Assembly: GCF_024298765.1 (NCBI RefSeq) | Contig: NZ_CP101210.1 | Reading direction: 5' to 3' (one strand) | From: Escherichia coli | GTDB taxonomy: Bacteria; Pseudomonadota; Gammaproteobacteria; Enterobacterales; Enterobacteriaceae | Length of the DNA stretch: 64,000 bases | In this document: piece by piece, positions 1-64,000 of the stretch | How the letters are laid out: each line of letters starts with the position of its first letter | Position numbering within the stretch: the first letter of the stretch is position 1 | Notes under the pieces: model-generated | What the model was told of the DNA's origin: nothing | The model's database searches: none | What the model saw: only the letters and a program-made list of their open reading frames with translations | Translations under genes and position numbers: made by a program

Positions 1-1404
1 GTGTCACTTTCGCTTTGGCAGCAGTGTCTTGCCCGATTGCAGGATGAGTTACCAGCCACAGAATTCAGTATGTGGATACGCCCATTGCAGGCGGAACTGA
101 GCGATAACACGCTGGCCCTGTACGCGCCAAACCGTTTTGTCCTCGATTGGGTACGGGACAAGTACCTTAATAATATCAATGGACTGCTAACCAGTTTCTG
201 CGGAGCGGATGCCCCACAGCTGCGTTTTGAAGTCGGCACCAAACCGGTGACGCAAACGCCACAAGCGGCAGTGACGAGCAACGTCGCGGCCCCTGCACAG
301 GTGGCGCAAACGCAGCCGCAACGTGCTGCGCCTTCTACGCGCTCAGGTTGGGATAACGTCCCGGCCCCGGCAGAACCGACCTATCGTTCTAACGTAAACG
401 TCAAACACACGTTTGATAACTTCGTTGAAGGTAAATCTAACCAACTGGCGCGCGCGGCGGCTCGCCAGGTGGCAGATAACCCTGGCGGTGCCTATAACCC
501 GTTGTTCCTTTATGGCGGCACGGGTCTGGGTAAAACTCACCTGCTGCATGCGGTGGGTAACGGCATTATGGCGCGCAAGCCGAATGCCAAAGTGGTTTAT
601 ATGCACTCCGAGCGCTTTGTTCAGGACATGGTTAAAGCCCTGCAAAACAACGCGATCGAAGAGTTTAAACGCTACTACCGTTCCGTAGATGCACTGCTGA
701 TCGACGATATTCAGTTTTTTGCTAATAAAGAACGATCTCAGGAAGAGTTTTTCCACACCTTCAACGCCCTGTTGGAAGGTAACCAGCAGATCATTCTCAC
801 CTCGGATCGCTATCCGAAAGAGATCAATGGCGTTGAGGATCGTCTGAAATCCCGCTTCGGTTGGGGACTGACTGTGGCGATCGAACCGCCAGAGTTAGAA
901 ACCCGCGTGGCGATCCTGATGAAAAAGGCCGACGAAAACGACATTCGTTTGCCGGGCGAAGTGGCGTTCTTTATCGCCAAGCGTCTACGATCTAACGTAC
1001 GTGAGCTGGAAGGCGCGCTGAACCGCGTTATTGCTAACGCCAACTTTACCGGACGGGCGATCACCATCGACTTCGTGCGTGAGGCGCTGCGCGACTTGCT
1101 GGCATTGCAGGAAAAACTGGTCACCATCGACAATATTCAGAAGACGGTGGCGGAGTACTACAAGATCAAAGTCGCGGATCTCCTTTCCAAGCGTCGATCC
1201 CGCTCGGTGGCACGTCCGCGCCAGATGGCGATGGCGCTGGCGAAAGAGCTGACTAACCACAGTCTGCCGGAGATTGGCGATGCGTTTGGTGGTCGTGACC
1301 ACACGACGGTGCTTCATGCCTGCCGGAAGATCGAGCAGTTGCGTGAAGAGAGCCACGATATCAAAGAAGATTTCTCTAATTTAATCAGAACATTGTCATC
1401 GTAA
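1..1404 (+). CDS. dnaA: chromosomal replication initiator protein DnaA
   Basis: 467-aa ORF with GTG start; AAA+ Walker [11 protein letters not shown]; followed directly by dnaN-recF-gyrB. Confidence 0.97.
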
Positions 1405-1408
1405 ACCT

Positions 1409-2508
1409 ATGAAATTTACCGTAGAACGTGAGCATTTATTAAAACCGCTACAACAGGTGAGCGGTCCGTTAGGTGGTCGTCCTACGCTACCGATTCTCGG
1501 TAATCTGCTGTTACAGGTTGCTGACGGTACGTTGTCGCTGACCGGTACTGATCTCGAGATGGAAATGGTGGCACGCGTTGCGCTGGTTCAGCCGCACGAA
1601 CCAGGGGCGACGACCGTTCCGGCGCGCAAATTCTTTGATATCTGCCGTGGTCTGCCTGAAGGCGCGGAAATTGCCGTGCAGCTGGAAGGTGAGCGGATGC
1701 TGGTGCGCTCCGGGCGTAGCCGTTTTTCGCTGTCTACCCTGCCAGCGGCAGATTTCCCGAACCTCGATGACTGGCAGAGCGAAGTCGAATTTACCCTGCC
1801 GCAGGCGACGATGAAGCGTCTGATTGAAGCGACCCAGTTTTCTATGGCACATCAGGACGTTCGCTATTACTTAAACGGTATGCTGTTTGAAACCGAAGGT
1901 GAAGAACTGCGCACCGTGGCGACCGACGGCCACCGTCTGGCGGTCTGTTCAATGCCAATTGGTCAATCTTTGCCAAGCCATTCGGTGATCGTGCCGCGTA
2001 AAGGCGTGATTGAACTGATGCGTATGCTCGACGGCGGCGACAATCCGCTGCGCGTGCAGATTGGCAGCAACAACATTCGCGCCCACGTTGGCGACTTTAT
2101 CTTCACCTCGAAACTGGTGGATGGTCGCTTCCCGGATTACCGTCGCGTTCTGCCGAAGAACCCGGACAAGCATCTGGAAGCTGGCTGTGATCTGCTCAAG
2201 CAGGCGTTTGCCCGTGCGGCAATTCTCTCTAACGAGAAATTCCGCGGCGTGCGTCTGTATGTCAGCGAAAACCAGCTGAAAATCACCGCCAACAACCCAG
2301 AACAGGAAGAAGCGGAAGAGATCCTCGACGTTACCTATAGCGGTGCGGAGATGGAAATCGGCTTCAACGTCAGCTATGTGCTGGATGTTCTGAACGCACT
2401 GAAATGCGAAAACGTCCGCATGATGCTGACCGATTCGGTTTCCAGCGTGCAGATTGAAGATGCGGCCAGCCAGAGCGCGGCTTATGTTGTCATGCCAATG
2501 AGACTGTA

Positions 2509-2509
<1 letters not shown>
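1409..2509 (+). CDS. dnaN: DNA polymerase III beta subunit (sliding clamp)
   Basis: 366-aa ORF starting [17 protein letters not shown], ending ...VVMPMRL; begins 4 bp after dnaA stop. Confidence 0.97.
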
Positions 2510-6025
<3,516 letters not shown>

Positions 6026-6045
6026 TGGCGTTAACAATGCGAGCG

Positions 6046-6147
6046 TGCCTGATGCGCTACGCTTATCAGGCCTACGAGACTCCTGCAATATATTGAATTT
6101 GCATGTTTTTGTAGGCCGGATAAGGCGTTCACGCCGCATCCGGCAAG
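6046..6147. repeat. REP/BIME palindromic elements downstream of gyrB
   Basis: gcctgatgcgctacgcttatcaggcctac and gtaggccggataaggcgttcacgccgcatccggcaag match REP consensus. Confidence 0.6.
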
Positions 6148-6157
6148 AAGCTATAAG

Positions 6158-6190
6158 AAAAGGGCGGAGATCATCTCCGCCCTTTTTATT
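6158..6190 (+). terminator. rho-independent terminator
   Basis: aaaagggcggagatcatctccgccctttttatt: GC stem plus T-run. Confidence 0.6.
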
Positions 6191-6264
6191 CCTGCAATCC
6201 GCAATTATCATCCCACAGAACTATACTTTTTGAGTCAACACGTAACGCTTTACAGGTGATTATC

Positions 6265-6663
6265 ATGGGCCTTTTTGATGACGTTGTCGGCGCCTTTCTG
6301 AAAGGCGATGCGGGGAAATATCAGGCGATTTTAAGTTGGGTTGAGGAGCAGGGCGGCATTCAGGTGCTGCTGGAAAAACTGCAAAGTGGCGGTTTAGGTG
6401 CCATTCTCTCAACCTGGCTGAGTAATCAACAGGGCAACCAACCAGTTAGCGGCGAGCAACTGGAATCGGCGCTCGGCACAAATGCGGTGTCCGATCTCGG
6501 GCAAAAACTGGGCGTGGATACCAGTACAGCTTCCAGTTTACTGGCAGAACAATTGCCGAAGATTATTGATGCACTCTCACCGCAAGGTGAAGTGTCACCA
6601 CAAGCCAATAACGATCTGCTTTCCGCAGGCATGGAACTGCTGAAAGGGAAACTCTTCCGCTAA
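6265..6663 (+). CDS. yidB: YidB family protein (DUF937)
   Basis: 132-aa product from MGLFDDVVGAF; position between gyrB and yidA as in K-12. Confidence 0.8.
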   Translation: MGLFDDVVGAFLKGDAGKYQAILSWVEEQGGIQVLLEKLQSGGLGAILSTWLSNQQGNQPVSGEQLESALGTNAVSDLGQKLGVDTSTASSLLAEQLPKIIDALSPQGEVSPQANNDLLSAGMELLKGKLFR

Positions 6664-6777
6664 GCAAAAGGGGAGCACGCAACGCGCGTTGCATCCCCCT
6701 TTTCCCTCGGGTGTTGTACTGATTTTTGAGCGGAATCGCGTTAGCATGGGTCAGGAACCAATCTACCTGGGGAACTC

Positions 6778-7590
6778 ATGGCTATCAAACTCATTGCTAT
6801 CGATATGGATGGCACCCTTCTGCTGCCCGATCACACCATTTCACCCGCCGTTAAAAATGCGATTGCCGCAGCTCGCGCCCGTGGCGTGAATGTCGTGCTA
6901 ACGACGGGTCGCCCTTATGCAGGTGTGCACAATTACCTGAAAGAGCTGCATATGGAACAGCCGGGCGACTACTGCATTACTTATAACGGCGCGCTGGTAC
7001 AGAAGGCCGCTGATGGTAGCACCGTGGCGCAAACCGCTCTCAGCTATGACGACTACCGTTTCCTGGAAAAACTCTCTCGCGAAGTCGGTTCTCATTTCCA
7101 CGCCCTGGACCGCACCACGCTGTACACCGCCAATCGTGATATCAGCTACTACACGGTGCATGAATCTTTCGTTGCCACCATTCCGCTGGTGTTCTGCGAA
7201 GCGGAGAAAATGGACCCCAATACCCAGTTCCTGAAAGTGATGATGATTGATGAACCTGCCATCCTCGACCAGGCCATCGCGCGTATTCCGCAGGAAGTGA
7301 AAGAAAAATACACCGTGCTGAAAAGTGCGCCGTACTTCCTCGAAATCCTCGATAAACGCGTTAACAAAGGTACGGGTGTGAAATCACTGGCCGACGTGTT
7401 AGGTATTAAACCGGAAGAAATCATGGCGATTGGCGATCAGGAAAACGACATCGCAATGATTGAATATGCAGGCGTCGGTGTGGCGATGGATAACGCTATT
7501 CCTTCGGTGAAAGAAGTGGCGAACTTTGTCACCAAATCCAACCTTGAAGATGGCGTGGCATTTGCTATTGAGAAGTATGTGCTGAATTAA
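6778..7590 (+). CDS. yidA: HAD-family sugar phosphatase (Cof-type)
   Basis: 270 aa; HAD motif I DMDGTLL near N-terminus; Cof-like GDQENDIAM. Confidence 0.85.
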   Translation: MAIKLIAIDMDGTLLLPDHTISPAVKNAIAAARARGVNVVLTTGRPYAGVHNYLKELHMEQPGDYCITYNGALVQKAADGSTVAQTALSYDDYRFLEKLSREVGSHFHALDRTTLYTANRDISYYTVHESFVATIPLVFCEAEKMDPNTQFLKVMMIDEPAILDQAIARIPQEVKEKYTVLKSAPYFLEILDKRVNKGTGVKSLADVLGIKPEEIMAIGDQENDIAMIEYAGVGVAMDNAIPSVKEVANFVTKSNLEDGVAFAIEKYVLN

Positions 7591-7633
7591 TTAGTGAATG
7601 GGCAAACGGCATGAATGCGTTTGCCCGCAGCGA

Positions 7634-8290
7634 TTAACAATTTCTGGTCGTGCATAAAATCAGGAACTGGAGTGGTGACGTTACTATATCCAGCGTAAGA
7701 GTGACTGGCAGCAGCGCATTAACGAGGCCGCGCGGGACGCCATCTGTTGCTTTGTACTCATAAAATCCCACCGTAAAGGGTTGATGGAAAACCATCACGT
7801 TTGAGTAATCCGCTTTTTTATTTTTCTGGTGGATTGAGCCTTTCAAACCGTCCAGCATCCATGTACAACGCCGGGTATCACAAATAAAACCATATTGTGT
7901 TGCCAGTGCCTTATCTTCTTCGTTGTTCCAGTCGTAATAGAGCGTAATAGCACCAGAGAAATTCTTATTACTGCTGCTTAAAATAAATTTCGCGTTATCA
8001 GAAACGGTGATTCTTTCACCATGGATTGCCGGATCGTTCAGCATTTTAACCACCTCATCGCCGCCGGTGGTCAACAGATAGTCCAACGATTCACCAACAA
8101 AAACATAGCCTTTCGTACCGTTACTGTCTTCAGCCAGCGATAAACCCTTAATCGTGTCTGACCGCCATTGCTCGGCATGTGGACGGCTTGCAGTATTGGA
8201 AACCAATCCCCAGGTGATACATCCGGTCAACGCAAATGCCAAAGAACACAAACCGGCAGCCTTAAAAAATCCCTTAAAATTCAACTTCAT
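7634..8290 (-). CDS. yidX: putative lipoprotein YidX
   Basis: Start at MKLNFKGFF; lipobox LTGC after hydrophobic signal peptide; 218 aa. Confidence 0.7.
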
Positions 8291-8566
8291 GATTAATCCT
8301 TTAAACGAGTAGCTAAGCCGTTGAAAGCATACTCTTCTTTCCCTCCTGTTTAGCGCCTGACATCCCTTTTCAGATTTCTGCCCGACGCATGTCATTTTTT
8401 ATGTATTGTTCTTTTTGTGATCTAAATTGTAGTACAACAATATAAGTTTGTACTACATTAGGCGCACAGCAAACGCGAACGTCATCACGCTGGTACTACA
8501 AAGTTGCCGCGTTATGCATCGATCGGGGTAAAGTAGAGAAGAACATACAGAGCACAAGGACTCTCC

Positions 8567-9256
8567 ATGACTCTCAATAAAACCGATCGCATCGTTATTA
8601 CGCTGGGTAAACAGATCGTTCACGGCAAATACGTACCAGGCTCTCCACTTCCGGCTGAGGCGGAGCTCTGTGAAGAGTTTGCAACCTCGCGCAACATCAT
8701 CCGTGAGGTGTTTCGTTCGCTGATGGCGAAGCGGCTGATTGAAATGAAACGTTATCGCGGGGCGTTTGTGGCTCCGCGTAACCAGTGGAATTACCTCGAC
8801 ACTGACGTACTGCAATGGGTGCTGGAAAACGACTATGACCCACGGCTTATCAGTGCAATGAGCGAAGTGCGAAACCTGGTAGAGCCGGCTATTGCCCGTT
8901 GGGCAGCAGAGCGCGCGACCTCCAGCGATCTGGCGCAGATTGAATCGGCGCTGAACGAGATGATTGCCAACAATCAGGACCGCGAAGCGTTTAACGAAGC
9001 GGATATTCGCTACCACGAGGCGGTGCTGCAGTCGGTGCATAACCCGGTGTTACAGCAACTTAGCATTGCGATCAGTTCGCTGCAGCGGGCGGTTTTTGAA
9101 CGAACCTGGATGGGCGATGAGGCCAACATGCCGCAAACGCTCCAGGAACATAAGGCGCTGTTCGATGCAATACGGCATCAGGACGGCGATGCGGCAGAGC
9201 AGGCGGCGCTTACCATGATCGCCAGCTCGACACGAAGGTTAAAGGAAATCACATGA
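8567..9256 (+). CDS. dgoR: GntR/FadR-family regulator of galactonate operon
   Basis: 229 aa; GntR HTH at N-terminus; first gene of dgoRKADT cluster. Confidence 0.9.
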   Translation: MTLNKTDRIVITLGKQIVHGKYVPGSPLPAEAELCEEFATSRNIIREVFRSLMAKRLIEMKRYRGAFVAPRNQWNYLDTDVLQWVLENDYDPRLISAMSEVRNLVEPAIARWAAERATSSDLAQIESALNEMIANNQDREAFNEADIRYHEAVLQSVHNPVLQQLSIAISSLQRAVFERTWMGDEANMPQTLQEHKALFDAIRHQDGDAAEQAALTMIASSTRRLKEIT

Positions 9257-10131
9257 CAGCTCGCTACATCGCAATTGACTGGGGATCGACCAATCTGCGC
9301 GCCTGGCTTTATCAGGGCGACCACTGCCTGGACAGCAGGCAATCAGAAGCAGGCGTCACGCGCCTGAACGGAAAATCTCCGGCTGCGGTGTTAGCAGAAG
9401 TCACGACCGACTGGCGTGAAGAGAATACGCCAGTGGTGATGGCAGGAATGGTCGGCAGCAATGTCGGCTGGAAAGTTGCACCGTATTTATCTGTTCCTGC
9501 CCGTTTTTCGTCTATTGGCGATCAATTAACGTCGGTTGGCGACAATATCTGGATTATTCCCGGATTATGCGTCTCTCATGACGATAACCACAATGTGATG
9601 CGCGGCGAAGAAACACAATTGATCGGCGCGCGTGCTCTCGCTCCTTCCTCTCTTTATGTTATGCCCGGTACCCATTGCAAATGGGTGCAGGCCGATAGCC
9701 AGCAAATCAACGATTTTCGCACCGTGATGACCGGTGAATTACATCATTTACTGTTAAATCACTCATTGATTGGCGCAGGTTTGCCGCCGCAGGAAAACTC
9801 TGCCGATGCCTTCGCGGCTGGTCTTGAGCGTGGCTTTAATGCTCCCGCCATATTGCCGCAGCTTTTTGAAGTTCGCGCCTCGCATGTGCTGGGAACACTT
9901 CCCCGCGAACAGGTCAGCGAATTTCTCTCTGGTTTGTTGATTGGCGCAGAGGTTGCCAGTATGCGCGACTATGTGACCCATCAACACGCCATCACCCTTG
10001 TCGCCGGAACATCGCTGACCGCGCGCTACCAGCAAGCCTTTCAGGCGATGGGTTGCGACGTGACGGCGGTGGCGGGCGACACGGCATTTCAGGCTGGTAT
10101 AAGGAGCATCGCTCATGCAGTGGCAAACTAA
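9253..10131 (+). CDS. dgoK: 2-dehydro-3-deoxygalactonokinase
   Basis: 292 aa; 4-bp overlap with dgoR stop; operon context. Confidence 0.9.
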   Translation: MTARYIAIDWGSTNLRAWLYQGDHCLDSRQSEAGVTRLNGKSPAAVLAEVTTDWREENTPVVMAGMVGSNVGWKVAPYLSVPARFSSIGDQLTSVGDNIWIIPGLCVSHDDNHNVMRGEETQLIGARALAPSSLYVMPGTHCKWVQADSQQINDFRTVMTGELHHLLLNHSLIGAGLPPQENSADAFAAGLERGFNAPAILPQLFEVRASHVLGTLPREQVSEFLSGLLIGAEVASMRDYVTHQHAITLVAGTSLTARYQQAFQAMGCDVTAVAGDTAFQAGIRSIAHAVAN

Positions 10132-10732
10132 ACTCCCGCTGATCGCCATTTTGCGCGGCATTACGCCCGACGAGGCGCTGGCGCATGTTGGCGCGGTGAT
10201 TGACGCCGGGTTCGACGCGGTTGAAATCCCGCTGAATTCCCCTCAATGGGAGAAAAGCATTCCCGCCATCGTTGATGCGTATGGCGATAAGGCGTTGATT
10301 GGCGCAGGTACGGTACTGAAACCTGAACAGGTCGATGCACTCGCCAGGATGAGCTGCCAGCTCATCGTTACGCCCAATATCCATAGTGAAGTGATCCGCC
10401 GTGCGGTGGGCTACGGCATGACCGTTTGCCCCGGCTGCGCGACGGCGACCGAAGCCTTTACCGCGCTCGACGCGGGCGCTCAGGCGCTGAAAATATTTCC
10501 GTCATCGGCTTTTGGTCCGCAATACATCAAAGCGTTAAAAGCGGTATTACCACCGGACATCGCAGTCTTTGCCGTTGGCGGCGTGACGCCAGAAAACCTG
10601 GCGCAGTGGATAGACGCAGGTTGTGCAGGGGCGGGCTTAGGCAGCGATCTCTATCGCGCCGGGCAGTCCGTAGAACGCACCGCGCAGCAGGCAGCAGCAT
10701 TTGTTAAGGCGTATCGAGAGGCAGTGCAATGA
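10115..10732 (+). CDS. dgoA: 2-dehydro-3-deoxy-6-phosphogalactonate aldolase
   Basis: 205 aa; overlaps dgoK end; KDPG-aldolase family; operon context. Confidence 0.9.
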
Positions 10733-11877
10733 AAATCACCAAAATTACCACGTATCGTTTACCTCCCCGCTGGATGTTCCTGAAAATTGAAACCGATGAA
10801 GGCGTGGTCGGCTGGGGCGAGCCAGTGATTGAAGGCCGCGCCCGCACGGTGGAAGCGGCAGTTCACGAGCTGGGTGACTATTTGATTGGTCAGGATCCAT
10901 CGCGCATCAATGACTTATGGCAAGTGATGTATCGCGCCGGATTTTATCGTGGCGGTCCAATCCTGATGAGCGCCATCGCCGGGATCGACCAGGCGTTATG
11001 GGATATCAAAGGCAAAGTGCTGAATGCGCCGGTCTGGCAACTGATGGGCGGCCTGGTTCGCGACAAAATTAAAGCCTACAGTTGGGTCGGCGGCGATCGT
11101 CCGGCGGATGTTATCGACGGCATTAAAACCCTGCGCGAAATCGGCTTCGATACCTTCAAACTGAACGGTTGTGAAGAACTGGGGCTAATTGATAACTCCC
11201 GCGCGGTAGATGCGGCAGTCAACACCGTGGCACAAATTCGTGAAGCTTTTGGCAATCAGATTGAGTTTGGTCTTGATTTCCACGGTCGCGTCAGCGCGCC
11301 GATGGCGAAAGTGCTGATTAAAGAACTGGAGCCGTATCGCCCGCTGTTTATTGAAGAGCCGGTGCTGGCAGAACAAGCCGAATACTACCCGAAACTGGCG
11401 GTACAAACGCATATTCCACTGGCGGCGGGTGAACGCATGTTCTCACGTTTCGATTTTAAACGTGTGCTGGAGGCGGGTGGTATTTCGATTCTGCAACCAG
11501 ATCTCTCCCACGCGGGCGGTATTACCGAATGCTACAAAATTGCCGGAATGGCAGAAGCCTATGACGTGACCCTTGCGCCGCACTGTCCGCTCGGACCGAT
11601 TGCACTGGCGGCTTGCCTGCATATCGACTTTGTTTCCTATAACGCCGTACTTCAGGAACAAAGTATGGGCATTCATTACAACAAAGGCGCGGAGTTACTC
11701 GACTTTGTGAAAAACAAAGAAGACTTCAGCATGGTCGGCGGTTTCTTTAAACCATTAACGAAACCGGGCTTAGGTGTGGAAATCGACGAAGCTAAAGTTA
11801 TTGAGTTCAGTAAAAATGCCCCGGACTGGCGTAATCCGCTCTGGCGTCATGAAGATAACAGCGTAGCAGAGTGGTAA
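10729..11877 (+). CDS. dgoD: D-galactonate dehydratase
   Basis: 382 aa; enolase-superfamily (mandelate racemase-like) sequence; overlaps dgoA stop. Confidence 0.92.
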
Positions 11878-11996
11878 TTCCTGCCACGTAAGCCCCTCAT
11901 CGGGCACTAAAACAGCAATACAAAAATATAACCCTCTGTAAATTACAGGGCATGGTGAGCGGCTTCGCTATGCCCAAAATCTGGAGAAAGCTCGCT

Positions 11997-13289
11997 ATGG
12001 ATATTCCCGTTAATGCAGCAAAGCCGGGGCGTCGGCGTTATCTGACGCTGGTGATGATCTTTATTACGGTGGTCATTTGTTATGTTGACCGCGCTAACCT
12101 GGCCGTGGCTTCCGCCCATATTCAGGAAGAGTTCGGTATTACCAAAGCGGAAATGGGCTATGTATTTTCGGCCTTCGCCTGGCTTTATACACTATGTCAG
12201 ATCCCCGGCGGTTGGTTTTTAGATCGCGTAGGTTCACGCGTGACTTATTTTATTGCGATATTTGGCTGGTCAGTGGCGACTTTATTCCAGGGCTTTGCCA
12301 CGGGATTGATGTCATTAATTGGTCTGCGCGCAATAACCGGTATTTTCGAAGCGCCCGCTTTCCCGACCAATAACCGGATGGTGACCAGCTGGTTCCCGGA
12401 ACATGAACGCGCTTCCGCCGTTGGTTTTTATACGTCTGGTCAGTTTGTCGGTCTGGCGTTTTTGACTCCGCTGCTGATCTGGATTCAGGAAATGTTGAGC
12501 TGGCACTGGGTGTTCATTGTCACCGGTGGTATCGGCATTATCTGGTCGCTGATTTGGTTTAAGGTTTATCAGCCGCCGCGCCTGACTAAAGGCATCAGCA
12601 AAGCTGAACTGGATTACATTCGTGATGGCGGCGGTCTGGTGGATGGTGATGCGCCGGTGAAAAAAGAGGCGCGTCAGCCGTTAACAGCCAAAGACTGGAA
12701 ACTGGTGTTCCATCGTAAACTGATCGGCGTCTATCTTGGGCAATTTGCGGTGGCTTCTACACTGTGGTTTTTCTTAACCTGGTTCCCGAACTATTTAACC
12801 CAGGAAAAAGGAATCACGGCGCTGAAAGCAGGTTTTATGACCACGGTGCCATTCCTCGCGGCGTTTATTGGCGTCCTGCTCTCTGGCTGGGTCGCGGATC
12901 TGCTGGTACGTAAGGGCTTTTCACTGGGCTTTGCGCGTAAAACGCCGATTATCTGCGGCTTGCTGATCTCCACCTGCATTATGGGTGCGAACTACACCAA
13001 CGATCCGATGATGATTATGTGCCTGATGGCGCTGGCATTCTTCGGCAACGGTTTTGCTTCGATAACCTGGTCGCTGGTCTCTTCTCTGGCACCGATGCGC
13101 CTGATTGGTTTAACCGGCGGTGTGTTTAACTTTGCCGGTGGTCTGGGCGGCATCACCGTTCCGCTGGTGGTGGGGTACCTTGCGCAGGGTTACGGTTTCG
13201 CGCCTGCACTGGTTTATATCTCCGCCGTCGCGTTGATTGGCGCGCTCTCTTACATCCTGCTGGTGGGCGATGTGAAGCGCGTTGGATAA
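11997..13289 (+). CDS. dgoT: D-galactonate:H+ symporter (MFS)
   Basis: 430 aa from [18 protein letters not shown]; 12-TM MFS pattern. Confidence 0.9.
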
Positions 13290-14350
13290 TCTTTCAACTG
13301 TGGAATATGCGCCACTCCACTGCGCATAATCCACTTTCTTAAAGCCGGTGCGGTCAGGCATCGGCTTTTTACTATCTTGCCGAAGAGTTTTAAACGCAGT
13401 TTGCGAGTGGCGCGCCTGTAAGCGGTATTGAGCTTCTCTGGCTGCTTCAGTAATACCGAACGCAGAATCTCTGCGCTATCCAGCGCATAGCTAATCCCCT
13501 CCAGCGAGCTGGCGCTGATAAATCCCGCCGCTTCGCCAATCAGAAAGGCGTTGTCCTTGCCGCAGACAAAATCCTGCCAGCGTGAGGGAAACAGCACCGT
13601 GCATTTTTCGCTTTTCACCGCCTTACCAAACTGGAACTGAAAGGCACTCATTTTCTCTTTTAGCGTCGTGAAACGCGTCTGACCGTCTTTCATCGGATAG
13701 GCACCGCCAAAGATAAAATAACCGTCTTTGCTGATACTCCATGAGTAACAGTCAGTTATCGCATTATCAAAGATGCAGGAGTAGAACGGCACCGGATGTT
13801 TCTCTGCGAACCACTGCTGGATGGCGACATATTTACGAATCTGATGATCCGGGTAGAGATGCCGCCGCACCATCGAGTTGGCACCATCGGCACCGACCAG
13901 ATAGCGGGCGGTAATATGCTGCTCCCAGCCGTCTGCGCGAAAAATGACATGCCATTTATCATCCTCACGCCAGATTTTTCGACACAGGCTGTCGTGGTAA
14001 ACCTCAACGCTGGCGGGGATCAGCGATTTCATCCACAAGTCGAAAGCATGGCGATTAATATTGATATAGCTTCGCTGGTAGTTACGCGTGAGCGATGCGG
14101 CGACGTCGACGGTTTTGACGCTGAAAATCTGCGGGTTGGCGATGACATCGACAGGAAGCGTCAGTCCATCGCGAATAAAAGATCGCTGCGCGTCCGGTGC
14201 CAGCAGACCGCCACAAGGTTTGCTGAAACCTTCTGTACCATACTGGTGCTTTTTATCCAGTGCGATCACCTGCATTTTGCCTGCTAACTTTCGCGCCAAC
14301 GCCGACCCTGCCGGGCCGAGGCCAATAATCGCCACGTCGAAATGTTCCAT
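13250..14350 (-). CDS. cbrA: FAD-dependent oxidoreductase CbrA
   Basis: Start at [22 protein letters not shown] (FAD-binding GxGxxG); convergent with and overlapping dgoT 3-prime end; exact start uncertain. Confidence 0.75.
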
Positions 14351-14417
14351 CTTTTCACTCACATTCATCACGATGGCAAAAGACTATTGTCTGAAAGTGA
14401 AGTCCTTGTGAAGTATT

Positions 14418-15665
14418 ATGGCGGGAACCGTTTTGTATCAGGACCGCGCCATGAAACAGATAACCTTTGCTCCTCGTAATCACCTGCTCACCAATACCAA
14501 TACCTGGACGCCCGACAGCCAGTGGCTGGTGTTTGACGTGCGGCCTTCTGGGGCGTCGTTTACCGGCGAGACCATTGAGCGTGTGAATATCCATACCGGC
14601 GAGGTCGAGGTTATCTATCGCGCGTCACAGGGCGCATACGTCGGCGTGGTGACCGTTCATCCGAAGTCAGAGAAGTATGTCTTCATCCACGGCCCGGAAA
14701 ATCCTGATGAAACATGGTATTACGACTTTCATCATCGGCGCGGAGTGATTGTTGAAAGCGGCAAGGTGAGCAATCTCGATGCAATGGATATTACCGCGCC
14801 ATATACGCCAGGAGCGCTACGTGGCGGCAGCCATGTACATGTCTTTAGCCCGAACGGTGAAAGGGTGAGCTTTACCTACAACGACCATGTAATGCATGAA
14901 CTCGATCCGGCGCTGGATTTGCGAAACGTCGGTGTTGCTGCACCGTTTGGCCCGGTCAACGTACAAAAGCAGCATCCGCGTGAATACAGCGGTAGCCACT
15001 GGTGCGTGCTGGTAAGTAAAACCACGCCCACGCCACAGCCTGGCAGTGATGAAATCAATCGTGCTTATGAAGAAGGATGGGTAGGAAATCACGCGCTGGC
15101 GTTTATTGGCGACACACTTTCGGCAAAGGGCGAGAAAGTGCCGGAGCTGTTTATTGTCGAGTTGCCGAAAGATGAAGCTGGCTGGAAAGCGGCAGGTGAT
15201 GTGCCGTTAAGTGGAACGGAAACAACCCTGCCTGCGCCACCGCGTGGTGTCGTGCAGCGACGTTTAACCTTTACGCACCATCGGGCTTATCCGGGATTAG
15301 TCAACGTCCCGCGCCACTGGGTGCGCTGTAATCCGCAGGGTACGCAAATCGCGTTTTTAATGCGTGATGATAACGGCATTGTGCAACTGTGGCTTATCTC
15401 GCCACAGGGCGGCGAGCCGCGCCAGTTAACCCATAACAAAACGGATATTCAGTCTGCATTTAACTGGCATCCGTCAGGCGAATGGCTGGGATTTGTGCTG
15501 GATAATCGGATTGCTTGTGCCCATGCGCAAAGCGGCGAGGTTGAGTATTTAACCGAAAACCACGCCAATCCACCTTCTGCGGACGCCGTGGTTTTCTCGC
15601 CGGATGGTCAATGGTTGGCGTGGATGGAGGACGGTCAGTTGTGGATCACCGAAACTGACCGCTAG
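14418..15665 (+). CDS. yidR: uncharacterized protein YidR
   Basis: 415-aa ORF; K-12 order cbrA-yidR-yidQ-ibpA. Confidence 0.75.
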   Translation: MAGTVLYQDRAMKQITFAPRNHLLTNTNTWTPDSQWLVFDVRPSGASFTGETIERVNIHTGEVEVIYRASQGAYVGVVTVHPKSEKYVFIHGPENPDETWYYDFHHRRGVIVESGKVSNLDAMDITAPYTPGALRGGSHVHVFSPNGERVSFTYNDHVMHELDPALDLRNVGVAAPFGPVNVQKQHPREYSGSHWCVLVSKTTPTPQPGSDEINRAYEEGWVGNHALAFIGDTLSAKGEKVPELFIVELPKDEAGWKAAGDVPLSGTETTLPAPPRGVVQRRLTFTHHRAYPGLVNVPRHWVRCNPQGTQIAFLMRDDNGIVQLWLISPQGGEPRQLTHNKTDIQSAFNWHPSGEWLGFVLDNRIACAHAQSGEVEYLTENHANPPSADAVVFSPDGQWLAWMEDGQLWITETDR

Positions 15666-15668
15666 CTC

Positions 15669-16001
15669 TCAGTTTGCAGGCATTTTGGCGGGGGGAATGA
15701 CGTTATTGGTTTCTTGCGCGTCGGCTTCGCTTTTTTCAACGCGCGAGCGCACTGAGCTGTCTTTGCGGAACACATCCCACGGTAGCAATATTGTGTCCAG
15801 TACTGCGGTAAATGGCATGTCGAGTATCGCCAGCGATTTTGTGCCCCAGTTGGTTTCATCGTCGCCAATCATGGTTGCGCTGGCGCGGGTGCCAGGATAC
15901 GTTCCTTCTTTCCCCCCGGTATGGGACATCACGCTGGAGCATCCTCCGAGTAATGTCATTCCGCTGCATATCATGAACGCTAACAACACATTTCTTATCA
16001 T
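15669..16001 (-). CDS. yidQ: small membrane/lipoprotein YidQ
   Basis: 110 aa from MIRNVLLAFMICSGMTLLGGC (signal plus lipobox-like LGGC). Confidence 0.7.
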   Translation of the reverse strand: MIRNVLLAFMICSGMTLLGGCSSVMSHTGGKEGTYPGTRASATMIGDDETNWGTKSLAILDMPFTAVLDTILLPWDVFRKDSSVRSRVEKSEADAQETNNVIPPAKMPAN

Positions 16002-16175
16002 AATAAATTCATCTGTTGATCGTGGGTGTTGGCCTGATGAGTTATAGCGATCCCTTGCTGAAAATAACATCATCATTACGTCGCACTGTGGCGGCTATCG
16101 CACTTTAACGTTTCGTGCTGCCCCCTCAGTCTATGCAATAGACCATAAACTGCAAAAAAAAGTCCGCTGATAAGG

Positions 16176-16203
16176 CTTGAAAAGTTCATTTCCAGACCCA
16201 TTT
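16176..16203 (+). promoter_or_regulatory. sigma-32 heat-shock promoter of ibpA
   Basis: CTTGAAA (16176-16182), 13-nt spacer, CCCATTTT (16196-16203), matching the sigma-32 consensus. Confidence 0.6.
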
Positions 16204-16306
16204 TTACATCGTAGCCGATGAGGACGCGCCTGATGGGTGTTCTGGCTACCTGACCTGTCCATTGTGGAAGGTCTTAGATTCTCGCTGATTTCAGGAGCTA
16301 TTGATT

Positions 16307-16720
16307 ATGCGTAACTTTGATTTATCCCCGCTTTACCGTTCTGCTATTGGATTTGACCGTTTGTTTAACCACTTAGAAAACAACCAGAGCCAGAGTAATG
16401 GCGGCTACCCTCCGTATAACGTTGAACTGGTAGACGAAAACCATTACCGCATTGCTATCGCTGTGGCTGGTTTTGCTGAGAGCGAACTGGAAATTACCGC
16501 CCAGGATAATCTGCTGGTGGTGAAAGGTGCTCACGCCGACGAACAAAAAGAGCGCACCTATCTGTACCAGGGCATCGCTGAACGCAACTTTGAACGCAAA
16601 TTCCAGTTAGCTGAGAACATTCATGTTCGTGGTGCTAACCTGGTAAATGGTTTGCTGTATATCGATCTCGAACGCGTGATTCCGGAAGCGAAAAAACCGC
16701 GCCGTATCGAAATCAACTAA
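16307..16720 (+). CDS. ibpA: small heat-shock protein IbpA
   Basis: 137 aa starting [20 protein letters not shown]; alpha-crystallin domain. Confidence 0.95.
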
Positions 16721-16831
16721 TTCCCTAAGGCCGCCTTGCGCGGCCTGACATCTCCATGCTCGCCGTCAGGGAGCATATGCGAATCTTCGGATTTGCAGGT
16801 ACTTACTCGCTTCTTAGAAGGAGAAATGACT

Positions 16832-17260
16832 ATGCGTAACTTCGATTTATCCCCACTGATGCGTCAATGGATCGGTTTTGACAAACTGGCCAACGCACTG
16901 CAAAACGCCGGTGAAAGCCAGAGCTTCCCGCCGTACAACATTGAGAAAAGCGACGATAACCACTACCGCATTACCCTTGCGCTGGCAGGTTTTCGTCAGG
17001 AAGATTTAGAGATTCAACTGGAAGGTACGCGCCTGAGCGTAAAAGGCACGCCGGAGCAGCCAAAAGAAGAGAAAAAATGGCTGCATCAAGGGCTTATGAA
17101 TCAGCCATTTAGCCTGAGCTTTACGCTGGCTGAAAATATGGAAGTCTCTGGTGCAACCTTCGTAAACGGTTTACTGCATATTGATTTAATTCGTAATGAG
17201 CCTGAACCCATCGCAGCGCAGCGTATCGCTATCAGCGAACGTCCCGCGTTAAATAGCTAA
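16832..17260 (+). CDS. ibpB: small heat-shock protein IbpB
   Basis: 142 aa starting [19 protein letters not shown]; paralogue directly downstream of ibpA. Confidence 0.95.
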
Positions 17261-17275
17261 CTAGCTATTCTCTTT

Positions 17276-17304
17276 GCCCCGCCATTCTGGTGGGGCTTTT
17301 TTTG
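17276..17304 (+). terminator. rho-independent terminator after ibpB
   Basis: gccccgccattctggtggggcttttttt. Confidence 0.5.
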
Positions 17305-17455
17305 TCTTTCTTCTTCAACAATGCGTTAATTTTCGCCTGTTTAAGATATTTCGGCACGTTCTTTCCCGTGATAATGTGCGCTATAAGGCAAATCTGCTTC
17401 ACCGATTCAGCCATAATCCGTAGCAATTAAAATGTTATCTCAAGAGAAATGGACG

Positions 17456-19117
17456 ATGAGTGATATAGCATTAACGGTCAGTATTCTGGCTTTGGTGGCG
17501 GTCGTCGGGTTGTTTATCGGCAACGTCAAGTTTCGCGGTGTTGGATTGGGCATTGGCGGCGTGCTGTTCGGTGGGATCATCGTCGGCCATTTTGTTTCTC
17601 AGGCGGGGATGACATTAAGTAGCGATATGCTGCATGTTATTCAGGAATTTGGCCTGATCCTGTTCGTTTATACCATCGGGATTCAGGTAGGGCCGGGCTT
17701 CTTTGCCTCATTGCGCGTCTCCGGATTACGCCTCAACCTGTTTGCTGTTCTGATCGTCATCATCGGGGGGCTGGTTACCGCCATCCTGCATAAACTGTTT
17801 GATATTCCACTGCCGGTAGTACTGGGGATTTTCTCCGGTGCGGTAACCAATACGCCAGCACTGGGGGCAGGGCAGCAGATCTTGCGCGACCTGGGGACAC
17901 CGATGGCGATGGTCGATCAAATGGGGATGAGCTATGCGATGGCGTATCCATTTGGGATTTGCGGCATTTTGTTCACTATGTGGATGCTGCGGGTTATTTT
18001 CCGCGTCAATGTTGAGACTGAGGCCCAGCAGCACGAGTCCACGCGAACCAACGGCGGTGCGCTAATCAGGACGATTAACATCCGAGTTGAGAATCCTAAT
18101 TTGCATAATTTAGCCATTAAAGATGTGCCGATTCTCAATGGCGATAAAGTTATTTGCTCACGATTGAAACGAGAAGAAACCCTAAAAGTGCCTTCGCCAG
18201 AAACCGTTATTCAACTGGGCGATTTGCTGCATCTGGTGGGGCAGCCTGCGGATTTACATAATGCGCAACTGGTGATTGGTCAGGAGGTCGATACCTCGCT
18301 GTCTACGAAAGGCACTGACTTGCGCGTCGAGCGTGTGGTGGTCACCAATGAAAACGTGCTCGGTAAACGTATTCGCGACCTGCACTTTAAAGAACGCTAT
18401 GACGTTGTTATCTCGCGCCTGAACCGTGCTGGTGTTGAATTAGTTGCAAGTAGCGATATCAGCCTGCAGTTCGGCGATATCCTCAACCTGGTGGGGCGTC
18501 CGTCCGCAATTGATGCCGTTGCCAATGTGCTGGGGAATGCGCAGCAAAAACTGCAACAGGTTCAGATGCTGCCAGTGTTTATTGGTATCGGGCTTGGCGT
18601 ATTGTTAGGTTCTATTCCCGTCTTTGTGCCTGGGTTCCCGGCGGCGTTGAAACTCGGGCTGGCGGGCGGTCCGCTGATTATGGCGTTGATCCTCGGGCGT
18701 ATCGGCAGTATCGGCAAGCTGTACTGGTTTATGCCACCAAGCGCTAACCTGGCGCTACGCGAGTTAGGCATTGTGCTCTTTCTCTCGGTGGTTGGCCTGA
18801 AATCCGGCGGCGATTTTATCCATACACTGGTGGATGGCGAAGGGCTAAGCTGGATTGGTTATGGTGCCCTGATCACCGCCGTTCCGCTGATTACTGTTGG
18901 CATTCTGGCGCGGATGTTAGCCAAAATGAATTACCTGACCATGTGCGGGATGCTGGCTGGCTCCATGACCGATCCTCCGGCGCTGGCGTTTGCTAATAAT
19001 CTTCATCCAACCAGCGGTGCGGCGGCGCTTTCTTACGCCACTGTCTATCCGTTGGTGATGTTCCTGCGCATTATCACCCCCCAATTACTGGCGGTGCTCT
19101 TCTGGAGTATCGGTTAA
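17456..19117 (+). CDS. yidE: putative transporter YidE (AAE family, two TrkA-C domains)
   Basis: 553 aa from [19 protein letters not shown]; duplicated membrane halves flanking soluble domains. Confidence 0.85.
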
Positions 19118-19206
19118 CTCTTTTCCGGGTGGAGTCGCCGTAAATGGTACTCCACCTGGTATTTCTGAACATCATCGAGTCATTTACACACTCGCCATTC
19201 TGGTTA

Positions 19207-20103
19207 TTACCTGTCCGTATTCTTCAGCACAGCTGACGGCGCATAACCAAATTTATGCTTAAAGGCTTTGCTGAAATGAAAGGAGTCGAAGAAGTTGAGC
19301 GTATCAGCGACTTCGCCAACCGAGTTCCCTTGTTGCTTTAATAGCGATAGCGCCAGATCCAGACGTGCATTGAGGTAATATTCTTTCGGCGTCTTGCCGG
19401 TATAGCGTAAAAACAGACGACGCAACCAGGCTTCGCTACAGGGGATCGTGGCAGCCATATCAGCTACGCTCCAGCGTTGTTGCAGACTGGCATGTAAAGT
19501 GGCAATTAGTTTTTCAATTTGCCGCCGTTGTGGATCTTTTTTACCGTCTGCGTACATAAGACAAATCCACTGATAAATAATTTTCGTCAGAAAAGCGACT
19601 GCCAGATTATTTTTTATTGCTTCTGGTGAAGTAATTAATTCAGCAACTTCGGTGAGTTCCTGATTATAAACTTCGCCATTATAAATAACGCTTTGCTGAC
19701 CGACGGGAATATCCATCATACTGGTGGGGGTAAATTCCATCCAGTACTGTTCCCAGACCAAACCTTCACAGTGATAAGAGTGAATATCCATTGGCTTTAA
19801 AAATATAATACAGTTGCCATGCAGAGTTATTTGCTCGTCATTCTTTAAAAGAATTTTCCCACATCCTTGTACGGTATACACCGCAACCCATGAGTTGGCG
19901 ATAAGCGGTTTCTTCTTGTCCCGCGGCCAGATCACCCGATAATGCTCGTCGGCGTAGGTATGCCAGAGCGATATCAGAGAAATTCCGCTGGAGATCACAT
20001 TTTCGTTAATCAATAAGGGAATATTGTACGGAGTTTCGTTTTTTACATCCGAACTTTGCAATTTTCCATTCATTTTAATATCCCTCCGGCGAATTATGCT
20101 CAC
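19207..20103 (-). CDS. yidL: AraC-family transcriptional regulator
   Basis: 298-aa ORF; C-terminal AraC HTH (...FDSFHFSKAFKHKFGYAPS); divergent from yidK. Confidence 0.75.
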   Translation of the reverse strand: MSIIRRRDIKMNGKLQSSDVKNETPYNIPLLINENVISSGISLISLWHTYADEHYRVIWPRDKKKPLIANSWVAVYTVQGCGKILLKNDEQITLHGNCIIFLKPMDIHSYHCEGLVWEQYWMEFTPTSMMDIPVGQQSVIYNGEVYNQELTEVAELITSPEAIKNNLAVAFLTKIIYQWICLMYADGKKDPQRRQIEKLIATLHASLQQRWSVADMAATIPCSEAWLRRLFLRYTGKTPKEYYLNARLDLALSLLKQQGNSVGEVADTLNFFDSFHFSKAFKHKFGYAPSAVLKNTDR

Positions 20104-20239
20104 AACCTGAACTTAACAGAAAACAATCCGTTCAGGGATACGACGTTTGTATTTTAAGAATCTGACTGCCTGACCCGACGCATTTTACCTCTCCCTATAT
20201 TCATGCGTCCGGGACATAAACATAAATAAGGGCTATGAG

Positions 20240-21955
20240 ATGAATTCGTTACAAATCTTGAGTTTTGTCGGTTTTACGCTGCTGGTAGCGGTCATCACCT
20301 GGTGGAAGGTCCGTAAAACAGATACCGGATCGCAACAAGGCTATTTTCTTGCCGGACGTTCACTAAAAGCGCCGGTTATTGCCGCTTCGTTAATGCTAAC
20401 CAACCTTTCCACGGAACAACTGGTCGGCCTTTCTGGGCAGGCCTACAAAAGTGGCATGTCGGTGATGGGCTGGGAAGTCACCTCTGCAGTGACGCTGATC
20501 TTCCTCGCGCTAATCTTTTTACCGCGCTATCTGAAGCGCGGCATTGCCACCATCCCCGATTTTCTGGAGGAACGTTATGATAAAACGACGCGTATTATCA
20601 TCGACTTCTGCTTCCTCATTGCCACCGGCGTCTGCTTTCTGCCGATTGTTCTCTATTCCGGCGCGTTGGCGCTCAACAGCCTGTTTCATGTGGGTGAGTC
20701 GCTACAACTTTCCGATGGTGCGGCTATCTGGTTACTGGTTATTTTGCTTGGTCTGGCGGGAATTTTGTATGCGGTGATCGGCGGACTGCGCGCAATGGCA
20801 GTGGCGGACTCCATTAACGGTATTGGGCTGGTTATTGGCGGGTTGATGGTGCCGGTATTTGGCCTGATCGCGATGGGCAAGGGCAGCTTTATGCAGGGCA
20901 TTGAGCAACTCACCACCGTTCACGCCGAGAAATTAAACTCAGTCGGCGGCCCGACCGATCCCTTGCCGATTGGCGCGGCATTTACCGGTTTGATTCTGGT
21001 GAACACCTTTTACTGGTGTACAAATCAGGGCATCGTGCAACGCACGCTGGCGTCAAAAAGCCTGGCGGAAGGGCAAAAGGGGGCGCTGTTAACGGCGGTG
21101 CTGAAAATGCTCGACCCGCTGGTACTGGTGCTGCCAGGGTTGATTGCGTTTCATCTGTATCAGGATCTACCGAAAGCCGACATGGCCTACCCGACGCTGG
21201 TCAATAACGTTCTGCCAGTGCCACTGGTGGGTTTCTTCGGCGCGGTGTTATTTGGTGCGGTGATCAGTACCTTCAACGGCTTTCTGAATAGCGCCAGTAC
21301 GTTATTCAGTATGGGTATTTACCGGCGCATCATTAACCAGAATGCCGAGCCGCAGCAGCTGGTCACCGTCGGGCGCAAATTTGGTTTCTTTATCGCCATC
21401 GTTTCGGTGCTGGTAGCGCCGTGGATCGCCAACGCGCCGCAGGGGCTGTATAGCTGGATGAAACAGCTCAACGGCATTTACAACGTGCCGCTGGTTACCA
21501 TCATCATTATGGGCTTTTTCTTCCCGCGCATCCCGGCGCTGGCGGCAAAAGTGGCGATGGGGATTGGCATAATCAGCTACATCACCATCAACTATCTGGT
21601 GAAGTTCGACTTCCATTTCCTCTATGTGCTGGCCTGTACGTTCTGCATCAACGTGGTCGTGATGCTGGTGATCGGTTTTATCAAACCGCGCGCCACGCCG
21701 TTCACCTTCAAAGATGCGTTTGCGGTGGACATGAAACCGTGGAAAAACGTCAAGATCGCGTCAATGGGCATCCTGTTCGCGATGATTGGCGTCTATGCCG
21801 GGCTGGCTGAATTCGGCGGCTACGGTACGCGCTGGTTAGCGATGATCAGTTATTTCATTGCCGCCGTAGTGATTGTCTACCTGATTTTTGATAGCTGGCG
21901 GCATCGTCACGACCCAGCCGTAACCTTTACTCCCGACGCGAAGGATAGCCTATGA
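20240..21955 (+). CDS. yidK: sodium:solute symporter family transporter
   Basis: 571 aa, polytopic membrane protein; position upstream of sulfatase yidJ. Confidence 0.8.
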   Translation: MNSLQILSFVGFTLLVAVITWWKVRKTDTGSQQGYFLAGRSLKAPVIAASLMLTNLSTEQLVGLSGQAYKSGMSVMGWEVTSAVTLIFLALIFLPRYLKRGIATIPDFLEERYDKTTRIIIDFCFLIATGVCFLPIVLYSGALALNSLFHVGESLQLSDGAAIWLLVILLGLAGILYAVIGGLRAMAVADSINGIGLVIGGLMVPVFGLIAMGKGSFMQGIEQLTTVHAEKLNSVGGPTDPLPIGAAFTGLILVNTFYWCTNQGIVQRTLASKSLAEGQKGALLTAVLKMLDPLVLVLPGLIAFHLYQDLPKADMAYPTLVNNVLPVPLVGFFGAVLFGAVISTFNGFLNSASTLFSMGIYRRIINQNAEPQQLVTVGRKFGFFIAIVSVLVAPWIANAPQGLYSWMKQLNGIYNVPLVTIIIMGFFFPRIPALAAKVAMGIGIISYITINYLVKFDFHFLYVLACTFCINVVVMLVIGFIKPRATPFTFKDAFAVDMKPWKNVKIASMGILFAMIGVYAGLAEFGGYGTRWLAMISYFIAAVVIVYLIFDSWRHRHDPAVTFTPDAKDSL

Positions 21956-23445
21956 AACGCCCCAATTTTCTGTTCATCATGACCGATACCCAGGCCACCA
22001 ATATGGTCGGTTGCTATAGCGGTAAGCCGCTGAATACGCAAAATATTGATAGTCTGGCGGCGGAAAGTATTCGCTTTAATTCCGCCTATACCTGTTCACC
22101 GGTTTGTACACCAGCGCGCGCCGGGCTGTTTACCGGTATCTACGCTAACCAGTCCGGCCCGTGGACCAACAACGTCGCGCCAGGTAAAAACATTTCCACC
22201 ATGGGGCGCTACTTTAAGGATGCGGGCTATCACACCTGTTACATTGGCAAATGGCATCTCGACGGTCATGACTATTTCGGCACTGGCGAGTGTCCGCCGG
22301 AGTGGGACGCTGATTACTGGTTCGATGGGGCGAACTACCTTAGCGAACTGACGGAAAAAGAGATCAGCCTGTGGCGCAATGGCCTAAACAGCGTTGAGGA
22401 TTTACAGGCGAACCATATCGACGAAACCTTCACCTGGGCGCACCGCATCAGCAATCGGGCGGTAGATTTTCTGCAACAGCCCGCGCGCGCCGACGAACCT
22501 TTCCTGATGGTGGTTTCGTATGATGAGCCGCATCACCCGTTCACCTGTCCGGTGGAGTATTTAGAGAAATACGCTGATTTTTACTACGAACTTGGCGAGA
22601 AATCACAGGATGACCTGGCGAACAAACCGGAACATCACCGCTTATGGGCGCAGGCGATGCCATCGCCAGTCGGTGATGACGGGCTTTATCACCATCCGCT
22701 CTATTTTGCCTGCAATGACTTTGTTGATGACCAAATCGGACGTGTCATCAATGCCTTAACGCCAGAGCAACGTGAAAATACGTGGGTCATTTATACCTCC
22801 GATCATGGTGAAATGATGGGCGCACATAAGCTGATCAGTAAAGGGGCGGCGATGTATGACGACATCACCCGCATTCCGCTGATCATCCGTTCGCCGCAAG
22901 GGGAGCGGCGACAGGTCGATACGCCAGTCAGTCATATTGACTTACTGCCGACAATGATGGCGCTGGCAGATATTGAAAAACCAGAGATTCTGCCGGGGGA
23001 TAATATCCTTGCCGTAAAAGAACCACGTGGCGTGTTGGTGGAATTTAATCGCTACGAGATTGAGCATGACAGCTTTGGCGGTTTTATTCCGGTGCGTTGC
23101 TGGGTAACGGATGACTTTAAACTGGTGCTCAACCTCTTCACCAGTGATGAACTTTACGATCGCCGTAATGACCCAAATGAAATGCATAACCTGATCGATG
23201 ATATCCATTTTGCCGACGTTCGCAGCAAAATGCATGACGCCTTATTGGATTATATGGACAAAATTCGCGATCCGTTCCGCAGTTATCAATGGAACCTGCG
23301 TCCGTGGCGCAAAGATGCACAACCGCGCTGGATGGGGGCGTTTCGTCCACGCCCACAGGATGGTTATTCTCCAGTGGTACGCGACTATGACACCGGTTTA
23401 CCGACACAAGGGGTGAAGGTGGAAGAGAAAAAACAGAAGTTCTGA
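21952..23445 (+). CDS. yidJ: Cys-type sulfatase
   Basis: 497 aa; sulfatase signature C-T-P-A-R (CSPVCTPARAGLFTG); overlaps yidK stop. Confidence 0.85.
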   Translation: MKRPNFLFIMTDTQATNMVGCYSGKPLNTQNIDSLAAESIRFNSAYTCSPVCTPARAGLFTGIYANQSGPWTNNVAPGKNISTMGRYFKDAGYHTCYIGKWHLDGHDYFGTGECPPEWDADYWFDGANYLSELTEKEISLWRNGLNSVEDLQANHIDETFTWAHRISNRAVDFLQQPARADEPFLMVVSYDEPHHPFTCPVEYLEKYADFYYELGEKSQDDLANKPEHHRLWAQAMPSPVGDDGLYHHPLYFACNDFVDDQIGRVINALTPEQRENTWVIYTSDHGEMMGAHKLISKGAAMYDDITRIPLIIRSPQGERRQVDTPVSHIDLLPTMMALADIEKPEILPGDNILAVKEPRGVLVEFNRYEIEHDSFGGFIPVRCWVTDDFKLVLNLFTSDELYDRRNDPNEMHNLIDDIHFADVRSKMHDALLDYMDKIRDPFRSYQWNLRPWRKDAQPRWMGAFRPRPQDGYSPVVRDYDTGLPTQGVKVEEKKQKF

Positions 23446-23504
23446 TGCATTATTGCTGTTCCTGGCCTAATTTTTCGGCGAGGAACAGTTTACAAGGAGC
23501 AACA

Positions 23505-23852
23505 ATGAAAATTTCCCGCCTCGGAGAAGCGCCCGATTACCGCTTCTCGCTGGCTAATGAGCGTACTTTTCTGGCGTGGATCCGTACTGCACTAGGATTT
23601 CTGGCGGCGGGGGTTGGGCTTGATCAACTTGCGCCAGATTTCGCCACGCCCGTCATCCGCGAACTGCTGGCGTTGTTGTTGTGTCTGTTTTCCGGCGGGT
23701 TAGCGATGTATGGCTACTTGCGCTGGTTACGCAATGAAAAAGCGATGCGCCTGAAAGAGGACCTGCCCTATACCAACAGCTTATTAATCATCAGTTTAAT
23801 ATTGATGGTCGTGGCAGTGATCGTCATGGGACTGGTGTTGTATGCCGGATAG
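23505..23852 (+). CDS. yidH: inner-membrane protein (DUF202-like)
   Basis: 115 aa from MKISRLGEAPDYRF; two TM helices; name assigned by length and position. Confidence 0.6.
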   Translation: MKISRLGEAPDYRFSLANERTFLAWIRTALGFLAAGVGLDQLAPDFATPVIRELLALLLCLFSGGLAMYGYLRWLRNEKAMRLKEDLPYTNSLLIISLILMVVAVIVMGLVLYAG

Positions 23853-24204
23853 CCGCAAAGCCAGACGCATTGCCGACCCAGGGCTGCAGCCGGAACGCAC
23901 ATCACTGGCGTGGTTTCGTACCATGCTGGGCTACGGCGCGTTGATGGCGTTGGCTATCAAACACAACTGGCACCAGGCGGGCATGTTATTCTGGATTTCG
24001 ATTGGCATCCTCGCCATCGTGGCGCTGATCCTCTGGCACTACACCCGTAATCGCAATTTAATGGATGTCACGAATAGCGATTTTTCCCAATTTCACGTAG
24101 TCCGTGACAAATTTTTGATCTCCCTCGCGGTGTTATCTCTCGCAATACTGTTTGCTGTAACGCATATACATCAACTTATCGTATTTATTGAGAGAGTCGC
24201 ATGA
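23842..24204 (+). CDS. yidG: inner-membrane protein
   Basis: 120-aa ORF overlapping yidH end; hydrophobic segments; name by position. Confidence 0.6.
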   Translation: MPDSRKARRIADPGLQPERTSLAWFRTMLGYGALMALAIKHNWHQAGMLFWISIGILAIVALILWHYTRNRNLMDVTNSDFSQFHVVRDKFLISLAVLSLAILFAVTHIHQLIVFIERVA

Positions 24205-24698
24205 CAGGAAGTCAGGTCATTGATGCTGAAGAGGACAGGCATAAACTGGTTGTAGAGTATAAGGATGCTCTGCAACCTGCCGATTTTTATCACAATTTCA
24301 AACAGCTGGGCATCCGCTCCGTACAGCTTATTCCCCATCTTGAATTTGATGACCGGGGCGATCTGACGGCCGCTTCGGTGACAGCAGAGCTGTGGGGGAA
24401 ATTTTTAATTGCCCTGTTCGAGTGTTGGGTGCGGGCAGATATCAGTCGTATTTCGATTGAACTTTTTGACACCACCTTACAAAAATGGTGTGGCAGCGAA
24501 AAGTCGCAACCGCGCCGTGACTGCCAGGCGTGCGACTGGCATCGGCTGTGCCCGCACGCTCGGGAAGATAAACCAGACAACGTGCTTTGTGCGGGCTATC
24601 AGGCGTTTTATTCTTACTCCGCGCCGCATATGCGGGTGATGCGTGATCTGATAAAGCAGCATCGTTCTCCCATGGAGCTGATGACGATGCTGCGGTGA
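24201..24698 (+). CDS. yidF: truncated anaerobic sulfatase-maturase-like protein
   Basis: 165 aa; C-terminal Cys cluster CQACDWHRLCP...C resembling a SPASM domain; no CxxxCxxC radical-SAM motif. Confidence 0.7.
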   Translation: MTGSQVIDAEEDRHKLVVEYKDALQPADFYHNFKQLGIRSVQLIPHLEFDDRGDLTAASVTAELWGKFLIALFECWVRADISRISIELFDTTLQKWCGSEKSQPRRDCQACDWHRLCPHAREDKPDNVLCAGYQAFYSYSAPHMRVMRDLIKQHRSPMELMTMLR

Positions 24699-24705
24699 CG
24701 TGAGC

Positions 24706-25890
24706 TTAAACAGGCTGCCCCTGATGCGACATCCGCGTCGCCAGCGGTAGCCAGCACAGCACGATCAACAATCCCATTAAGGTCATCAACAATCCCAGGC
24801 TGCCCTGACCGGTTTGCGGCAACATCGCAGAGAGCGACGCCAGCACGCCGGAACCAATGTTTTGCAGACCGCCGACCAGCGCGCCAGCGGTGCCCGCCAG
24901 GAAGGGGAACGGCTCCATCGCGCCGCTGGTAGCCAGTGGAAACAGCATCCCGGCACCGAAAAAGAACAGCGCGGCGGGAATGAGCAGCGTCCAGACATTC
25001 ATCACGCCAAACCAGTCGGGGATCCACATCAGCAAGCCAGCCAGCAGGCAGCAGATAACCGACTGCCACATTAACGTGGAGAAGCGTTTATTGGGACGTC
25101 CGGCAAACCATGCGCCAAAAAACGCTGCCGGAATCGGCAGAATAAACAAAATACTGACCGTCATACTGCTCAACCCTAACACCGCGCCCATCAGCACGCC
25201 GGAGCAGGCTTCAAAGGCGGCAATCCCGGCCAGACCGCCAATCAGCATCAGCAAATAACAGTTAAAACCGCCGTTACCGAAAAGCGTTTTATAACTGGTA
25301 AGCAGGCGCGTGCGCGGTGCGTCGACCGGACGCGTTTCCGGCATCCAGCGGGCCATACTGAAGGTCACACCGGCACAAAGAACCAACAAAAAGAGATAAC
25401 AGGCGCGCCAGTTCCACATCGTATCCAGCAGACCGCCGATTAGCGGTGCGAGCAACGGACTGACAAGAATCCCCATGTTTAACAGGCTGTTAGCATGGCG
25501 CAACTGTGTCCGTTCATATAAATCACGCGGCAAAGTACGCGCCATTACGCCGCCAACGCCGGTGCCCATGCCCTGCATCGCGCTGGCGGCAATCAATACC
25601 GTCAAACTGGAGGTCGTGACCGCGACTAGCGTTGCCAGCATAAAAATGGACATTCCGACGAGGATCACCGGTCGGCGACCCACACGGTCGGAAATTGGGC
25701 CATAAAACAGCTGTGAGACACCGTAAGTCAGCAGATAAGCGCCCATTACGCTCTGCACCGCCCCTTCACGGACGTTGAGATCGCGCGCCATATCGGCAAT
25801 GGCTGGAATATAAATGGTTTGCGCCATCTGACCGACGGCCACGAGTAATACCAACATCAATAACAAATTGACGTTTCTATGCCTTTTCAT
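24706..25890 (-). CDS. emrD: multidrug efflux MFS transporter EmrD
   Basis: 394 aa from MKRHRNVNLLLMLVLLVAVGQ; 12-TM MFS. Confidence 0.92.
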   Translation of the reverse strand: MKRHRNVNLLLMLVLLVAVGQMAQTIYIPAIADMARDLNVREGAVQSVMGAYLLTYGVSQLFYGPISDRVGRRPVILVGMSIFMLATLVAVTTSSLTVLIAASAMQGMGTGVGGVMARTLPRDLYERTQLRHANSLLNMGILVSPLLAPLIGGLLDTMWNWRACYLFLLVLCAGVTFSMARWMPETRPVDAPRTRLLTSYKTLFGNGGFNCYLLMLIGGLAGIAAFEACSGVLMGAVLGLSSMTVSILFILPIPAAFFGAWFAGRPNKRFSTLMWQSVICCLLAGLLMWIPDWFGVMNVWTLLIPAALFFFGAGMLFPLATSGAMEPFPFLAGTAGALVGGLQNIGSGVLASLSAMLPQTGQGSLGLLMTLMGLLIVLCWLPLATRMSHQGQPV

Positions 25891-26169
25891 TATCACGGAT
25901 GCTTTTATAAAAATAATTAGAATAAGTCACTACGCATTCCCATAAATGCGGGAGAGGAATCTATCACATTGATAAATGTTAGCCAGATATACGCCAGGAA
26001 TGGGGAATTGTTTAGCGGCAGAATATGTAAACAAAAGCGGCAATAAATGTTGCCGGGAGAGATGGTAGGGCGGATAAGATGCGTCAGCATCGCATCCGAC
26101 ACCAACCCGCACGCTAAATATAAAAGGGGAGCGGTTACCCGCTCCCCTTTAGTGCGACTTGAATCTGAA

Positions 26170-26259
26170 TTACTTCAGGTATTTCAGAACAGCATCAAGC
26201 AGTTGCAGTGCTGCAACAATGAGTTTGAGGATAAGAATGGCGATATCCACCAGGCTCAT
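26170..26259 (-). CDS. tisB: type I toxin TisB (SOS-induced membrane peptide)
   Basis: 29-aa ORF MSLVDIAILILKLIVAALQLLDAVLKYLK on minus strand; between emrD and ivbL as in K-12. Confidence 0.85.
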   Translation of the reverse strand: MSLVDIAILILKLIVAALQLLDAVLKYLK

Positions 26260-26493
26260 ACGCGTCTCCTGTGGTTCAGGAGCACTGCCAGCTGACGTAC
26301 CTTTCCGCTGCCTGTTGCCAGCTGTTGTGCACGCGGTATCTCAAGGAGAAACGTTGTGCTTGTTGACATAACACAGTGTGCTCACGCGGGGTTAAGGCGC
26401 TGACGGCACCACCCGTTTCAGCCAGGACTTAGTGCGCCGGGTAACGATGCGGCCCCCGCATAACACATTGCGTACAGTGATATTATAGAAGTT

Positions 26494-26513
26494 TACTGTA
26501 TAAATAAACAGTA
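26494..26513. promoter_or_regulatory. LexA box (tisAB / istR-2 control)
   Basis: tactgtataaataaacagta fits CTGT-N8-ACAG. Confidence 0.7.
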
Positions 26514-26618
26514 ATATTGGACAAAACGCAAACTGTGATCGATACTCAACTATGCACTAAATACGTCAAAATTCGTGCCGAAATTGCGCGTTCTGCGCGG
26601 AACACGTATACTTTCAGT

Positions 26619-26693
26619 GTTGACATAATACAGTGTGCTTTGCGGTTACCAGCCGCAGGCGACTGACGAAACCTCGCTCCGGCGGGGTTTTTT
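26619..26693 (+). ncRNA. istR: IstR-1 antitoxin sRNA
   Basis: sigma-70 promoter TTGCGC-17nt-TATACT upstream; gttgacataatacagtgtgct complementary to tisAB leader at 26361-26381; terminator hairpin ccucgcuccggcgggg plus U-run. Confidence 0.65.
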
Positions 26694-26822
26694 GTTACCT
26701 GCAATTCAGTACAAAACGTGATCAACCCCTCAATTTTCCCTTGCTGAAAAATTTTCCATTGTCTCCCCTGTAAAGCTGTGCTTGTATAAATATTGTTAAA
26801 CACAAAACCAACAAGGTCCCCA

Positions 26823-26921
26823 ATGACTACTTCCATGTTCAACGCAAAACTACTACCAACTGCGCCATCCGCCGCAGTGGTCGTCGTGCGTGTGGTGGTG
26901 GTCGTCGGCAATGCGCCGTAG
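26823..26921 (+). CDS. ivbL: ilvB operon leader peptide
   Basis: 32-aa ORF MTTSMFNAKLLPTAPSAAVVVVRVVVVVGNAP rich in Val/Leu regulatory codons. Confidence 0.9.
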   Translation: MTTSMFNAKLLPTAPSAAVVVVRVVVVVGNAP

Positions 26922-26945
26922 GGACTGGAACAACACACGATTCCA

Positions 26946-26979
26946 AAACCCCGCCGGCGCAAACCGGGCGGGGTTTTTC
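26946..26979 (+). terminator. ilvBN attenuator terminator
   Basis: aaaaccccgccggcgcaaaccgggcggggttttt between ivbL and ilvB. Confidence 0.7.
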
Positions 26980-27026
26980 GTTTAAGCACCTCCCGGAAAG
27001 TCGGCCCAGAAGAAAAGGACTGGAGC

Positions 27027-28715
27027 ATGGCAAGTTCGGGCACAACATCGACGCGTAAGCGCTTTACCGGCGCAGAATTTATCGTTCATTTCCTGGAACA
27101 GCAGGGCATTAAGATTGTGACGGGCATTCCGGGCGGTTCTATCCTGCCTGTTTACGATGCCTTAAGCCAAAGCACGCAAATCCGCCATATTCTGGCTCGC
27201 CATGAACAGGGCGCGGGGTTTATCGCTCAGGGAATGGCGCGCACCGACGGTAAACCGGCGGTCTGTATGGCCTGTAGCGGACCGGGGGCGACTAACCTGG
27301 TGACCGCCATTGCCGATGCACGGCTGGACTCCATCCCGCTGATTTGCATTACTGGTCAGGTTCCCGCCTCGATGATCGGCACCGACGCCTTCCAGGAAGT
27401 CGACACCTACGGCATCTCTATCCCCATCACCAAACACAACTATCTGGTCAGACATATCGAAGAACTCCCGCAGGTCATGAGCGATGCCTTCCGTATTGCG
27501 CAATCAGGCCGCCCTGGCCCGGTGTGGATAGACATTCCTAAGGATGTGCAAACGGCAGTTTTTGAGATTGAAACACAGCCCGCTATGGCAGAAAAAGCCG
27601 CCGCACCCGCCTTTAGCGAAGAAAGTATTCGTGACGCGGCGGCGATGATTAACGCCGCCAAACGCCCGGTGCTTTATCTGGGTGGTGGTGTGATCAACGC
27701 GCCTGCGCGAGTGCGTGAACTGGCGGAGAAAGCGCAACTGCCTACCACCATGACTTTAATGGCACTGGGTATGTTGCCAAAAGCGCATCCGCTGTCGCTG
27801 GGTATGCTGGGGATGCACGGTGTGCGCAGCACCAACTATATTTTGCAGGAGGCGGATCTGCTGATTGTACTCGGTGCGCGTTTTGATGACCGGGCGATTG
27901 GCAAAACCGAGCAGTTCTGTCCGAATGCCAAAATTATTCATGTCGATATCGACCGCGCAGAGCTGGGCAAAATCAAGCAACCGCATGTGGCAATTCAGGC
28001 GGATGTTGATGACGTGCTGGCGCAGTTGATCCCGCTGGTGGAAGCGCAACCGCGTGCAGAGTGGCACCAGTTGGTGGCGGATTTGCAGCGTGAATTCCCG
28101 TGTCCAATCCCGAAAGCGTGCGATCCATTAAGCCATTACGGCCTGATTAATGCCGTTGCCGCCTGCGTGGATGACAACGCGATTATTACCACTGACGTGG
28201 GTCAGCATCAGATGTGGACGGCGCAAGCCTATCCGCTCAATCGCCCACGCCAGTGGCTGACCTCCGGCGGGCTGGGCACGATGGGTTTTGGCCTGCCTGC
28301 GGCGATTGGCGCGGCGCTGGCGAACCCGGACCGCAAAGTGTTGTGCTTCTCCGGCGACGGCAGCCTGATGATGAATATTCAGGAGATGGCGACCGCCAGT
28401 GAAAATCAGCTGGATGTTAAAATCATTTTGATGAACAACGAAGCGCTGGGGCTGGTGCATCAGCAACAGAGTCTGTTCTACAAGCAGGGCGTTTTTGCCG
28501 CTACCTATCCGGGCAAAATCAACTTTATGCAGATTGCCGCAGGATTCGGCCTCGAAACCTGTGATTTGAATAACGAAGCCGATCCGCAGGCTGCATTGCA
28601 GGAAATCATCAATCGCCCTGGCCCGGCGCTGATCCACGTGCGCATTGATGCCGAAGAAAAAGTGTACCCGATGGTGCCGCCAGGTGCGGCGAATACTGAA
28701 ATGGTGGGGGAATAA
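27027..28715 (+). CDS. ilvB: acetolactate synthase I large subunit
   Basis: 562 aa; thiamine-diphosphate enzyme motifs; follows ivbL attenuator. Confidence 0.96.
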   Translation: MASSGTTSTRKRFTGAEFIVHFLEQQGIKIVTGIPGGSILPVYDALSQSTQIRHILARHEQGAGFIAQGMARTDGKPAVCMACSGPGATNLVTAIADARLDSIPLICITGQVPASMIGTDAFQEVDTYGISIPITKHNYLVRHIEELPQVMSDAFRIAQSGRPGPVWIDIPKDVQTAVFEIETQPAMAEKAAAPAFSEESIRDAAAMINAAKRPVLYLGGGVINAPARVRELAEKAQLPTTMTLMALGMLPKAHPLSLGMLGMHGVRSTNYILQEADLLIVLGARFDDRAIGKTEQFCPNAKIIHVDIDRAELGKIKQPHVAIQADVDDVLAQLIPLVEAQPRAEWHQLVADLQREFPCPIPKACDPLSHYGLINAVAACVDDNAIITTDVGQHQMWTAQAYPLNRPRQWLTSGGLGTMGFGLPAAIGAALANPDRKVLCFSGDGSLMMNIQEMATASENQLDVKIILMNNEALGLVHQQQSLFYKQGVFAATYPGKINFMQIAAGFGLETCDLNNEADPQAALQEIINRPGPALIHVRIDAEEKVYPMVPPGAANTEMVGE

Positions 28716-28718
28716 GCC

Positions 28719-29009
28719 ATGCAAAACACAACTCATGACAACGTGATTCTCGAACTCACCGTTCGCAACCATCCGGGCGTAATGACCCACGTTTGTGGCC
28801 TTTTTGCCCGTCGCGCTTTTAACGTTGAAGGTATTCTCTGCCTGCCGATTCAGGACAGCGACAAAAGCCACATCTGGCTACTGGTCAATGACGACCAGCG
28901 TCTGGAGCAGATGATAAGCCAAATCGACAAGCTGGAAGATGTGGTGAAAGTGCAGCGTAATCAGTCCGATCCGACCATGTTTAACAAGATTGCGGTGTTT
29001 TTTCAGTAA
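28719..29009 (+). CDS. ilvN: acetolactate synthase I small (regulatory) subunit
   Basis: 96 aa, ACT domain; 3 bp after ilvB. Confidence 0.95.
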
Positions 29010-29081
29010 CCGCTCAAGGCTTGAACAACATCGCGCTTATCGTTAAGGTAAGCGCGTTTTATTACCCTCCAGGACAAGATC

Positions 29082-29672
29082 ATGATCACCGTTGCCCTTA
29101 TAGACGATCACCTTATCGTCCGCTCCGGCTTTGCGCAGCTGCTGGGGCTGGAACCTGATTTGCAGGTAGTTGCCGAGTTTGGTTCGGGGCGCGAGGCGCT
29201 GGCGGGGCTGCCGGGGCGCGGTGTGCAGGTGTGTATTTGCGATATCTCCATGCCTGATATCTCCGGTCTGGAGCTTCTAAGCCAGCTGCCGAAAGGCATG
29301 GCGACAATTATGCTCTCCGTTCACGACAGTCCGGCGCTGGTTGAGCAGGCGCTTAACGCCGGGGCGCGCGGCTTTCTCTCCAAACGCTGTAGCCCGGATG
29401 AACTCATTGCTGCGGTGCATACGGTTGCCACTGGCGGCTGTTATCTGACGCCGGATATTGCCATTAAACTGGCATCCGGTCGCCAGGACCCGCTAACCAA
29501 ACGCGAACGCCAGGTGGCAGAAAAACTGGCGCAAGGAATGGCGGTGAAAGAGATTGCCGCCGAACTGGGCTTGTCACCGAAAACGGTACACGTCCATCGC
29601 GCCAATCTGATGGAAAAACTGGGCGTCAGTAACGACGTTGAACTGGCGCGCCGTATGTTTGATGGCTGGTGA
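29082..29672 (+). CDS. uhpA: response regulator UhpA (NarL/FixJ family)
   Basis: 196 aa; receiver domain plus LuxR-type HTH. Confidence 0.95.
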
Positions 29673-31174
29673 TGAAGACGTTGTTCTCCCGCTTAATTAC
29701 CGTTATTGCCTGCTTTTTTATCTTCTCTGCCGCATGGTTTTGCCTGTGGAGTATCAGCCTGCACCTGGTTGAGCGCCCTGATATGGCGGTGCTGTTATTT
29801 CCGTTTGGTCTGCGTCTGGGGCTAATGCTGCAATGCCCGCGCGGATACTGGCCGGTGTTGCTGGGCGCGGAGTGGCTGCTGATTTACTGGTTAACGCAGG
29901 CGGTCGGTTTAACCCATTTCTTCTTATTGATGATCGGTAGTTTACTGACGTTACTGCCCGTGGCGCTGATCTCGCGCTATCGCCATCAACGTGACTGGCG
30001 CACCTTGCTGCTACAAGGGGCGGCATTAACGGCGGCGGCGTTGTTGCAGTCGCTGCCCTGGCTTTGGCACGGCAAAGAGTCGTGGAATGCGCTGTTGCTG
30101 ACTTTAACTGGCGGCCTGACGCTGGCCCCGATATGTCTGGTGTTCTGGCACTATCTCGCCAATAACACCTGGCTGCCGCTCGGCCCGTCGTTAGTTTCTC
30201 AACCGATCAACTGGCGTGGGCGGCATCTGGTCTGGTACTTGCTGCTGTTTGTTATCAGTCTCTGGCTCCAGTTGGGATTGCCGGACGAACTGTCGCGCTT
30301 TACGCCATTCTGCCTGGCGCTGCCGATTATCGCGCTGGCCTGGCACTATGGCTGGCAAGGGGCGCTAATTGCGACGTTGATGAACGCCATCGCGCTGATC
30401 GCCAGTCAAACCTGGCGCGATCATTCGGTGGATTTATTGCTCTCGCTGCTGGTGCAAAGTCTGACAGGGTTGTTGCTTGGCGCTGGCATCCAGCGGTTGC
30501 GTGAACTTAACCAGTCGCTGCAAAAAGAACTGGCGCGCAATCAGCATCTGGCTGAACGTTTGTTAGAAACTGAAGAGAGCGTGCGCCGCGATGTGGCGCG
30601 TGAGCTGCATGATGATATCGGCCAGACCATCACTGCTATTCGTACTCAAGCGGGCATTGTCCAGCGACTGGCGGCAGATAATGCCAGCGTGAAGCAGAGC
30701 GGGCAGCTCATCGAACAACTGTCGCTGGGTGTTTACGATGCGGTGCGCCGTTTGTTAGGGCGGTTACGTCCGCGCCAGCTGGATGATCTCACCCTGGAGC
30801 AGGCCATCCGCTCACTGATGCGGGAAATGGAGCTGGAAGGGCGCGGCATTGTCAGCCATCTCGAATGGCGTATCGATGAGTCAGCGTTAAGTGAAAACCA
30901 GCGCGTGACGCTGTTTCGCGTCTGCCAGGAAGGGCTGAACAACATTGTGAAACATGCCGATGCCAGCGCGGTTACGCTGCAAGGCTGGCAGCAGGATGAA
31001 CGGTTGATGCTGGTGATTGAAGACGATGGCAGCGGTTTGCCGCCGGGTTCCGGGCAACAAGGTTTTGGCCTCACCGGAATGCGCGAGCGCGTAACGGCGC
31101 TGGGCGGCACATTACACATTTCCTGTCTGCACGGCACGCGTGTCAGCGTTTCTCTACCTCAACGTTATGTCTAA
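29669..31174 (+). CDS. uhpB: sensor histidine kinase UhpB
   Basis: about 500 aa; N-terminal membrane domain; H-box ELHDDIGQ; overlaps uhpA stop. Confidence 0.93.
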
Positions 31175-31180
31175 GGTTCG

Positions 31181-32503
31181 ATGATGTTGCCGTTTCTGAA
31201 AGCGCCTGCCGATGCGCCATTAATGACTGATAAACATGAAATTGATGCCCGCTATCGCTACTGGCGTCGGCATATTCTGCTGACCATCTGGCTGGGTTAC
31301 GCGCTGTTTTACTTCACGCGTAAAAGTTTTAACGCCGCCGTACCAGAAATCCTTGCTAACGGCGTGCTCAGCCGTAGCGATATTGGCCTGTTAGCGACCC
31401 TGTTTTACATTACCTACGGCGTGTCGAAGTTTGTCTCCGGCATTGTCAGCGATCGCTCAAATGCCCGTTATTTTATGGGGATAGGGCTTATTGCCACGGG
31501 CATCATCAACATTCTGTTTGGCTTCTCGACGTCGCTATGGGCGTTTGCCGTACTCTGGGTGCTGAACGCCTTTTTCCAGGGCTGGGGTTCACCGGTGTGT
31601 GCGCGTCTGTTAACCGCCTGGTATTCTCGTACCGAGCGCGGCGGTTGGTGGGCATTATGGAACACGGCGCATAACGTCGGCGGCGCACTCATTCCCATTG
31701 TGATGGCAGCGAGCGCGCTGCATTACGGCTGGCGTGCCGGGATGATGATTGCGGGTTGTATGGCGATCGTCGTGGGGATTTTTCTCTGCTGGCGGCTACG
31801 CGATCGCCCGCAGGCGTTAGGTTTACCAGCGGTCGGTGAATGGCGGCACGACGCGCTGGAGATAGCTCAACAACAAGAAGGGGCAGGGCTGACGCGTAAA
31901 GAGATCCTCACCAAATATGTGTTGCTGAATCCGTATATCTGGCTGCTTTCGTTTTGCTATGTGCTGGTCTATGTGGTCCGGGCGGCAATCAACGACTGGG
32001 GCAATTTGTATATGTCCGAGACGCTGGGCGTCGATCTGGTCACGGCGAATACGGCAGTGACGATGTTTGAACTGGGTGGATTTATCGGTGCGCTGGTAGC
32101 CGGTTGGGGCTCGGACAAATTGTTTAACGGCAACCGTGGGCCGATGAATTTGATTTTCGCCGCCGGAATTTTGCTTTCAGTCGGCTCGCTGTGGCTGATG
32201 CCATTTGCCAGCTACGTGATGCAGGCAACCTGCTTCTTCACCATTGGTTTTTTTGTCTTTGGCCCACAGATGTTAATCGGCATGGCGGCGGCAGAGTGTT
32301 CCCACAAAGAGGCGGCAGGGGCGGCGACGGGGTTTGTCGGCTTGTTTGCTTATCTGGGGGCGTCGCTTGCTGGTTGGCCACTGGCGAAAGTACTCGATAC
32401 CTGGCACTGGAGCGGATTTTTTGTGGTTATCTCTATCGCCGCCGGGGTTTCCGCACTGCTGTTACTGCCCTTTTTGAACGCCCAGACACCGCGAGAAGCG
32501 TGA
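31181..32503 (+). CDS. uhpC: glucose-6-phosphate sensor UhpC (MFS)
   Basis: about 440 aa; MFS organophosphate:Pi antiporter-like, paralogous to uhpT. Confidence 0.93.
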   Translation: MMLPFLKAPADAPLMTDKHEIDARYRYWRRHILLTIWLGYALFYFTRKSFNAAVPEILANGVLSRSDIGLLATLFYITYGVSKFVSGIVSDRSNARYFMGIGLIATGIINILFGFSTSLWAFAVLWVLNAFFQGWGSPVCARLLTAWYSRTERGGWWALWNTAHNVGGALIPIVMAASALHYGWRAGMMIAGCMAIVVGIFLCWRLRDRPQALGLPAVGEWRHDALEIAQQQEGAGLTRKEILTKYVLLNPYIWLLSFCYVLVYVVRAAINDWGNLYMSETLGVDLVTANTAVTMFELGGFIGALVAGWGSDKLFNGNRGPMNLIFAAGILLSVGSLWLMPFASYVMQATCFFTIGFFVFGPQMLIGMAAAECSHKEAAGAATGFVGLFAYLGASLAGWPLAKVLDTWHWSGFFVVISIAAGVSALLLLPFLNAQTPREA

Positions 32504-32758
32504 TGCATCTCACCTTTTCACTTCATATCCGGCAAAACTAAGAAATTTTCCAGGTTTTGCCTGGACGCTATCTCAGGCCTGATTTGCTGCTGATTTTTAC
32601 AATGCCATCATTCATTAATTCTTTCCCAAAATAATTCAAGTTGCAGGAACGCAGCAAACGCGTGAGTCCCGGGAGCATAGTGAACTATGTGACCGGGAGG
32701 AATGCGTGCAGCTAAGGCACCTGCGGCTTGAAGTATGAAGGGAAATCAGGAGTAACCC

Positions 32759-34150
32759 ATGCTGGCTTTCCTAAACCAGGTTCGCAAGCCGACCCTGGAC
32801 CTTCCGCTCGAAGTGCGGCGCAAAATGTGGTTCAAACCGTTCATGCAATCCTACCTGGTGGTCTTTATCGGCTACCTTACGATGTACCTGATTCGCAAGA
32901 ACTTTAACATCGCGCAGAACGACATGATCTCGACCTACGGGTTGAGCATGACGCAGCTGGGGATGATCGGCCTGGGCTTCTCCATCACTTATGGCGTGGG
33001 TAAAACGCTGGTTTCTTACTACGCCGACGGCAAAAACACCAAACAATTCCTGCCGTTCATGCTGATCCTGTCTGCCATTTGTATGCTGGGCTTCAGTGCC
33101 AGTATGGGCAGCGGCTCGGTTAGCCTGTTCCTGATGATTGCCTTCTACGCCTTAAGCGGCTTTTTCCAGAGTACCGGCGGTTCGTGCAGTTACTCCACCA
33201 TCACCAAATGGACGCCGCGTCGTAAACGCGGGACATTCCTCGGTTTCTGGAACATTTCTCACAACCTTGGTGGTGCAGGCGCAGCAGGTGTGGCGCTGTT
33301 CGGCGCAAATTACCTGTTCGATGGTCATGTCATCGGCATGTTTATTTTCCCGTCGATTATCGCGCTGATTGTTGGTTTTATCGGTCTGCGTTACGGCAGC
33401 GACTCCCCGGAATCTTATGGCCTCGGCAAAGCTGAAGAGCTGTTTGGCGAGGAGATCAGTGAAGAGGATAAAGAGACAGAATCTACCGATATGACCAAGT
33501 GGCAGATCTTTGTTGAGTATGTGCTGAAAAACAAAGTGATCTGGCTGCTGTGCTTTGCCAACATTTTCCTCTATGTGGTGCGTATTGGTATCGACCAGTG
33601 GTCAACCGTGTATGCGTTCCAGGAACTGAAACTCTCTAAAGCGGTGGCGATTCAGGGCTTTACGCTGTTTGAAGCTGGTGCGCTGGTCGGTACGCTGCTG
33701 TGGGGCTGGCTCTCTGACCTGGCGAACGGTCGCCGTGGCCTGGTGGCCTGTATCGCGCTGGCGCTGATTATCGCCACGCTCGGTGTGTATCAACACGCCA
33801 GCAACGAATATATCTACCTGGCTTCTCTCTTTGCGTTGGGTTTCCTGGTCTTTGGCCCGCAATTGTTGATTGGCGTGGCGGCTGTTGGCTTTGTACCTAA
33901 AAAAGCGATTGGCGCTGCCGATGGTATTAAAGGCACCTTCGCTTACCTGATTGGTGACAGCTTTGCCAAGTTAGGTCTGGGAATGATTGCCGATGGGACG
34001 CCGGTATTTGGCCTTACCGGCTGGGCAGGCACCTTCGCCGCGCTGGATATCGCCGCGATTGGTTGTATCTGCCTGATGGCGATAGTGGCGGTGATGGAAG
34101 AACGCAAAATCCGCCGCGAGAAAAAAATTCAGCAGTTGACAGTGGCATAA
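32759..34150 (+). CDS. uhpT: hexose-6-phosphate:phosphate antiporter UhpT
   Basis: 463 aa starting [24 protein letters not shown]. Confidence 0.95.
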
Positions 34151-34168
34151 ACGTAACTGGTGACTTTT

Positions 34169-34195
34169 GCCCGGCATGACGCCGGGCTTTTTTTT
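34169..34195. terminator. bidirectional terminator between uhpT and ade
   Basis: gcccggcatgacgccgggc flanked by A/T runs on both strands. Confidence 0.55.
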
Positions 34196-34196
34196 A

Positions 34197-35963
34197 TTAT
34201 TCCGTGACTTCCAGCGTAGTGAAGGCAAACTTCTCACCATCAAACAGCCCCTGACTGGTTAGTTTCAGCGCGGGGATCACTGGCAGGGAAAGAAACGCCA
34301 TCTGAATAAACGGCTCATCTGGTAACGGACCGCATTCACGGGCGGCGGCTTTCAAGGTGTCAATTTGCTCCGCCAGTGACTGCGCCGTGTCGGTGCTCAT
34401 TAGCCCGGCAATGGGCAACGGTAGATGACTTTGTACCTGGCCGTTACGGACCACGCACAGCCCGCCGCCATCCTGAATCACCTGATTGACCGCCAGCGCC
34501 ATCTCTTCTGCGCTACGACCGATCACTACAATATTATGGCTGTCATGGCTGACCGTCGCAGCCAGCGCACCTTCATTCAGGCCAAAGCCGCCGAGCAAAC
34601 CACAGGCCGGAGCCAGTCGTTGTCCGTAACGCTCAAGAACGGCAATAAAGCACACATCATCGCGATCAAAACCGTTTTCGCTGTAGACGCTGGAGCGGGA
34701 GTGCGTGATCAGTTCGTTATGGATTACCTCAATAACGCGATAGCGTTTTCCGGGGGTAAATTGCAGGGCAAAGTCGCTGGCGGAAACTGGCTGGCGATCA
34801 ATGGTATTGCCATATGGCGGGGCGGATTGTGCCAGTCTCGCCGACTCTTCCGCCTGTAAGGTTTGTGCATCGATCGGCTCGCCTTTCACCAGTACCTGCT
34901 GCACCGTGACCTTACGCGCATCGCTCAACAGGACGATATCGGCCTGCTTGCCGGGTGCCAGTAAGCCGAGGTGATTCAGACCAAAATGGCGCGCCGTCGA
35001 CCAGCTGGCTACGCGATATGCCACATGCAGCGGTACATTGTGTTGTTCGATCAGGCGGCGAATTAAGGCATCGATGTGTCCTTCATGGGCGATTTCCCAC
35101 GGGTTACGGTCATCGGTACAGAGCATGCATTGCGGGCTGTTAAATTCGTTGATCAACGGTGCCAGCGCGTTGAGATTGCGGGCAGCGGACCCTTCGCGGA
35201 TCATCAACGACATGCCGAGTTGTAATTTCCGGCGTCCTTCTTCCAGCTGATAACTTTCGTGGCAGTTTTCAATACCCGCAGCAATATAGGCGTTAAGTTC
35301 TTTACCACCCAAACCCGGGCAGTGACCGTCCAGCGTCAGGTGGCGAAATGCATCCAGTTTATCGAGCAGTGCATTCTGCCCGCTAATTACGCCAGGGTAG
35401 TCCATCATTTCTGCAAGGCCGGTAACCTGCGGATGGTCCCGCCAGGCGAGCATCTGTTCAAGGGTAAAACTGGCACCGTTAACATCGCAGCCTTCCAGGG
35501 CGGGTACGCAAGAGCTGACCTGCAAGTATTGGTTTTGCCTTGCCTGTTCGGCACAGCGGGCAAACCAGGCGAAACCGGCTTCGCCCATCACGTTGACGAT
35601 TTCATGAGGGTCGCAAATAACGGTCGTCAGGCCGCGCGGCAGGGTAGCAGTTTCAAAGGTGACCGGCGTCATCATGCTGGATTCAATATGCAGGTGAGCA
35701 TCAATAAACCCTGGCACCGCCGTTGCGCCGCGGGCATCAATCCGCTGCAAAGCCGGAGCATCAGCGTATTCTGCGCCAACACCGGCAATGTAACGTCCTT
35801 TAATCACAATTGGGCCGGAAATTTCTCCGCCATTGATCAGGTCGAGAATAGAGACATTATCAATAATATAATCGGCAACAGCGTCTCCACGGGAAACGGC
35901 TAACAATTCCTGGTATTCAGCCCGGCTAATGTGATGAAATTTATGGTTAATAGAATTATTCAT
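34197..35963 (-). CDS. ade: adenine deaminase
   Basis: 588 aa; amidohydrolase metal-binding motif HIESSM. Confidence 0.93.
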
Positions 35964-36137
35964 ATTTTTCTCATTTTGATTTTATCAATTTGATTATTAT
36001 TTATCATAAAGAAACGTCGCGAGATTATTAAAGAATATCCATTAATGTGCAATTGAAATGTGATAATTATCACTGAACCGTTGTTGTCATTTGTTTTACA
36101 AAAGCAAGGGATTAAATCTCCTCCAATGGACAAAAAA

Positions 36138-37472
36138 ATGAATAATGACAATACCGATTACGTGAGTAATGAATCAGGGACGCTTTCGCGATTATTTAAA
36201 CTACCTCAGCATGGGACCACCGTCCGCACAGAATTGATTGCGGGGATGACCACTTTTTTAACCATGGTGTACATCGTTTTTGTGAACCCGCAAATCCTCG
36301 GTGCGGCACAAATGGACCCGAAAGTGGTGTTTGTTACCACCTGTTTGATTGCCGGTATCGGCAGTATTGCGATGGGGGTATTTGCTAACTTACCCGTGGC
36401 ACTGGCTCCGGCAATGGGCCTGAACGCCTTCTTTGCCTTCGTGGTCGTGGGGGCGATGGGTATCTCCTGGCAGACCGGGATGGGCGCGATATTCTGGGGC
36501 GCAGTTGGGCTATTTTTGCTCACGCTGTTTCGTATCCGGTACTGGATGATCTCCAACATTCCATTAAGTTTACGTATTGGTATCACCAGCGGAATCGGAT
36601 TATTTATCGCCTTAATGGGATTAAAAAATACTGGCGTTATTGTCGCCAATAAAGACACCCTGGTGATGATTGGCGATTTAAGTTCTCACGGCGTGTTGTT
36701 AGGTATTTTAGGGTTTTTTATTATAACTGTGTTGTCATCACGTCATTTTCATGCCGCGGTGCTTGTTTCTATTGTGGTGACGTCTTGCTGTGGATTATTT
36801 TTCGGTGATGTTCATTTTAGCGGCGTCTATTCCATTCCGCCTGATATTAGCAGCGTCATTGGTGAAGTGGATTTGAGCGGCGCGTTATCACTTGAACTCG
36901 CCGGTATCATTTTCTCCTTTATGCTGATCAACCTATTTGATTCATCAGGAACATTAATTGGTGTAACTGATAAAGCTGGCTTAATAGATAGTAACGGTAA
37001 ATTCCCTAATATGAATAAGGCGCTGTATGTTGATAGCGTCAGTTCGGTGGCGGGTGCGTTTATCGGCACCTCGTCTGTTACCGCCTATATTGAAAGTACT
37101 TCTGGTGTGGCAGTCGGTGGTCGCACGGGGCTGACTGCGGTTGTGGTCGGCGTTATGTTCCTGTTGGTTATGTTCTTCTCACCGCTGGTGGCGATGGTTC
37201 CTCCTTACGCAACCGCCGGAGCGTTAATCTTTGTTGGCGTGTTGATGACCTCAAGTCTGGCGCGCGTTAACTGGGATGATTTTACCGAATCGGTACCTGC
37301 GTTTATTACCACGGTGATGATGCCCTTTACTTTCTCGATCACCGAAGGGATTGCACTCGGCTTTATGTCGTACTGCATCATGAAAGTGTGCACCGGGCGC
37401 TGGCGCGATCTGAACCTGTGTGTGGTGGTGGTCGCAGCTCTGTTTGCACTGAAGATTATTCTGGTGGATTAG
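36138..37472 (+). CDS. adeQ: adenine permease AdeQ (NCS2/AzgA family)
   Basis: 444 aa from MNNDNTDYVSNESGTLSRLFKL; polytopic membrane protein. Confidence 0.85.
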   Translation: MNNDNTDYVSNESGTLSRLFKLPQHGTTVRTELIAGMTTFLTMVYIVFVNPQILGAAQMDPKVVFVTTCLIAGIGSIAMGVFANLPVALAPAMGLNAFFAFVVVGAMGISWQTGMGAIFWGAVGLFLLTLFRIRYWMISNIPLSLRIGITSGIGLFIALMGLKNTGVIVANKDTLVMIGDLSSHGVLLGILGFFIITVLSSRHFHAAVLVSIVVTSCCGLFFGDVHFSGVYSIPPDISSVIGEVDLSGALSLELAGIIFSFMLINLFDSSGTLIGVTDKAGLIDSNGKFPNMNKALYVDSVSSVAGAFIGTSSVTAYIESTSGVAVGGRTGLTAVVVGVMFLLVMFFSPLVAMVPPYATAGALIFVGVLMTSSLARVNWDDFTESVPAFITTVMMPFTFSITEGIALGFMSYCIMKVCTGRWRDLNLCVVVVAALFALKIILVD

Positions 37473-37524
37473 TAACTGGCGAGGGTTTCCAGATATCATG
37501 AGTTCTGATTACGCAGGAGAACTC

Positions 37525-37977
37525 ATGATCTGGATAATGCTCGCCACGCTGGCGGTAGTGTTTGTGGTTGGTTTTCGGGTGCTGACATCCGGGGCCAGAA
37601 AAGCGATTCGCCGTCTCAGCGATCGGCTGAACATCGATGTCGTACCCGTGGAGTCGATGGTCGATCAAATGGGAAAGTCAGCCGGTGACGAATTTTTACG
37701 TTATTTGCATCGTCCGGATGAGTCGCACCTGCAAAACGCCGCGCAGGTGTTGCTCATCTGGCAAATTGTCATTGTCGATGGTAGCGAACAGAACTTGCTG
37801 CAATGGCATCGGATTTTACAAAAAGCCCGCCTTGCCGCTCCCATTACCGATGCTCAGGTCAGGCTGGCGCTGGGTTTTCTGCGCGAAACCGAACCTGAAA
37901 TGCAGGATATTAATGCTTTTCAGATGCGCTATAACGCGTTCTTTCAGCCTGCCGAGGGCGTTCACTGGCTGCATTAA
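37525..37977 (+). CDS. yicN: DUF1198 family protein YicN
   Basis: 150 aa from MIWIMLATLAVVFVVGF (N-terminal TM helix). Confidence 0.7.
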   Translation: MIWIMLATLAVVFVVGFRVLTSGARKAIRRLSDRLNIDVVPVESMVDQMGKSAGDEFLRYLHRPDESHLQNAAQVLLIWQIVIVDGSEQNLLQWHRILQKARLAAPITDAQVRLALGFLRETEPEMQDINAFQMRYNAFFQPAEGVHWLH

Positions 37978-37989
37978 AACCGCTTCGTC

Positions 37990-38052
37990 TTATCAGCCTA
38001 CAGACCGCGCCTGACCTGTAGGGTGGATAAGGCGTTCACGCCGCATCCGGTA
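37990..38052. repeat. REP element
   Basis: cctgtagggtggataaggcgttcacgccgcatccggtaatc. Confidence 0.6.
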
Positions 38053-38187
38053 ATCTTTGCCCTGTTCCGTTTCGATCTTAACTCCAGCTCAAGCAACATC
38101 GTAAAAGTTGCAAAAACGTTAAATGCATCACACATTTCAATGTTAGACTGGTCGGCTTTTCCCCTGAAACATGCCACGGGTAACACC

Positions 38188-39378
38188 ATGAGTGAATTTA
38201 TTGCTGAAAACCGCGGCGCGAATGCCATCACCCGACCGAACTGGTCAGCCGTTTTCTCGGTGGCGTTTTGCGTCGCCTGTCTGATTATCGTTGAGTTTTT
38301 GCCTGTCAGTTTGTTGACGCCAATGGCCCAGGATTTAGGCATTTCGGAAGGGGTTGCCGGCCAATCGGTGACCGTGACCGCCTTTGTGGCGATGTTTGCC
38401 AGTTTGTTTATTACCCAGACCATTCAGGCCACTGACCGCCGCTACGTTGTCATTCTGTTCGCCGTTTTGCTGACGCTTTCCTGTTTGCTGGTTTCCTTTG
38501 CCAACTCATTCAGTCTGCTGTTAATCGGTCGCGCCTGTCTGGGGGTGGCGCTGGGCGGGTTCTGGGCGATATCGGCGTCGCTGACCATGCGTCTGGTACC
38601 GCCGCGTACGGTGCCGAAGGCGCTGTCGGTGATCTTCGGCGCGGTTTCTATTGCGCTGGTGATTGCTGCGCCGTTGGGCAGTTTTTTAGGCGAGCTTATC
38701 GGTTGGCGCAATGTCTTTAATGCGGCGGCGGCGATGGGTGTGCTGTGTATTTTCTGGATTATCAAATCGCTGCCTTCGCTGCCAGGTGAACCTTCGCATC
38801 AGAAACAAAATACTTTCCGCTTATTACAACGTCCGGGAGTGATGGCCGGGATGATCGCCATCTTTATGTCCTTTGCCGGACAGTTTGCTTTTTTCACTTA
38901 TATTCGCCCAGTGTATATGAATCTGGCGGGATTCGGTGTTGATGGCTTAACCCTGGTGCTGCTGAGTTTTGGTATCGCCAGCTTTGTCGGGACATCGCTT
39001 TCGTCGTTTATTCTCAAACGTTCGGTGAAACTGGCCTTAGCGGGCGCACCGTTTGTGCTCGCCCTGAGCGCGCTGGTACTGACGCTGTGGGGAAGCGATA
39101 AAATTGTTGCTACTGGTGTGGCGATTATCTGGGGGCTGACCTTTGCTTTAATTCCCGTTGGTTGGTCAACGTGGATCACTCGCTCATTGACCGATCAGGC
39201 AGAAAAGGCTGGATCTATTCAGGTGGCCGTTATTCAGCTTGCTAACACCTGCGGTGCGGCAATCGGCGGTTATGCGTTGGATAACATTGGTCTGACTTCG
39301 CCGCTGATGTTGTCCGGCACATTGATGTTGCTGACTGCATTGTTGGTGACTGCAAAGGTGAAAATGAAGAAATCCTGA
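38188..39378 (+). CDS. nepI: purine ribonucleoside efflux pump NepI (MFS)
   Basis: 396 aa from [20 protein letters not shown]. Confidence 0.88.
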
Positions 39379-39418
39379 TATCAGGTAAAGAAGCGTTGGT
39401 CAGTGGTTGTTGCCGTTC

Positions 39419-39712
39419 TTACATATCCGGGCATTCTACCTTACCCAACGCTTCCCAATAATTGCTCTGATTATTACGTTCCATCGCCACGATGGCCTCG
39501 CGTATATGTTGTTTATTGTTTTCATCTGACAACATTAACTTTTCCCACGCTTCATCTGATAATGACGCCTGTGGCGTGCAAATTTTACGTAAATCTTGCA
39601 ATACCGTGGTTTTCTCTTTTGCCGACTGTAGAGAACTGAATGGCGACTCGGCCTGAGAAATGGCTGGAAAAATCAGGAATACGGTAATCATGAGTAGCAT
39701 CGTTGGCTTCAT
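39419..39712 (-). CDS. yicS: periplasmic protein YicS
   Basis: 97 aa from MKPTMLLMITVFLIFPAISQA (signal peptide). Confidence 0.7.
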   Translation of the reverse strand: MKPTMLLMITVFLIFPAISQAESPFSSLQSAKEKTTVLQDLRKICTPQASLSDEAWEKLMLSDENNKQHIREAIVAMERNNQSNYWEALGKVECPDM

Positions 39713-39933
39713 AGCGGCAACCTTCTGCAAATGTGCATCGAATGAAGCATAAGTGTAGTTTGCTTTTGCCGCTCTCATCATGCTGTACGAAAGGTGTTTG
39801 CGTGGTCAGTAAGAAGTGCCAGACTTTATATTCCACTTTTATTCCTTTTTATTCTTATCGATAGCGTTTCGTTTTTTAAACTGCAGCGACCTTACCGCTA
39901 TAGTCAGGTAATCATTAATAAAAGGATAAAAAA

Positions 39934-40752
39934 ATGAAACTGACAACACATCATCTACGGGCGGGGGCCGCATTATTACTGGCAGGAATTCTGCTGGCAG
40001 GTTGCGACCAGAGCAGCAGCGATGAAAAGCACATTAAAGTGGGCGTTATTAATGGCGCAGAACAAGATGTCGCGGAAGTCGCTAAAAAGGTGGCAAAAGA
40101 GAAATATGGCCTCGATGTTGAACTGGTAGGATTTAGCGGTTCGTTGCTACCGAACGATGCGACAAATCATGGCGAGCTTGATGCGAACGTCTTCCAGCAT
40201 CGACCCTTTCTTGAACAAGATAATCAGGCGCATGGTTATAAACTGGTAGCGGTGGGAAATACGTTTGTCTTCCCCATGGCGGGTTATTCCAAAAAAATCA
40301 AAACCGTGGCGCAAATAAAAGAAGGCGCGACAGTGGCGATCCCCAACGACCCTACCAACCTTGGTCGCGCGCTTTTACTGTTGCAAAAAGAGAAGCTAAT
40401 TACTCTGAAAGAGGGAAAAGGGTTACTACCTACCGCGCTGGATATAACCGATAATCCTCGTCATTTGCAGATTATGGAACTCGAGGGGGCGCAGCTCCCG
40501 CGCGTACTGGATGATCCCAAAGTTGATGTGGCGATTATCAGCACCACTTACATTCAGCAGACCGGACTTTCTCCGGTGCACGACAGCGTATTTATTGAAG
40601 ATAAAAATTCGCCGTATGTGAACATTCTGGTAGCACGGGAAGATAATAAGAATGCAGAAAACGTGAAGGAATTTCTGCAATCTTATCAATCATCTGAAGT
40701 CGCTAAAGCGGCAGAAACCATCTTTAACGGTGGCGCGGTGCCTGGCTGGTAA
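39934..40752 (+). CDS. nlpA: lipoprotein-28 (methionine-binding NlpA family)
   Basis: 272 aa; lipobox LAGC; MetQ-like binding-protein fold. Confidence 0.93.
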   Translation: MKLTTHHLRAGAALLLAGILLAGCDQSSSDEKHIKVGVINGAEQDVAEVAKKVAKEKYGLDVELVGFSGSLLPNDATNHGELDANVFQHRPFLEQDNQAHGYKLVAVGNTFVFPMAGYSKKIKTVAQIKEGATVAIPNDPTNLGRALLLLQKEKLITLKEGKGLLPTALDITDNPRHLQIMELEGAQLPRVLDDPKVDVAIISTTYIQQTGLSPVHDSVFIEDKNSPYVNILVAREDNKNAENVKEFLQSYQSSEVAKAAETIFNGGAVPGW

Positions 40753-40755
40753 TTC

Positions 40756-41679
40756 TCACTCATCCCGCGCCGGACGATTTATTTTTCTGGCGCGGCGACG
40801 GGAATCCATTGAAATCAAAATCACTGATGACAGAATCAGAAGCGTTCCCAGCCAGTCCGGTAATGTGAATGTGATCCCCAGCAACAGCAAAGAGAGCAGC
40901 GCGCTACTTAATGGTTCTGCACAGCTCAAAATGCTGGCTTTTGGACCGCCAATTAATTGTGCTCCTTTCAGGTACAGACTAAATGTCAGGGACGTACCAA
41001 TGACCACCAAATAAAAAAACGCCAGAATCAAACTGCCGTTAACGACAAAGTTTGTCCCTTGTCTGGCATAAAAAGGCAACAGAATCAGACCGCCGATCAG
41101 CATACTCCAGCCGACGACAGGCAACGTGCCATAGCGGGCAATCAGCGTTGAGGGATAGGTGGTATAGAATGCCGCAGCAAATGCCGAGGCAATGCCCCAG
41201 AATAACGCGGCAGGAGAGATCGATAATGACGTCGGATTACCGTGTGTCACCAGTAAAAAAGTCCCGACCAGCGATGTCAAAATAGCGCAAAAAACCAGAA
41301 TGCCCGGGCGGGATTTACGCACCAGTGAGAACCAGGCGACGATAATCGTCGGTGAGAGGAATTGCAGCACCGTTGCCGTGGCAGCATTCGATTTTTCAAT
41401 GGTCAGTAAAAAGGTGAGCTGTACGGTTAGCGCGCCAACCACGGAAAAAATCAGCAGACTAATGGCATCTTTGTGATTGTTAATAATAGAAAAGATTTTA
41501 TCGCCATGAACAAATGACAGCGTCAGCAGAATCAAACCGGCGAATATCAAACGCGTCATAGTCAAAAACTGCGACGACATCTGGCTTTGCTCCATGATGT
41601 ATTGCGCGCAGACCCCTGAACTTCCCCACAACACGGCGGCAATCAGAACGTTCAGCATCCCCTTTCTGGTGGAACCCAT
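40756..41679 (-). CDS. yicL: EamA/DMT-family transporter YicL
   Basis: 307 aa from [21 protein letters not shown]; convergent with nlpA. Confidence 0.85.
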
Positions 41680-41845
41680 TTTTCCCTCTGCATACTGTTT
41701 TGTCTTTTCATCAATATACGTTAAGGATACCACTACCGATGACGGTGAGGGAGTAGAGTAATCAATCAGTTTTAGTGAATGGAGGAAATAATGACATATA
41801 ACAATTATTCATATGGTATTTAAAAAAACTCAATATGAAATTTAA

Positions 41846-42343
41846 TTATTTAATGTTCAATAACTCTATGGCTTTAGTATATTCATCAGGAATACCAATT
41901 GTAAAACAAGGTGCGGTATCGGTAGGTAGATTTTCTTTGTTATCATCATCCAGAACAGAAATAGAAAATTGTCGTTCAGGTGTTGATGTCGTGGTTATTA
42001 AAATGGTTGGATTAGGAAGAGAAACATATGTTGTATCATTTTTTAGTTTTATTTCTTTGATGTTTTCTTTGTTAATTTTATCAATCGTTTCAATAGAGAA
42101 AAAAGAATCATACCCCATTCGCAGTTCAATTTTATTATCGTTTTCGAATAAATAAATGGCATTATTGTTTTGAAGCAGATTGAATATATTGTTAGCGCAA
42201 GTTTGAGTTGCTAGCCAGGATGCCGCTGGATGACTCAAATTAATATGCGTGCTAAAGACTTTGACGCGACTACTTCTGTTTTTCTCTTTACTTTCAATTA
42301 AATGCCTAGCGCTTTTGGCTGCTTTACAAGTTCCATGCCCCAC
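41846..42343 (-). CDS. hypothetical protein (AT-rich orphan ORF; possible N-terminal membrane anchor)
   Basis: 165-aa ORF from GTG; in-frame upstream codons encode a hydrophobic stretch (IVIIKLIGTIFSVVIGVILIVSIL) with no canonical start before a stop. Confidence 0.35.
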   Translation of the reverse strand: MGHGTCKAAKSARHLIESKEKNRSSRVKVFSTHINLSHPAASWLATQTCANNIFNLLQNNNAIYLFENDNKIELRMGYDSFFSIETIDKINKENIKEIKLKNDTTYVSLPNPTILITTTSTPERQFSISVLDDDNKENLPTDTAPCFTIGIPDEYTKAIELLNIK

Positions 42344-42784
42344 ACGGCAAAAATAATCTCCTGAAAGGATACTTACAATCAGTATTACACCAATGACGAC
42401 AGAAAAAATAGTTCCGATGAGTTTGATGATGACAATCCTTGTGCAGTGTTATTTTCACCATGGATTATAATGTTATAGTGAAATTATTGCGCATGTAATT
42501 TTTCTTTGATTGTTTTAACATCACATTTATGCACTTCTTCATCTTTGTAGCAGGTAAAAGCCATATATGGATGGCTGGTGTCCGGTGCAGATAAAATGCA
42601 ACTTATTCTTGATAGCTTGAAAAAAAGAGAGGTTTTTTTGAGTGACGGTTGATAGTCGGTGGCAAGGAAGACGTTTTCGTACACTCGGCAAGAAAAACGA
42701 ATCACTCTGTCATACTACCAGATACATCAGCAGGGTCAGGTTGCTCAGAAATAAGCAGGATGGGGATCACTGAAGAGGCATTTT

Positions 42785-42804
42785 GGCGATCACAGGAGTC
42801 GAAT
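42785..42804 (-). repeat. selC 3-prime-end-like att remnant (island distal boundary)
   Basis: ggcgatcacaggagtcgaat contains gatcacaggagtcgaa, the reverse complement of the tRNA-Sec 3-prime end ttcgactcctgtgatc (from memory of selC). Confidence 0.5.
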
Positions 42805-42938
42805 ATGAGTGTTAATGTTTTGATTTTAAATGATTAATCTGTGTTGGATAAATGAGTAACCCCCATAAGAACCCCCAAATAACTTTGTGTAAGGGAATGA
42901 AGCTAAAATACACAATCGAATCAATTCTTAGAGCTTTA

Positions 42939-43781
42939 TTATGAAGGTAACACTCCCGGATAGTGTTTCGCAATAATATCATTCAGCCTGTCAACCAGTT
43001 CTGGTTTCCTGAACCTGATGTGCGCGGAGCCTTTCTTAAAGTATCTGATGCTGAACATCTCATCTTCATAGCATTCTTTACCCTGAACAGACCGGATGTG
43101 ATCATCCAGACGAATAGTGATGTTTTCCCGGTTGTCGGGGATCGGTTTACCGCTGAACAGGTGCAACATTCTTTCCAGATCGGCGAGTCGGTCAGCCTGT
43201 TGCCCGGTGATAAGATGAAATCCCCACCGGTCCCACCTTACCAGGTTGTTAATGATAATTTTACTGCCAAATTTACAGGGGCAATTAGTTTTGTAATTCC
43301 AGCTCAGTCCCCTGAAGACGTTGATCACCCCTCGCTCAAACACTTCATCTTTGTTCTGGTGCAGTTGTTTAAATGTGCTCAGAATGTTCGCTTCGCTGAT
43401 TTCCGGAAAATTATCGTATTCCAGTGACCGGTACCATGTCTCACGGGCCTGCGCATCCATTAATGACAGCATCCCGGAACGTTGCATCAGGTCACGCCAG
43501 ATTTCGCGATCGAGATTGCGGGTGATGGCTTTCATTGCCGTTTCAGGTTTTTCCATCAGCCAGCAACCACAGCGAAAATCCTGTTTCATCGCCCAGTCCA
43601 GTGCGGCTTTACCGTCAATACTTTCTGTCATTGCTGAGATTTCTGCCAGTTGCCGGGTAAGTGTGTCGATTTGCAGCAGCGTACTCTTTCGTACAGCCAG
43701 AATGTGGCGGATACTGGTTGAGCAGATAACGTCCGTATGCCCGTTGACCACTTCCGGACGGGGGGCTGTGATTTCAGACAT
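42939..43781 (-). CDS. hypothetical protein (DUF4942-like, terminal gene of CP4-type islands)
   Basis: 280-aa ORF; last gene of the minus-strand backbone block; family assignment from memory. Confidence 0.55.
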   Translation of the reverse strand: MSEITAPRPEVVNGHTDVICSTSIRHILAVRKSTLLQIDTLTRQLAEISAMTESIDGKAALDWAMKQDFRCGCWLMEKPETAMKAITRNLDREIWRDLMQRSGMLSLMDAQARETWYRSLEYDNFPEISEANILSTFKQLHQNKDEVFERGVINVFRGLSWNYKTNCPCKFGSKIIINNLVRWDRWGFHLITGQQADRLADLERMLHLFSGKPIPDNRENITIRLDDHIRSVQGKECYEDEMFSIRYFKKGSAHIRFRKPELVDRLNDIIAKHYPGVLPS

Positions 43782-43865
43782 AATCGATATTCCTTTTTGC
43801 AGATAAATGAAAACGCCTGCCCTGTTCAGGCTGGCGTCAGTGGAATGAAGTCTGGTGAGTAAGAC

Positions 43866-44288
43866 TCACCGGTTCTGGTACAGAAGCTGCAGTTGGCGCA
43901 GGGTACGGATATCCTCCCTGGCCTGTTCAATACAGGGCAACAGTGCTGCCGAATCCGTTTTGTCCTCATCGTTGTCAAAGATAATTTCCGATTCGCAGTC
44001 AATATTGTCCTGCAGCCACGCAATGAGGATATCCAGCGCTGTTTCAGTGGTTAATGGCATCACGCTCTGTATCACTGTATTGTCTTCCGGCAACTGATGA
44101 GGGCTGGCAGAAGTCGCCGGTGTTTCGGTAGCGTCATGTTCATCCACCACGCGGAGTGAATAACCGTTTTCAGCGACTTTGTTAATCAGTTCAGCGAGCT
44201 TAATACCATCGACGTCAACGACAATGCGCCCCATGTTCAGCGCCTGCGCATTAATGCTGTCGGCTTCCAGCGTCAGGGCCAGTTTCAT
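43866..44288 (-). CDS. YeeW-like protein
   Basis: 140-aa ORF immediately downstream of the CbtA-like toxin, with 4-bp overlap. Confidence 0.55.
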   Translation of the reverse strand: MKLALTLEADSINAQALNMGRIVVDVDGIKLAELINKVAENGYSLRVVDEHDATETPATSASPHQLPEDNTVIQSVMPLTTETALDILIAWLQDNIDCESEIIFDNDEDKTDSAALLPCIEQAREDIRTLRQLQLLYQNR

Positions 44289-44662
44289 TGTTTCGCCCCC
44301 GGATGTTTACCCAGGGTAATGTTATTTACCGTTCTGTAGTTGTCGCGTGTCATCAGGCCGGTTGCCCGGCGTGCCCGGAGGATATCAATACTGTTTATTA
44401 ACTGAGAACGGGTACAGGCGCTGAATCCCGGCTGGTCGGTACGTACCAGCGCGTATTTTTCAACGAGAAAGTTCACCGCATCACACAGTGAAATGCCCGC
44501 TTCAATATGCTGCTCAATCACACGTTCATCAGCGAACGGTGTGTCATTCAGCGCGAGGCCGTAGTGCTGGTCCAGTAACCGGGTGAGCAGTGTCTGCCAG
44601 ATGGTGACGGGAGACGGGCAGCACGATGCCTCCCGTACATGCGTGTCGGGTAATGTTTTCAT
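44285..44662 (-). CDS. cbtA: type IV toxin-antitoxin toxin, CbtA/YkfI/YpjF family
   Basis: 125 aa from MKTLPDTHVREASCCPSPVTIWQTLLTRLLDQHYGL...; strong match to remembered CbtA family sequence. Confidence 0.85.
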   Translation of the reverse strand: MKTLPDTHVREASCCPSPVTIWQTLLTRLLDQHYGLALNDTPFADERVIEQHIEAGISLCDAVNFLVEKYALVRTDQPGFSACTRSQLINSIDILRARRATGLMTRDNYRTVNNITLGKHPGAKQ

Positions 44663-44751
44663 AATGAAGATTTTCCTGATATGCAGAGATAAAAAATGGG
44701 ACAGTGGCGTGGTGAAAGCACCAGGCCGGAGCAGAAGGTTATTCTGGAGAG

Positions 44752-45120
44752 TTACTTTTTCGTTTCGGGCGTCGGATAAACAGCCATATAAACGTAGCCA
44801 CAACTGCCGAGGGTGTCGGCTTTGCAGGTCAGACCTTTTGCATACAGCGTGACGGTATGCTGATGGCGGGGATTCAGTTCACCGCTGGTGAGCATGAGTT
44901 CCAGTTGTTTCATCAGCAGCGGAAAGGCCTGGTCCAGGTGGTACGCATCTGCATCGCTGAACAGGCCTCTGATACCGGCGCGGTCGGCAAGGTAATGCAG
45001 GCGGTTACCCTCCTGCACCAGACGTGCCCCGAAACAGGGCGTCACGGTGCAGGGCAGCCCCCACCAGGGGCGGTCGTGATTGTCGTCGGGAAGCATTGTC
45101 CCGGAGAGTGCGTCTGACAC
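44752..45120 (-). CDS. cbeA: type IV toxin-antitoxin antitoxin, CbeA/YafW/YfjZ family
   Basis: 122 aa MSDALSGTMLPDDNHDRPWWGLPCTVTPCFGARLVQEGNRLHYLADRAGIRG...; directly upstream of toxin. Confidence 0.85.
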   Translation of the reverse strand: MSDALSGTMLPDDNHDRPWWGLPCTVTPCFGARLVQEGNRLHYLADRAGIRGLFSDADAYHLDQAFPLLMKQLELMLTSGELNPRHQHTVTLYAKGLTCKADTLGSCGYVYMAVYPTPETKK

Positions 45121-45282
45121 GATAAAATCCTCACAGAAAATCGGTTAAGAATGGTTTAACGATGACAGGTCAGCCGGCGCGCAGACCGCCTTCGGTAAAG
45201 GTGTATTCGTTTATGAGCAGGGCCTCATCCACAGCGGCGTCTGAGCTCAGCCAGTCGTACTCGTTTTCCGGGTGACGGAACA

Positions 45283-45504
45283 TCAGTTCAGGGTGACGCT
45301 CATCAGCCGGACATACGGGCCAAAACTGTCCTTACGACGTTCAGCAAACACGGCCAGCACACCGGGAATATCCTGTACTTCACGACCGGTATACGTCTCA
45401 GCACTGCCGTGCCAGCGGTACTTACCGGTGTAGAACGGAAAAAGACGGGATGCAGGATGTTGTTGGTGAATACGCATGGCTTCACCACGAGTGATAATTT
45501 TCAT
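45283..45504 (-). CDS. DUF987 protein (YeeT/YpjJ-like)
   Basis: 73 aa MKIITRGEAMRIHQQHPASRLFPFYTGKYRWHGSAETYTGREV... Confidence 0.75.
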   Translation of the reverse strand: MKIITRGEAMRIHQQHPASRLFPFYTGKYRWHGSAETYTGREVQDIPGVLAVFAERRKDSFGPYVRLMSVTLN

Positions 45505-45566
45505 AATGGGATACCTCTGAAGACAGAAGATAAAAGTGAAAACAGGTGTGATGTGGTTGTGACGGG

Positions 45567-46043
45567 TTAAAGCAGACCATGTTCGGCAAAGGAGAAAACC
45601 TGGTTGCCACCGACTATCAGATGGTCCGGCACCCGGATATCCACCAGGCCCAGTGCCTGTACCAGACGTTCGGTGATAAGCCGGTCTGCCTTACTGGGTG
45701 TGACTTCACCGGACGGGTGATTGTGCGCCAGCACCACGGCAGCGGCATTGTGGTACAGGGCGCGTTTAATCACTTCCCGGGGATGGACTTCCGTGCGGTT
45801 GATGGTGCCGGTGAAGAGGGTTTCACCGGCAATCAGCTGATTCTGGTTATTCAGATACAGTACCCGGAATTCTTCACGCTCCAGTCCCGCCATGTTCAGA
45901 ATCAGCCATTCCCGTGCCGCACGGGTGGAGGTGAAGGCCACGCCGGGTTCATGAAGATGACGGTCCAGGGTTTTCAGGGCCCGCTGAATAAGGCTGCGCT
46001 CGCCGGGCGTCATCGCTCCGGGCAGAAAGGAAAGCTGTTGCAT
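45567..46043 (-). CDS. RadC-like JAB-domain protein (YeeS/YkfG/YfjY family)
   Basis: 158 aa; JAMM motif HNHPSGEVTPSKAD. Confidence 0.85.
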   Translation of the reverse strand: MQQLSFLPGAMTPGERSLIQRALKTLDRHLHEPGVAFTSTRAAREWLILNMAGLEREEFRVLYLNNQNQLIAGETLFTGTINRTEVHPREVIKRALYHNAAAVVLAHNHPSGEVTPSKADRLITERLVQALGLVDIRVPDHLIVGGNQVFSFAEHGLL

Positions 46044-46054
46044 GGCCTCTCTCC

Positions 46055-46534
46055 TCAGTCAATGATGCGCATAATGGCGCTGCATTCCGGATGCTGCAGG
46101 GCGTAATCCCGCAGCCGGTAATAATGGACCGTCATGGCATAACACTCCGTACGACAGGCGTGATGACTGTACGTCATCAGACAGGCAGCAATGCCGGCGG
46201 CTTCCGGGCTCATTTCAGCGCGGTTACCGTTCATGGCACTGAACAGTACCCATGTTTCGTCATCATCGTCATCCGGTTCGGGTGCCATAAATGCGCCACC
46301 GTTGTTCAGGGTGTACAGATTCCAGATACCCCCGCAGTAGTCTTCACACAGACGGTCCATCCAGCCGAAGATACGGGGCTCCAGGGTCACCCACTGTGGA
46401 ATGAGGCCAAAATGCTGCGGCCAGAAGCTGATGCGCTGTTCATCAGGGACGAGGCTGGCAACCAGCTGAGGCGGATTATTCTCTGGTGTTGTAGCTGAAT
46501 AAATTGTGGGGGTATTCTGAGAAACGGTCTTCAT
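46055..46534 (-). CDS. antirestriction protein (ArdB/KlcA family, YfjX-like)
   Basis: 159 aa; acidic DDDDDE stretch; conserved position upstream of radC-like gene. Confidence 0.8.
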   Translation of the reverse strand: MKTVSQNTPTIYSATTPENNPPQLVASLVPDEQRISFWPQHFGLIPQWVTLEPRIFGWMDRLCEDYCGGIWNLYTLNNGGAFMAPEPDDDDDETWVLFSAMNGNRAEMSPEAAGIAACLMTYSHHACRTECYAMTVHYYRLRDYALQHPECSAIMRIID

Positions 46535-46615
46535 GAGATAACTCCTTAAATAACAAATAAATGTGTGTTTTTCAGGAACGAAAGCTGAATGATTCCCTCA
46601 CTCAGGGAAACGGCA

Positions 46616-47434
46616 TCAGCGCAGGCTCTCCAGCATCGTTTCTGCCATCACCCACAATGCGCGGTTGAGCTTAATGTCGGTATCAATGCTGTGAATGGCC
46701 CGGGTATGGATACGTTTTCCTCTGGCACTGCGCCCGGAAATCCCGCCTTTCAGCATATTCTCCTGGATGGTCTGATAAGCACTCCACAGGTCCTTACCGT
46801 AATCCTCCCGGCGTCGTGGTGTCAGAATGTCGGCGGTGGTGACGGGCTGATGTTCGTCACCATAACGGTAAGTCAGCGCCGCCTGTGCCAGCGCCTGGCG
46901 TGCCGGTGGCGGCAGGACCAGCGACTGCATGGCATCACGCTTCTCCTCTATCCGGTCAAACACGCCCACCACCTCGTAAGCCCCTTCAATGACTCTGTCC
47001 ACCACATTTCCCCGGTGCGGAACACGTACTTCCCCCAGAGACTGACCACAGACGCAGCCGTTCTGGCAGACGAACCTGAAGTACCCCGGCAGCATCTGGT
47101 AGCTGGAGGTACCGTCATGAGAGTTGAGCAGAATAATTTCAGGGACATGTTCTCCGTTTATCTCTCCGGCCCGCCGCAGACGCAGCATGTGTTTTGTGTA
47201 TTCCCGGCGGCTCTGGTCGCGCACACGGGTCTGGCAGGCGAAGAACGGCTGAAAGCCTTCCCGCTGCAGATTTTCCAGGACGGTGATGGTGGGAATGTAC
47301 GCATACCGTTCACTGCGGGAGGTGTGCCGGTCTTCTCCAAAAATACTCGGGACGTGGTACATCAGTTCTTCGCGTGTCAGTGGGCGCTCCCGACGGATCT
47401 GATTTACATGACCAAAACGACTGGCTAATTGCAT
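46616..47434 (-). CDS. DUF932 protein (YafZ/YfjQ-like)
   Basis: 272-aa ORF; conserved backbone position. Confidence 0.75.
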   Translation of the reverse strand: MQLASRFGHVNQIRRERPLTREELMYHVPSIFGEDRHTSRSERYAYIPTITVLENLQREGFQPFFACQTRVRDQSRREYTKHMLRLRRAGEINGEHVPEIILLNSHDGTSSYQMLPGYFRFVCQNGCVCGQSLGEVRVPHRGNVVDRVIEGAYEVVGVFDRIEEKRDAMQSLVLPPPARQALAQAALTYRYGDEHQPVTTADILTPRRREDYGKDLWSAYQTIQENMLKGGISGRSARGKRIHTRAIHSIDTDIKLNRALWVMAETMLESLR

Positions 47435-47472
47435 ACTTTGCTCCTTATGAATGAATTAGCGGTATAAACGAA

Positions 47473-47500
47473 AAGGCCGCGTCTCCCGGAGAAGACGCGG
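47473..47500. other. intercistronic GC-rich stem-loop
   Basis: ggccgcgtct-cccggaga-agacgcggcc: perfect 10-bp stem between the DUF905 and DUF932 genes. Confidence 0.5.
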
Positions 47501-47523
47501 CCTGATGGATGAAATGAAGACGT

Positions 47524-47757
47524 TTATTGCCTGAGAATTCCCTCACTGGCGAGATACGAATTTAGCTGTTTTCCGGCATCAGGTTCAAAATTCCAGCACC
47601 GCCAGCGTAGCTGCCCTTCGGCATTGCGGATAACCAGCCGGAAATGCGTTCCCTGGTCATCCTCAATAAGCACATTGCGGTAAGCTGTTGTGACGGCAAC
47701 CGCCTGTTCGCGTGAGAAAGGGCCTTCGGGCAATAAAACAGGGTGGCAGTCCGACAT
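47524..47757 (-). CDS. DUF905 small protein
   Basis: 77-aa [51 protein letters not shown]... Confidence 0.65.
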
Positions 47758-47762
47758 ACCGG

Positions 47763-48440
47763 CTATTTTCCGATAAATTCAACGCTGGCGCCGGTGGCAT
47801 TACCGTCAGCACCAACCGTGACGGTCACTTTGTCGTACGCACGGTCTTCAGGATTGAATACTTCAAACTCAACCTTATTGCCTTTTACTTCGTAAGAGCC
47901 AAAATCAGCGGTTTCTGTTGTTTCCTCGTCATATTCCCGGGCGTATGCCTGCCGGGCAGCCTGCAGGACGGAATCTTTATTAATAGTGGTCGTCTGTTTC
48001 GGGGAAAAACCGGCAAGTGATGTGACAAATTTCGGACAGACCTTCAGCATATCACCGCGGGTGAATTCCATTCGTACACCAAATGCCTGTAAAACGGACA
48101 CATCACGCTCTGCTATGGAGTGAACGGCTTTTTTGACCATTTCCGGCGCCTGTCCGATTTCCACCTCAACAGCCCTGAATCCCGTCTGCTGATTACACAT
48201 TTGTGATGTGGGGATCAGGTTACCGTTAATACTGATACGGCTGCCCAGGAGCGTCTGTACACCATTCGGGCATCCCTGCATCAGGCCGGTAATACCAATC
48301 GTGCCATTTTTCAGCATTACCAGCGCCTGACCATCTTCCGTCATGGTCTGACACCAGCCGTTTTTGACAGCCCAGTTGCCGGCGGAGGCGGAGAATGATG
48401 CCACAGTGAACAGCAGGGGAAAAAGAGCTCTGGTATTCAT
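47763..48440 (-). CDS. secreted/periplasmic protein of unknown function
   Basis: 225 aa from [20 protein letters not shown] (signal peptide); GAGG Shine-Dalgarno upstream. Confidence 0.55.
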
Positions 48441-48587
48441 GACTGACCTCTGAAATGAACGTACGGTGTTATTGATAATGATGGAAGGTATGCAGTGACT
48501 GTTCAGGGAATGACGTAGCCGTATATTTAGTTTTCTGTTCAACATATTGTCTCCATACCTGTCGGGACGGCTTTGGCAGGCCGGCGA

Positions 48588-49268
48588 TCACAGGTTAAAG
48601 GTGTTGATAAGTTTATGGATGAAAGAGAAATGTGGCAGGGCGGAGATAAAACGCTCTTCAGCGACCAGACTGTGGATGTGGCCTCTCCGTTCAAACCGTT
48701 CTGATGTCAGGCTGACTGATTTGATATCTGCCAGAGGAAAGACCTGCAGTTTTCCCTTCTGTAACGCGATCAGATACCAGCTACCGCTGTAATAAATGAG
48801 CCGGCAGGGCTCCAGTGACGGATACCATCGCTCAGTCATCAGAGAGATGTGGATACACTGTCTTATTGCCAGGATGAGTTGCGAGAAACACTCGGGGAAC
48901 GTTGCAGTGATATCCGGCGCCGGTAGCCAGATAAGGCAGGGAGAGGGCTCCTGGTTGTCGGTAAGACAGGTTATCAGTCGTCCGTTCCGGAGCGGAAGTA
49001 TCCGTGCGATCCCGGTATTCTGTATAAAAGAAAGCATTTCAGGGATCGCACCTGGGCTGCTCTGTCGTCTGAGGCTGTACCTGCCATTTCTGTACTCTAA
49101 ATCCAGGTGAACCAGACGCTGATGAAAATCGCGCTGTAAAGTACGTTCTGTAACGCCAAATTCATCTGACAGTGTTTTTAGTGACAGAGATTCTCCGGCC
49201 ATCAGTCGGCTGATAATGAGTGATAAGCGAACCGCCAGGCGATCATGCCGGGAACGATTATCAGACAT
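48588..49268 (-). CDS. HTH plus WYL-domain transcriptional regulator (YfjR-like)
   Basis: 226 aa; N-terminal DeoR-type HTH (KTLSDEFGVTERTLQRD); C-terminal WYL-like region. Confidence 0.65.
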   Translation of the reverse strand: MSDNRSRHDRLAVRLSLIISRLMAGESLSLKTLSDEFGVTERTLQRDFHQRLVHLDLEYRNGRYSLRRQSSPGAIPEMLSFIQNTGIARILPLRNGRLITCLTDNQEPSPCLIWLPAPDITATFPECFSQLILAIRQCIHISLMTERWYPSLEPCRLIYYSGSWYLIALQKGKLQVFPLADIKSVSLTSERFERRGHIHSLVAEERFISALPHFSFIHKLINTFNL

Positions 49269-49470
49269 AGATGTGCACTCCGTAAGAAAACATCTTTTAT
49301 TTCATGATGTTATTATGCATCATGATGTTGAAAGGATGTGTCGCATCCGGATAATCAGGAATAAAATGCAGCAGAAAAAATATTCTTTTAATTATCTGAT
49401 TTTTAAGCATGATTTCATAAAAAGAAGAATGCTCGTTAATCCAGCGACACATCCTGTCGGCGTGAGTGTG

Positions 49471-50355
49471 TCAGAACAGACGCTCCCACAGTGTGATCAG
49501 CAGGTGGATAATGCGGTCCCGGGCTTTACGCAGAAGCTGTAACATCCAGGCCGGAAAACTGAACCGGGCAACGGCGTCGTCAAAACTTTTCCCGATGGCA
49601 TCACCAAAAGTCTGTTGTGCGTGTTTCCGGGCCTGTTCAGAGCGGTTTTCCCCCCTGATATGTGAATAAACTGCGCTGGTTGCCTGTGGTGGCAGCGCGT
49701 GGATCATCAGTGACACCAGCGCTGGAAGGTTCCAGCCTGCAGGTGCGGCTACAGGGAGTACCGGAAATGATGAAGGGAACAGGGTGGCCACCCGGGCTGT
49801 TACTGTCGCCAGTGAGAGTTCCTGGTGACGGGACGGGCATTTTTCTGTGGCATTCCATTCTTCAGCAGGAAACATGCGATCGGCATGGCTGAGAACAAAC
49901 AGAAAGCGCGAGGGATCTGCGCCCTCATTCAGTAAAAACTGATGCATGGCAATATCGGCAGCATACGCACGTTCATCACTCCGCAGGATCCAGATAATCA
50001 GATCCAGTTCCGGCAGTAACTGACGATAAAGCGCTCGGTATTCCTGATCATGCTGCGGTGTTTCACCAATGCCGGGCAGATCGACCAGCGTCATTCTGCG
50101 TTCACCGAGCTGCAGGGTAAGACGATGAGCCTGGCGGGTGCAGCCGTTCAGGGGATGCGTGGCGCAGATACGGGACTGAAAAATGGCATTACACAGGCTG
50201 CTCTTGCCGGTGCCGGATTTACCCATAATGCCAATCACGGGCTCGTAATGAATAACACCGTGGAGATGTTCAAGGATTTTCTGGCGTATTTCTTCAGGAA
50301 GAAACGTCAGATATGATTTCACTTGCGCGGAGAGGGAAGAATTGCTGAATGGCAT
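49471..50355 (-). CDS. GTPase (YfjP/YkfA/YeeP family)
   Basis: 294 aa; P-loop GKSGTGKSS, DLPG switch, ribosome-associated GTPase-like. Confidence 0.8.
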   Translation of the reverse strand: MPFSNSSLSAQVKSYLTFLPEEIRQKILEHLHGVIHYEPVIGIMGKSGTGKSSLCNAIFQSRICATHPLNGCTRQAHRLTLQLGERRMTLVDLPGIGETPQHDQEYRALYRQLLPELDLIIWILRSDERAYAADIAMHQFLLNEGADPSRFLFVLSHADRMFPAEEWNATEKCPSRHQELSLATVTARVATLFPSSFPVLPVAAPAGWNLPALVSLMIHALPPQATSAVYSHIRGENRSEQARKHAQQTFGDAIGKSFDDAVARFSFPAWMLQLLRKARDRIIHLLITLWERLF

Positions 50356-50455
50356 ACCGGTATCCTGTTGATTTCACTGAACCGGATCACACTAATCCGG
50401 TTTATCATTCAGGTAATATGGGTGTGAAAATTTTTCCATTGACGGGAAGAAGAGT

Positions 50456-51679
50456 ATGGCTAAAAACAAAGGTATTTGTCGGAATAAAAAATGCAGTAAT
50501 CCTGTTTCAGAATTTGATGAGGCAAATGCCTTAAGGTTATGCGATGATCATTATAAGCTATGGAAGCGAAATAAAGAGAATCGTCGGGTCAGGAATATTT
50601 GTCGTATAATCAGTAAATATGACAAAAGTCTGGACCGGGAGATATTTTATGGAGTAAGAGATGCTGCAAAAAATAAAACGGGAAAGAGAATTATTGAGGA
50701 CGCAAAAATATTACATCAATGCCGTGCCTCAAAGCAAGTAAGAAAAAGTTTTCACAAGGGTGTGCTTCGGTCACGGGAATGGCTTAATACACAGGAGTTA
50801 CTGAGCAGAAAACATATATCTGTTACAGGTGAACTATTTAAATTTTACATAAAAGATATTATCAGATTATATTGCTATAAGTTTCTCTACAGCAGAGAAT
50901 ATCTTAATGAAAACGCATACAAAAAACGATATCAGAGTGATATTCACCCCAGAAAAGTTAATGTTCCGATACTGCAACTTGAAGTTGCATGGATAAATAA
51001 TAATTGCCGTTCAAGTGATTCAAGCACTGATATTATTATCCTTCCGAGGATGATAAGAAGAATGGTTGTATTTAATTATACGAAGATAAATAAACAATTA
51101 GAGAAATTGTTAGGGGGGATAGCACGAAAACAAACCTCAGAAAGGAATAAAGGCGGTCTCTATACCAGAATAAAAAAAGAAAGTGACTTTCTTTCTATGG
51201 ATAGATTTATGGTGGAAATAGAAAATATCATAAGGCCTGAAAGGTTTCCGACATCAATTTATCCAGTCTTTTCACATTCATTTATTGAACGAGAGCTTCC
51301 GCTACTGAATCTTGCTCGATCACAGTATAAAAGAGCAATAAGTAAAAAAGTGGCGAATTCAATTTTTTATACTTTGCAAAAAACTAACGTAGCATTATGG
51401 CTACATCTTGAAATGTTTGCTCTGGTGGCATTCATTAAACTGTATACAGGAAAAGGTTTTGAATTCATAAAAAACATGTGTGCATTTATCGATTATAATA
51501 ATGGGATAATAAAATCCACACATGAAGAACTACTGGGTGAAATTAAGCATAACATTCAGGTTAATTTGAAGGTGAACCCTGATAATTTTCCTGAGCTAAT
51601 AAATATATACAATTCATGTTTTAGTAAAAATATATTTTTATATGATATTAATGATGGTAATTTTAAATGGTGTTCATGA
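50456..51679 (+). CDS. hypothetical protein, Lys-rich with N-terminal Cys/His cluster (candidate novel defense/abortive-infection gene)
   Basis: 407-aa ORF; purine-rich RBS; very AT-rich codon usage; C8-x4-C13...C29-x2-H32; divergent from GTPase gene. Confidence 0.6.
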   Translation: MAKNKGICRNKKCSNPVSEFDEANALRLCDDHYKLWKRNKENRRVRNICRIISKYDKSLDREIFYGVRDAAKNKTGKRIIEDAKILHQCRASKQVRKSFHKGVLRSREWLNTQELLSRKHISVTGELFKFYIKDIIRLYCYKFLYSREYLNENAYKKRYQSDIHPRKVNVPILQLEVAWINNNCRSSDSSTDIIILPRMIRRMVVFNYTKINKQLEKLLGGIARKQTSERNKGGLYTRIKKESDFLSMDRFMVEIENIIRPERFPTSIYPVFSHSFIERELPLLNLARSQYKRAISKKVANSIFYTLQKTNVALWLHLEMFALVAFIKLYTGKGFEFIKNMCAFIDYNNGIIKSTHEELLGEIKHNIQVNLKVNPDNFPELINIYNSCFSKNIFLYDINDGNFKWCS

Positions 51680-51978
51680 TTCTAAAATAGCAAATTCATA
51701 TTGCATATTAATTATCAACAAAAAACACATAATAAAATTTCAATAAGTTACCTGCTAATGGTGCTGATGATCCGCCAGTTTAGTATGGTTATATGATTTG
51801 ATGGTTAATGCTTACAGATAATCACACTTTCTTATGAATAGTATAAATGAGCATGCCATAGTCGTTTGTTCAGAGATAAAATTTACTGAATGAGCTTATG
51901 TTGTGGTTATCTGTACTTACCGGATACGACGACTTATATTCCTCACATTATATGGCTTAACTTTTCTGGGGTAAAGCG

Positions 51979-52044
51979 ATGGAGTTACAGACGCTGATTA
52001 CGATGGTTTACTGTCTCGTTATCACGGGATTTCTGCTGTACTGA
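51979..52044 (+). CDS. putative 21-aa hydrophobic mini-protein (speculative)
   Basis: ORF MELQTLITMVYCLVITGFLLY preceded by GGGGTAAAGCG; could be chance in AT-rich DNA. Confidence 0.2.
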   Translation: MELQTLITMVYCLVITGFLLY

Positions 52045-52184
52045 ATACGTGAACAGGAAAATAACTCCAGAGTAAATCTGCTCTGTTTTTAGGACAGAAA
52101 ACTCCATGCTGGCTGTAAAAGTGAAAAATTAACACCCAGTATGTATGGAAGTCTGAAGATGTTGAGAATGTCGGTATGATACTA

Positions 52185-52330
52185 TATACACGTATTTTAC
52201 TAAGTATTTTTACTAAGCATTTCAGTAAGTGTTATACACGTATTTTCTACTAAGTGTTTTACCAGACATACACGTATTTTCATAAACACTTCTACAAGTG
52301 TTTTCGTTAAGCATTGCTATACACATCCAG
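52185..52330. repeat. tandem imperfect direct repeats (ATACACGTATTTT ... ACTAAGTnTTTT)
   Basis: tatacacgtatttt at 52185 and 52233, catacacgtatttt at 52267, gctatacacatcc at 52317; each followed by actaagt/acaagt then a T-run. Confidence 0.5.
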
Positions 52331-52842
52331 TTTAGTAAATCTTTACGTTAACTAAATCAGTTTAATGCTGCTGTAAAACCTTTCTGTTTAAGCAATCAAT
52401 CTGCTATTCGATTTTACTGATGTTACGTTTAACCTTTCCTTAGATTTCGAGTTTCGACGTTAGCTTGAGAAAAGTATCTTTACGTAAAGCCCAGTGAATT
52501 AACTCAAATCCGATTGAGGTAACCTGATGCGATTTACTGTGAGTTTGCGATAACACTGTTAAATGGCTTATGGATGATTTTGTAACGGCGAGATTGATAA
52601 GGTGATTAACTGGCCCTGGTGTTTTTTCTCAGCGTAAGGTGATTATCTTCATCATAAGGCTCTTTTCAGAAAAAGTGTGATGATTGGTTGTGGTGTTTTG
52701 ATTCAGATGAGGATCTGCCAATGATTATGATGTATTGTAAGAAATAACGCCTTCAGAATGTTGGAGCATGCACTTACACAAACTGTTTTTCTAAAATTAA
52801 GGGAACAGTTTAAAGAGTATAAACTGTTCATCTTCTTCAGGA

Positions 52843-53373
52843 TTAAGCTACATTGTTGTTATGACTGACAGGATTGTTTTCTTCCCCTGACTCTGGGCTT
52901 AACAGTCCCTGGCGTTGTAGATATTCACTGACTGACATTCCAGAACTACGGATCCTGTCAGAGATTTTACGAAATTGATCCTTCCATTCTGCAGGTAATT
53001 TCTTAATTTGTCTGACTTTACAGGCTACACTGTACGGGGTTCGCCCTAGTTTCTCTGCCAGCCAGAAAAGGTGTTTACCAATTTCATCGTCCGGTACATC
53101 CTCCAGAACATCTCGCAATAAACTCTCGTCTGCCTCATTCCATGCCACACCAGCATTTGGGAAACGAGGATCGATCTCTCTTTCCTTCTTCTCCTTCTTA
53201 CTTTGCTCTTTTCGGGATGATACAGATACGACAGAACGTTCTTTTACCGCTGTAATTGCCATAACTGCATTGAGCAGAGATCTGCGCTCCACATCGTTCA
53301 GCATTTTTCCTTCACAGATCAAATCATTCAGGATGTCAATGACTAGATTCAGACTTTCTTCTGTTAGCTTCAT
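52843..53373 (-). CDS. hypothetical protein with putative HTH
   Basis: 176-aa ORF; AAGG RBS 8 nt upstream; charged KE-rich linker; HTH-like LAEKLGRTPYSVACKVRQIKK. Confidence 0.55.
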   Translation of the reverse strand: MKLTEESLNLVIDILNDLICEGKMLNDVERRSLLNAVMAITAVKERSVVSVSSRKEQSKKEKKEREIDPRFPNAGVAWNEADESLLRDVLEDVPDDEIGKHLFWLAEKLGRTPYSVACKVRQIKKLPAEWKDQFRKISDRIRSSGMSVSEYLQRQGLLSPESGEENNPVSHNNNVA

Positions 53374-53987
53374 ATTTCAGACCTTGAAGTATGTAGATAA
53401 TCAGCACAATTACTAATGTGATAAATATCAGAAGATAATTTACAGGTAAACCGGAAAATACATCTGAAGAATAAAGGCCTCAGCTTAACGTTTCAGCCAG
53501 TTTGTGAGCTGATTGAGGTACGGCGATGACATTAACGGGAATTACTCCCCTATAGCTCTGAGCTTATTTTTCACCCTGGCAACATATGGTGGCTACTGCG
53601 CATGGTTTTGGAGTAGATATCTTACTACTCGTAGAATTGTGCTTACTGGTCAGGCCAGCGCACAGGCATTCCGTGCAATCAATAGAACACTGGTTTTTTA
53701 GTCTTCCGTTACCCATCAGGATGTTAGTGCAGATTCCGGTGTATTCGATCAGTTGTTCGGCGAATCAGCGATCGATCACGATGCGATTTCGTATGTTAGG
53801 GATGCTGGTATGATTACTCGCTGAAAAATAATGTGAAAAGGCAGTTTTTCTTTAGACATTTAGCTCATTCATGCTGTTGTTTTACGTTTTGCTGTCGTGT
53901 GCAGGATTATCTTTTCGTTACGGGACGATTCATTCCGTTTTAATCAGGAGCTATTGGCGTTGCTCATTGGTGGGATGCCGTAAAGTT

Positions 53988-54035
53988 TTACCGCGGCGAT
54001 TAATGATGTGAAGTCAATCCAAATCAACGGAGATC
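53988..54035. repeat. conserved leader element (copy 1) shared with 62702-62744
   Basis: ttaccgcggcgattaatgatgtgaagtcaatccaaatcaacggagatc versus ttaccgccttgcttaatgatgtgaactgaagtcaacggagatc. Confidence 0.55.
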
Positions 54036-54042
54036 TCTCATC

Positions 54043-54774
54043 ATGAATCAACCAATACACAATGATTACTGGTTATCCCGTTTTGAAAGTATTCTCAACA
54101 GTGCCCTGGTGCAACACCGTGCCGTCTCGTTAATCCGGGTGGATTTACGTTTCCCTGAGCATATGCCTGTCACCATCATGGATCCCGATCCGGATTCAGC
54201 GGTGATTTCTCGTTTTTTCGAATCCCTGAAAGCCAAAATTCAGGCTTACCAGCGGAAAAAACGACGTACCAACAAGCGTGTGCGTGCAACCACCCTGCAT
54301 TATTTCTGGTGTCGAGAGTTTGGCAAGGAAAAAGGCAGGAAACATTATCACGTGATATTACTGCTCAACAAAGATACCTGGTGCTCGCCAGGGGATTTCA
54401 CCGTTCCTTCTTCGCTGGCGACGCTGATCCAACTGGCATGGTGTAGCGCTCTGCATCTTGAGCCCTGGCAGGGTAATGGACTGGTTCATTTTTCCAGGCG
54501 GACGCCTTTCCGTAAACCGGCATCATCTGATGCTCGCCCTTCTTCCGATGATACGCCTTTGTCGGGTGGATGTTCTGAAACCAGGAAGGCTTCAGACAAA
54601 AAGCCGGGTGAAGCCGCTGTTCTCTGGATCAAGCGTGGTGATGTGGAAGCGATGCAGAAAGCCATGGAGAGAGCCCGTTATCTCGTGAAGTATGAGACGA
54701 AGCAGCATGACGGTTCTGGTCAACGTAATTATGGTTGCAGCCGTGGAGCGGGGCGTCTACTGGATGGCAGGTGA
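54043..54774 (+). CDS. inovirus Gp2-like replication-associated protein (YagK/YfjJ family)
   Basis: 243 aa; HYHVILLL motif region; family assignment from memory. Confidence 0.65.
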   Translation: MNQPIHNDYWLSRFESILNSALVQHRAVSLIRVDLRFPEHMPVTIMDPDPDSAVISRFFESLKAKIQAYQRKKRRTNKRVRATTLHYFWCREFGKEKGRKHYHVILLLNKDTWCSPGDFTVPSSLATLIQLAWCSALHLEPWQGNGLVHFSRRTPFRKPASSDARPSSDDTPLSGGCSETRKASDKKPGEAAVLWIKRGDVEAMQKAMERARYLVKYETKQHDGSGQRNYGCSRGAGRLLDGR

Positions 54775-54884
54775 ACCCTGTAAAACGGCATCCGGTGCCA
54801 GAGTATATGTCACAGTAAGGTCGTTGGCTGACGCCCTTAGCTCGTTTTCTGAAAAAGTTTTTCTGAAGTAATGTGGATTTGCCC

Positions 54885-55790
54885 CTATATTTCCAGACAT
54901 CTGTTATCACTTAACCCATTACAAGCCCGCTGCCGCAGATATTCCCGTGGCGAGCGATAACCCAGCGCACTATGCGGATGCCATTCGTTATAATGCTCGA
55001 ACGCCTCTGCAAGGTTCTTTGCTGCCGTTAACCCGTCTGGTTTGGGCATGATACTGATGTAGTCACGCTTTATCGTTTTCACGAAGCTCTCTGCGATTCC
55101 GTTACTCTCCGGACTCCGCACCGCCGTGTTCTTCGGTTCAAGTCCCAACATCCGGGCGAACTGGCGTGTTTCATTAGCCCGGTAGCATGAACCATTATCC
55201 GTCAGCCACTCCACTGGAGACGACGGAAGATCGTTGCCGAAGCGGCGTTCCACCGCTCCCAGCATGACGTCCTGTACTGTTTCACTGTTGAAGCCGCCGG
55301 TAGTGACCGCCCAGTGCAGTGCCTCACGATCACAGCAGTCCAGCGCGAACGTGACACGCAGTCTCTCTCCGTTATCACAGCAGAACTCGAACCCGTCAGA
55401 GCACCATCGCTGATTGCTTTCTTTCACGGCCACTCTGCCTGTATGTGCCCGTTTCGATGGCGGTACAGCAGGTTTTCGCTCAAGCAACAGCGCATTCTGG
55501 CGCATGATCCGGTAAACACGTTTGGCATTGATCGCAGGCATACCATCAAGTTCGGCCTGTCTGCGAAGCAGCACCCATACCCGACGATAACCATATGTGG
55601 GCAGCTCTCCGATAACATGGTGTATACGGAGAAGCACATCCGTATCATCAGTGTGACGGCTGCGGCGACCATCTTTCCAGTCATCGGTTCGTCTGAGAAT
55701 GACGTGCAACTGCGCACGCGACACCCGGAGACAACGGCTGACTAAGCTTACTCCCCATCCCCGGGCAATAAGGGCGCGTGCGCTATCCAC
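54885..55790 (-). CDS. insD: IS2 transposase InsD (OrfB)
   Basis: 301 aa [34 protein letters not shown]...; DDE integrase core. Confidence 0.92.
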
Positions 55791-56113
55791 TTTTTTGCAC
55801 GCCCATATTCAACGGCTTCTTTAAGGAGTTCATTTTCCATCGTTTTTTTGCCGAGCAGGCGCTGGAGTTCTTTAATCTGCTTCATGGCAGCAGCAAGTTC
55901 AGAGGCAGGAACGACCTGTTCTCCTGCGGCCACAGCAGTAAGACTTCCCTCCTGGTATTGCTTGCGCCAGAGAAATAACTGGCTGGCTGCCACACCGTGT
56001 TGCCGGGCAACAAGGGAGACCGTCATTCCCGGTTCAAAACTCTGCTGAACAATAGCGATCTTTTCCTGTGTAGTACGCCGTCTGCGTTTCTCCGGTCCTA
56101 AGACATCAATCAT
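55748..56113 (-). CDS. insC: IS2 InsC (OrfA)
   Basis: 121 aa from [29 protein letters not shown]. Confidence 0.9.
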
Positions 56114-56261
56114 CTGCTCTCCAATGACTAGTCTAAAAACTAGTATTAAGACTATCACTTAAATAAGTGATATTGGTTGTCTGGAGATTCAGGGGGGCCA
56201 GTCTACTGAATGAGCGAAATGTGATTTACCTTCTTTTCTGTTCATTGTAAATTCCCTCTTT

Positions 56262-56290
56262 GCTAACGCAAATCATTATCATTACGCCTT
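56262..56290 (+). promoter_or_regulatory. putative Fur box in receptor promoter
   Basis: aatcattatcattac contains AATCATTATC, an exact match to the 3-prime half of the Fur consensus GATAATGATAATCATTATC. Confidence 0.45.
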
Positions 56291-56306
56291 TGGCAAAGGG
56301 AAATTT

Positions 56307-58355
56307 ATGAAGAACAAATATATCATTGCTCCGGGCATTGCCGTGATGTGTTCTGCAGTTATATCATCAGGTTATGCCAGTTCTGATAAAAAAGAAGATA
56401 CGCTTGTTGTTACTGCCTCCGGGTTCACTCAGCAGCTCAGAAATGCCCCGGCCAGTGTCTCAGTCATTACTTCAGAACAACTGCAAAAAAAACCGGTTTC
56501 AGATCTGGTCGATGCAGTAAAAGATGTTGAAGGGATTAGTATCACTGGTGGGAATGAAAAACCGGATATCAGTATACGTGGTCTAAGTGGCGATTACACG
56601 CTGATTCTGGTCGATGGACGACGTCAGAGCGGTCGGGAATCCAGACCAAACGGCAGCGGCGGTTTTGAAGCCGGATTTATCCCTCCTGTGGAAGCAATTG
56701 AACGCATTGAAGTGATCCGTGGCCCTATGTCTTCCCTGTATGGTTCTGATGCCATCGGAGGGGTCATTAATATCATAACCAAACCAGTTAATAACCAAAC
56801 ATGGGATGGCGTACTTGGACTTGGGGGGATTATTCAGGAACATGGGAAATTTGGTAACTCAACCACAAATGACTTCTATCTGTCAGGCCCATTGATTAAG
56901 GATAAACTTGGTCTTCAGCTATATGGAGGAATGAACTATCGCAAGGAAGATAGTATCTCTCAGGGAACACCGGCAAAAGATAATAAGAATATAACGGCAA
57001 CGCTCCAGTTTACTCCGACTGAAAGCCAGAAGTTTGTTTTTGAATATGGAAAAAATAACCAGGTGCATACATTAACACCTGGTGAGTCTCTCGATGCCTG
57101 GACTATGCGGGGAAATCTTAAACAACCAAACAGTAAAAGAGAAACGCATAATTCACGTAGTCACTGGGTAGCAGCATGGAATGCCCAGGGCGAAATACTG
57201 CATCCTGAAATTGCTGTTTATCAGGAGAAAGTTATTCGTGAGATTAAATCAGGTAAAAAAGATAAATATAATCATTGGGATCTTAATTACGAGTCAAGAA
57301 AACCGGAAATAACCAACACAATCATAGATGCAAAAGTGACGGCATTTCTGCCGGAAAATGTACTGACCATCGGAGGTCAATTTCAGCATGCAGAGCTCCG
57401 TGATGACTCAGCCACGGGTAAAAAAACGACAGAAACACAGTCTGTTTCAATTAAACAGAAAGCTGTTTTTATAGAAAATGAATATGCAGCAACGGATTCT
57501 CTCGCCCTGACTGGAGGACTGCGTCTCGATAATCATGAAATCTATGGCAGTTACTGGAATCCAAGATTGTACGCTGTTTATAACCTGACCGATAATCTCA
57601 CACTCAAAGGGGGGATCGCAAAAGCATTTCGGGCTCCTTCAATTCGTGAGGTGAGTCCTGGATTTGGAACACTGACGCAGGGTGGTGCCTCTATTATGTA
57701 TGGAAACAGGGACCTGAAACCGGAGACCAGTGTAACCGAAGAGATCGGTATTATTTATAGTAATGATAGTGGTTTTTCGGCGAGCGCGACGCTGTTTAAT
57801 ACTGATTTTAAAAATAAGTTGACCAGTTACGATATAGGTACAAAAGATCCAGTCACCGGGTTAAACACTTTTATTTATGATAATGTAGGTGAGGCAAATA
57901 TCAGAGGGGTGGAGCTTGCAACTCAGATTCCTGTGTATGATAAATGGCATGTATCTGCAAACTATACATTTACTGACTCTCGTCGAAAAAGTGATGACGA
58001 AAGTCTCAATGGCAAGTCGCTGAAAGGGGAACCTCTGGAAAGAACTCCCAGACATGCAGCCAATGCAAAACTGGAATGGGATTACACTCAGGATATTACA
58101 TTTTATTCATCTCTGAATTATACGGGAAAACAAATCTGGGCAGCACAAAGAAATGGTGCTAAGGTTCCCCGCGTTCGTAATGGATTCACATCTATGGATA
58201 TTGGTCTAAATTACCAGATTCTGCCAGACACGCTGATTAATTTTGCCGTTCTTAACGTCACAGACAGAAAGAGCGAGGATATCGATACCATTGATGGTAA
58301 CTGGCAGGTCGATGAAGGACGCCGTTATTGGGCTAATGTAAGAGTATCCTTCTGA
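56307..58355 (+). CDS. ireA: TonB-dependent outer-membrane siderophore receptor (IreA-like)
   Basis: 682 aa; signal peptide; TonB box DTLVVTAS; plug domain; C-terminal beta-barrel ending in F; symbol from memory of IreA length and N-terminus. Confidence 0.7.
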   Translation: MKNKYIIAPGIAVMCSAVISSGYASSDKKEDTLVVTASGFTQQLRNAPASVSVITSEQLQKKPVSDLVDAVKDVEGISITGGNEKPDISIRGLSGDYTLILVDGRRQSGRESRPNGSGGFEAGFIPPVEAIERIEVIRGPMSSLYGSDAIGGVINIITKPVNNQTWDGVLGLGGIIQEHGKFGNSTTNDFYLSGPLIKDKLGLQLYGGMNYRKEDSISQGTPAKDNKNITATLQFTPTESQKFVFEYGKNNQVHTLTPGESLDAWTMRGNLKQPNSKRETHNSRSHWVAAWNAQGEILHPEIAVYQEKVIREIKSGKKDKYNHWDLNYESRKPEITNTIIDAKVTAFLPENVLTIGGQFQHAELRDDSATGKKTTETQSVSIKQKAVFIENEYAATDSLALTGGLRLDNHEIYGSYWNPRLYAVYNLTDNLTLKGGIAKAFRAPSIREVSPGFGTLTQGGASIMYGNRDLKPETSVTEEIGIIYSNDSGFSASATLFNTDFKNKLTSYDIGTKDPVTGLNTFIYDNVGEANIRGVELATQIPVYDKWHVSANYTFTDSRRKSDDESLNGKSLKGEPLERTPRHAANAKLEWDYTQDITFYSSLNYTGKQIWAAQRNGAKVPRVRNGFTSMDIGLNYQILPDTLINFAVLNVTDRKSEDIDTIDGNWQVDEGRRYWANVRVSF

Positions 58356-58372
58356 GAGTATATAAAGACAAC

Positions 58373-58393
58373 CTGAGGCCGTGAGCCTCAGGT
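58373..58393 (+). terminator. stem-loop downstream of receptor gene
   Basis: cctgaggccgtgagcctcagg; no clear T-run. Confidence 0.4.
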
Positions 58394-59736
58394 ACCAGTG
58401 TAGTAATCAGTAATGTCAGTTTCCAGGTTGTAATGCTTTTAATCTTGATTAAAATAATCTTAATAATTTAAACTTGTTAAATATCGATGATTTTAATTTG
58501 AGAGCGTTCAGAATTCTGTGTCACGTTAAAAATTCTACAGCGTCATCACATTATTCAGCCGCCCTTCAAAATAAATGGCTAACTGCGACAATGTCAAATT
58601 CCAGCTTTGGATGGGCATTGTCCATTTCTCCTGTGCGTTCATCAGTCCCAGATAAAGTAGCTTCAACAGGCTGTTTTCATTCGGGAAAGCACCTTTAGGT
58701 TTTGGTCAGTTTCCTGAACTGGCGGTGGACTGATTCTATCGCGTTGGTTGTGTAGATCACCTTGCGGATATTCGCCGGATAGCGGAAGTACGCTGACAGA
58801 TTTTCCCTCTTGCGGCGCCAGGACTGGAGCACCACCGGATATTGCTGCCCCCGTTTCGCTTCCAGCTCATCCAGCGCCGTTTCCGACACCGCACGATACA
58901 CTGGCTTCAGGTCGGCCATGAACGCTTTATGGTGTTTTGACGCCACATATTTAATCGAGTTACGTATCTGGTGAATGACGCACAACTGTACCTCTGTCTG
59001 CGGATAAATGCTGTTTATCGCTTCAGGGAAGCCGGTCAGCCCATCCACGCAGGCAATCAGAATGTCTTCAACGCCACGGTTTTGCAGATCACTTAATACT
59101 GACAGCCAGAAGTTAGCGCCTTCGCTTTCCGACAAATACAGGCCCAGGACTTCTTTTTTGCCTTCCAGATTCAGCGCCAGTACGGTATAAACTGCCTTGC
59201 TCTGATAACACCCATCTTCGCGGATTTTATAGTGAATGGCGTCCAGCCAGACGAAGGGATAAACCTTTTCCAGCGGGCGCTGCTGCCACTGTTTTAACTC
59301 AGGAATGACTTTATCGGTAACCGCACTGATGGTAGCCGTGGAAACACTGAAGGCATATAAATCTTCGATCTCCCGGCTGATATCCTGGTAGCTCATCCCC
59401 AGCGCGAACAGGCGAATGATCTTGCGCTCGAGCTCATCAGACAGCGTGGTCTGGTGCTTCTTCACCAGTTGGGGTTCAAAATAACCATTACGATCACGTG
59501 GAGTTGCCAGCTCAAAGCTGCCAGTCGGGGCTTTAATGGTCTTTTTTCCGGAACCATTTTTACGATTGACTTCAAAATCCTGAGCCAGATGGGAGTCGAG
59601 TTCAGCGGCCAGAGCGGTTTCTGTTAACTGTTTGATTAATGGCGTTAGGATACCATCCTTGCCGGTTAATGCTTGGCCGGACTGAACCGCCCCGGAAATC
59701 CTGGAGACTAAACTCCCTGAGAAAGAGGTAAACAGG

Positions 59737-60063
59737 ATGACTAAAAATACTCGTTTTTCCCCCGAAGTCCGTCAACGGGCAGTTCGTATGGTTCTGGAAA
59801 GTCAGGGCGAATATGACTCACAATGGGCGGCAATTTGTTCCATTGCTCCAAAGACTGGCTGTACGCCGGAGACTCTGCGTGTCTGGGTTCGCCAGTATGA
59901 GCGGGATACCGGGGGCGGAGATGGAGGGCTCACCAGTGCTGAACGTCAGCGTCTGAAAGAGCTGGAACGTGAAAATCGTGAACTGCGCCGCAGCAACAAT
60001 ATCCTTCGCCAGGCTTCCGCTTATTTTGCGAAGGCGGAGTTCGACCGCCTCTGGAAAAAGTGA
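59737..60063 (+). CDS. IS629 OrfA
   Basis: 108 aa [39 protein letters not shown]... Confidence 0.88.
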
Positions 60064-60950
60064 TGGCACTGCTGGATAAGCTGCGTGAGCAGTACGGGGT
60101 CAGACCGGTATGCAGTGAACTGCATATTGCCCCGTCAACGTATTACCACTGTCAGCAACAGCGACATCATCCTGATAAACGCAGTGCACATGCACAGCGC
60201 GATGACTGGCTGAAGAGAGAGATACAGCGCGTATACGATGAAAATCATCAGTGTACCGTGTGCGTAAAGTCTGGCGCCAGTTGTTACGGGAAGGAATCAG
60301 GATGGCCAGATGTACAGTGGTGCGCCTCATGGCGGTTATGGGACTTGCCGGTGTTCTCCGGGGTAAAAAGGTCCGCACTACCGTCAGCCGGAAAACCGTT
60401 GCCGCAGGTGACCGCGTAAACCGTCAGTTCGTGGCAGAACGTCCTGACCAGCTGTGGGTGGCTGATTTTACTTACGTCAGCACATGGCAGGGCTTCGTCT
60501 ATAGTGGCGTTCATCATTGATGTATTTGCCGGATATATCGTGGGGTGGTGGGTCTCATCGTCTATGGAAACGACATTCGTGCTGGATGCGCTGGAGCAGG
60601 CGTTGTGGGCCCGCCGTCCGTCCGGCACCATCCATCACAGCGATAAAGGCTCTCAGTATGTGTCACTGGCCTATATGGAGCGATTAAAAGAAGCAAAACT
60701 GCTGGCATCAACAGGGAGTACAGGCGACTCGTATGACAACGCGATGGCGGAGAGCATCAATGGTCTTTACAAAGCGGAGGTAATACACCGTAAGAGCTGG
60801 AAAAACCGTGCAGAAGTGGAACTGGCCACACTCACGTGGGTGGACTGGTATAACAATCGACGATTGCTGGGAAGGCTGGGCCATACTCCTCCGGCAGAAG
60901 CAGAAAAAGCTTATTATGCTTCCATCGGAAACAATGATCTGGCAGCCTGA
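60060..60950 (+). pseudogene. IS629 OrfB transposase, frameshifted
   Basis: DDE transposase sequence split over three overlapping frames (60060-60419, 60251-60520, 60504-60950). Confidence 0.8.
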
Positions 60951-61097
60951 GTTCACAGATAAAACACTCTCCAGGAAACCCGGGGCGGTTCAGGACTGGA
61001 GTGCCTTAAGCGCTTTATCGAAATCGAAGGGTTGGGACATGTGTCATTCCTTTTTGGTTGTATATTACTGGAATGACACAGAATTTCTAACACTCCC

Positions 61098-62085
61098 TTT
61101 AATTTAGGTTTATTACTATTATTATACTTACTCTCTTTTTTACATGACCTCAATCTTTACGATTATATTCACTCTATCTTTACACATTCCATTACTCTTA
61201 TCCTCATCCAATTATATTCATGTCCTTCTCTAATCTTCCTTGTCACCATTATCATAATATCCACTTCTTCCCTCATTCAATCATAATTACTGTAATTCAT
61301 ACGTTACTCAGATAAGTTATTCTCTACAGCTACGCTATTGTTGATATCCATCTGTTCTCATTTTCAGTGAAACAGTAATTGATTTTAATTTATCCATCAT
61401 GAACTGTATTTGCTTAACAATGATTGTTTATCTGAAGTGTTTTAACTATTCTGGTTGGAAACAATTTCTCTGTCATCAAAGATTAACTGAATGTTTACTC
61501 TTTGATAAGGTATCCATGGTTCCGTCATGTTTAACAGCGCAGGATAAACAACAGAATTAACAGAGTGAATTTCTGATTATATTTGTTGCCGGTTGTATTG
61601 TTTAAGGTACTGGGTGAAAATTATTCATCCATTGTATGTTGTCTTATGCTATCGTGTGTCGTTAACGTTCATATCCTGGAAAACAGATTGAATAAGCGCG
61701 TGTGAGTTTATTGTGGTGACCTTATAAACGTTTTTTCAGACTCACTGAGAGCAAATTTACAAATCATGAGCTTATAGTTGTAATATGTTTCCTAACCGCC
61801 TGGCAGCGGGATTACAGTTCGTATTTTTCTGTATTTCACTGTGTTGTATTGAATCTGTATTTTCTTCGCACCTCGTTTATCTCATCTCTATAGACAATGC
61901 CATCAGATAACTCATACCCTTCAGCACAACGCTGTGTGTCGTTAATAATCCGTCGTATCCATTCTGTTACAGCATGCCTGATAAATACCATCTGTAAGTT
62001 ATTACCGTTTTAGATCTGATTATGAGCGAAAGCATTAATTCGCTCACAGAGCTTAAAACATCATTAACTTTCAGGAGTCATCAAC
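61098..62085. other. about 1 kb ORF-free AT-rich spacer with G-depleted tract
   Basis: No ORF of 60 aa or more on either strand; 61108-61300 is pyrimidine-rich on the plus strand with about six G. Confidence 0.6.
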
Positions 62086-62652
62086 ATGCCTAAATCTTAC
62101 ACACCAAACTGGTTTTTTACCGCTTTACTTGACAATCACATCAATCAAATGATGGCACGCTATTCCTGCCTGCGGGCCTTACGGATGGATTTCTTCTACA
62201 GGAAGGATACGCCTGATTTCTTACAACCTGATCATCGTTGGCTTGAATTACAACTGCGTATGCTGCTGGAGCAGGTTGAACAGTTTGAAAATATGGTTGG
62301 CTTCTTCTGGGTGATTGAATGGACGGTTGATCATGGTTTTCATGCGCATGTGGTCTTCTGGCTCGATCGTCAGAGGGTTAAAAAAATATATCCCTTTGCG
62401 GAGCGGATTACGGAATGCTGGCGGTCTATTACGCATAACAGCGGTTCGGCACACCGCTGTACATATCAGCCGCATTATACATACAACATCAACATTCCTG
62501 TGCGCCACAACGATCCTGAAAGCATCGATAATATTCGCGGTGCCCTGCATTATCTGGCAAAAGAAGAGCAAAAAGACGGGCTGTGTGCCTACGGCTGCAA
62601 TGAAGTTCCTGAACGTCCTGCTGCAGGGCGTCCTCGTAAGCCTCACTTCTGA
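62086..62652 (+). CDS. inovirus Gp2-like protein (YagK/YfjJ family paralogue)
   Basis: 188 aa; FHAHVVFWLDRQ motif region analogous to HYHVILLLNKD of the 54043 gene. Confidence 0.6.
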   Translation: MPKSYTPNWFFTALLDNHINQMMARYSCLRALRMDFFYRKDTPDFLQPDHRWLELQLRMLLEQVEQFENMVGFFWVIEWTVDHGFHAHVVFWLDRQRVKKIYPFAERITECWRSITHNSGSAHRCTYQPHYTYNINIPVRHNDPESIDNIRGALHYLAKEEQKDGLCAYGCNEVPERPAAGRPRKPHF

Positions 62653-62701
62653 AGCTTAAATCCTGAGCTTCCTGTCCTGGAAACATTCCGTCGGTAAAAC
62701 C

Positions 62702-62744
62702 TTACCGCCTTGCTTAATGATGTGAACTGAAGTCAACGGAGATC
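62702..62744. repeat. conserved leader element (copy 2)
   Basis: See copy 1 at 53988-54035. Confidence 0.55.
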
Positions 62745-62909
62745 ATTCACTCTGAACCACATCCGGTGTTCTGTCCCTTGTCGGTGACCTGATCTTCCCG
62801 TTCTGCCCCGGTTCTTCACTTATTCCATCAACCCCATCCGCAAACCATAACACGTCAGCTTATTCACGGGCAGGACGCATTGTGGGCTGCGCATAACGGA
62901 GCATATCTT

Positions 62910-63482
62910 ATGAATGCTATCCCTTATTTCGACTATAGCCTGGCCCCCTTCTGGCCATCTTATCAGAACAAAATCATCGGCGTTCTCAACCGTGTGTTGC
63001 GCGAGCAGTCCTGCTCCCGAATACGGCGGATCCTGCTTCGTCTGCCGGGGGAACATGGCAACATCTTCAGCGACAGAAAAACCTGGTTCGGTATGGCCTT
63101 TATCGAAACCGTCAGTGCGCTGATGAATGCAACACCCGGACGTGACCTCTGCTGGCTCCTGACACGTCATCCTGAAAAACCGGAATACCACGTGGTGCTG
63201 TGCGTCAGACAGGAGTATTTCGACGGCCCTGAACTGGATCGGCTGATTCTGGATGCCTGGAGCAACGTACTGGGCTTCGCATCACCGGGTGAAGCAGCAC
63301 CGTACCAGAAGCAGATCACCCGGGATGTGGTGCTGGACAGTTGTTCACCGGACTGCGAAGAGAGACTCAAAGAGCTGATATGGGCGTTCAGTGATTTCGC
63401 CCGCGATCGTCGTGGTGTGCGCGATCCGGAAGCCCGTTACCTCGCCGGTAATCCCTGGTATCCCGTAGCAGGCCAGCTCTGA
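62910..63482 (+). CDS. hypothetical protein, possible third Gp2-like paralogue
   Basis: 190 aa from MNAIPYFDYS; GGAG RBS; EYHVVLCVRQEYF motif. Confidence 0.5.
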   Translation: MNAIPYFDYSLAPFWPSYQNKIIGVLNRVLREQSCSRIRRILLRLPGEHGNIFSDRKTWFGMAFIETVSALMNATPGRDLCWLLTRHPEKPEYHVVLCVRQEYFDGPELDRLILDAWSNVLGFASPGEAAPYQKQITRDVVLDSCSPDCEERLKELIWAFSDFARDRRGVRDPEARYLAGNPWYPVAGQL

Positions 63483-63550
63483 AAGCTCAGCTCAGCAGAT
63501 TCACCCGCATTTGCCCAACATTCATAAATCTCACAGAGGACATTCTGACC

Positions 63551-63787
63551 ATGTTGACCTCAATGACAGGTCACGACAGCGTATTGCTGCGTGCCGACGA
63601 TCCCCTGATCGACATGAACTACATCACCAGCTTCACTGGTATGACCGACAAATGGTTTTACAAGCTGATCAGTGAAGGCCATTTCCCTAAACCCATCAAA
63701 CTGGGGCGCAGCAGCCGCTGGTACAAAAGTGAAGTGGAGCAGTGGATGCAGCATCGAATCGAGGCATCACGAGGGGCAGCAGCATGA
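63551..63787 (+). CDS. AlpA-family prophage regulatory protein (excisionase-like HTH)
   Basis: 78 aa; ...ITSFTGMTDKWFYKLISEGHFPKPIKLGRSSRWYKSEVEQWM resembles AlpA/Xis-type HTH. Confidence 0.7.
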   Translation: MLTSMTGHDSVLLRADDPLIDMNYITSFTGMTDKWFYKLISEGHFPKPIKLGRSSRWYKSEVEQWMQHRIEASRGAAA

Positions 63788-64000
63788 AACGTGTTGTAAT
63801 GCCGGTACGCTGGCAATGTGCAAAATACCAGCGTTGGTATTGTGGAAATCAGCCCTGTCCCTGGTGCTGGCGACATTTACGTTCATCTTCTTGCAGACAT
63901 TCTCCAGTCAGCCAGCAGGTTGTAGCTCTTCCTGACTGATTCGTCATTCCATTCTTATTGATTATAACTGGCATTACACCGGTGCTGGCGTGCTTTCCTG

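Follow-up and report, generated by a model that had tools for sequence, protein, structure and literature searches.

What controls the expression of ibpA and ibpB in this stretch of Escherichia coli DNA, and is any part of that control out of the ordinary? The stretch analysed here (the window) is 64,000 nucleotides long. The interval of interest within it, 16176–16831, runs from a candidate promoter to the base directly 5′ of the ibpB ATG (16832), and so takes in the leaders of both genes. A sequence-only reading of the window had proposed that ibpA is preceded by a sigma-32 promoter and that both leaders are the positions of known RNA thermometers, and it had described the whole as an expected feature. 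We find that the feature is real, that this interpretation of it is right, and that it is already known.

Genes and identity of the locus

On the plus strand the locus contains yidR (14418–15665), ibpA (16307–16720, 137 aa), ibpB (16832–17260, 142 aa) and yidE, which begins at 17456; yidQ (15669–16001) lies on the minus strand. ibpA and ibpB each match annotated E. coli records with 100% identity. A domain search found an HSP20 domain in each of the two proteins, which are paralogues with 51% sequence identity. The operon ends in an intrinsic terminator at 17276–17303 (plus strand), consisting of a 9-bp GC-rich stem (17276–17296) followed by TTTTTTT. Sub-threshold Rfam matches to the Hrs1 and anti-hemB RNAs at 17232–17303 coincide with this terminator hairpin and were rejected, as they are merely the terminator.

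A 1.5-kb query around the locus matched numerous complete E. coli chromosomes at 100% identity, and the locus was present in 5419 of 5426 genomes. Its position corresponds to the window coordinates in several assemblies, for example NZ_CP006834.2, and the RefSeq annotation has ibpA, ibpB and a ROSE feature at 16241–16313. Genes, gene order, neighbours and promoter are shared with ibpAB of K-12 (b3687–b3686). The locus is thus almost certainly the ibpAB small heat-shock operon of E. coli in its canonical form, controlled in the layered manner already known: an ordinary, well-studied operon, nearly identical to that of K-12, as the earlier reading had expected.

For comparison with other species, loci were collected by searching one genome per species with an 18-mer of the ibpA leader, TCTCGCTGATTTCAGGAG. 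The search returned 108 loci, 104 of them true Enterobacteriaceae ibpA. The remaining four matches, mostly from Prevotella, are unrelated to ibpA and were dropped. In three Prevotella contigs (L012, L052 and L084) the same 18-mer is again followed by ATG, and the short open reading frames 3′ of it resemble one another while being unrelated to ibpA. The comparisons below use 102 upstream regions for the promoter, 98 distinct ibpA leaders and 84 distinct ibpB leaders.

The sigma-32 promoter

The consensus sequence for sigma-32 is CTTGAAA, 13–15 bp and CCCCAT (PMC3168786). The −35 element, read from the sequence at 16176–16182 on the plus strand, is CTTGAAA and matches this consensus at seven of seven positions. 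The −10 element, aCCCATTTT at 16196–16204 on the same strand, matches CCCCATnT less well, with five of the six positions of CCCCAT. The sigma-32 motif proposed earlier is thus borne out, although the spacer needs a comment. It had been given as 13 nt, which is not correct for the strings as they were written, because the distance from CTTGAAA to CCCATTTT (16197–16204, plus strand) is 14 nt (16183–16196). It is correct when the −10 element is placed in the consensus register, as aCCCAT at 16196–16201. The −10 element ends 103 nt before the ATG of ibpA at 16307, in good agreement with the "about 100 bp upstream" of the earlier description.

The pattern CTTGAAA-N12–15-CCCAT occurs once on the two strands of the window, against 0.07 occurrences expected from shuffled sequences. 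Among the Enterobacteriaceae, 98 of 102 species have CTTGAAA unchanged and the other four have CTTGATA. An exact ACCCATTT is found in 62 of the 102, with the CAT(T/C)T core kept in most of the variants. In 63 of the 102 species the strict motif is present with a gap of 14 nt, and ends between 103 and 116 nt 5′ of the ATG. The sequence between the two elements is poorly conserved. Conserved elements separated by a variable spacer are what is expected of a promoter, and this supports the assignment. In agreement with it, a genomic SELEX peak for the RpoH holoenzyme has been reported in the spacer between ibpA and yidQ (PMC5493296). From the geometry of the promoter and the start of the first leader hairpin at 16211, we infer that transcription of ibpA starts near 16210 (16209–16212).

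The region upstream of the −35 element also contains conserved sequence. Two blocks within 16128–16163 are kept across about 100 species of the Enterobacteriaceae. One of these, CAGTCTATGCAAT, belongs to a palindrome, GTCTATGCAATAGAC, at 16129–16143; the other, AAACTGCAAAAAAAAGT, resembles an UP element and spans −63 to −47 relative to the presumed start. These blocks could serve either ibpA or the divergent gene yidQ, which is the neighbour in all 92 of 92 loci. Further upstream, the minus-strand sequence GCACGAAACGTTAAA (16104–16118) is identical to the marbox that has been reported in enterotoxigenic E. coli, beneath a MarA ChIP-seq peak in the spacer between ibpA and yidQ. Both divergent genes are about 100 bp away, with the marbox upstream of each. 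A RamA/SoxS peak has been reported at the corresponding spacer in Salmonella.

The ibpA leader

The ibpA leader is about 97 nt long (16210–16306, plus strand, with the start placed as above). Its minimum free energy structure has an energy of −34.4 kcal/mol (z = −2.26 compared to shuffled sequences), and for the sequence from 16210 to the AUG the centroid and the minimum-energy structure are the same, namely three hairpins. All are on the plus strand. Stem-loop 1 (16211–16249) and stem-loop 2 (16252–16273) are stable, with ΔG at 37°C of −18.5 and −9.0 kcal/mol, respectively. Stem-loop 3 (16281–16297), the putative thermosensor, has the structure of the Rfam ROSE_2 family. In this hairpin CUC-G-CUG pairs with CAG-GAG, so that the ROSE motif UCGCU (16282–16286), with a bulged G at 16284, covers the Shine-Dalgarno (SD) sequence AGGAG (16293–16297).

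This is the arrangement by which ROSE elements are defined (PMC3669281): U(U/C)GCU is paired imperfectly with the SD, around a bulged G, in the 3′-proximal hairpin. ROSE elements have two to four hairpins 5′ of an HSP20 gene, and the ibpA leader has three, which is also the published layout. The Rfam model RF01832 (ROSE_2) matches at 16241–16313 on the plus strand over its full length (1–73) with 96.6 bits, compared to a gathering score of 65, and E = 6e-22. The same publication reports a 4-fold induction by the E. coli ibpA thermometer, and that this leader thermoregulates when transcribed from a neutral promoter (PMC3669281). The description of the ibpA leader as the site of an RNA thermometer is therefore well founded, in view of the match above cut-off and the published three-stem-loop layout.

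The fold is also supported by comparison between species. In the 98 distinct leaders 86.5% of cells are paired, compared to 33–52% for slid controls, and the covariation score is 0.231, compared to no more than 0.087 for the same controls. The upper stem of stem-loop 1 is 92.4% paired, with compensatory changes in seven of its nine pairs. Stem-loop 2 is 93.8% paired, and one of its pairs changes between GC (45 sequences), AU (40) and GU (11). Stem-loop 3 is invariant because the comparative search was anchored on it, and its invariance is therefore not independent evidence of conservation or covariation.

When coding sequence is included in the folding, RNAfold favours an alternative structure, in which CGC pairs with GCG of AUGCGU and UCAG pairs with UUGA. 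This structure was rejected, since its only variable helix is 62% paired, with one C-G pair in 25 of 98 species and no covariation.

The ibpB leader

The ibpB leader is the 111-nt region between ibpA and ibpB (16721–16831, plus strand), and is predicted to fold into four hairpins with a minimum free energy of −40.4 kcal/mol (z = −2.91). All four are on the plus strand. Folding places a GC-rich hairpin without a T-run at 16728–16746, directly 3′ of the ibpA stop codon; the terminator scan did not call this hairpin. Hairpin 2 (16756–16776) is 84.9% paired, with compensatory changes in six of eight pairs. Hairpin 3 (16778–16797), which has a UUCG loop, has compensatory changes in all eight of its pairs and is 73% paired in an alignment that is gappy here. 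The fourth is the SD hairpin (16806–16823), in which CUC-G-CUUC pairs with GAAG-GAG.

The sequence of the SD hairpin is CUCGCUUC-UUA-GAAGGAG, and it is of the same design as stem-loop 3 of ibpA: UCGCU (16807–16811) with a bulged G at 16809 is paired to the SD sequence AAGGAG (16818–16823). It is 99.7% paired in the 84 distinct leaders. This hairpin played no part in selecting the loci for comparison. Its loop varies (UUA, UCA, AAA or UUU), and in four species the anti-SD sequence is UUGCU, a variant which the ROSE definition permits. Over the whole leader 85.1% of cells are paired, compared to 42–53% for controls.

The ibpB leader thus has the U(U/C)GCU anti-SD, the bulged G and the SD within the 3′-proximal hairpin, with extra hairpins upstream and an HSP20 gene downstream, all of which belong to the ROSE pattern. 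In a search of 16721–16840, no match was found to ROSE, ROSE_2, ROSE_3 or any other Rfam family at E ≤ 1. The leader is therefore predicted to work like a ROSE element, yet it falls outside the covariance models for these elements. The literature describes RNA thermometers in the leaders of both ibpA and ibpB. Together with the near-invariance of the ROSE-like SD hairpin across species, this upholds the second thermometer site suggested from the sequence.

Stability of the hairpins

A check proposed with the earlier reading was to fold the leaders at 30 and at 42°C. Of all the hairpins, the two that contain the SD are by far the weakest, with energies of −4.1 and −4.0 kcal/mol at 37°C, compared to −8.4 to −18.5 kcal/mol for the others. 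Stem-loop 3 of ibpA goes from −5.0 kcal/mol at 30°C to −3.4 at 42°C, and the SD hairpin of ibpB from −5.1 to −3.2 kcal/mol. These calculated energies fit a leader design that combines stable with unstable hairpins. Melting between 30 and 42°C is not reproduced by nearest-neighbour folding, which keeps both SD hairpins closed well above 42°C, and the predicted exposure of the SD shifts with the 3′ boundary chosen for the calculation.

Comparison with K-12 and the variant at 16277

Comparison with K-12 was the other check proposed. Over 1.46 kb the locus differs from that of K-12 MG1655 at 11 bases, two of which are inside the interval of interest. The promoter is identical, and the leaders differ at just these two bases, 16277 and 16737, neither of which alters a core element. 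Five of the 11 differences cluster at 17309–17337, just 3′ of the ibpB terminator and before yidE.

At 16737 (plus strand) the window has T and K-12 has G. The base is in the loop of the hairpin at 16728–16746, and is outside any GG/GC sigma-54 element. At 16277 (plus strand) the window has G and K-12 has C. In the Rfam model of stem-loop 3 this breaks the outer C-G pair 16277–16303, giving one non-standard G-G pair in the match to ROSE_2 (model positions 37–63). Of 5417 complete E. coli genomes, 1103 contain the exact 73-nt ROSE sequence of the window, with G16277. In other species G at this position is rare or absent (less than 10%), and the outer pair is weakly conserved, being standard in only about 55% of species.

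It is conceivable that the change from C to G might favour an alternative fold, and so reset ibpA translation or repression by IbpA in this lineage. In some folding windows the SD exposure at 30°C is indeed 0.55 with G and 0.28 with C, although this difference comes and goes with the 3′ boundary. The isolated thermosensor hairpin has an energy of −4.6 kcal/mol with either allele. Given the equal hairpin energies, the boundary-dependent exposure and the weak conservation of the pair, a functional effect of the SNP was set aside: a reset of this kind is improbable, and any effect is probably small.

A model for expression of ibpAB

The observed motifs, folds, Rfam match, covariation and identity with K-12 can be combined with sigma-32 dependence, thermosensing, IbpA feedback and RNA processing, which are taken from the literature, to give a model for the operon. 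RNA polymerase carrying sigma-32 would recognise CTTGAAA-N13-aCCCAT and start near 16210. Heat would raise the level of sigma-32 and with it the transcription of ibpAB from this promoter, to give a transcript that spans ibpA and ibpB and would end at the intrinsic terminator at 17276–17303. This bicistronic RNA would then be processed into monocistronic RNAs, as has been described in the literature. In the ibpA leader, two stable 5′ hairpins would be followed by a weak third, where UCGCU pairs imperfectly with the SD around the bulged G. The third hairpin is expected to hide the SD at low temperature and to open on warming. In the ibpB leader, three stable hairpins would precede an SD hairpin of ROSE design, which would likewise open with temperature. 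In addition, oligomers of IbpA would bind the structured leaders and repress translation until protein aggregates titrate IbpA away; repression by IbpA via both leaders has been reported in the literature. Taken together, these steps are established knowledge.

Three other explanations bear on parts of this model. One is that the promoter-like match is due to chance, and that the true promoter lies elsewhere in the 305-bp spacer. One match to the pattern was also seen in seven of 100 shuffles of the window. However, the distance from the match to the first leader hairpin is as expected, its −35 and −10 are both conserved whereas the intervening sequence is not, and a simple scan found no sigma-70-like promoter in 15600–17800. 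We consider a chance match to be very improbable indeed. Another explanation is that ibpB is also transcribed alone, from a sigma-54 promoter in the 3′ part of ibpA, in which case the intergenic region would be the leader of a separate transcript. The literature does place ibpB under independent regulation in the sigma-54 regulon, and there is a candidate, TGGTAAATGGTTTGCT at 16641–16656, which matches TGGCAC-N5-TTGCA at eight of 11 positions and is the only GG-N10-GC site resembling it in 16100–16860. Against this, the window contains 48 equally good chance matches. The candidate also overlaps the codons for LVNGLL, where synonymous positions vary freely in 98 species and TTGC is usually CTGC. 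The candidate is weak and unconserved at synonymous sites, and separate transcription of ibpB from such a promoter appears unlikely.

The last explanation accepts the folds and differs in what they are for: the leaders would be mainly binding sites by which IbpA senses aggregation, with melting by temperature as a secondary matter. Much of the literature is in keeping with this. Reporters with either leader are repressed by IbpA, aggregates or deletion of ibpA cause derepression at constant temperature, and weakening any one of the three stem-loops relieves repression. The upstream hairpins, which do not contain the SD, are conserved by covariation. On the other hand, both leaders retain the ROSE design (UCGCU, bulged G and weak SD helix), and the E. 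coli ibpA leader is reported to thermoregulate from a neutral promoter (PMC3669281). The two mechanisms are also not mutually exclusive. A mainly aggregation-sensing role is possible, if somewhat unlikely, and we prefer the model in which sigma-32, the two thermometers and IbpA feedback act as successive layers.

Related thermometers

ROSE_2 is the Rfam family for the enterobacterial ibpA thermometer, and its full-length match here includes both stem-loop 2 and stem-loop 3, together with the SD and the start codon. Stem-loop 1 is outside the model, which also fails to detect the leader of ibpB. The founding ROSE element is ROSE1 from hspA of Bradyrhizobium japonicum, where the SD in the leader of a small heat-shock gene is also masked by imperfect pairing in the 3′-proximal hairpin. 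There too, the pairing of the SD includes a bulged G. ROSE1 differs in having four hairpins and an alpha-proteobacterial sequence; the Rfam ROSE family (RF00435) gave no match here at E ≤ 1. The short ROSE-like thermometers of Pseudomonas ibpA (PMC3669281) share with the present locus a sigma-32 promoter and a U(U/C)GCU anti-SD hairpin 5′ of ibpA, and likewise consist of a stable 5′ hairpin and a labile 3′ hairpin. They are smaller, with two hairpins in about 60 nt; here the ibpA leader has three hairpins within about 97 nt, and the 111-nt ibpB leader has four.

Significance

The ibpAB operon is a textbook example of heat-shock control in layers, which combines a sigma-32 promoter with RNA thermometers and feedback by a chaperone, and the present locus has little import beyond its correct annotation. 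The comparison between species nevertheless adds something of modest value, in that for both leaders the stable hairpins are backed by covariation among about 100 species of Enterobacteriaceae. Current Rfam models miss the ROSE-like SD hairpin that is conserved in the ibpB leader. Finally, position 16277 provides one common natural variant within the ibpA thermometer of E. coli, which would be cheap to test.

Follow-up and report, generated by a model that had tools for sequence, protein, structure and literature searches.

The yidF gene of Escherichia coli most probably encodes a sulfatase maturase that has undergone two deletions and has been kept as a small protein alongside YidH and YidG, and the neighbouring sulfatase, YidJ, would be activated in trans; we put the probability of this reading at roughly three in four. 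The gene was analysed within a window of 64,000 nucleotides, the whole stretch of DNA examined here. The interval is an ordinary conserved enterobacterial cluster, yidL / yidK-yidJ-yidH-yidG-yidF (Table 1), and yidJ and yidF are an already known gene pair, long annotated in K-12.

Table 1 Features of the yidL–yidF interval (positions are those of the window).
Feature	Position	Strand	Remarks	Evidence
yidL, AraC-type regulator	19207..20073	-	divergent from yidK	annotation of identical genome
yidK, solute:sodium symporter	20240..21955	+	4-nt overlap with yidJ start	
yidJ, cytoplasmic Cys-type S1 sulfatase	21952..23445	+	497 aa, without signal peptide	
C52-T-P-A-R codons, formylglycine signature	22105..22119	+	Cys52 is the residue needing oxidation	
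yidH, DUF202 inner-membrane protein	23505..23852	+	115 aa	PF02656, E = 5e-19
yidG, second DUF202 membrane protein	23842..24204	+	120 aa	PF02656, E = 7e-12
yidF, reduced maturase homologue	24201..24698	+	165 aa	profile, alignment and structure-model evidence
Junction of deletion 1 in yidF	24219..24224	+	approximate	pairwise DNA alignment and protein alignments
Junction of deletion 2 in yidF	24492..24509	+	approximate	alignments
C108, C111, C117 and C130 codons	24522..24590	+	Aux II equivalents	phmmer alignment to 4K36
Near-invariant C-terminal tail codons, SAPHMRVMRDLIKQHRSPMELMTMLR	24618..24695	+		alignment columns

The genes yidH and yidG sit between yidJ and yidF, and yidG shares 11 nt with yidH and 4 nt with yidF. 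YidH and YidG match PF02656 at 68.9 and 46 bits, respectively (gathering score 23.4). The yidH gene adjoins yidG and yidF both in 63 scanned loci and in the others that were examined; an AraC-type gene accompanies the transporter and sulfatase genes in Atlantibacter, Erwinia and Psychromonas. The dN/dS values (pairwise Nei-Gojobori estimates here and below, where those with dS above ~1.5 are saturated) are 0.01–0.07 for yidK and 0.01–0.03 for yidH. K-12 has an insertion of yidI, oriented on the opposite strand, that separates yidJ from yidH and uncouples yidJ from the yidHGF unit. Searches of Rfam with positions 19000–26500 revealed no RNA element, and scans for promoter and terminator consensus sequences gave matches no better than those found in shuffled sequence.

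Based on sequence comparisons, YidJ is an intact Cys-type S1 sulfatase. It matches the Pfam Sulfatase family (PF00884) over the entire profile (1–301 of 301; E = 1.4e-71, 241.7 bits, cut-off 25), with the domain starting at residue 4, and also matches SGSH_C. The C-x-P-x-R signature, which the initial annotation had recognised in YidJ, is confirmed as C52-T-P-A-R; it is the only such motif in the protein, lies at the canonical position and is unchanged in all 26 orthologues examined. The best solved relatives are S1 sulfatases, and CTPAR aligns with the STPSR of a solved S1_30 sulfatase. The motifs IMTDTQ, IGKWHL, DEPHHP and TSDHGE fall in conserved matched columns of the comparison with PDB 9ihk; their presumed roles (N-terminal metal-binding Asp, GKWH and DHG) are those of S1 sulfatases in general. 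The yidJ gene was found in 5131 of 5426 complete E. coli genomes.

YidF contains six cysteines, at positions 75, 97, 108, 111, 117 and 130, and no CxxxCxxC motif. It matches the maturase profile TIGR03942 only from position ~160 onward (E = 6.9e-22), and there is no Pfam match to the radical-SAM core (PF04055, ~230 residues, a partial TIM barrel) at E <= 0.1. The protein corresponds approximately to residues 1–7, ~145–245 and ~300–370 of full-length orthologues of 370 residues, and both gaps are visible in a MAFFT alignment with AslB and a full-length orthologue. The first deletion is in frame, is ~426 nt long by comparison with yidF of Citrobacter braakii and removes the radical-SAM core including CxxxCxxC (~145 barrel residues), such that the last two beta/alpha units are the remnant of the barrel. 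The second, likewise in frame (~177 nt, ~55 residues), removes the first half of the SPASM domain together with three Aux I cysteines. The initial annotation had described YidF as a truncated maturase that has the C-terminal cysteine cluster of that family and lacks the radical-SAM motif. The motif search and the alignments bear this out, as realignment to AslB and the anaerobic sulfatase maturases (anSMEs) revealed neither a CxxxCxxC motif nor an unrelated full-length family. The loss goes beyond what had been noted, in that the SPASM segment with the Aux I cysteines is also gone.

The cysteines that remain are those of one auxiliary site. In a phmmer alignment to 4K36, C108, C111, C117 and C130 of YidF align with C317, C320, C326 and C348 of anSMEcpe, which are the Aux II ligands of that enzyme (PMC5715301). 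The Aux I ligands of anSMEcpe are C255, C261, C276 and C330 (PMC5715301); the first three fall in the stretch of ~55 residues that is missing from all of the 34 short forms of YidF, and the fourth is deleted in E. coli. The AlphaFold model of YidF has a pLDDT of 81 and a pTM of 0.79, with low confidence in the Cys-rich loop (pLDDT ~50–59), and its only significant PDB matches are the anSMEcpe structures 4K36–4K39 (query TM-score 0.63–0.65). A hidden or split N-terminal half of the maturase was also considered and rejected: a six-frame scan of positions 23400–24750 found a single chance match to CxxxCxxC, out of frame and inside yidH, and tblastn searches of the whole 64-kb window, with the first 155 residues of a full-length orthologue (E > 0.8) and with the deleted SPASM segment, found nothing. 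Given the loss of the SAM-cleaving [4Fe-4S] site, the barrel core and the Aux I half, it is clear at the level of sequence that YidF would by itself be unable to make a 5'-deoxyadenosyl radical or to convert Cys52 of YidJ to formylglycine.

Over its retained part, YidF is homologous to the anSMEs (AtsB, AslB and anSMEcpe; TIGR03942; PDB 4K36–4K39) and has the same fold, and it keeps the C-terminal helix as well as all four Aux II cysteines. Its gene also occupies a slot downstream of a sulfatase gene, and shares descent and synteny with a sulfatase-linked maturase gene. By contrast, YidF has no radical-SAM cluster motif, lacks the ~145 barrel residues and all Aux I ligands, is 165 aa long compared with 370–411 aa, and scores 78 bits against a family cut-off of 349.45. 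AslB and YdeM belong to the same family, are each paired with an adjacent sulfatase gene (aslA and ydeN, respectively) and are encoded in the same genomes. Unlike YidF, both are intact; AslB has 411 aa and the motif CNLNCDYC in a genome whose sequence across the locus is the same as that of the window. The partner of AslB, AslA, is periplasmic and of the Ser type (SSPTR), unlike the cytoplasmic Cys-type YidJ, and no DUF202 genes lie between aslA and aslB or between ydeN and ydeM, unlike in the yidJ/yidF pair. The CxxC-x5-C...C pattern of YidF is the second half of a SPASM domain; known SPASM/twitch domains are appended to a functional radical-SAM barrel, whereas that of YidF survives without the barrel cluster or Aux I, and a literature search for stand-alone SPASM derivatives of this kind found no description of one. 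FGE/SUMF1 serves the same end, the oxidation of the Cys of C-x-P-x-R to formylglycine, but is an unrelated oxygen-dependent protein and nothing similar is encoded in the yidKJ-yidHGF locus. E. coli is not known to have FGE.

The initial annotation had treated the short YidF as a property of this strain, which is not the case. The K-12 protein has the same 165 aa, 5420 of the 5426 complete E. coli genomes have a yidF gene (a count of gene presence), and short forms of 165–178 aa are also found in other Escherichia, Citrobacter, Salmonella arizonae and diarizonae, Klebsiella, Raoultella, Superficieibacter, Silvania and Leclercia. About 30 enterobacterial species have a short form, and across ~32 species all deletions, both large and small, are in frame. 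In ~25 species the corresponding place behind yidH-yidG is taken by a full-length yidF gene (367–376 aa), whose product has CxxxCxxC and an entire SPASM domain and is a bona fide member of the anSME family; the order sulfatase-DUF202-DUF202-maturase is found in C. braakii, Kluyvera, Atlantibacter, Erwinia and Psychromonas. Full-length and short proteins begin with the same MTGC... residues. The yidF gene stays downstream of yidJ in Escherichia, K. oxytoca, Superficieibacter and S. arizonae, and yidHGF is present without yidLKJ in the C. freundii complex, E. albertii, several Klebsiella species and ~290 E. coli genomes. In neighbour-joining trees and identity matrices, the short forms of Leclercia and Silvania group with a Leclercia full-length gene. 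The N-terminal deletion junctions vary by lineage and the limits of the SPASM deletion are nearly identical everywhere; as the origin of the short forms, we reject neither one old SPASM deletion with later recombination nor repeated deletion.

The short yidF is under purifying selection, and the view of YidF as a dead remnant is not borne out by the comparative data. It is quite improbable that YidF is a functionless pseudogene fragment with an ORF kept by chance or inactivated too recently to have decayed. Such a fragment would be in keeping with the loss of every element needed for anSME catalysis. The short forms also evolve faster than their full-length orthologues (identities between genera of 40–60% and 67–81%, respectively), and constraint on them is therefore relaxed or changed. 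Frameshifted copies were found in only 3 of 63 loci, one of them in a poor assembly; L. adecarboxylata NCTC13032 and the type strain of E. albertii have such copies. The protein database also contains many truncated E. coli variants of 140–149 aa, most of them derived from automated assemblies of reads, and some lineages may have disrupted alleles. However, the dN/dS of short yidF is 0.11–0.3 in Escherichia and Citrobacter and 0.06–0.08 in the K. oxytoca group, that is 0.06–0.3 across several genera measured at dS 0.4–1, compared with 0.07–0.2 for full-length yidF. The gene is not a decaying pseudogene, as it is in frame in ~32 species with dN/dS values of ~0.1–0.3, and in E. coli it is commoner than yidJ. 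The CxxC...C...C site is kept in 34 of 34 short forms, none of which has the radical-SAM or Aux I cysteines; three of the cysteines are invariant and a fourth is always present, a subset of the C. freundii complex having replaced the third Aux II Cys and kept a neighbouring one. Although overall identity is 40–50%, these three cysteines and a tail of 25 residues do not vary. Synonymous change in the tail codons is normal and non-synonymous change is low. An overlapping RNA element was considered as the cause of the tail conservation and rejected, as there was no Rfam match, synonymous divergence was normal and the downstream neighbour (emrD or dsdA) varies by genus.

A crippled maturase might be expected to leave YidJ impossible to activate, and so dead, in this strain, which is highly improbable. 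The operon is indeed without a full-length maturase, and E. coli K-12 is not known to show sulfatase activity at measurable levels. Against this, yidJ has a dN/dS of 0.04–0.07 in lineages with a short YidF, equal to that in lineages with a full-length one, and its signature is invariant in both. A search for an intact maturase found aslB in 5425 and ydeM in 5346 of the 5426 complete E. coli genomes. The strong constraint on yidJ in the short-YidF lineages, together with the core status of aslB and ydeM, suggests that activation is probably supplied in trans. It has been reported that anSMEs accept Cys-type substrates (PMC3920027), that E. coli matures heterologous sulfatases and that it has a further, unidentified formylglycine-forming activity (PMC8379841), such that the doubt about YidJ activation raised in the initial annotation is not supported. 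A third formylglycine system in E. coli has been suspected (PMC8379841 and the title of Benjdia et al. 2007, FEBS Lett, pmid 17303125). It is unlikely that YidF itself aids YidJ maturation without radical chemistry, be it by holding the substrate or transferring electrons for AslB or YdeM, or within an oxygen-dependent Cys-type formylglycine system of E. coli. The suspected third system would leave a place for such a role, as would descent from a dedicated maturase, the position still held downstream of yidJ and the retained Aux II site, which in anSMEs is a surface-proximal cluster; in an older EcoGene annotation, YidF is reportedly listed as a putative YidJ-maturating enzyme of the Cys-type oxidative kind. 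YidF has, however, lost the segment adjoining Aux I, which reportedly carries the catalytic base in the anSMEcpe structures 4K36–4K39, and the yidI insertion separates the two units in K-12. The retention of yidHGF in many lineages without yidJ also argues against this role, but is not decisive because those lineages retain other sulfatases.

The preferred reading, a twice-deleted maturase kept as a small protein, would involve an ancestral cluster that encoded a dedicated radical-SAM/SPASM maturase together with a cytoplasmic Cys-type sulfatase, two DUF202 proteins, a sodium symporter and a regulator. In Escherichia, two in-frame deletions have stripped the maturase of its SAM-cleaving [4Fe-4S] site and barrel core and of the Aux I half, leaving two beta/alpha units, a four-cysteine site equivalent to Aux II and an invariant C-terminal helix. 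The remnant has stayed in frame, is translationally coupled to yidG and is under purifying selection. YidF would persist as a small partner protein of YidH and YidG that probably binds Fe-S or some other metal, and not as a maturase, and YidJ would be activated by AslB or YdeM anaerobically or by the further Cys-type formylglycine activity of E. coli. We more tentatively suggest, as a possibility that may well prove incorrect, that the short YidF is a repurposed small Fe-S protein with Aux II only, acting with YidH and YidG, that was reduced more than once to ~170 residues in the Enterobacteriaceae. Such a protein could be part of a third formylglycine route or have a role unrelated to sulfatases.

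The reduction of YidF poses no problem for the cell and is an evolutionary side story of modest interest. As a radical-SAM derivative without its radical machinery that is nevertheless under selection, YidF is a candidate for the repurposing of an enzyme as a non-enzyme, and it bears on which E. coli activity matures Cys-type sulfatases after deletion of aslB and ydeM. The intact ancestral maturase present in many relatives is a ready complementation reagent for the question of YidJ activation in E. coli. In the open literature, YidF receives incidental mentions only, one of which is a typographical confusion with YdiF. The association of the DUF202 proteins YidH and YidG with sulfatase and maturase genes extends from Psychromonas to Escherichia. 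Weak hints of a role for YidF, YidH and YidG in D-amino-acid handling are a lead only: YidH and YidG scored on overexpression in a D-alanine release screen, but YidH then failed when transport was assayed directly (PMC10299036).

The window is E. coli chromosomal DNA. The 4.5 kb surrounding yidJ and yidF is 100% identical to several complete E. coli genomes, APEC O2-211 among them. Neighbouring genes overlap by 4 nt (yidK/yidJ and yidG/yidF) or 11 nt (yidH/yidG), and K-12 MG1655 carries the same genes and the same 165-aa YidF, labelled 'uncharacterized protein YidF'. The gap between yidJ and yidH in the window is 59 nt (23446-23504), whereas yidI (450 bp, opposite strand) sits between them in K-12 and many other strains; a single transcription unit spanning yidJ and yidHGF is therefore possible in this lineage, but in K-12 the two are separated. 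The ysdE, tisB, istR type I toxin-antitoxin locus downstream of emrD (25972-26693; istR at 26564-26693 by Rfam, 150 bits) is ordinary and unrelated to these genes.

Genes of the yidJ-yidF locus, with positions in the window
Gene	Position	Strand or orientation
yidL	19207-20073	minus
yidK	20240-21955	
yidJ	21952-23445	
yidH	23505-23852	
yidG	23842-24204	
yidF	24201-24698	
emrD	24706-25890	convergent with yidF

YidJ is a complete S1 sulfatase and a Cys-type member of the family. It matches the Pfam Sulfatase profile across its entire length (E 1.4e-71), together with SGSH_C, and the nearest solved structures are S1 sulfatases. Its sole C-x-P-x-R sequence, C52-T-P-A-R, confirms the signature read in the initial annotation. 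As the sulfatase domain begins at residue 4, YidJ has no signal peptide and is a cytoplasmic enzyme. In contrast, AslA, which is paired with the intact maturase AslB, is Ser-type (S136-S-P-T-R) and has a signal peptide (18206-19861 of L005, the APEC O2-211 locus); of these two sulfatases, only YidJ is both Cys-type and cytoplasmic.

YidF descends from the anaerobic sulfatase maturases but fails four of the family's defining features, and the name 'radical SAM protein' should therefore not apply to it. This is the name given by RefSeq/PGAP, and it is misleading since the radical-SAM domain and motif are absent. YidF has no Pfam match and contains no CxxxCxxC. Its match to TIGR03942, the model for anaerobic sulfatase maturases (E 6.9e-22), covers only profile positions from ~160 onward and scores 78 bits against a cut-off of 349 bits, so that the resemblance to a maturase lacking its cluster motif, proposed from the sequence alone, is borne out. 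The full-length reference was a ~373-aa maturase (N-terminal start MTGCHVMAKPASSRCNLRCRYCFYL) encoded after yidL/yidK-yidJ-yidH-yidG on a metagenome-assembled Atlantibacter contig, where the gene call is split by an NN assembly gap. In an alignment of this reference with AslB (411 aa, CNLNCDYC) and YidF of E. coli, a comparison with AslB having been suggested at the outset, YidF retains the first seven residues and then lacks two blocks. The first, of ~145 residues, takes out the cluster motif and the GGE region, the sequence restarting at the fifth barrel strand; the second, of ~55 residues, covers the beginning of SPASM. Remains of the two lost segments were not found anywhere else in the 64-kb window.

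A phmmer search against the PDB paired YidF residues 28-95 with residues 176-246 of the solved maturase anSMEcpe, and C108, C111, C117 and C130 with anSMEcpe C317, C320, C326 and C348, which are exactly the four ligands of the auxiliary Fe-S cluster Aux II (PMC5715301). The ligands of the other auxiliary cluster, Aux I, are C255, C261, C276 and C330 in anSMEcpe (PMC5715301), and all four are absent from E. coli YidF. The AlphaFold model of YidF (44 homologues; pLDDT 81, pTM 0.79) is confident except in the Cys loop, and in structural comparison it significantly matches only the anSMEcpe entries 4K36-4K39. At the sequence level, YidF is thus predicted to be unable to bind the SAM-cleaving cluster or Aux I and, with these sites lost, would not be a maturase by itself.

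The initial annotation asked whether YidJ can be activated in this strain, but the defect is not particular to this strain, given the same 165-aa protein in K-12 MG1655 and short forms in ~32 species. One genome per species was scanned, giving 63 enterobacterial loci, and yidH, yidG and yidF are adjacent in all 63. Intact full-length yidF (367-376 aa, with CxxxCxxC) is present in ~25 species, including Citrobacter braakii, C. werkmanii, C. sedlakii, Kluyvera, Kosakonia, Trabulsiella, Yokenella, Pseudocitrobacter and Atlantibacter. Short yidF (165-178 aa) is found in Escherichia, the C. freundii complex, Salmonella enterica arizonae and diarizonae, Klebsiella, Raoultella, Superficieibacter, Silvania and Leclercia adecarboxylata. 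Intermediate lengths are few (192, 220, 249, 350 and 360 aa), and yidF is frameshifted in only three of the 63 loci, one of them a poor assembly. A protein search added full-length orthologues from Enterobacter, C. koseri, C. rodentium, Salmonella, Erwinia and Psychromonas. Of three contexts inspected, those from Erwinia and Psychromonas keep the order sulfatase-DUF202-DUF202-maturase, while the second gene of the Salmonella-labelled locus is an 85-aa ORF with no Pfam match on record. The ancestral arrangement was accordingly a sulfatase with its own dedicated maturase and two DUF202 genes between them. In Psychromonas ossibalaenae (L072, 3699-12858) the module adjoins genes for an AraC regulator, a LamB-type porin, a GH88 unsaturated glucuronyl hydrolase and an SSF transporter, a context suggesting that members of the YidJ family remove sulfate from imported sugars of uronate-containing or glycosaminoglycan type.

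Rates of substitution, cysteine conservation and retention are evidence that short YidF is not a dead remnant. Pairwise dN/dS for short yidF is ~0.12 (at dS ~0.7) when the window is compared with other Escherichia species; it is 0.10-0.28 within Citrobacter and Salmonella, and the K. oxytoca group gives 0.06-0.08 internally; the values for full-length yidF are 0.07-0.2. The C-terminal tail shows normal synonymous change and low amino-acid change, so the constraint acts on the protein. In each of the 34 short forms the counterparts of C317, C320 and C348 are conserved, along with one or more further cysteines at the C326 or C330 position, and none has any radical-SAM or Aux I cysteine (C255, C261 and C276 equivalents). 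Of 5426 complete E. coli genomes, 5420 carry yidF and 5131 carry yidJ; ~290 lack yidJ yet have yidHGF. Strain B25FEP (L073, NZ_CM177971.1) has an IS200/IS605-associated island where yidL, yidK and most of yidJ would be; the island consists of a PTS/6-phospho-alpha-glucosidase block together with an IS200/IS605 transposase and TnpB, and yidHGF is intact. The C. freundii complex, E. albertii and several Klebsiella species likewise have yidHGF without yidLKJ, and Kosakonia and Yokenella include full-length yidF without yidJ. Two caveats apply: divergence is faster among short forms than among full-length ones (40-60% versus 67-81% identity between genera), and truncated variants of E. coli YidF occur in read assemblies.

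At least two independent reductions of yidF are favoured. The N-terminal junctions and the deletion sizes vary by lineage (378-430 nt at the N-terminus, 156-177 nt in SPASM), the Leclercia and Silvania short forms are nearest to a Leclercia full-length gene (75% identity), short and full-length loci are interleaved in a YidH+YidG tree that tracks taxonomy, and CxxxCxxC is still present in one C. amalonaticus form. The limits of the SPASM deletion are, however, almost identical in every short form, so a single old SPASM deletion may have occurred and then spread by recombination. Enterobacteriaceae RIT691 (L042) and Kosakonia oryziphila (L037) have near-full-length yidF genes with small in-frame losses in SPASM (14 and 23 residues), the cluster motif of RIT691 also being broken (CNLNSR-CFY); both genes resemble early steps of this reduction.

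In short-YidF lineages yidJ has a dN/dS of 0.04-0.07 and an invariant CTPAR, indistinguishable from full-length-YidF lineages, and YidJ is therefore evidently in use. Anaerobic sulfatase maturases accept Cys-type substrates (PMC3920027), and a further, unidentified formylglycine-forming system besides aslB and ydeM has been reported in E. coli (PMC8379841). The proposed search for an intact maturase elsewhere found aslB intact in a genome identical to the window over this locus, and aslB and ydeM in 5425 and 5346 of the 5426 genomes, respectively. YidJ is probably matured by AslB, YdeM or the further system. Benjdia et al. 2007 is reportedly another source for an additional E. coli formylglycine system.

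The gene pair and the short YidF have been in the K-12 annotation for decades, so the initial observation is ordinary. The comparative result, namely full-length ancestors, in-frame reduction under continued selection and the DUF202 link, is of modest interest, and no description of it was found in the searchable literature.

YidF would persist as a small cytoplasmic protein, which may carry a [4Fe-4S] cluster, or some other metal, in the putative Aux II site. It probably functions with YidH and YidG, given the invariable synteny, the overlapping stop/start codons and co-retention when yidJ is lost. Three weak leads hint at D-amino acids as the context. YidF overexpression raises D-serine resistance, according to a table in PMC12363166; YidH and YidG were among the hits of a screen for D-alanine release, although a direct transport assay was negative for YidH (PMC10299036); and dsdA lies immediately downstream of yidF, convergent with it, in 48 of 66 related loci (a BLAST set in which two are duplicate C. 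freundii-type contigs). This adjacency may be mere inherited gene order, coincidence or a functional hint. dsdA is usually accompanied by dsdX and dsdC, as at 8544-12389 of the comparison locus L003; in E. coli it is emrD, not dsdA, that abuts yidF.

Follow-up and report, generated by a model that had tools for sequence, protein, structure and literature searches.

The locus described here occupies positions 26118-26693 of the window, by which we mean the whole 64,000-nt stretch of Escherichia coli DNA that was analysed, and is flanked on one side by emrD (24706-25890, minus strand) and ysdE and on the other by the ivbL leader and ilvB (plus strand, from 26823). The minus strand carries tisA and the toxin gene tisB, and the plus strand carries the RNAs IstR-1 and IstR-2. 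The same gene order, emrD-ysdE-tisB-istR-ivbL-ilvB, is common to the window and to E. coli K-12 MG1655, whose tisAB/istR-1 (IstR-1/IstR-2) locus is reportedly that of Vogel et al. 2004 and Darfeuille et al. 2007. In an alignment of 661 bp, 656 positions were identical to K-12 MG1655 (99.2% identity), and this, together with Rfam and Pfam matches above their cut-offs, upholds the identification as tisB/istR that had been proposed in an earlier sequence-only reading. The five differences comprise substitutions at 26137 and 26151, within or adjoining the tisAB terminator, one at 26255 in tisB, a single T fewer at 26517-26518 and a substitution at 26699, downstream of istR. The whole IstR-2 span (26554-26693, IstR-1 included), the 22-nt IstR-1 target, tisA, the LexA box, the promoter hexamers, the Shine-Dalgarno sequence and the chromosomal position are as in K-12. 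All published MG1655 elements used for comparison (Table 1 of PMC11264685) were found at the expected places, and transcript ends in this strain were placed from the promoter positions and the published lengths. The interval from emrD to the tisAB terminator holds ysdE, which encodes a small protein, at 25972-26046 on the plus strand, and after it a putative REP-like palindromic element recognised by eye (~26050-26112); a single REP has been described in this interval (PMC2577331).

The tisB coding sequence, encoding a 29-aa membrane toxin, lies at 26170-26259 on the minus strand, the strand given in the sequence-only reading, where both the open reading frame list and a match to the Pfam family TisB_toxin (PF13939; E = 2.1e-9, 37.6 bits where the cut-off is 25) locate it. 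The translated product, MSLVDIAILILKLIVAALQLLDAVLKYLK, is identical to K-12 TisB at 28 of 29 residues, and strain 2014C-3338, whose locus is identical, has the RefSeq protein WP_000060506.1, named tisB, at the corresponding position. The one differing residue is the second, which is Ser in the window (codon AGC, product beginning MSLVD) and Asn in K-12 (AAC, MNLVD, as the sequence-only reading had it and as comparison with the K-12 sequence confirmed), owing to a single C/T difference at 26255. This had been put forward as a possible strain difference; the difference is real, but it is not a peculiarity of this strain, as Ser2 is the published majority allele. By exact matches to 61-mers centred on the SNP, 3288 genomes carried the Ser2 form and 998 the Asn2 form of K-12 among 4358 complete E. 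coli genomes, and a published set of 2,212 genomes had Ser2 in 85% of loci, with Asn in the K-12 lineage and Ser in the B lineage (PMC11264685). Ser2 is thus a common natural variant, and it is K-12 that is atypical at residue 2. At the protein level the toxin of the window does not differ from the TisB-N2S consensus variant of Shore and Fozo (mSystems 2024, PMC11264685), which was toxic, somewhat more so than the Asn2 form at low induction, and left ciprofloxacin survival unaffected. As a possible route by which the Ser2 codon might act, we considered mRNA structure, since one extra base pair is predicted just after the AUG, with a fold more stable by 3.8 kcal/mol; this idea was dropped because it predicts lower translation, whereas the published toxicity of N2S is higher.

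The tisAB promoter was recognised by its published -10 hexamer TATAAT (26482-26487, minus strand; PMC11264685), and the transcription start was placed seven bases past it, at ~26476. An intrinsic terminator at 26118-26150 (minus strand) consists of a 12-bp stem (26123-26150), which stays perfect despite both substitutions relative to K-12, followed by a U-rich tail. The tisAB transcript has a published length of 359 nt (PMC2577331), and an RNA of that length starting from 26476 finishes at 26118, within the terminator U-tract. On this numbering the IstR-1 target falls at +95..+116, the tisA AUG at +108 and the tisB AUG at +218, and the placement of +1 is supported by the RNase III product of tisAB mRNA known as "+106" (PMC8145889), because that cleavage then lies within the IstR-1 duplex. 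The tisA reading frame (37 aa, 26256-26369, minus strand; in the open reading frame list and identical to K-12) holds the IstR-1 target and ends in a stop codon that overlaps the start of tisB (AUGA). It is reported not to be translated (PMC2826370, PMC11264685), with which the lack of any Pfam family match for its product is consistent.

The tisB Shine-Dalgarno sequence AGGAGA, the published ribosome binding site (PMC11264685), lies at 26265-26270 on the minus strand and was paired, in a CUCCUG/CAGGAG hairpin, in RNAfold predictions for the +1, +42 and +106 forms alike. In the predicted fold of the +1 form the 5' end (+4..+25) pairs with +86..+108, adjoining and overlapping the IstR-1 target, which lends some weak support to the published model, which has the standby site masked by the 5' end up to the point of processing to +42. 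The predicted accessibility of the target rose modestly between the two forms, from a mean unpaired probability of 0.38 (+1) to 0.49 (+42). Two further minus-strand segments of tisAB, described as antisense to uxaA (20 nt) and to dinD (16 nt) (PMC2577331), are intact here, at 26431-26450 and 26190-26205, respectively.

On the plus strand, the Rfam istR model (RF01400) matched 26564-26693 over its full length (1-130 of 130) with 150.1 bits, the gathering score being 45. Elsewhere in the window, matches above the gathering score were obtained for the AsdA antisense RNA within dnaA (511-591, minus strand), the ES036 sRNA downstream of gyrB (6068-6110, minus strand) and the ROSE_2 thermometer preceding ibpA (16241-16313, plus strand). 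IstR-2, an RNA of ~140 nt, contains the whole of IstR-1. Its span, supported by Rfam and the literature (PMC2826370), is 26554-26693 on the plus strand, with the 5' end placed from the -10 hexamer. IstR-1, the antitoxin RNA of ~75 nt, was assigned to 26619-26693 of the same strand from Rfam, from its fold, from the terminator scan and from its identity with K-12, its 5' end again being an estimate, and is composed of a 5' antisense segment reaching to 26639, an internal stem-loop, a terminator hairpin (26668-26691) and a U-run ending at 26693. For free IstR-1, the predicted minimum-energy fold contains the terminator hairpin and a single internal stem-loop and leaves no more than the first 12 nt, at the 5' end, single-stranded.

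Both istR promoters carry their published hexamers (PMC11264685). The constitutive istR-1 promoter has its -35 (TTGCGC) at 26584-26589 and its -10 (TATACT) at 26607-26612, and the istR-2 promoter has its -35 (TGGACA) at 26518-26523 and its -10 (GATACT) at 26541-26546, all on the plus strand and with a 17-nt spacer in each case. Only the istR-2 promoter came from the consensus promoter scan, which reported neither the istR-1 nor the tisAB promoter, so that the published hexamers of these two were located directly; istR-1 was missed because its -35 matches the consensus at only 3 of 6 positions. With these hexamers present and a hairpin and U-run at 26668-26693, the view that IstR-1 has its own promoter and terminator on the plus strand holds.

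The element that would connect the two transcripts is a direct repeat. It had previously been read as a 21-nt segment duplicated with one mismatch at 26361-26381 and 26619-26639; the duplication is genuine, but those intervals are one base out of register, and in register the repeat is 22 nt long, at 26361-26382 and 26618-26639. Its sequence is TGTTGACATAA[C/T]ACAGTGTGCT, the single mismatch being C at 26372 vs. T at 26629. The 22-nt istR-complementary sequence published for tisAB, AGCACACTGTGTTATGTCAACA (PMC2577331), is the exact reverse complement of 26361-26382, and the earlier proposal that the first copy is the target of IstR-1 in tisAB mRNA (26361-26382, minus strand) is thereby substantiated. 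Counted from the tisB AUG, this target is 102-123 nt upstream and falls within the region of the standby ribosome. The repeat core recurs a third time in partial form (CATAACACATTG, matching at 11 of 12 positions) at 26459-26470, corresponding to ~+7..+18 of the tisAB mRNA; this copy may be due to chance.

Because the repeat mismatch sets G of the mRNA opposite U of IstR-1, forming a wobble pair, 22 uninterrupted pairs are possible. The predicted duplex of the two RNA segments, checked over the in-register 22 nt, has an energy of -35.1 kcal/mol with one G:U pair. When the IstR 22-mer was paired with the whole tisAB mRNA, the predicted energy was -36.3 kcal/mol, compared with -14.2 ± 2.2 kcal/mol for 1000 shuffled 22-mers, the best of which reached -22.7 kcal/mol. 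An unconstrained prediction for whole IstR-1 against whole tisAB mRNA returned a 70-nt "duplex" of -78 kcal/mol, which we regard as uninformative because intramolecular structure is ignored and shuffled sequences already reach -54 ± 4 kcal/mol. Keeping in mind that any sequence commonly contains short reading frames and short repeats in two copies, we considered that the repeat might have arisen by chance or through duplication by a mobile element, with no antisense role, and that the reading frame might be spurious. This is so improbable as to be negligible, as the repeat gives 2 matches in the window vs. 0.01 expected, its placement makes a plus-strand RNA complementary to a minus-strand mRNA, the Rfam and Pfam models both score above their curated cut-offs and the sequence is the experimentally characterised one (PMC2577331), and we regard it as refuted. 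The arrangement found is that of a type I toxin-antitoxin system, where the antitoxin RNA is divergent from the toxin gene, does not overlap it and is complementary to its mRNA ~100 nt upstream of the tisB start.

The locus is widespread in the species. A megablast search of 5426 complete E. coli genomes with 26100-26760 gave matches in 4360 of them, always on the chromosome and annotated as tisB, and RefSeq places a tisB annotation at the same position in thousands of E. coli genomes; the RefSeq records name tisB at the locus, and the istR RNAs, tisA and the LexA box are absent from them. Around 20% of the 5426 complete genomes compared gave no locus match, and some genomes keep only the ivbL-proximal 76 bp, in agreement with a published survey in which the locus was absent in 15% and interrupted in 3%. 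No second tis/istR copy was found in the 64-kb window.

With regard to the remainder of the window, identity to E. coli 2014C-3338 was 99.93% from dnaA (position 2) to 42880, beyond which the window departs from it and enters a genomic island running on past the window's end (64000), at a point where 2014C-3338 has rhuM and tRNA-Sec (selC); ARAGORN found no tRNA in the 64-kb window. The island carries cbtA/cbeA (a type IV toxin-antitoxin system), an antirestriction gene, DUF932, a GTPase, IS2 and the siderophore receptor gene ireA, along with copies of IS256 and IS3 that are both frameshifted, the IS3 having an ALIL pseudoknot at 60018-60134. The segment 42500-64000 is shared in full (100% coverage; identity 100.0% after rounding) with avian-pathogenic and poultry strains (APEC O78:H4 E12049, G12, 104) and, at the same coverage and rounded identity, with the wastewater strain STLEFF_47.

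Between tisAB and istR-2, at exactly the coordinates given in the sequence-only reading (26494-26513), lies the LexA operator TACTGTATAAATAAACAGTA, identical to that of K-12. It departs from the palindromic consensus at two positions and is the sole such site in the 64 kb, where shuffled sequences gave an expectation of 0; no further LexA boxes occur elsewhere in the window. In sequence, the operator and a separate istR-1 promoter are present in a form identical to the published elements, and LexA control of tisAB is documented (PMC11264685, PMC2826370, PMC8145889). Between the LexA box and the istR-2 -35, at 26517-26518, the window has one T fewer than K-12, and this deletion is the only uncommon feature of the locus. 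An exact 61-mer carrying it occurred in 76 of 4282 genomes, ~2% of locus carriers, and one carrying the K-12 form of the T-run region occurred in 3187 of 4289 genomes. The deletion lies outside all promoter hexamers, the LexA operator and the transcripts, and shortens the distance from the operator to the istR-2 -35 from 5 to 4 nt, so that the operator comes one base nearer to that -35 and the DNA upstream of the tisAB promoter is shifted. Its effect is probably nil. Some caution is in order because deleting the region of the istR-2 promoter reduced TisB-dependent persistence in K-12 (PMC2826370), and we consider it unlikely, while conceivable, that in this lineage the missing T measurably alters how tisAB or IstR-2 is induced by SOS.

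The same deletion bears on whether the locus might be a decayed, non-functional copy, inactivated by the N2S change, by loss of one nucleotide in the promoter region or by the changes in the terminator. Such a reading could draw on the five differences from K-12, one of them a rare indel (76/4282) in a shared regulatory region, and on the dispensability that follows from the absence of the locus in ~20% of E. coli genomes. We nevertheless hold it to be very improbable, given that the tisB reading frame is intact, that Ser2 is the majority form and was shown to be toxic (PMC11264685), that the missing T falls outside the promoter hexamers, the LexA box and every transcript, and that the 12-bp terminator stem is perfect despite two changes. 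Cumulatively, the sequence argues almost beyond doubt for a complete and apparently functional chromosomal E. coli tisAB/istR-1 type I toxin-antitoxin module, and no finding of the analysis spoke against this.

For the way in which this module would work, our own evidence consists of the identity of its elements with those of the K-12 locus and of the pairing potential; LexA control, processing, standby competition, RNase III cleavage and the action of TisB are taken from the literature (PMC8145889, PMC2826370, PMC11264685, PMC2577331). LexA bound at 26494-26513 would hold the minus-strand tisAB promoter shut until DNA damage elicits the SOS response. The 359-nt primary tisAB mRNA would be inert in translation, with its Shine-Dalgarno sequence in a hairpin and the standby site sequestered by the 5' end, and processing to the +42 form would open the standby site. 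IstR-1, made constitutively from its own plus-strand promoter, would pair through its 5' end with the 22 nt located ~100 nt upstream of the tisB AUG, which would block the loading of standby ribosomes (30S) and trigger RNase III cleavage to the inactive +106 form. When SOS-induced tisAB mRNA exceeded IstR-1, on prolonged induction, TisB would be expected to accumulate in the inner membrane, where it would collapse the proton motive force, lower ATP and promote or stabilise persister cells. Toxicity of TisB through membrane depolarisation and its repression by IstR-1 and RNase III are known both for K-12 and for the N2S variant (PMC11264685, PMC2826370, PMC8145889), while IstR-2 is under LexA control and is not considered a repressor of tisB (PMC11264685, PMC2826370, PMC2577331, PMC8145889).

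Other type I systems of E. coli that are SOS-linked or trans-encoded, dinQ/agrB, zorO/orzO and shoB/ohsC, resemble this one in having a small hydrophobic toxin, an inert primary transcript that is activated by 5' processing and a divergent sRNA whose pairing site lies at a long distance upstream of the start codon; they differ in their toxin families and sRNAs, and the locus matches the TisB and istR models specifically. From the K-12 MG1655 locus the present copy differs by Ser2 in place of Asn2, by the missing T and by the substitutions at 26137, 26151 and 26699. It is an already known and ordinary locus, nearly identical to the K-12 copy, and as such it does not change current knowledge, its value being one of annotation only. 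Among chromosomal type I toxin-antitoxin systems, the one to which it belongs, tisB/istR-1, is the best characterised, and through it membrane depolarisation and antibiotic persistence are tied to the SOS response.

Follow-up and report, generated by a model that had tools for sequence, protein, structure and literature searches.

The ivbL leader and ilvBN attenuator in an Escherichia coli chromosome: a known element one nucleotide removed from its K-12 counterpart

Introduction

The short interval ahead of ilvB in Escherichia coli raises two related questions, namely whether it carries the leader gene and attenuator known from strain K-12, and what a single departure from the K-12 sequence means for the signal that such a leader would read. 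The ilvBN attenuator is a textbook device, described in 1982-83, and the K-12 ivbL/ilvBN attenuator is reportedly the subject of the 1982 work of Friden, Newman and Freundlich (as cited in PMC3783181). The window analysed here, a stretch of 64,000 nucleotides of E. coli DNA (contig NZ_CP101210.1, assembly GCF_024298765.1), had received an initial annotation that placed in this interval a 32-codon ivbL with runs of valine and leucine codons, followed by a GC hairpin and a T-run before ilvB, and that read the arrangement as classical attenuation. The analysis below indicates that positions 26797-26983 are almost certainly the ivbL-ilvBN leader, in which ribosome-mediated transcription attenuation responds to the charging of tRNA-Val and tRNA-Leu.

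Identity of the leader gene and its operon

The leader gene, its upstream signals and the genes that follow it are arranged in the window as listed here.

26785-26796, plus strand: putative promoter -10 element (TATAAA, 26785-26790, read off the sequence) and approximate transcript start
26797-26822, plus strand: 5' untranslated leader, with a CA-rich stretch ACACAAAACCAACAA at 26800-26814 and then the Shine-Dalgarno sequence AAGG
26823-26921, plus strand: ivbL leader open reading frame, 32 sense codons and UAG, translated as the peptide MTTSMFNAKLLPTAPSAAVVVVRVVVVVGNAP
26838-26840, plus strand: codon 6, TTC (Phe), aligned to CTC (Leu) in K-12 MG1655
26850-26855, plus strand: regulatory leucine codons 10-11, CUA CUA in the sequence
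26877-26906, plus strand: regulatory valine run, codons 19-28, VVVVRVVVVV
27027-28715 and 28719-29009, plus strand: open reading frames of ilvB and ilvN, the subunits of acetohydroxyacid synthase I

An ATG at 26823 opens the ivbL frame in the window sequence and a TAG at 26919-26921 closes it, which bears out the length of 32 codons. The ORF list began this gene at an upstream in-frame TTG (26793); the ATG is preferred because the Shine-Dalgarno sequence AAGG at 26813-26816 lies 6 nt 5' of it and because it is the start annotated in E. coli. An AGG at the same position precedes the start codon in most orthologous leaders. The K-12 ivbL promoter is reportedly cAMP-CRP dependent. A sigma-70 scan called no site at 26785-26796, and since the promoter is reported to be activator dependent this result reads as a limit of the scan and counts as no evidence.

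The coding content of the leader is strongly biased. Valine occupies nine of the ten consecutive codons 19-28, interrupted by a single arginine, and a single copy of the corresponding pattern (GTNx4-CGN-GTNx5) is present in the 64 kb of the window, whereas 100 shuffles produced none. Thus the valine run stands as it had been annotated; the supposed leucine run, by contrast, comes down to the single CUA CUA pair at codons 10-11. The leader in the window therefore holds eleven regulatory codons, nine for valine and two for leucine. CUA is a rare leucine codon.

The K-12 alignment proposed as a check in the initial annotation gives a match at 360 of 361 nt between positions 26700-27060 and E. coli K-12 MG1655, where the same interval is annotated as ivbL (b3672) with ilvB downstream. 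Matches to the region were obtained in 5418 of 5426 complete E. coli genomes; they are all chromosomal and coincide with features annotated as ivbL and ilvB. Family models agree with this assignment: the peptide scores 75.7 bits against Pfam PF08049 (IlvB_leader; cut-off 25), with residues 1-32 falling on profile positions 1-32, and 80.1 bits against NCBIfam NF007579 (IvbL equivalog; cut-off 60). Downstream of the ivbL stop (26921) the ilvB ATG lies at 27027 on the same strand, and ilvN comes next. The two products are recognised as the large subunit (NCBIfam NF006016, 1088 bits against a cut-off of 870) and the small subunit (NF006036, 185.8 bits against 128) of acetohydroxyacid synthase I. 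The gene order yidF-emrD-tisB-istR-ivbL-ilvB-ilvN-uhpA-uhpB agrees with that of K-12, and the locus (b3672-b3670) is collinear with its K-12 counterpart at 97.4% identity over 5501 nt.

Divergence from K-12 is unevenly spread over this locus. The ilvB gene differs at 62 of 1689 nt (3.7%), with E486K and S523A as the only protein changes, and ilvN differs at 12 of 291 nt with no amino-acid change. The non-coding stretch 26260-27026 has 3 differences in 767 nt, far below the neighbouring genes. A single difference over 423 nt of the leader interval, set against the 3.7% of ilvB, suggests purifying selection on the leader within E. coli. At the other end of the operon, the spacer between ilvN and uhpA (29058-29068) carries small indels and substitutions relative to K-12, with 3 gap positions at 29058-29062.

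The region just upstream of ivbL holds the tisB/istR type I toxin-antitoxin locus (26170-26693), with the following two features.

26170-26259, minus strand: tisB open reading frame, whose product has Ser at residue 2 where K-12 TisB has Asn
26564-26693, plus strand: istR (Rfam RF01400, 150 bits), the only real Rfam match nearby

A LexA-box-like palindrome, TACTGTATAAATAAACAGTA, is located at 26494-26513, and at 26517 the sequence lacks one nucleotide that K-12 has. A strong GC hairpin at 26120-26151, AAAAGGGGAGCGG UUAC CCGCUCCCCUUU, lies between the tisB 3' end and the ysdE/emrD side and looks like a bidirectional terminator; the sole Rfam match on it is sub-threshold (Termite-leu, 22.8 bits against 51).

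When 25800-27200 was compared with Rfam by cmscan at E<=1, the plus strand at 26797-26985 matched no leader family, neither Leu_leader, His_leader, Thr_leader nor Trp_leader, and the matches listed included no model for the ilvB leader, hence the absence of an RNA-family score. This result excludes the Leu, His, Thr and Trp leader families and has no bearing on mechanism. Minus-strand matches over the attenuator hairpin (P6, STnc310) were sub-threshold and covered terminator stems only, and they were dismissed.

Distribution and conservation of the leader among Enterobacterales

The taxonomic distribution of the leader was surveyed with a search for the V4RV5 codon pattern in a single genome of each species. 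Third codon positions are not fixed by this pattern, and synonymous conservation within the valine run is therefore not an artefact of selection. The motif was found within a short open reading frame in 37 Enterobacterales genomes, and in 36 of these an ilvB homologue was detected on the fetched stretch, its start 101-164 nt past the leader stop. The genera represented include Escherichia, Citrobacter, Enterobacter, Klebsiella, Kluyvera, Serratia, Yersinia, Pectobacterium, Dickeya, Brenneria and Morganella. Alignments and counts were made on 35 of the 37 genomes (34 with ilvB detected) together with the window, or 36 sequences in all. The V4RV5 pattern also appears in many unrelated GC-rich genomes (Actinomycetota, Bradyrhizobium, Halobacteria and others); these matches lie inside long open reading frames, or in short ones without ilvB nearby, and were treated as chance or low-complexity occurrences.

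The leader frame is similarly built throughout this set. The start codon (ATG or GTG) stands 18 codons ahead of the valine run in most leaders and 19 codons ahead in four. Codons 10 and 11 are CTA in 36 and 35 of the 36 leaders, respectively, the stop is UAG in all 36, and the third codon positions of the valine run are nearly invariant. Constraint on the leader thus acts on nucleotides and on codon identity, beyond the peptide alone.

This distribution bears on a more sceptical view, according to which the ivbL frame is fortuitous and the hairpin behind it a mere intergenic terminator or insulator, or the real gene is an antisense ORF at 26546-27043 on the minus strand. Such an ORF does exist in a mechanical sense, as a 165-aa frame with a GTG start that spans istR, the ivbL promoter, ivbL and the attenuator, and the symmetric hairpin gives weak minus-strand matches to the terminator portions of unrelated sRNA models. 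However, a fortuitous frame would not be expected to score above the cut-offs of two curated IvbL models, to carry a V4RV5 pattern that arises in 0 of 100 shuffles, or to keep its frame, its 18 codons before the valine run and its stop in 36 species. The antisense frame, for its part, is broken by 1-nt indels between species, is annotated neither in K-12 nor in ATCC 8739, and would have to cross istR, which has its own terminator at 26667-26693. Its Thr-rich centre is the reverse complement of the valine run. The sceptical view consequently retains next to no probability, and nothing contradicts the identification of the ivbL leader and attenuator.

Terminator and antiterminator

Four RNA elements were delineated in the leader transcript, the helices being predicted.

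26856-26880, plus strand: conserved hairpin within the open reading frame, codons 12-20, including the pair U26861-A26876 (dG -9.8 kcal/mol)
26885-26918, plus strand: weak 'protector' helix, CGUGCGU at 26885-26891 (Val21-Arg23 codons) with GCGCCG at 26913-26918 (codons 31-32)
26912-26961, plus strand: antiterminator, with a 5' arm at 26912-26918 and 26921-26923, an inner hairpin at 26926-26945 and a 3' arm at 26950-26952 and 26955-26961
26945-26983, plus strand: intrinsic terminator (the attenuator), with stem 26945-26957/26964-26977, loop 26958-26963, bulged G at 26966 and U-tract UUUUUCGUUU at 26974-26983

The GC hairpin and T-run annotated ahead of ilvB were recovered at 26945-26977 and 26974-26978. 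AAAACCCCGCCGG and CCGGGCGGGGUUUU make a terminator stem of 13 pairs with a GC core at 26949-26957/26964-26973, and the TTTTT that trails the hairpin lies 49 nt from the ilvB start at 27027. The terminator fold of 26940-26985 has a dG of -21.6 kcal/mol (z = -3.2), and positions 26945-26978 alone give -21.1 kcal/mol. For the 189-nt leader as a whole the predicted fold has an energy of -72.4 kcal/mol (z = -3.8), which no shuffle out of 200 equalled. A simple terminator scan of the region left the attenuator hairpin (26945-26977) unflagged; this is read here as the effect of a stem rule that does not accommodate the bulged G at 26966, a shortcoming of the method that does not count against the hairpin.

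The antiterminator is built in part from the end of the leader gene. Its 5' arm, UGCGCCG..GGG (26912-26923), corresponds to codons 31 (Ala) and 32 (Pro), the UAG stop and three bases beyond it, and its 3' arm, CCC..CGGCGCA (26950-26961), doubles as the 5' arm of the terminator, with 12 nt shared. The prediction of alternative hairpins, the second check proposed in the initial annotation, returned a terminator and an antiterminator that exclude each other and have equal dG, -21.1 kcal/mol each. Over the full leader the best terminator state lies at -72.4 kcal/mol and the best antiterminator state at -68.9 kcal/mol, a gap of 3.5 kcal/mol.

Comparison across species gives different kinds of evidence for the different helices. 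In the terminator, 95% of cells are paired and 10 of the 13 pairs are invariant over the 36 species, and the terminator and outer antiterminator arms never vary among the 36 leaders. Because these helices are invariant they provide no covariation support, and the argument for them is one of conservation rather than compensatory change; such invariance amounts to extreme conservation for a non-coding RNA. The inner hairpin of the antiterminator does show compensatory changes, from A-U to U-A in 7 sequences and from G-C to A-U in 4. Within the coding region, the third positions of Thr13 (ACU/ACC; 26859-26861) and Ala18 (GCA/GCG; 26874-26876) covary, with C-G in 24 leaders, U-A in 10 and A-U in 1, and this covariation supports a putative conserved helix inside ivbL.

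The protector helix is less clear. It is present in the RNAalifold consensus of the 36 leaders with one-sided changes only, and its single-sequence variant has a dG of -9.1 kcal/mol. A large E. coli-specific 'protector' spanning 26823-26906 (-33.5 kcal/mol) is absent from the 36-species consensus and was set aside. Without a ribosome, the nascent transcript is predicted to prefer the antiterminator, by about 10 kcal/mol (-60.1 against -49.8 kcal/mol). With a weak protector, and with the antiterminator favoured in ribosome-free RNA, the textbook 1:2/2:3/3:4 picture fits this leader only loosely.

A Term-seq 3' end, 'ivbL_t', has been reported in K-12, and in a synthetic assay the isolated ivbL terminator proved weak (PMC9023263), as one would expect of a regulated attenuator taken out of its context. 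The same weak activity (PMC9023263) would also suit a scheme in which ilvBN is controlled mainly after transcription, by GcvB acting at the CA-rich 5' untranslated region together with RNase E, the hairpin serving as a stability or processing element. In K-12, ivbL has been reported as a target of GcvB, with predicted binding in its 5' untranslated region near the AUG, and RNase E sites occur in the ivbL-ilvB spacer (PMC11347164); the CA-rich stretch at 26800-26814 is present in the window. The source paper, however, treats ivbL as an attenuation leader and wants corroboration for the GcvB mechanism (PMC11347164), and an sRNA-only model leaves unexplained the conserved valine run and CUA CUA pair, and also why the stop codon overlaps the antiterminator arm, a conserved feature as well. 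Mainly post-transcriptional control is for these reasons extremely unlikely, and regulation by GcvB and RNase E is better regarded as acting on top of attenuation than as taking its place.

Dependence on ribosome position and a model for attenuation

Equilibrium folds that included the terminator 3' arm gave the terminator at almost every ribosome position and did not discriminate between states. It follows that the switch must be kinetic, and folds of the nascent transcript to 26963, that is, before the terminator 3' arm exists, were used instead. The ribosome was represented as a mask over all bases through 14 nt past the first base of the A-site codon, an assumed footprint in a thermodynamic treatment. 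With the A site at codons 10, 11 or 19-26, this masking model predicts sequestration of the terminator 5' arm at -21 to -39 kcal/mol. At Val27 the sequestering structure is weaker (-11.4 kcal/mol), and with the A site at codons 28-33 sequestration is gone, the values running from -7.3 kcal/mol at Val28 to -0.4 kcal/mol at the stop codon. In the model, termination would depend mainly on a ribosome occluding the stop-codon region, and the modelling together with the K-12 literature suggests that the choice of helix is set by the position at which the ribosome stalls.

These elements may be combined into the following mechanism. RNA polymerase would transcribe the leader as a ribosome translates the 32-codon ivbL. 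When valine and leucine are plentiful, the ribosome would run to the UAG at 26919-26921 and cover GCGCCGUAGGG (26912-26923); positions 26950-26961, left uncaptured, would then pair with CCGGGCGGGG, and the resulting terminator and U-tract would stop transcription before ilvB. When charged tRNA-Val is scarce the ribosome would stall at codons 19-26, and when charged tRNA-Leu is scarce it would stall at the CUA CUA codons 10-11, in either case leaving 26912-26923 free. The free segment and 26950-26961 would form the antiterminator, the terminator 5' arm would be sequestered, and transcription would read through into ilvBN. A stall at the leucine codons may involve a relay, in which CCAUCCGCCGCA (26866-26877), once free, captures the segment of Val and Arg codons UGCGUGUGGUGG (-13.9 kcal/mol) and would in this way keep that segment off 26913-26918.

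Experimental work on the K-12 leader is in keeping with this mechanism. A K-12 ivbL-gfp reporter is repressed by valine and by leucine, six other amino acids with codons in the leader have no effect on it, and a leader variant taken up in the Discussion of the same paper responds to valine only (PMC11187965). A slowdown at the ivbL leucine codons has been modelled under leucine starvation (PMC3783181). By analogy with the K-12 literature, which concerns a sequence different by 1 nt, and from the modelling above, the leader in the window would be expected to respond to both valine and leucine in vivo. The reading as classical attenuation is thus supported by the identity to K-12, the profile scores, the synteny, the mutually exclusive hairpins and the K-12 reporter work.

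The codon 6 polymorphism

The statement in the initial annotation that the sequence matches the known arrangement holds for 360 of 361 nt, but it hid one non-synonymous difference. More specifically, a C to T change at 26838 (Leu6Phe) is the sole difference from K-12 within 26699-27121 (423 nt). The K-12 leader has twelve valine plus leucine codons (PMC11187965), and the change reduces the leucine codons from three to two and the regulatory codons from 12 to 11. The Phe6 allele is widespread within the species. A 57-mer carrying the window allele has exact matches in 2448 of 5417 E. coli genomes (about 45%) and the K-12 57-mer (Leu6, CTC) in 1872 (about 35%), counts in which about 20% of genomes go uncounted as further SNPs disturb megablast word matching.

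With TTC in place of CTC, the leader could conceivably have become effectively valine-only, or markedly less leucine-sensitive than that of K-12, the more so as engineered changes in leader codon content can shift the response and one variant is valine-only (PMC11187965). However, the CUA CUA pair at codons 10-11, kept in 36 of 36 and 35 of 36 species, is intact in the window, whereas codon 6 is poorly conserved across genera, with CTG (Leu), ATG (Met), AAC/AAT (Asn), TCC (Ser) and CAG (Gln) among the aligned codons. A stall at codon 6 had no distinctive outcome in the equilibrium masking scan. Base 26838 is unpaired in the predicted fold, which is unchanged by the substitution, the minimum free energy being -72.4 kcal/mol for both alleles. 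An altered sensor of this kind is very unlikely, and the related idea of a functional Phe6/Leu6 polymorphism that tunes the ilvBN response to leucine limitation between E. coli lineages has a similarly slim chance of being correct. Given its occurrence in about 45% of complete E. coli genomes, the Phe6 allele is probably a common and neutral polymorphism.

Comparison with known attenuators

The element in the window is already known as the ivbL leader and attenuator of ilvBN, and a single common SNP separates it from the K-12 form. It shares with the K-12 attenuator the gene order, the length of 32 codons, the valine run, CUA CUA, UAG and the terminator, and over 361 nt, which take in the promoter, the leader frame, the attenuator and the ilvB start, it differs only by the change at codon 6. 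Its identification has little significance beyond correct annotation, giving exact coordinates for the parts and recording the Leu6Phe allele. The ivbL element has already been applied as a valine and leucine biosensor in metabolic engineering (PMC11187965).

The IvbL orthologues of E. albertii, Citrobacter, Enterobacter, Klebsiella, Serratia, Yersinia, Pectobacterium, Dickeya, Brenneria and Morganella share the core ...AAVVVVRVVVVVG(N/S)AP followed by the stop. In nearly all of them codons 10-11 encode LL; the UAG stop is shared too and the arms of the terminator and antiterminator are invariant, whereas the first nine codons and codons 12, 15 and 16 vary freely; in some genera there is a GTG start or 1-2 additional valine codons. 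The invariant CUA CUA and UAG, the synonymous sites of the valine run and the Thr13/Ala18 covariation should be useful for building an RNA-family model of the leader.

A broader comparison can be made with the attenuators of trp, his, leu, thr, pheA and ilvGMEDA (ilvL), with which the ivbL leader shares a short leader rich in codons for amino acids of the pathway, alternative hairpins and a signal based on ribosome position. Neither by sequence nor by covariance model does it match the Rfam Leu, His, Thr or Trp leaders. The ivbL leader is bivalent, for valine and leucine, in contrast to the monovalent leaders of that group, and its upstream protector helix is weak in the predictions. It differs further in that the 5' arm of its antiterminator overlaps the last codons and the stop of the leader gene, such that the terminating ribosome would itself block this arm.

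What the first reader, a model, noticed from the sequence alone, without database searches (positions are those of the whole stretch)
42785..42804. Island boundary: degenerate copy of the selC 3-prime end where AT-rich DNA begins
gatcacaggagtcgaa is the reverse complement of the tRNA-Sec 3-prime end as I remember it. It lies 135 bp beyond the last island gene and marks the switch from island to non-island sequence. The orientation implies that selC and the integrase lie beyond the right edge of the window, so the island is at least 21 kb.
Basis: partly seen in the sequence, partly recalled or inferred. Interest (0 to 1): 0.55.

Follow-up and report, generated by a model that had tools for sequence, protein, structure and literature searches.

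The report
Far-end scar of selC genomic island
This short sequence is the leftover copy of the end of the selenocysteine tRNA gene that marks the far edge of a large (about 86-91 kb) mobile island in an E. coli chromosome, a textbook boundary first described for uropathogenic strain 536, so it is real but ordinary.

Summary
Window 42788-42803 (minus strand) is an exact copy of selC nt 72-87 (TTCGACTCCTGTGATC). After a 4-nt gap (TTCC missing) come GCCA and 10-13 nt of the native sequence downstream of selC.

This is the distal attachment-site remnant (attR) of a selC-integrated island that runs rightward out of the window. In genomes 100% identical and collinear with the window, intact selC (minus strand) and a tyrosine integrase lie at 128-133 kb. 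The island is therefore about 86-91 kb, and selC is 64-69 kb beyond the window edge, not a few kb.

The junction has the same structure as the distal end of PAI I of E. coli 536 and of the CFT073 selC island: same 16-mer, same 4-nt gap, same flank, same GGGGGT-N6-GGGGGT motif 73 nt inside. The integrase is 95% identical to that of PAI I536.

One correction. The AT-rich 1.07 kb to the left (41709-42773) is not conserved core. It replaces K-12's yicT'-setC, carries a decayed rhuM-family fragment and an orphan ORF, and is never found joined directly to selC in 5,426 genomes. Conserved core resumes at yicL.

Already known; low interest.

The parts
42788..42803 (-). 16-nt core direct repeat, TTCGACTCCTGTGATC, identical to selC nt 72-87. 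This is the crossover core of the island's distal attachment site (attR).
   Evidence: Exact, unique match to the annotated tRNA-Sec gene. The same 16-mer is at the distal end of PAI I536 and the CFT073 selC island. It is reported as the direct repeat of selC islands in PMC6174562.
42774..42787 (-). Displaced native 3' tip of selC (GCCA, nt 92-95) plus 10 nt of native selC-downstream flank (AAATGCCTCT). It is joined to the core with selC nt 88-91 (TTCC) missing.
   Evidence: Alignments with K-12, ST131, the B strain and 536. The flank AAATGCC also follows intact selC in E. whittamii and a Citrobacter species.
42804..42938 (-). Non-coding terminal 135 bp of the island, between the core repeat and the last island gene.
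   Evidence: Contiguous with the DUF4942 gene in two different flank contexts, the window/CFT073/536 type and the B strain/O104:H4 type.
42859..42876 (-). GGGGGTTCTTATGGGGGT repeat motif, a candidate arm-type binding site for the integrase or excisionase (inferred).
   Evidence: Unique in the window, with 0.07 expected by chance. It sits at a fixed -73 from every distal remnant examined. A sister copy sits at +137 from the selC core at the integrase end in four genomes. K-12 has none. Both repeats are listed in PMC6174562.
42939..43781 (-). Last island gene, encoding a DUF4942-domain protein. It is the end of a CP4-type module (DUF957, CbtA/CbeA toxin-antitoxin, JAB/RadC-like, antirestriction, DUF932 and others, up to about 50.4 kb).
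   Evidence: ORF list and RefSeq annotation of a 99.96%-identical genome.
42804..64000 (.). The part of the selC island inside the window, 21.2 kb of about 86-91 kb. It holds the CP4-type module, very AT-rich orphan genes, IS2, ireA, IS256/IS3 remnants, YfjJ-like genes and an AlpA-like gene.
   Evidence: Annotation. GC is 47.1% here against 52.2% for 1-41708. selC and the integrase are at 128-133 kb in collinear genomes.
41709..42773 (.). AT-rich (34.7% GC) strain-variable segment between the remnant and yicL. It lies outside the integrase-delimited island but is not conserved core, and it replaces K-12's yicT'-setC.
   Evidence: No similarity to K-12 over this span. It is present in roughly 1,640 of 5,426 genomes and never directly joined to selC. 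GC.
42496..42699 (-). Decayed rhuM-family gene fragment inside the AT-rich flank.
   Evidence: tblastn with ST131 RhuM gives 40% identity over 80 aa, E = 2.8e-10. Pfam's only hit is Virulence_RhuM PF13310, and it is weak (i-E 0.037).
41846..42343 (-). 165-aa orphan ORF in the AT-rich flank, annotated as a hypothetical protein.
   Evidence: Annotated in MSHS 133, CFT073, ST131 and ATCC 25922. No NCBIfam, Pfam or PADLOC family matches.
40756..41679 (-). yicL, the first conserved core gene to the left of the flexible region.
   Evidence: 94.6% identity to K-12 from 38427 to 41708. Homology resumes about 28 nt upstream of the yicL ATG.

Best explanation
The motif is the distal attachment-site remnant (attR) of a genomic island integrated into the 3' end of the selenocysteine tRNA gene selC.

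Mechanism (established for this class; inferred here). A P4-type tyrosine integrase recombined a circular element's attP with the last ~24 nt of selC. The element supplied a replacement 3' end, so selC stays intact next to the integrase gene. The original 3' end, with its native downstream flank, was pushed to the far side of the island.

That displaced end is what lies at 42774-42803. It consists of the 16-nt crossover core, then GCCA and AAATGCCTCT, with 4 nt (TTCC) since lost. The island runs from 42804 rightward, out of the window, to selC about 86-91 kb away. A GGGGGT-N6-GGGGGT motif 73 nt inside this end, with a sister copy 137 nt from the core at the other end, probably serves as arm-type protein-binding sites (inferred).

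The scar is older than the present cargo (inferred). The identical 4-nt-gapped scar with the same AT-rich flank bounds islands of quite different content in 536, CFT073 and this lineage. It also survives in ST131, where only a 1-kb rhuM gene separates it from selC. The two island ends therefore behave as a fixed scaffold within which cargo has turned over.

Recombination between the two 16-mers would excise the island and leave a selC lacking TTCC, with a crippled acceptor stem.
For: Shown by tools:

- Exact 16/16 match to selC nt 72-87, unique in the window.
- GCCA plus 10 nt of the native K-12 downstream flank immediately outside it. The same flank follows intact selC in E. whittamii and a Citrobacter species.
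- Conserved K-12-order core (uhp-ade-nepI-nlpA-yicL) on the left, and CP4-type mobile-element genes, IS elements and lower GC on the right.
- In genomes 99.96-100% identical to the window, intact selC in the predicted orientation with a 394-aa tyrosine integrase 300 bp away, at 128.5-133.4 kb.
- The integrase is 95% identical to the PAI I536 integrase and matches NCBIfam PRK09692 at E = 1e-94, below that model's curated cut-off of 434 bits (317 bits).
- The junction has the same structure as 536's PAI I distal end and is 99.7% identical to CFT073's.
- Textbook full 24-nt remnants occur at the same island end in strains with K-12-type flanks.
- The arm-like motif is conserved at fixed offsets at both ends.

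Literature:

- The 2x TTCGACTCCTGTGATC repeat and the two GGGGGT repeats are reported for selC islands (PMC6174562).
- The Tia-PAI at selC is flanked by repeats identical to those of PAI-1 of UPEC, and excision of PAI I536 depends on its own integrase (PMC7545054).
Against: - selC and the integrase are not in the window, so the far end is known only from collinear genomes.
- No genome among 5,426 shows the exact empty site for this flank, so integration into this particular flank cannot be reconstructed directly.
- The remnant is imperfect (4 nt missing), which simple site-specific recombination does not predict and which needs a later deletion.
- The DNA just outside the remnant is itself non-core, so the remnant is not the edge of the whole flexible region.
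- The arm-site role of the GGGGGT motif and excision competence are untested.
- ARAGORN still calls a 92-nt tRNA-Sec on the simulated excision product, so loss of function after excision is not shown computationally.
Confidence: 0.93

Rival explanations
1. The scar is the fresh footprint of a single, recent integration of this particular ~86-91 kb island into a previously empty selC site carrying the AT-rich flank.
For: The core is a perfect 16/16, the integrase gene is intact, and arm-like motifs are present at both ends.
Against: The same 4-nt gap and the same flank occur with different cargo in 536 and CFT073. They also occur with only a 1-kb rhuM gene in ST131, and with a DUF2441 gene and a retron-type HNH gene just inside the scar in ATCC 25922. 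Independent integrations would be expected to leave full 24-nt remnants, as in O104:H4. No empty site with this flank exists in 5,426 genomes. The island is an IS-rich mosaic with an inverted AlpA/YfjJ module.
Confidence: 0.12
2. The real boundary of foreign DNA is at yicL (41708/41709), and the selC remnant is an internal seam between two layers of acquired DNA rather than the island-to-core switch.
For: The 41709-42773 segment is absent from K-12, is 34.7% GC, holds a rhuM-family fragment and an orphan ORF, and is never directly adjacent to selC. Sequence just downstream of intact selC in K-12 and ST131 resembles the island's own selC-proximal arm, which suggests older layers.
Against: This is compatible with the remnant being the attR of the integrase-delimited element, and it changes only what lies outside it. 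The 10-13 nt next to the remnant are the genuine native selC flank, conserved across genera. The AT-rich segment is single-copy, fixed at this locus in about 30% of genomes, and carries no mobility genes.
Confidence: 0.45
3. The 16-mer is a chance match with no relation to selC.
For: None beyond its shortness.
Against: About 3e-5 exact matches are expected by chance. The match is flanked by GCCA plus the native selC flank, lies at the exact core/island transition, and is conserved at the same position in hundreds of genomes with selC islands.
Confidence: 0.001

Closest known systems
PAI I536 (PAI-536-selC) of uropathogenic E. coli 536 and its 16-bp direct repeat
   Same: The distal junction has the same structure: TTCGACTCCTGTGATC, the 4-nt gap, GCCAAAATGCCTCTTCAGTGATCCCC, the same AT-rich flank with the ORF165 homologue and yicL, the same terminal DUF4942/CbtA module, and the same GGGGGT motif at -73. 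The integrase is 95% identical.
   Different: Cargo differs. PAI I536 (77 kb) carries alpha-haemolysin and fimbrial genes according to PMC7545054. This island (~86-91 kb) carries ireA, fec, pgt, PTS/transketolase, hlyE and an autotransporter.
GI-CFT073-selC (selC island of E. coli CFT073)
   Same: 99.7% identity across the 301-bp junction. Same flank, scar and distal CP4-type module, and an integrase 300 bp from selC.
   Different: About 67.5 kb, with different cargo (Qat defence genes, the grp microcompartment, an amino-acid decarboxylase and others).
AGI-3 of APEC BEN2908 and GIselC17584/1 of STEC
   Same: Both are selC islands reported with 2x TTCGACTCCTGTGATC and the repeats TTTGGGGGTACTTTAGGGGGT / TTTGGGGGTTCTTATGGGGGT near the two ends (PMC6174562). 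These are the same sequences found here.
   Different: Different sizes (about 49-50 kb) and cargo. PMC6174562 also describes a 24-bp selC repeat ending the insertions it analysed, without the 4-nt gap.
LEE, SHI-2, Tia-PAI and LPA-type islands at selC
   Same: They use the same tRNA-Sec 3' end as integration site. The SHI-2 integrase is reported as almost identical to that of LEE, and the Tia-PAI repeats as identical to those of PAI-1 of UPEC (PMC7545054).
   Different: Different cargo and, for LEE, different distal ends. These were not examined here at sequence level.
CP4-57 / CP4-6 / CP4-44 cryptic P4-like prophages of K-12
   Same: Same gene module at the distal end (YfjQ/DUF932, antirestriction, RadC-like, CbeA/CbtA, DUF4942), and the same tRNA/tmRNA-integrase-AlpA logic (from my own knowledge of K-12 annotation).
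   Different: Those elements sit at other tRNA/tmRNA loci and are 20-35 kb. Here the AlpA-like gene is displaced and inverted relative to the integrase.

Membership tests
tRNA-integrated genomic island boundary (PAI I536-type selC island attR) | Distal direct repeat identical to the 3' part of selC | tested here: met
   16/16 exact match to selC nt 72-87. 20 of the last 24 nt are present, with a 4-nt gap.
tRNA-integrated genomic island boundary (PAI I536-type selC island attR) | Native selC-downstream flank displaced to the outer side of the repeat | tested here: met
   GCCA plus AAATGCCTCT(TCA) matches K-12 and AF57 downstream of selC. The same flank follows intact selC in E. whittamii and a Citrobacter species.
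tRNA-integrated genomic island boundary (PAI I536-type selC island attR) | Intact selC in the same orientation at the other end, with an adjacent tyrosine integrase | tested here: met
   Not in the window. Present in three collinear genomes that are 99.96-100% identical over the stretches compared: selC (minus strand) at 128.5-133.4 kb, with the integrase 300 bp away. The integrase is 95% identical to Int of PAI I536.
tRNA-integrated genomic island boundary (PAI I536-type selC island attR) | Unoccupied site in other strains, reconstructable as selC joined to the flank | tested here: inconclusive
   K-12 has selC with no island and shares 10 nt of flank before diverging. Strains with a K-12-type flank plus the island show clean 24-nt remnants. 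For the window's own AT-rich flank, 0 of 5,426 genomes show an empty site.
tRNA-integrated genomic island boundary (PAI I536-type selC island attR) | Enclosed DNA is accessory: composition shift, mobility genes, variable presence | tested here: met
   GC 47.1% against 52.2%. CP4-type module and many IS elements. The full junction is present in only 183 of 5,426 genomes.
tRNA-integrated genomic island boundary (PAI I536-type selC island attR) | Conserved repeated motifs in both arms, as described for AGI-3 and GIselC17584/1 | tested here: met
   GGGGGTTCTTATGGGGGT at -73 (distal) and GGGGGTACTTTAGGGGGT at +137 (proximal). They match the sequences in PMC6174562. Protein binding was not tested.
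tRNA-integrated genomic island boundary (PAI I536-type selC island attR) | Integrase-dependent excision through the repeats | not testable with these tools
   Reported for PAI I536 (PMC7545054, citing Hochhut 2006). Here only simulated: the product lacks TTCC in the acceptor stem.

The most novel reading that the evidence does not exclude
In every lineage carrying the AT-rich ORF165 flank, the selC attR has the same 4-nt deletion. Any integrase-mediated excision would then regenerate a selC with a broken acceptor stem.

This could act as a lineage-wide 'lock'. Clean excisants would be counter-selected because they lose selenoprotein formate dehydrogenases. That would explain why none of 5,426 complete genomes shows the excision product, and why cargo is instead lost or exchanged internally, leaving a fixed two-ended scaffold such as ST131's 1.2-kb relic.

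From memory (Blum et al. 1994, not held in the library), loss of functional selC on PAI I deletion was already reported for strain 536. Only the population-level reading would be new.
Probability: 0.3. Interest if true: 0.3.

Novelty: already known. Interest (0 to 1): 0.08.

Why it matters
It matters little beyond annotation. It correctly delimits one end of a large ExPEC/APEC-type selC island (ireA, fec, pgt and others), and it shows that the window holds only about a quarter of that island.

Three practical points follow:

- The boundary is the classic PAI I536 16-bp repeat.
- The 1.07 kb outside it should not be treated as conserved core.
- Because of the 4-nt gap, precise excision would probably damage selC. 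This bears on island stability but is consistent with what I recall being reported for strain 536.

Tried and rejected
- **ARAGORN on the window:** no tRNA, so selC is not in the window.
- **Rfam at gathering thresholds:** nothing at the locus. The only hits were dnaA antisense AsdA, ES036, ROSE_2, istR and an IS3 ALIL pseudoknot.
- **Other selC fragments:** a search through the window and through about 146 kb of a near-identical genome found only chance-level 10-12-mers. There are no internal att copies at module seams.
- **Synthetic empty-site query** (selC joined to the window's flank): 0 of 5,426 genomes.
- **Simulated excision product:** ARAGORN still calls a 92-nt tRNA-Sec, while RNAfold shows the acceptor stem reduced from 8 bp to 4+2 bp. 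This is inconclusive for function.
- **ORF165 and the two very AT-rich island genes:** NCBIfam (run on ORF165 only), Pfam (ORF165 only) and PADLOC (all three) gave no family.
- **Scan of species-representative genomes for the scar:** only the 4-nt (ungapped) form was found. It is intact selC plus AAATGCC in E. whittamii and Citrobacter sp. In the Leclercia locus no tRNA is called and the locus may be cut. No gapped scar appeared outside E. coli.
- **Primary papers** (Blum 1994, Middendorf 2004, Chouikha 2006): not held in the library. What I say about them rests on secondary papers or on memory and is marked as such.
- **Chance match:** rejected.
- **AlpA-integrase-selC junction just beyond the window:** rejected. 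The neighbour of the integrase is IS1.

Full report
**The observation**

The + strand at 42774-42809 reads AGAGGCATTT TGGC GATCACAGGAGTCGAA TATGAG.

I took the annotated 95-nt tRNA-Sec gene from a near-identical genome. It reads GGAAGATCG...GGTTCGACTCCTGTGATCTTCCGCCA. A short-word BLAST places selC nt 72-87 exactly on 42803-42788, minus strand. Every other selC-like hit in the window is a chance-level 10-14-mer.

A pattern search finds this one exact copy. Two sites need 3 mismatches, against 0.40 expected. An exact 16-mer is expected about 3e-5 times in 64 kb on both strands (my arithmetic). ARAGORN finds no tRNA in the window.

**What the window is**

The window is E. coli chromosome starting at dnaA: the AsdA antisense RNA of dnaA is at 511-591.

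- Window 30000-64000 is 99.96% identical to the same coordinates of NZ_CP041304.1 (strain MSHS 133). That strain differs only by an extra ISVsa5 at 59.9 kb.
- Over the two stretches searched (41500-44500 and 56000-64000) it is 100% identical and coordinate-collinear with NZ_CP058874.1, NZ_CP129272.1 and NZ_CP126952.1, the last an O78:H4 APEC.

To the left of the motif lies the K-12-order core: uhpBCT, adeD, adeQ, yicN, nepI, yicS, nlpA and yicL, ending at 41679. A hypothetical 165-aa ORF follows at 41846-42343. To the right, from 42939, lies a CP4-type mobile-element module (DUF4942, DUF957, CbtA/CbeA, JAB/RadC-like, antirestriction, DUF932 and others). Beyond that are very AT-rich orphan genes, IS2, ireA, IS256/IS3 remnants and YfjJ-like genes.

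**Comparison with the unoccupied K-12 site**

K-12 reads selC ...GATC TTCC GCCA | AAATGCCTCT CCTGACG..., followed by yicT', setC and yicL. The window, read on the selC strand, gives ...CATA TTCGACTCCTGTGATC ---- GCCA AAATGCCTCT TCAGTGATCCCC....

The remnant is therefore the last 24 nt of selC minus TTCC (nt 88-91), followed by 10 nt of genuine selC-downstream flank. The match is 13 nt against strains such as AF57. The motif AAATGCC also follows intact selC in Escherichia whittamii and a Citrobacter species, so it is the native flank.

This is what integration at the tRNA 3' end predicts: the original 3' end and its flank are displaced to the far side of the inserted element.

**The other end**

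| Genome | selC (minus strand) | Integrase (394 aa) |
|---|---|---|
| MSHS 133 (NZ_CP041304.1) | 129793-129887 | 128309-129493 |
| STLEFF_47 (NZ_CP058874.1) | 133367-133461 | 131883-133067 |
| APEC E12049 (NZ_CP126952.1) | 128452-128546 | 126968-128152 |

All three have yicJ and yicI beyond selC. The island thus spans about 86-91 kb, and selC is 64-69 kb past the window's right edge.

The gene beside the integrase is IS1, not alpA. An AlpA-like excisionase gene does exist inside the window at 63551-63787, on the + strand. It points toward selC and has no integrase beside it. This is one sign that the island is a rearranged mosaic.

**Identity with known islands**

The integrase is 95% identical to that of PAI I of E. 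coli 536. It matches NCBIfam PRK09692 at E = 1e-94, although the score (317 bits) is below that model's curated cut-off of 434 bits.

The distal end of PAI I in 536 has the same structure as the window's: the same 16-mer, the same 4-nt gap, GCCAAAATGCCTCTTCAGTGATCCCC, the ORF165 homologue, and yicL. CFT073 shares the 301-bp junction at 99.7%. Its selC and integrase lie about 67.5 kb away with entirely different cargo.

The literature already lists these features.

- PMC6174562 reports 2x TTCGACTCCTGTGATC, together with TTTGGGGGTACTTTAGGGGGT and TTTGGGGGTTCTTATGGGGGT near the two ends of a STEC selC island. It refers back to the avian island AGI-3.
- The same paper describes a 24-bp selC repeat ending the insertions it analysed.
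- PMC7545054 notes that the Tia-PAI at selC is flanked by repeats identical to those of PAI-1 of UPEC. It also notes that PAI I536 excision depends on its own integrase.

I find the GGGGGT-N6-GGGGGT motif once in the window, at 42859-42876 on the minus strand, with 0.07 expected. It lies at a constant -73 from every distal remnant examined. It lies at +137 from the selC core at every integrase end examined. K-12 has none. A role as arm-type binding sites is my inference.

**Population view**

| Class | Genomes | What is shared with the window |
|---|---|---|
| A | 183 of 5,426 (includes CFT073) | The whole junction |
| B | roughly 1,400 (ST131, ATCC 25922, Nissle and others) | AT-rich flank, scar and about 77 nt of the island end |
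| C | B-strain derivative, O104:H4 and others | Scar plus island end, next to a K-12-type flank (rhuM'/yicT, setC) |

In ST131 (class B), only a 1-kb rhuM-family gene separates the scar from intact selC.

Scar type tracks flank type.

- K-12-type flanks carry a full 24-nt remnant (O104:H4, AF57, 10035776-3), or a 3-nt gap in the B strain.
- The AT-rich flank always carries the 4-nt gap (window, CFT073, 536). ST131 and ATCC 25922 add a T-to-G change.

From this I infer that the gapped scar is inherited and older than the present cargo. The two ends form a stable scaffold within which content has turned over.

**The left flank is not core**

- Window 41709-42773 has no K-12 counterpart. Homology resumes only about 28 nt before the yicL ATG.
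- It is 34.7% GC, against 52.2% for the core at 1-41708.
- ORF165 has no known family.
- It contains a decayed rhuM-family fragment at 42496-42699, minus strand. tblastn against ST131 RhuM gives 40% identity over 80 aa, E = 2.8e-10. Pfam's only hit is Virulence_RhuM and it is weak.
- K-12's yicT is likewise a rhuM fragment.
- A synthetic empty site (selC joined to this flank) is found in 0 of 5,426 genomes, although the flank itself occurs in roughly 1,640.

The motif therefore marks the end of the integrase-delimited island. The flexible, probably anciently acquired DNA continues another 1.07 kb to yicL.

**Consequence of the gap**

Recombination between the two 16-mers would give selC nt 1-87 joined to GCCAAAATG. 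RNAfold shows the 8-bp acceptor stem reduced to 4+2 bp, but ARAGORN still calls a tRNA-Sec, so computation alone is inconclusive. From memory, Blum et al. 1994 (not held) reported that deletion of PAI I in strain 536 abolishes functional selC. The absence of any excision product among 5,426 genomes is consistent with that, though it does not prove counter-selection.

**Verdict**

This is the classic PAI I536-type selC island boundary. It is already known and of low interest.

Noticed in passing
window 42859-42876 (-), with sister copies in L003, L008, L010 and L011 at +137 from the selC core: A GGGGGT-N6-GGGGGT repeat lies at fixed offsets inside both island ends (-73 distal, +137 proximal). 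It is conserved across 536, CFT073, ST131, the B strain, O104:H4 and ATCC 25922 and is absent from K-12. It is listed as a repeat in PMC6174562, but I found no stated function. It is a likely arm-type integrase/excisionase site.
   Followed up: partly
window 42496-42699 (-): A decayed rhuM-family gene fragment lies in the AT-rich flank outside the island. K-12's yicT is a similar fragment. ST131 has a full-length rhuM between selC and the scar in addition to this fragment, which suggests successive layers of rhuM-carrying DNA at selC (compare rhuM in Salmonella SPI-3, from memory).
   Followed up: partly
window 41846-42343 (-): A 165-aa orphan ORF (27-29% GC region) lies between yicL and the scar. 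It is conserved in CFT073, ST131 and ATCC 25922, with a shorter homologue annotated in 536, and has no NCBIfam, Pfam or PADLOC family.
   Followed up: partly
window 42784-42788 junction, versus L006, L012, L013 and L014: Scar variants cluster exactly at the 3' edge of the 16-nt core: a full 24 nt, a 3-nt gap (B strain: GATC-T-GCCA) and a 4-nt gap (GATC-GCCA). Two different small deletions at the same spot may reflect the integrase cleavage/overlap position rather than random decay.
   Followed up: partly
window 63551-63787 (+), with YfjJ-like ORFs at 62086-62652 and beyond the edge: An AlpA-like excisionase/regulator gene (PHROG 'excisionase and transcriptional regulator', E = 4.5e-10) is flanked by YagK/YfjJ-like genes. 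It is oriented toward selC and lies far from any integrase. It looks like an inverted or second CP4-type proximal module inside the mosaic island.
   Followed up: partly
window 50456-53373: This is the most AT-rich stretch of the window (31-36% GC). It holds a 407-aa ORF (+) and a 176-aa ORF (-), both without any PADLOC match. It sits between the GTPase (YeeP-like, weak LeoBC hit) and an inovirus-Gp2-family gene. It could be a cargo or defence hotspot.
   Followed up: partly
window about 54885-62300: ireA (56307-58355) is bracketed by IS2 and a frameshifted IS256, followed by IS3 remnants (ALIL pseudoknot at 60018-60134). Strain MSHS 133 has an additional ISVsa5 inserted at about 59880 that the window lacks.
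   Followed up: no
L015 (ATCC 25922), about 2876-5231: In ATCC 25922 the same scar and flank are followed by a DUF2441 gene, a retron-type HNH endonuclease and an AAA ATPase. These are defence-like cargo at the same scaffold position.
   Followed up: no
L005 (ST131), 634-1294: ST131 has a RelE/ParE toxin plus HTH antitoxin pair inserted between yicN and nepI. It is absent from the window.
   Followed up: no
window 26564-26693, 16241-16313, 6068-6110 and 511-591: Ordinary core RNA elements found by Rfam: istR, ROSE_2 thermoregulator, ES036 sRNA and AsdA antisense of dnaA.
   Followed up: no

Follow-up and report, generated by a model that had tools for sequence, protein, structure and literature searches.

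What do the two genes that follow the cbtA toxin gene at the end of an Escherichia coli genomic island do, and does the nearer of them belong to the toxin-antitoxin module? CbtA/CbeA is the founding type IV toxin-antitoxin system. In the window, a stretch of 64,000 nucleotides of E. coli DNA, a preliminary description had recognised a YeeW-like gene of 140 codons and a DUF4942-like gene of 280 codons downstream of cbtA, and had proposed the former as a possible third component of the module. The families and contexts of both genes have already been described. Both belong to catalogued families of unknown function, which bears out the earlier statement that neither has an established role. Neither appears to be required by the adjacent CbtA/CbeA pair. 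We lean towards reading the studied stretch as the end of a CP4-44/933L-type genomic island inserted at selC in E. coli, comprising its final two units of expression. The main features are given below.

44752..45120, minus strand: cbeA, YeeU-type antitoxin gene, first gene of the operon (Pfam CbeA_antitoxin, E 4.5e-54; RefSeq)
44285..44662, minus strand: cbtA, YeeV-type toxin gene (125 aa), of the clade with a long C-terminal tail (Pfam CbtA_toxin, E 2.6e-62)
43866..44288, minus strand: 140-codon gene, an in-frame YeeW-N/DUF957 fusion or "short form" (ORF list, Pfam, RefSeq, DNA alignment)
43806..43838, minus strand: terminator-like GC-rich hairpin with a U-rich tract (scan match; fold z = -2.45)
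42939..43781, minus strand: DUF4942 gene, 280 aa, with its own AAGGA Shine-Dalgarno sequence, last gene of the island (Pfam, 234 bits)
42784..42803, plus strand: remnant of the selC tRNA 3' end, 20 nt (exact 16-mer, 0 expected by chance; comparison with K-12 selC)

The genes upstream are identified by Pfam as CbtA_toxin, CbeA_antitoxin, DUF987, RadC and Antirestrict, and the block around the two genes also holds DUF932 genes beside Antirestrict and RadC (Pfam, RefSeq). The CbtA/CbeA block is present in a median of three copies in E. coli genomes. On the other side, 135 bp separate the DUF4942 stop codon from the selC remnant, which lies in reverse complement and has a 4-nt deletion. The remnant adjoins the native selC flank GAGGCATTT at 42775-42783, so that remnant and flank together occupy 42775-42803, and homology with the K-12 backbone ends near 41708. 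The remnant marks an attR-type island boundary, and the claim that the 280-aa gene terminates the island is upheld by its position relative to the remnant and to the end of backbone homology. An Rfam scan of 41500-46000 returned no credible match.

The 140-codon gene is made up of two domains joined by a linker.

44118..44288, minus strand: YeeW N-terminal domain (DUF5983_N, PF25638), aa 1-57 (Pfam, 97.8 bits against a cutoff of 27)
44064..44117, minus strand: 18-aa linker (TETPATSASPHQLPEDNTVIQSV region; DNA alignment, codon view)
43866..44063, minus strand: DUF957 domain, aa 76-140 and stop codon (RefSeq; similarity to stand-alone DUF957)
43854..43870, minus strand: 7-bp hairpin GGUGAGU-CUU-ACUCACC across the stop codon of the gene (RNA fold)

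The Pfam match to DUF5983_N covers aa 4-57 (97.8 bits, E 2.8e-28), and 17 positions of the domain are invariant across genera. The linker stands in place of the ~105-aa DUF5983 C-domain of the long-form YeeW. DNA alignment reveals that ~277 bp of the long-form locus are missing in the window with the reading frame preserved, and no match to that C-domain (PF19419) was observed in the ORF by Pfam even at E up to 10. PF19419 has been assigned a glyoxalase/bleomycin-resistance-like fold (Salmonella pangenome preprint). DUF957, for which the current Pfam-A has no model, shares 89% identity with its stand-alone counterpart in locus L002. The designation "YeeW-like" is accordingly correct for residues 1-57 but not for residues 76-140, which are DUF957, and it does not extend to the absent PF19419. 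The protein is strongly acidic, with a pI of 4.17 for the whole and 4.05 for the DUF957 part. A single-sequence AF2 model reached a pLDDT of 39, too low for use. Neither the 140-aa protein nor the long-form YeeW had a match in PDB sequence searches, NCBIfam, PHROGs and PADLOC yielded nothing for the former, and a profile search with the YeeW N-domain retrieved Enterobacterales DUF5983 proteins only, with no new domain partners. We also note that the hairpin across the stop codon is found in E. coli and E. albertii loci and is not conserved in other genera.

The CbtA of the window is 89% identical to K-12 CbtA. TCA at 44285-44287 and CAT at 44286-44288 read as ATGA on the minus strand, which places the TGA stop of cbtA inside the overlap and confirms that the 140-aa gene overlaps the toxin stop by 4 bp. 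A Shine-Dalgarno-like GGGGG run lies within cbtA, 7 nt upstream of the start codon. The ATGA overlap is kept in every YeeW locus examined, namely the E. coli long and short forms, K-12, E. albertii, Salmonella diarizonae, Mixta and Hafnia. This arrangement suggests that the 140-codon gene is translationally coupled to cbtA, in that ribosomes ending cbtA could restart at the overlapping ATG. In the compact operons of mobile elements such overlaps of start and stop codons are frequent, and functional partnership need not follow from them.

Comparison of intact alleles with dS up to 0.45 gives a dN/dS of 0.18-0.30 for the whole 140-aa ORF, and of 0.30-0.46 and 0.11-0.20 for the YeeW N-domain and DUF957, respectively. 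Intact fusion ORFs of 140 or 137 aa persist at 77-93% identity. These values point to a real gene under purifying selection. As the DUF4942 gene is likewise under purifying selection, with a dN/dS of 0.11-0.12, and the two have hundreds to thousands of homologues, neither ORF is attributable to chance. The Hafnia alvei homologue (121 aa, 54% identity) likewise consists of N-domain and DUF957 and overlaps the ORF upstream of it by 4 bp; near its DUF957 there is no start codon in frame. The three E. coli alleles examined each have an internal start codon at the junction, ATG or GTG, from which DUF957 could be translated separately. Of 5,426 E. coli genomes, 916 contain a match to the short-form junction probe and 3,766 the long-form C-domain, making the long form about four times commoner.

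The order of the long-form reference locus is cbtA, a 162-aa DUF5983 gene, 11 bp, and a 65-aa DUF957 gene. Most islands likewise encode a YeeW of 162 aa and, after it, DUF957 as an independent gene, which in such loci has its own start and Shine-Dalgarno sequence. The N-domain and DUF957 of the long form are homologous to those of the window and reside in the same operon, with DUF4942 next. The long form differs in having the PF19419 C-domain and two ORFs, whereas the window lacks that domain and has the remaining two parts fused. Since some lineages have the YeeW N-domain and DUF957 in one protein and others in two, these parts most likely act together. K-12 YeeW (prophage CP4-44, DUF5983) resembles the window gene in position, ATGA overlap, N-domain and its descent from the short-form linker lineage. 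It ends, however, at 64 aa with a TAA in the linker and has an extra 93-nt deletion in DUF957, while the ORF of the window runs uninterrupted through all 140 aa. Among the database matches, ORFs of 52-99 aa with the N-domain alone are frequent, some of them labelled partial; together with the K-12 linker stop, this shows that the fusion is often lost.

A recent preprint (bioRxiv 10.64898/2026.06.09.728211) describes a domain, ANF00264 of AntiFam, that always adjoins cbtA/cbeA and is either fused to DUF5983, placed after a C-terminally truncated DUF5983, or separate; a confident homodimer with a helical fold was predicted for it. From this description, DUF957 is likely ANF00264, and the window fits the "truncated DUF5983 + ANF00264" context. 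The present results argue that the AntiFam label "spurious" is wrong for DUF957. The preprint's idea of a programmed -1 frameshift between DUF5983 and DUF957 was weighed and set aside. Of the long-form loci, 8 have a frame offset of -1 and 5 an offset of +1, unlike the window, where DUF5983_N and DUF957 are in frame. A slippery heptamer, GGGTTTA, occurs in canonical phase in some loci, is missing from several and is not conserved. In Mixta, a stop codon closes the DUF957 frame before the DUF5983 ORF is reached, which also speaks against a programmed frameshift.

The second gene is an ordinary member of the DUF4942 family, sharing its terminal position in islands and showing no difference of note. 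The PF13708 match covers aa 87-275 (234 bits, cutoff 25, E 1.1e-69), and W95, D201, H254 and N267, invariant in 102 DUF4942 sequences, are all present, in agreement with the earlier assignment. The family is kept at 30-45% identity in >1,000 clusters beyond Enterobacterales. The AF2 model of the protein has a pLDDT of 89, and no solved structural relative of the predicted fold was found. The terminator-like hairpin is located directly upstream of the DUF4942 ribosome-binding site. It is kept in 18 loci of several genera with compensatory changes in 4 of 8 pairs; the window copy has one A-A mismatch. The same hairpin is also present where DUF4942 follows cbtA directly. DUF4942, which this conserved structure precedes, is not translationally coupled to the genes upstream. 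Small ORFs over the cbtA stop in loci without YeeW were considered as analogous third genes and set aside, the conserved one being a 39-codon DUF4942 remnant behind the same hairpin.

DUF4942 matches PHROG 6263, "DNA methyltransferase", and the viral protein that it resembles most closely in fold is a "Type I restriction enzyme" of 531 aa. Proteins of 460-468 aa join DUF4942 to an MTS/Methyltransf_11 domain with EPSAGxG and NPPF motifs. In such fusions from phages and mobile elements (PHROG 6263, for example P0334 of 468 aa), the N-terminal ~270 aa are homologous to the window protein at 38-42% identity, and the window protein stops where their EPSAGxG/NPPF catalytic domain starts. Neither a methyltransferase Pfam match nor PPF or PPY was found in its sequence. 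An identity as an N6-adenine-type DNA methyltransferase ("restriction methylase") was rejected, as the SAM-binding and NPPF motifs are present in the 460-aa fusions only. To judge from these comparisons, DUF4942 would be the non-catalytic N-terminal module of some phage and mobile-element NPPF-type (N6-adenine-like) methyltransferases, here occurring by itself. This gives a lead for the family, as the non-catalytic half of a phage methyltransferase family without a solved structure. PADLOC returned nothing for DUF4942. The gene neighbourhoods of three distant homologues were short or told little; in one of them, N6_N4_Mtase genes lie at a distance of 2 kb on the opposite strand.

Several explanations can be weighed against these data. 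Three-gene toxin-antitoxin systems are known, such as toxin-antitoxin-chaperone modules and omega-epsilon-zeta, and they share with the window a third small gene in the operon of the toxin. The 140-aa protein could similarly be an obligatory part of a tripartite CbtA/CbeA module, required for toxin activity or neutralisation. The conserved ATGA coupling is in its favour, as is the linkage of YeeW, which is always downstream of cbtA and not seen apart from it, with cbeA-cbtA directly upstream in 10 of the 10 IMG/VR loci found by the YeeW profile. A SLING-type survey also flags DUF5983 as a downstream CbtA_toxin "partner" in most E. coli sequence types (PMC10790755). In the known three-gene systems, however, the third gene belongs consistently to the module and has a shown role, whereas the YeeW-like gene is missing from most cbtA family members. 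The preliminary description had suggested a co-occurrence comparison, and at family level the gene proved frequently absent beside intact cbtA: of the 63 intact cbtA-family genes that representative Enterobacterales genomes contain, just 5 have it downstream and 58 are without it. The K-12 toxin paralogues ykfI and ypjF have no YeeW-like gene, and the third K-12 locus has only the 64-aa yeeW stub without DUF957. Moreover, the toxin is described as sufficient for toxicity and the antitoxin as sufficient for rescue (PMC6521040), and the same two-gene function is described in PMC5371832 and PMC5624674. The distribution thus largely refutes a tripartite module, which we consider very unlikely. Because of that distribution and of the two K-12 paralogues out of three without YeeW, the gene is seen as an accessory of one clade rather than an obligatory third component, and we infer that its product may be a non-essential accessory confined to the long-tailed CbtA clade. 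The annotation in RefSeq (PGAP) follows another line, splitting the ORF into a DUF5983 pseudogene and a separate 65-aa DUF957 CDS. Here the N-part would be a decaying remnant of a truncated yeeW, and DUF957 alone would function, from the internal ATG at 44063. The abundance of the long form, the independent DUF957 gene in it, the K-12 linker stop, the many N-only truncations and the junction ATG or GTG in the E. coli alleles all agree with such decay. Yet the dN/dS of the N-domain is still 0.30-0.46, the whole ORF has stayed open across a dS of ~0.45, the Hafnia fusion does without an internal start, and both the cbtA-embedded Shine-Dalgarno sequence and the ATGA overlap are retained. DUF957 is in frame with the upstream N-domain, and its internal ATG is preceded by a weak Shine-Dalgarno sequence (AGAG). 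We regard this explanation as unlikely, though it deserves more credit than the other alternatives. In practice, the analysis shows that an intact gene of two domains, kept by selection, is annotated by RefSeq across hundreds of genomes as a pseudogene with a small CDS behind it.

That both ORFs are useless, neutral leftovers at a decaying island end is extremely improbable. The region is recombination-prone, with numerous chimeric and truncated variants, and some YkfI-type islands retain just the 39-codon DUF4942 remnant; but purifying selection on both genes is strong (dN/dS ~0.1-0.3), and the spread of DUF4942 beyond Enterobacterales and its confidently predicted fold do not suit a leftover. 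A role in anti-defence is somewhat less doubtful, although still rather unlikely. Both proteins would help the island to become established, as would the KlcA/ArdB-type antirestriction gene nearby: YeeW-DUF957, acidic and dimeric, would mimic DNA or a protein, DUF4942 would be a decoy or specificity factor derived from a methyltransferase, and the coupling to cbtA would be incidental. The low pI, the dimer predicted in the preprint, the block shared with Antirestrict, RadC and DUF932 genes, and the homology of DUF4942 to the N-terminal module of phage methyltransferases are consistent with it. It is at odds with the strict tie of YeeW to one cbtA clade, the antirestriction gene being also found in islands without YeeW. 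No structural similarity to known DNA mimics was found, nor did any model of PADLOC match, a collection of defence rather than anti-defence models. The explanation that we favour by a modest degree builds on the observed anatomy, family membership, selection, conservation of the coupling and distribution, and combines two expression units with accessory and recognition roles; binding partners and biochemical roles we infer. Unit one would be the tail of the cbeA-cbtA operon, encoding the very acidic protein of 57-aa YeeW N-domain, 18-aa linker and 65-aa DUF957, which may act as a small acidic dimer produced in step with CbtA, binding or buffering the toxin. Unit two would be DUF4942, set apart by the conserved terminator-like hairpin and its own ribosome-binding site; it may recognise a DNA or protein partner in the service of the island and would not methylate. 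A more elaborate and improbable extension would make YeeW-N/DUF957 a direct CbtA-binding second antitoxin or dosage buffer, creating a hybrid system in which CbeA acts on the targets of the toxin and another protein sequesters it, and DUF4942 a trans-acting, methyltransferase-derived specificity or adaptor subunit that redirects or blocks a host DNA-modifying enzyme for the island.

A protein made in fixed proportion to CbtA and absent from the K-12 copies used experimentally means that the natural module could behave unlike the studied one. We also note that the genes appear under other names in the sources. The YeeW and DUF957 families are named "aec77" and "Aec78", and DUF4942 members "aec79" or "restriction methylase". 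In the table of the SRL island, the long-form YeeW and DUF957 are orf54 and orf55, matched to L0008 and L0009, and DUF4942 is orf56, matched to L0010 (PMC6980539).

All genes of interest lie on the minus strand of the E. coli chromosome window. The 140-aa and 280-aa ORFs and the 4-bp overlap of the former with the cbtA stop, as reported in the preliminary description, are correct, since the ORF listing, the overlap in the raw sequence and the Pfam assignments agree. The locus and its boundary comprise the following features.

41709-42886, AT-rich segment (29-41% GC) between yicL and the selC remnant
41846-42343, orphan 165-aa ORF within the AT-rich segment
42784-42803, island boundary, marked by a remnant of the selC 3' end that has lost 4 nt by deletion compared with the intact tRNA end
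42939-43781, minus strand, 280-aa ORF
43866-44288, minus strand, 140-aa ORF
43866-44063, minus strand, RefSeq 65-aa CDS, "DUF957 domain-containing protein"
44112-44288, minus strand, RefSeq pseudogene, "DUF5983 family protein, incomplete, missing C-terminus"

CAT (44286-44288) and TCA (44285-44287) combine to ATGA, a four-base overlap of the 140-aa start with the cbtA stop; 7 nt upstream of this start, inside cbtA, is a GGGGG run. Pfam assigns DUF5983_N to residues 4-57 of the 140-aa ORF (97.8 bits) and DUF4942 to residues 87-275 of the 280-aa ORF (234 bits), and CbtA_toxin, CbeA_antitoxin, DUF987, RadC and Antirestrict to the genes upstream of the 140-aa ORF. The earlier naming of the 140-aa product as YeeW-like is borne out by DUF5983_N but missed the DUF957 part, which is evident from alignment and from RefSeq, where the ORF is divided into two features. 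Among the matches listed, a 2.5-kb probe (42700-45200) is 100% identical to 16 RefSeq genomes, several of which carry it at the same coordinates. The window genes match families with the source names aec77, Aec78 and aec79, and have their counterparts in orf54-56 of the SRL island table (PMC6980539), where these are matched to L0008-L0010; each is a typical member of a catalogued family with no known function. We also note that the RadC/JAB gene (45567-46043) is a homologue of K-12 yfjY, now called lfgB, whose product is reported to be a protease that cleaves the antitoxin MqsA (PMC10846083).

In the commoner arrangement, represented by strain SJ3 (L002), cbtA is followed with the same 4-bp overlap by a 162-aa DUF5983 gene; a DUF957 gene of its own (65 aa) begins 11 bp further on, with DUF4942 next. 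DNA alignment reveals that the window lacks ~277 bp encoding the DUF5983 C-domain; a short linker of distinct sequence stands there instead, and the DUF957 frame is preserved. The short-form lineage also includes K-12 yeeW, which, unlike the window gene, is cut to 64 aa by a TAA in the linker and has an additional deletion within DUF957. Intact ORFs of 140 or 137 aa were found at 77-93% identity, one cluster of them holding 518 member sequences, and an allele at 77% identity occupies a different selC island, where the overlap is retained. For three intact alleles with dS up to 0.45, dN/dS is 0.18-0.30 over the whole ORF, 0.30-0.46 in the N-domain and 0.11-0.20 in DUF957. At 54% identity, Hafnia alvei encodes a 121-aa N-domain-DUF957 protein in an island of this type, where it likewise overlaps the upstream ORF by 4 bp; no in-frame start codon was found near its domain junction, and therefore DUF957 can be translated there only as part of the fusion. 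A junction-specific probe is at least 80% covered in 916 of the 5,426 complete E. coli genomes, and the long-form C-domain is covered in 3,766. The intact alleles, dN/dS values, Hafnia homologue and probe distribution indicate that the short-form fusion is a gene rather than debris; the selection and Hafnia evidence for a real two-domain gene is added here. DUF957 may nevertheless be translated independently, and the fusion may frequently decay, as an ATG or GTG is retained at the junction in E. coli alleles and N-domain-only ORFs are common among database matches. That the YeeW N-domain and DUF957 are fused in some lineages and split in others argues that they probably work together.

A 2026 preprint (bioRxiv 10.64898/2026.06.09.728211) has previously described fused, truncated and separate contexts for the AntiFam domain ANF00264, which adjoins cbtA/cbeA and is, by its description, DUF957. 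The preprint predicts a confident homodimer and proposes programmed frameshifting. As a conserved mechanism, the latter is unsupported by the 13 long-form loci in which we checked it: the DUF957 frame is -1 in eight and +1 in five, a GGGTTTA heptamer in canonical phase is missing from several, and in Mixta the DUF957 frame runs into a stop short of the DUF5983 ORF. DUF957 of the long-form loci has its own ATG, is a separate CDS in RefSeq in L002 and, given the varying frame and heptamer, is simply a separate gene; this case against frameshifting is new here. In three loci of the "+1-type" (L007, L008, L099), the DUF957 frame is open for 383 nt across the DUF5983 gene, which accounts for odd 175-234-aa database proteins (e.g. 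P0166, P0233) consisting of out-of-frame DUF5983 and DUF957.

The coupling had suggested a possible third component of the toxin-antitoxin module, an idea that the family-wide distribution, added here, demotes. When one genome per species was scanned with a CbtA profile, 74 loci in more than 50 taxa of Enterobacterales were found, including 63 intact cbtA-family genes with enough downstream sequence. A YeeW-like gene follows in 5/63, always in the long form with the ATGA overlap and toxins of 124-126 aa; DUF4942 lies within 3 kb without YeeW or DUF957 in 12, and neither YeeW-like gene nor DUF4942 is present in 46. In K-12, no gene is annotated in the ~380 bp between ykfI or ypjF and its next neighbour, thrW or ypjA. 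YeeW-profile loci in IMG/VR have cbeA-cbtA immediately upstream in 10/10, and therefore YeeW implies cbtA, not the reverse. In the cited literature, the toxin alone is toxic and the antitoxin alone rescues for CbtA, YkfI and YpjF of E. coli and CbtA of Erwinia (PMC6521040; PMC5371832, PMC5624674), and DUF5983 had appeared in a genomic survey as a "partner" downstream of CbtA_toxin (PMC10790755). Since YeeW is absent beside 58 of the 63 intact genes, the third-component idea is contradicted at family level, and the 140-aa gene is best seen as a clade-specific accessory. Our preferred guess is a putative toxin-binding or buffering role, because of its acidity (pI 4.17 versus 7.7 for CbtA), predicted dimeric half and coupled translation.

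Several loci deserve separate mention. Short contigs with E. coli-like cbeA-cbtA-yeeW (88-93% identity; L007, L009, L072, L073) from assemblies labelled Collinsella, Lachnospiraceae and Arthrobacter are probably contamination or mis-binning. In one IMG/VR contig (L099, 1751-3515), cbeA-cbtA is partly duplicated in tandem, upstream of its intact copy. Tandem islands of this type are suggested in Trabulsiella (L012, 207-1319) by a DUF957-DUF4942 pair that lies ~3.7 kb upstream of a further cbtA-yeeW module of the same strand.

Two hairpins precede DUF4942: one spans the 140-aa stop, between that stop and the DUF4942 start, and a GC-rich one, followed by UUUUCAUUU, is situated just upstream of the AAGGA ribosome-binding site. 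The latter occurs in 18 loci of several genera, including those with DUF4942 directly after cbtA, with compensatory changes in 4/8 pairs. Because this conserved hairpin, added here, precedes its ribosome-binding site, DUF4942 is a separate, probably attenuated unit outside the translationally coupled block. Islands of the YkfI type in nine species have, after cbtA, a hairpin and U-tract of this kind and then a 39-codon ORF (MQIEAVILTGHII...; L027 5385-5570, also L017, L018, L020, L023, L030, L031, L035 and L078). Its protein sequence is 86-100% identical between genera and similar to the N-terminal ~33 aa of DUF4942 in related loci, and the ORF is therefore apparently a truncated DUF4942.

DUF4942 itself is under strong purifying selection (dN/dS 0.11-0.12). 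At E up to 1e-3, its homologues comprise 2,258 cluster representatives; among the best 150, stand-alone proteins of 250-300 aa predominate. W95, D201, H254 and N267 are invariant and an LSWxYKTNxPxKFG motif is strongly conserved in an alignment of 102 sequences. In the confident AF2 model (pLDDT 89.3, pTM 0.81), a long helix and a helical bundle are accompanied by a C-terminal alpha/beta subdomain. The protein matches PHROG 6263, "DNA methyltransferase", and among viral folds its best match is to a protein of 531 aa named "Type I restriction enzyme". Among four tested family members of 460-468 aa, three have an MTS/Methyltransf_11-type C-terminal domain and all have EPSAGxG and NPPF motifs, whereas the window protein ends before the catalytic domain and lacks both motifs; source names such as "restriction methylase" are therefore misleading for it. 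Our reading, added here, is that DUF4942 represents the non-catalytic half of a methyltransferase family.

That the 280-aa gene terminates the island is upheld by the selC remnant, 135 bp beyond its stop. The 16-mer at 42788-42803 (GATCACAGGAGTCGAA), of which no chance occurrence is expected, is the selC 3' end in reverse complement and with its neighbours reproduces the selC end plus native flank GAGGCATTT of K-12 except for the deletion (TGGCG-ATCACAGG versus TGGCGGAAGATCACAGG in the intact tRNA end). DUF4942 is the last gene of the island. No tRNA was found within the 64-kb window, and the island therefore spans from selC beyond 64000 down to the remnant. Backbone homology with most E. coli including K-12 ends at ~41708, just beyond yicL; K-12 has setC at the position of the AT-rich segment. 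The 165-aa ORF therein has no Pfam, NCBIfam, PHROG or PADLOC match. The segment is common to ABU 83972 and four other sampled genomes (at least 94% coverage), where only yicL and a hypothetical protein are annotated under the match, and a probe of the region is at least 80% covered in 1,102 genomes. At the other side, the island interior (52843-64000), as annotated in the identical RefSeq record, holds IS2, a frameshifted IS256, ISVsa5 and fragments of IS3 together with ireA, a siderophore receptor gene, and a gene of the inovirus Gp2 family, and is a mosaic, IS-riddled cargo region.
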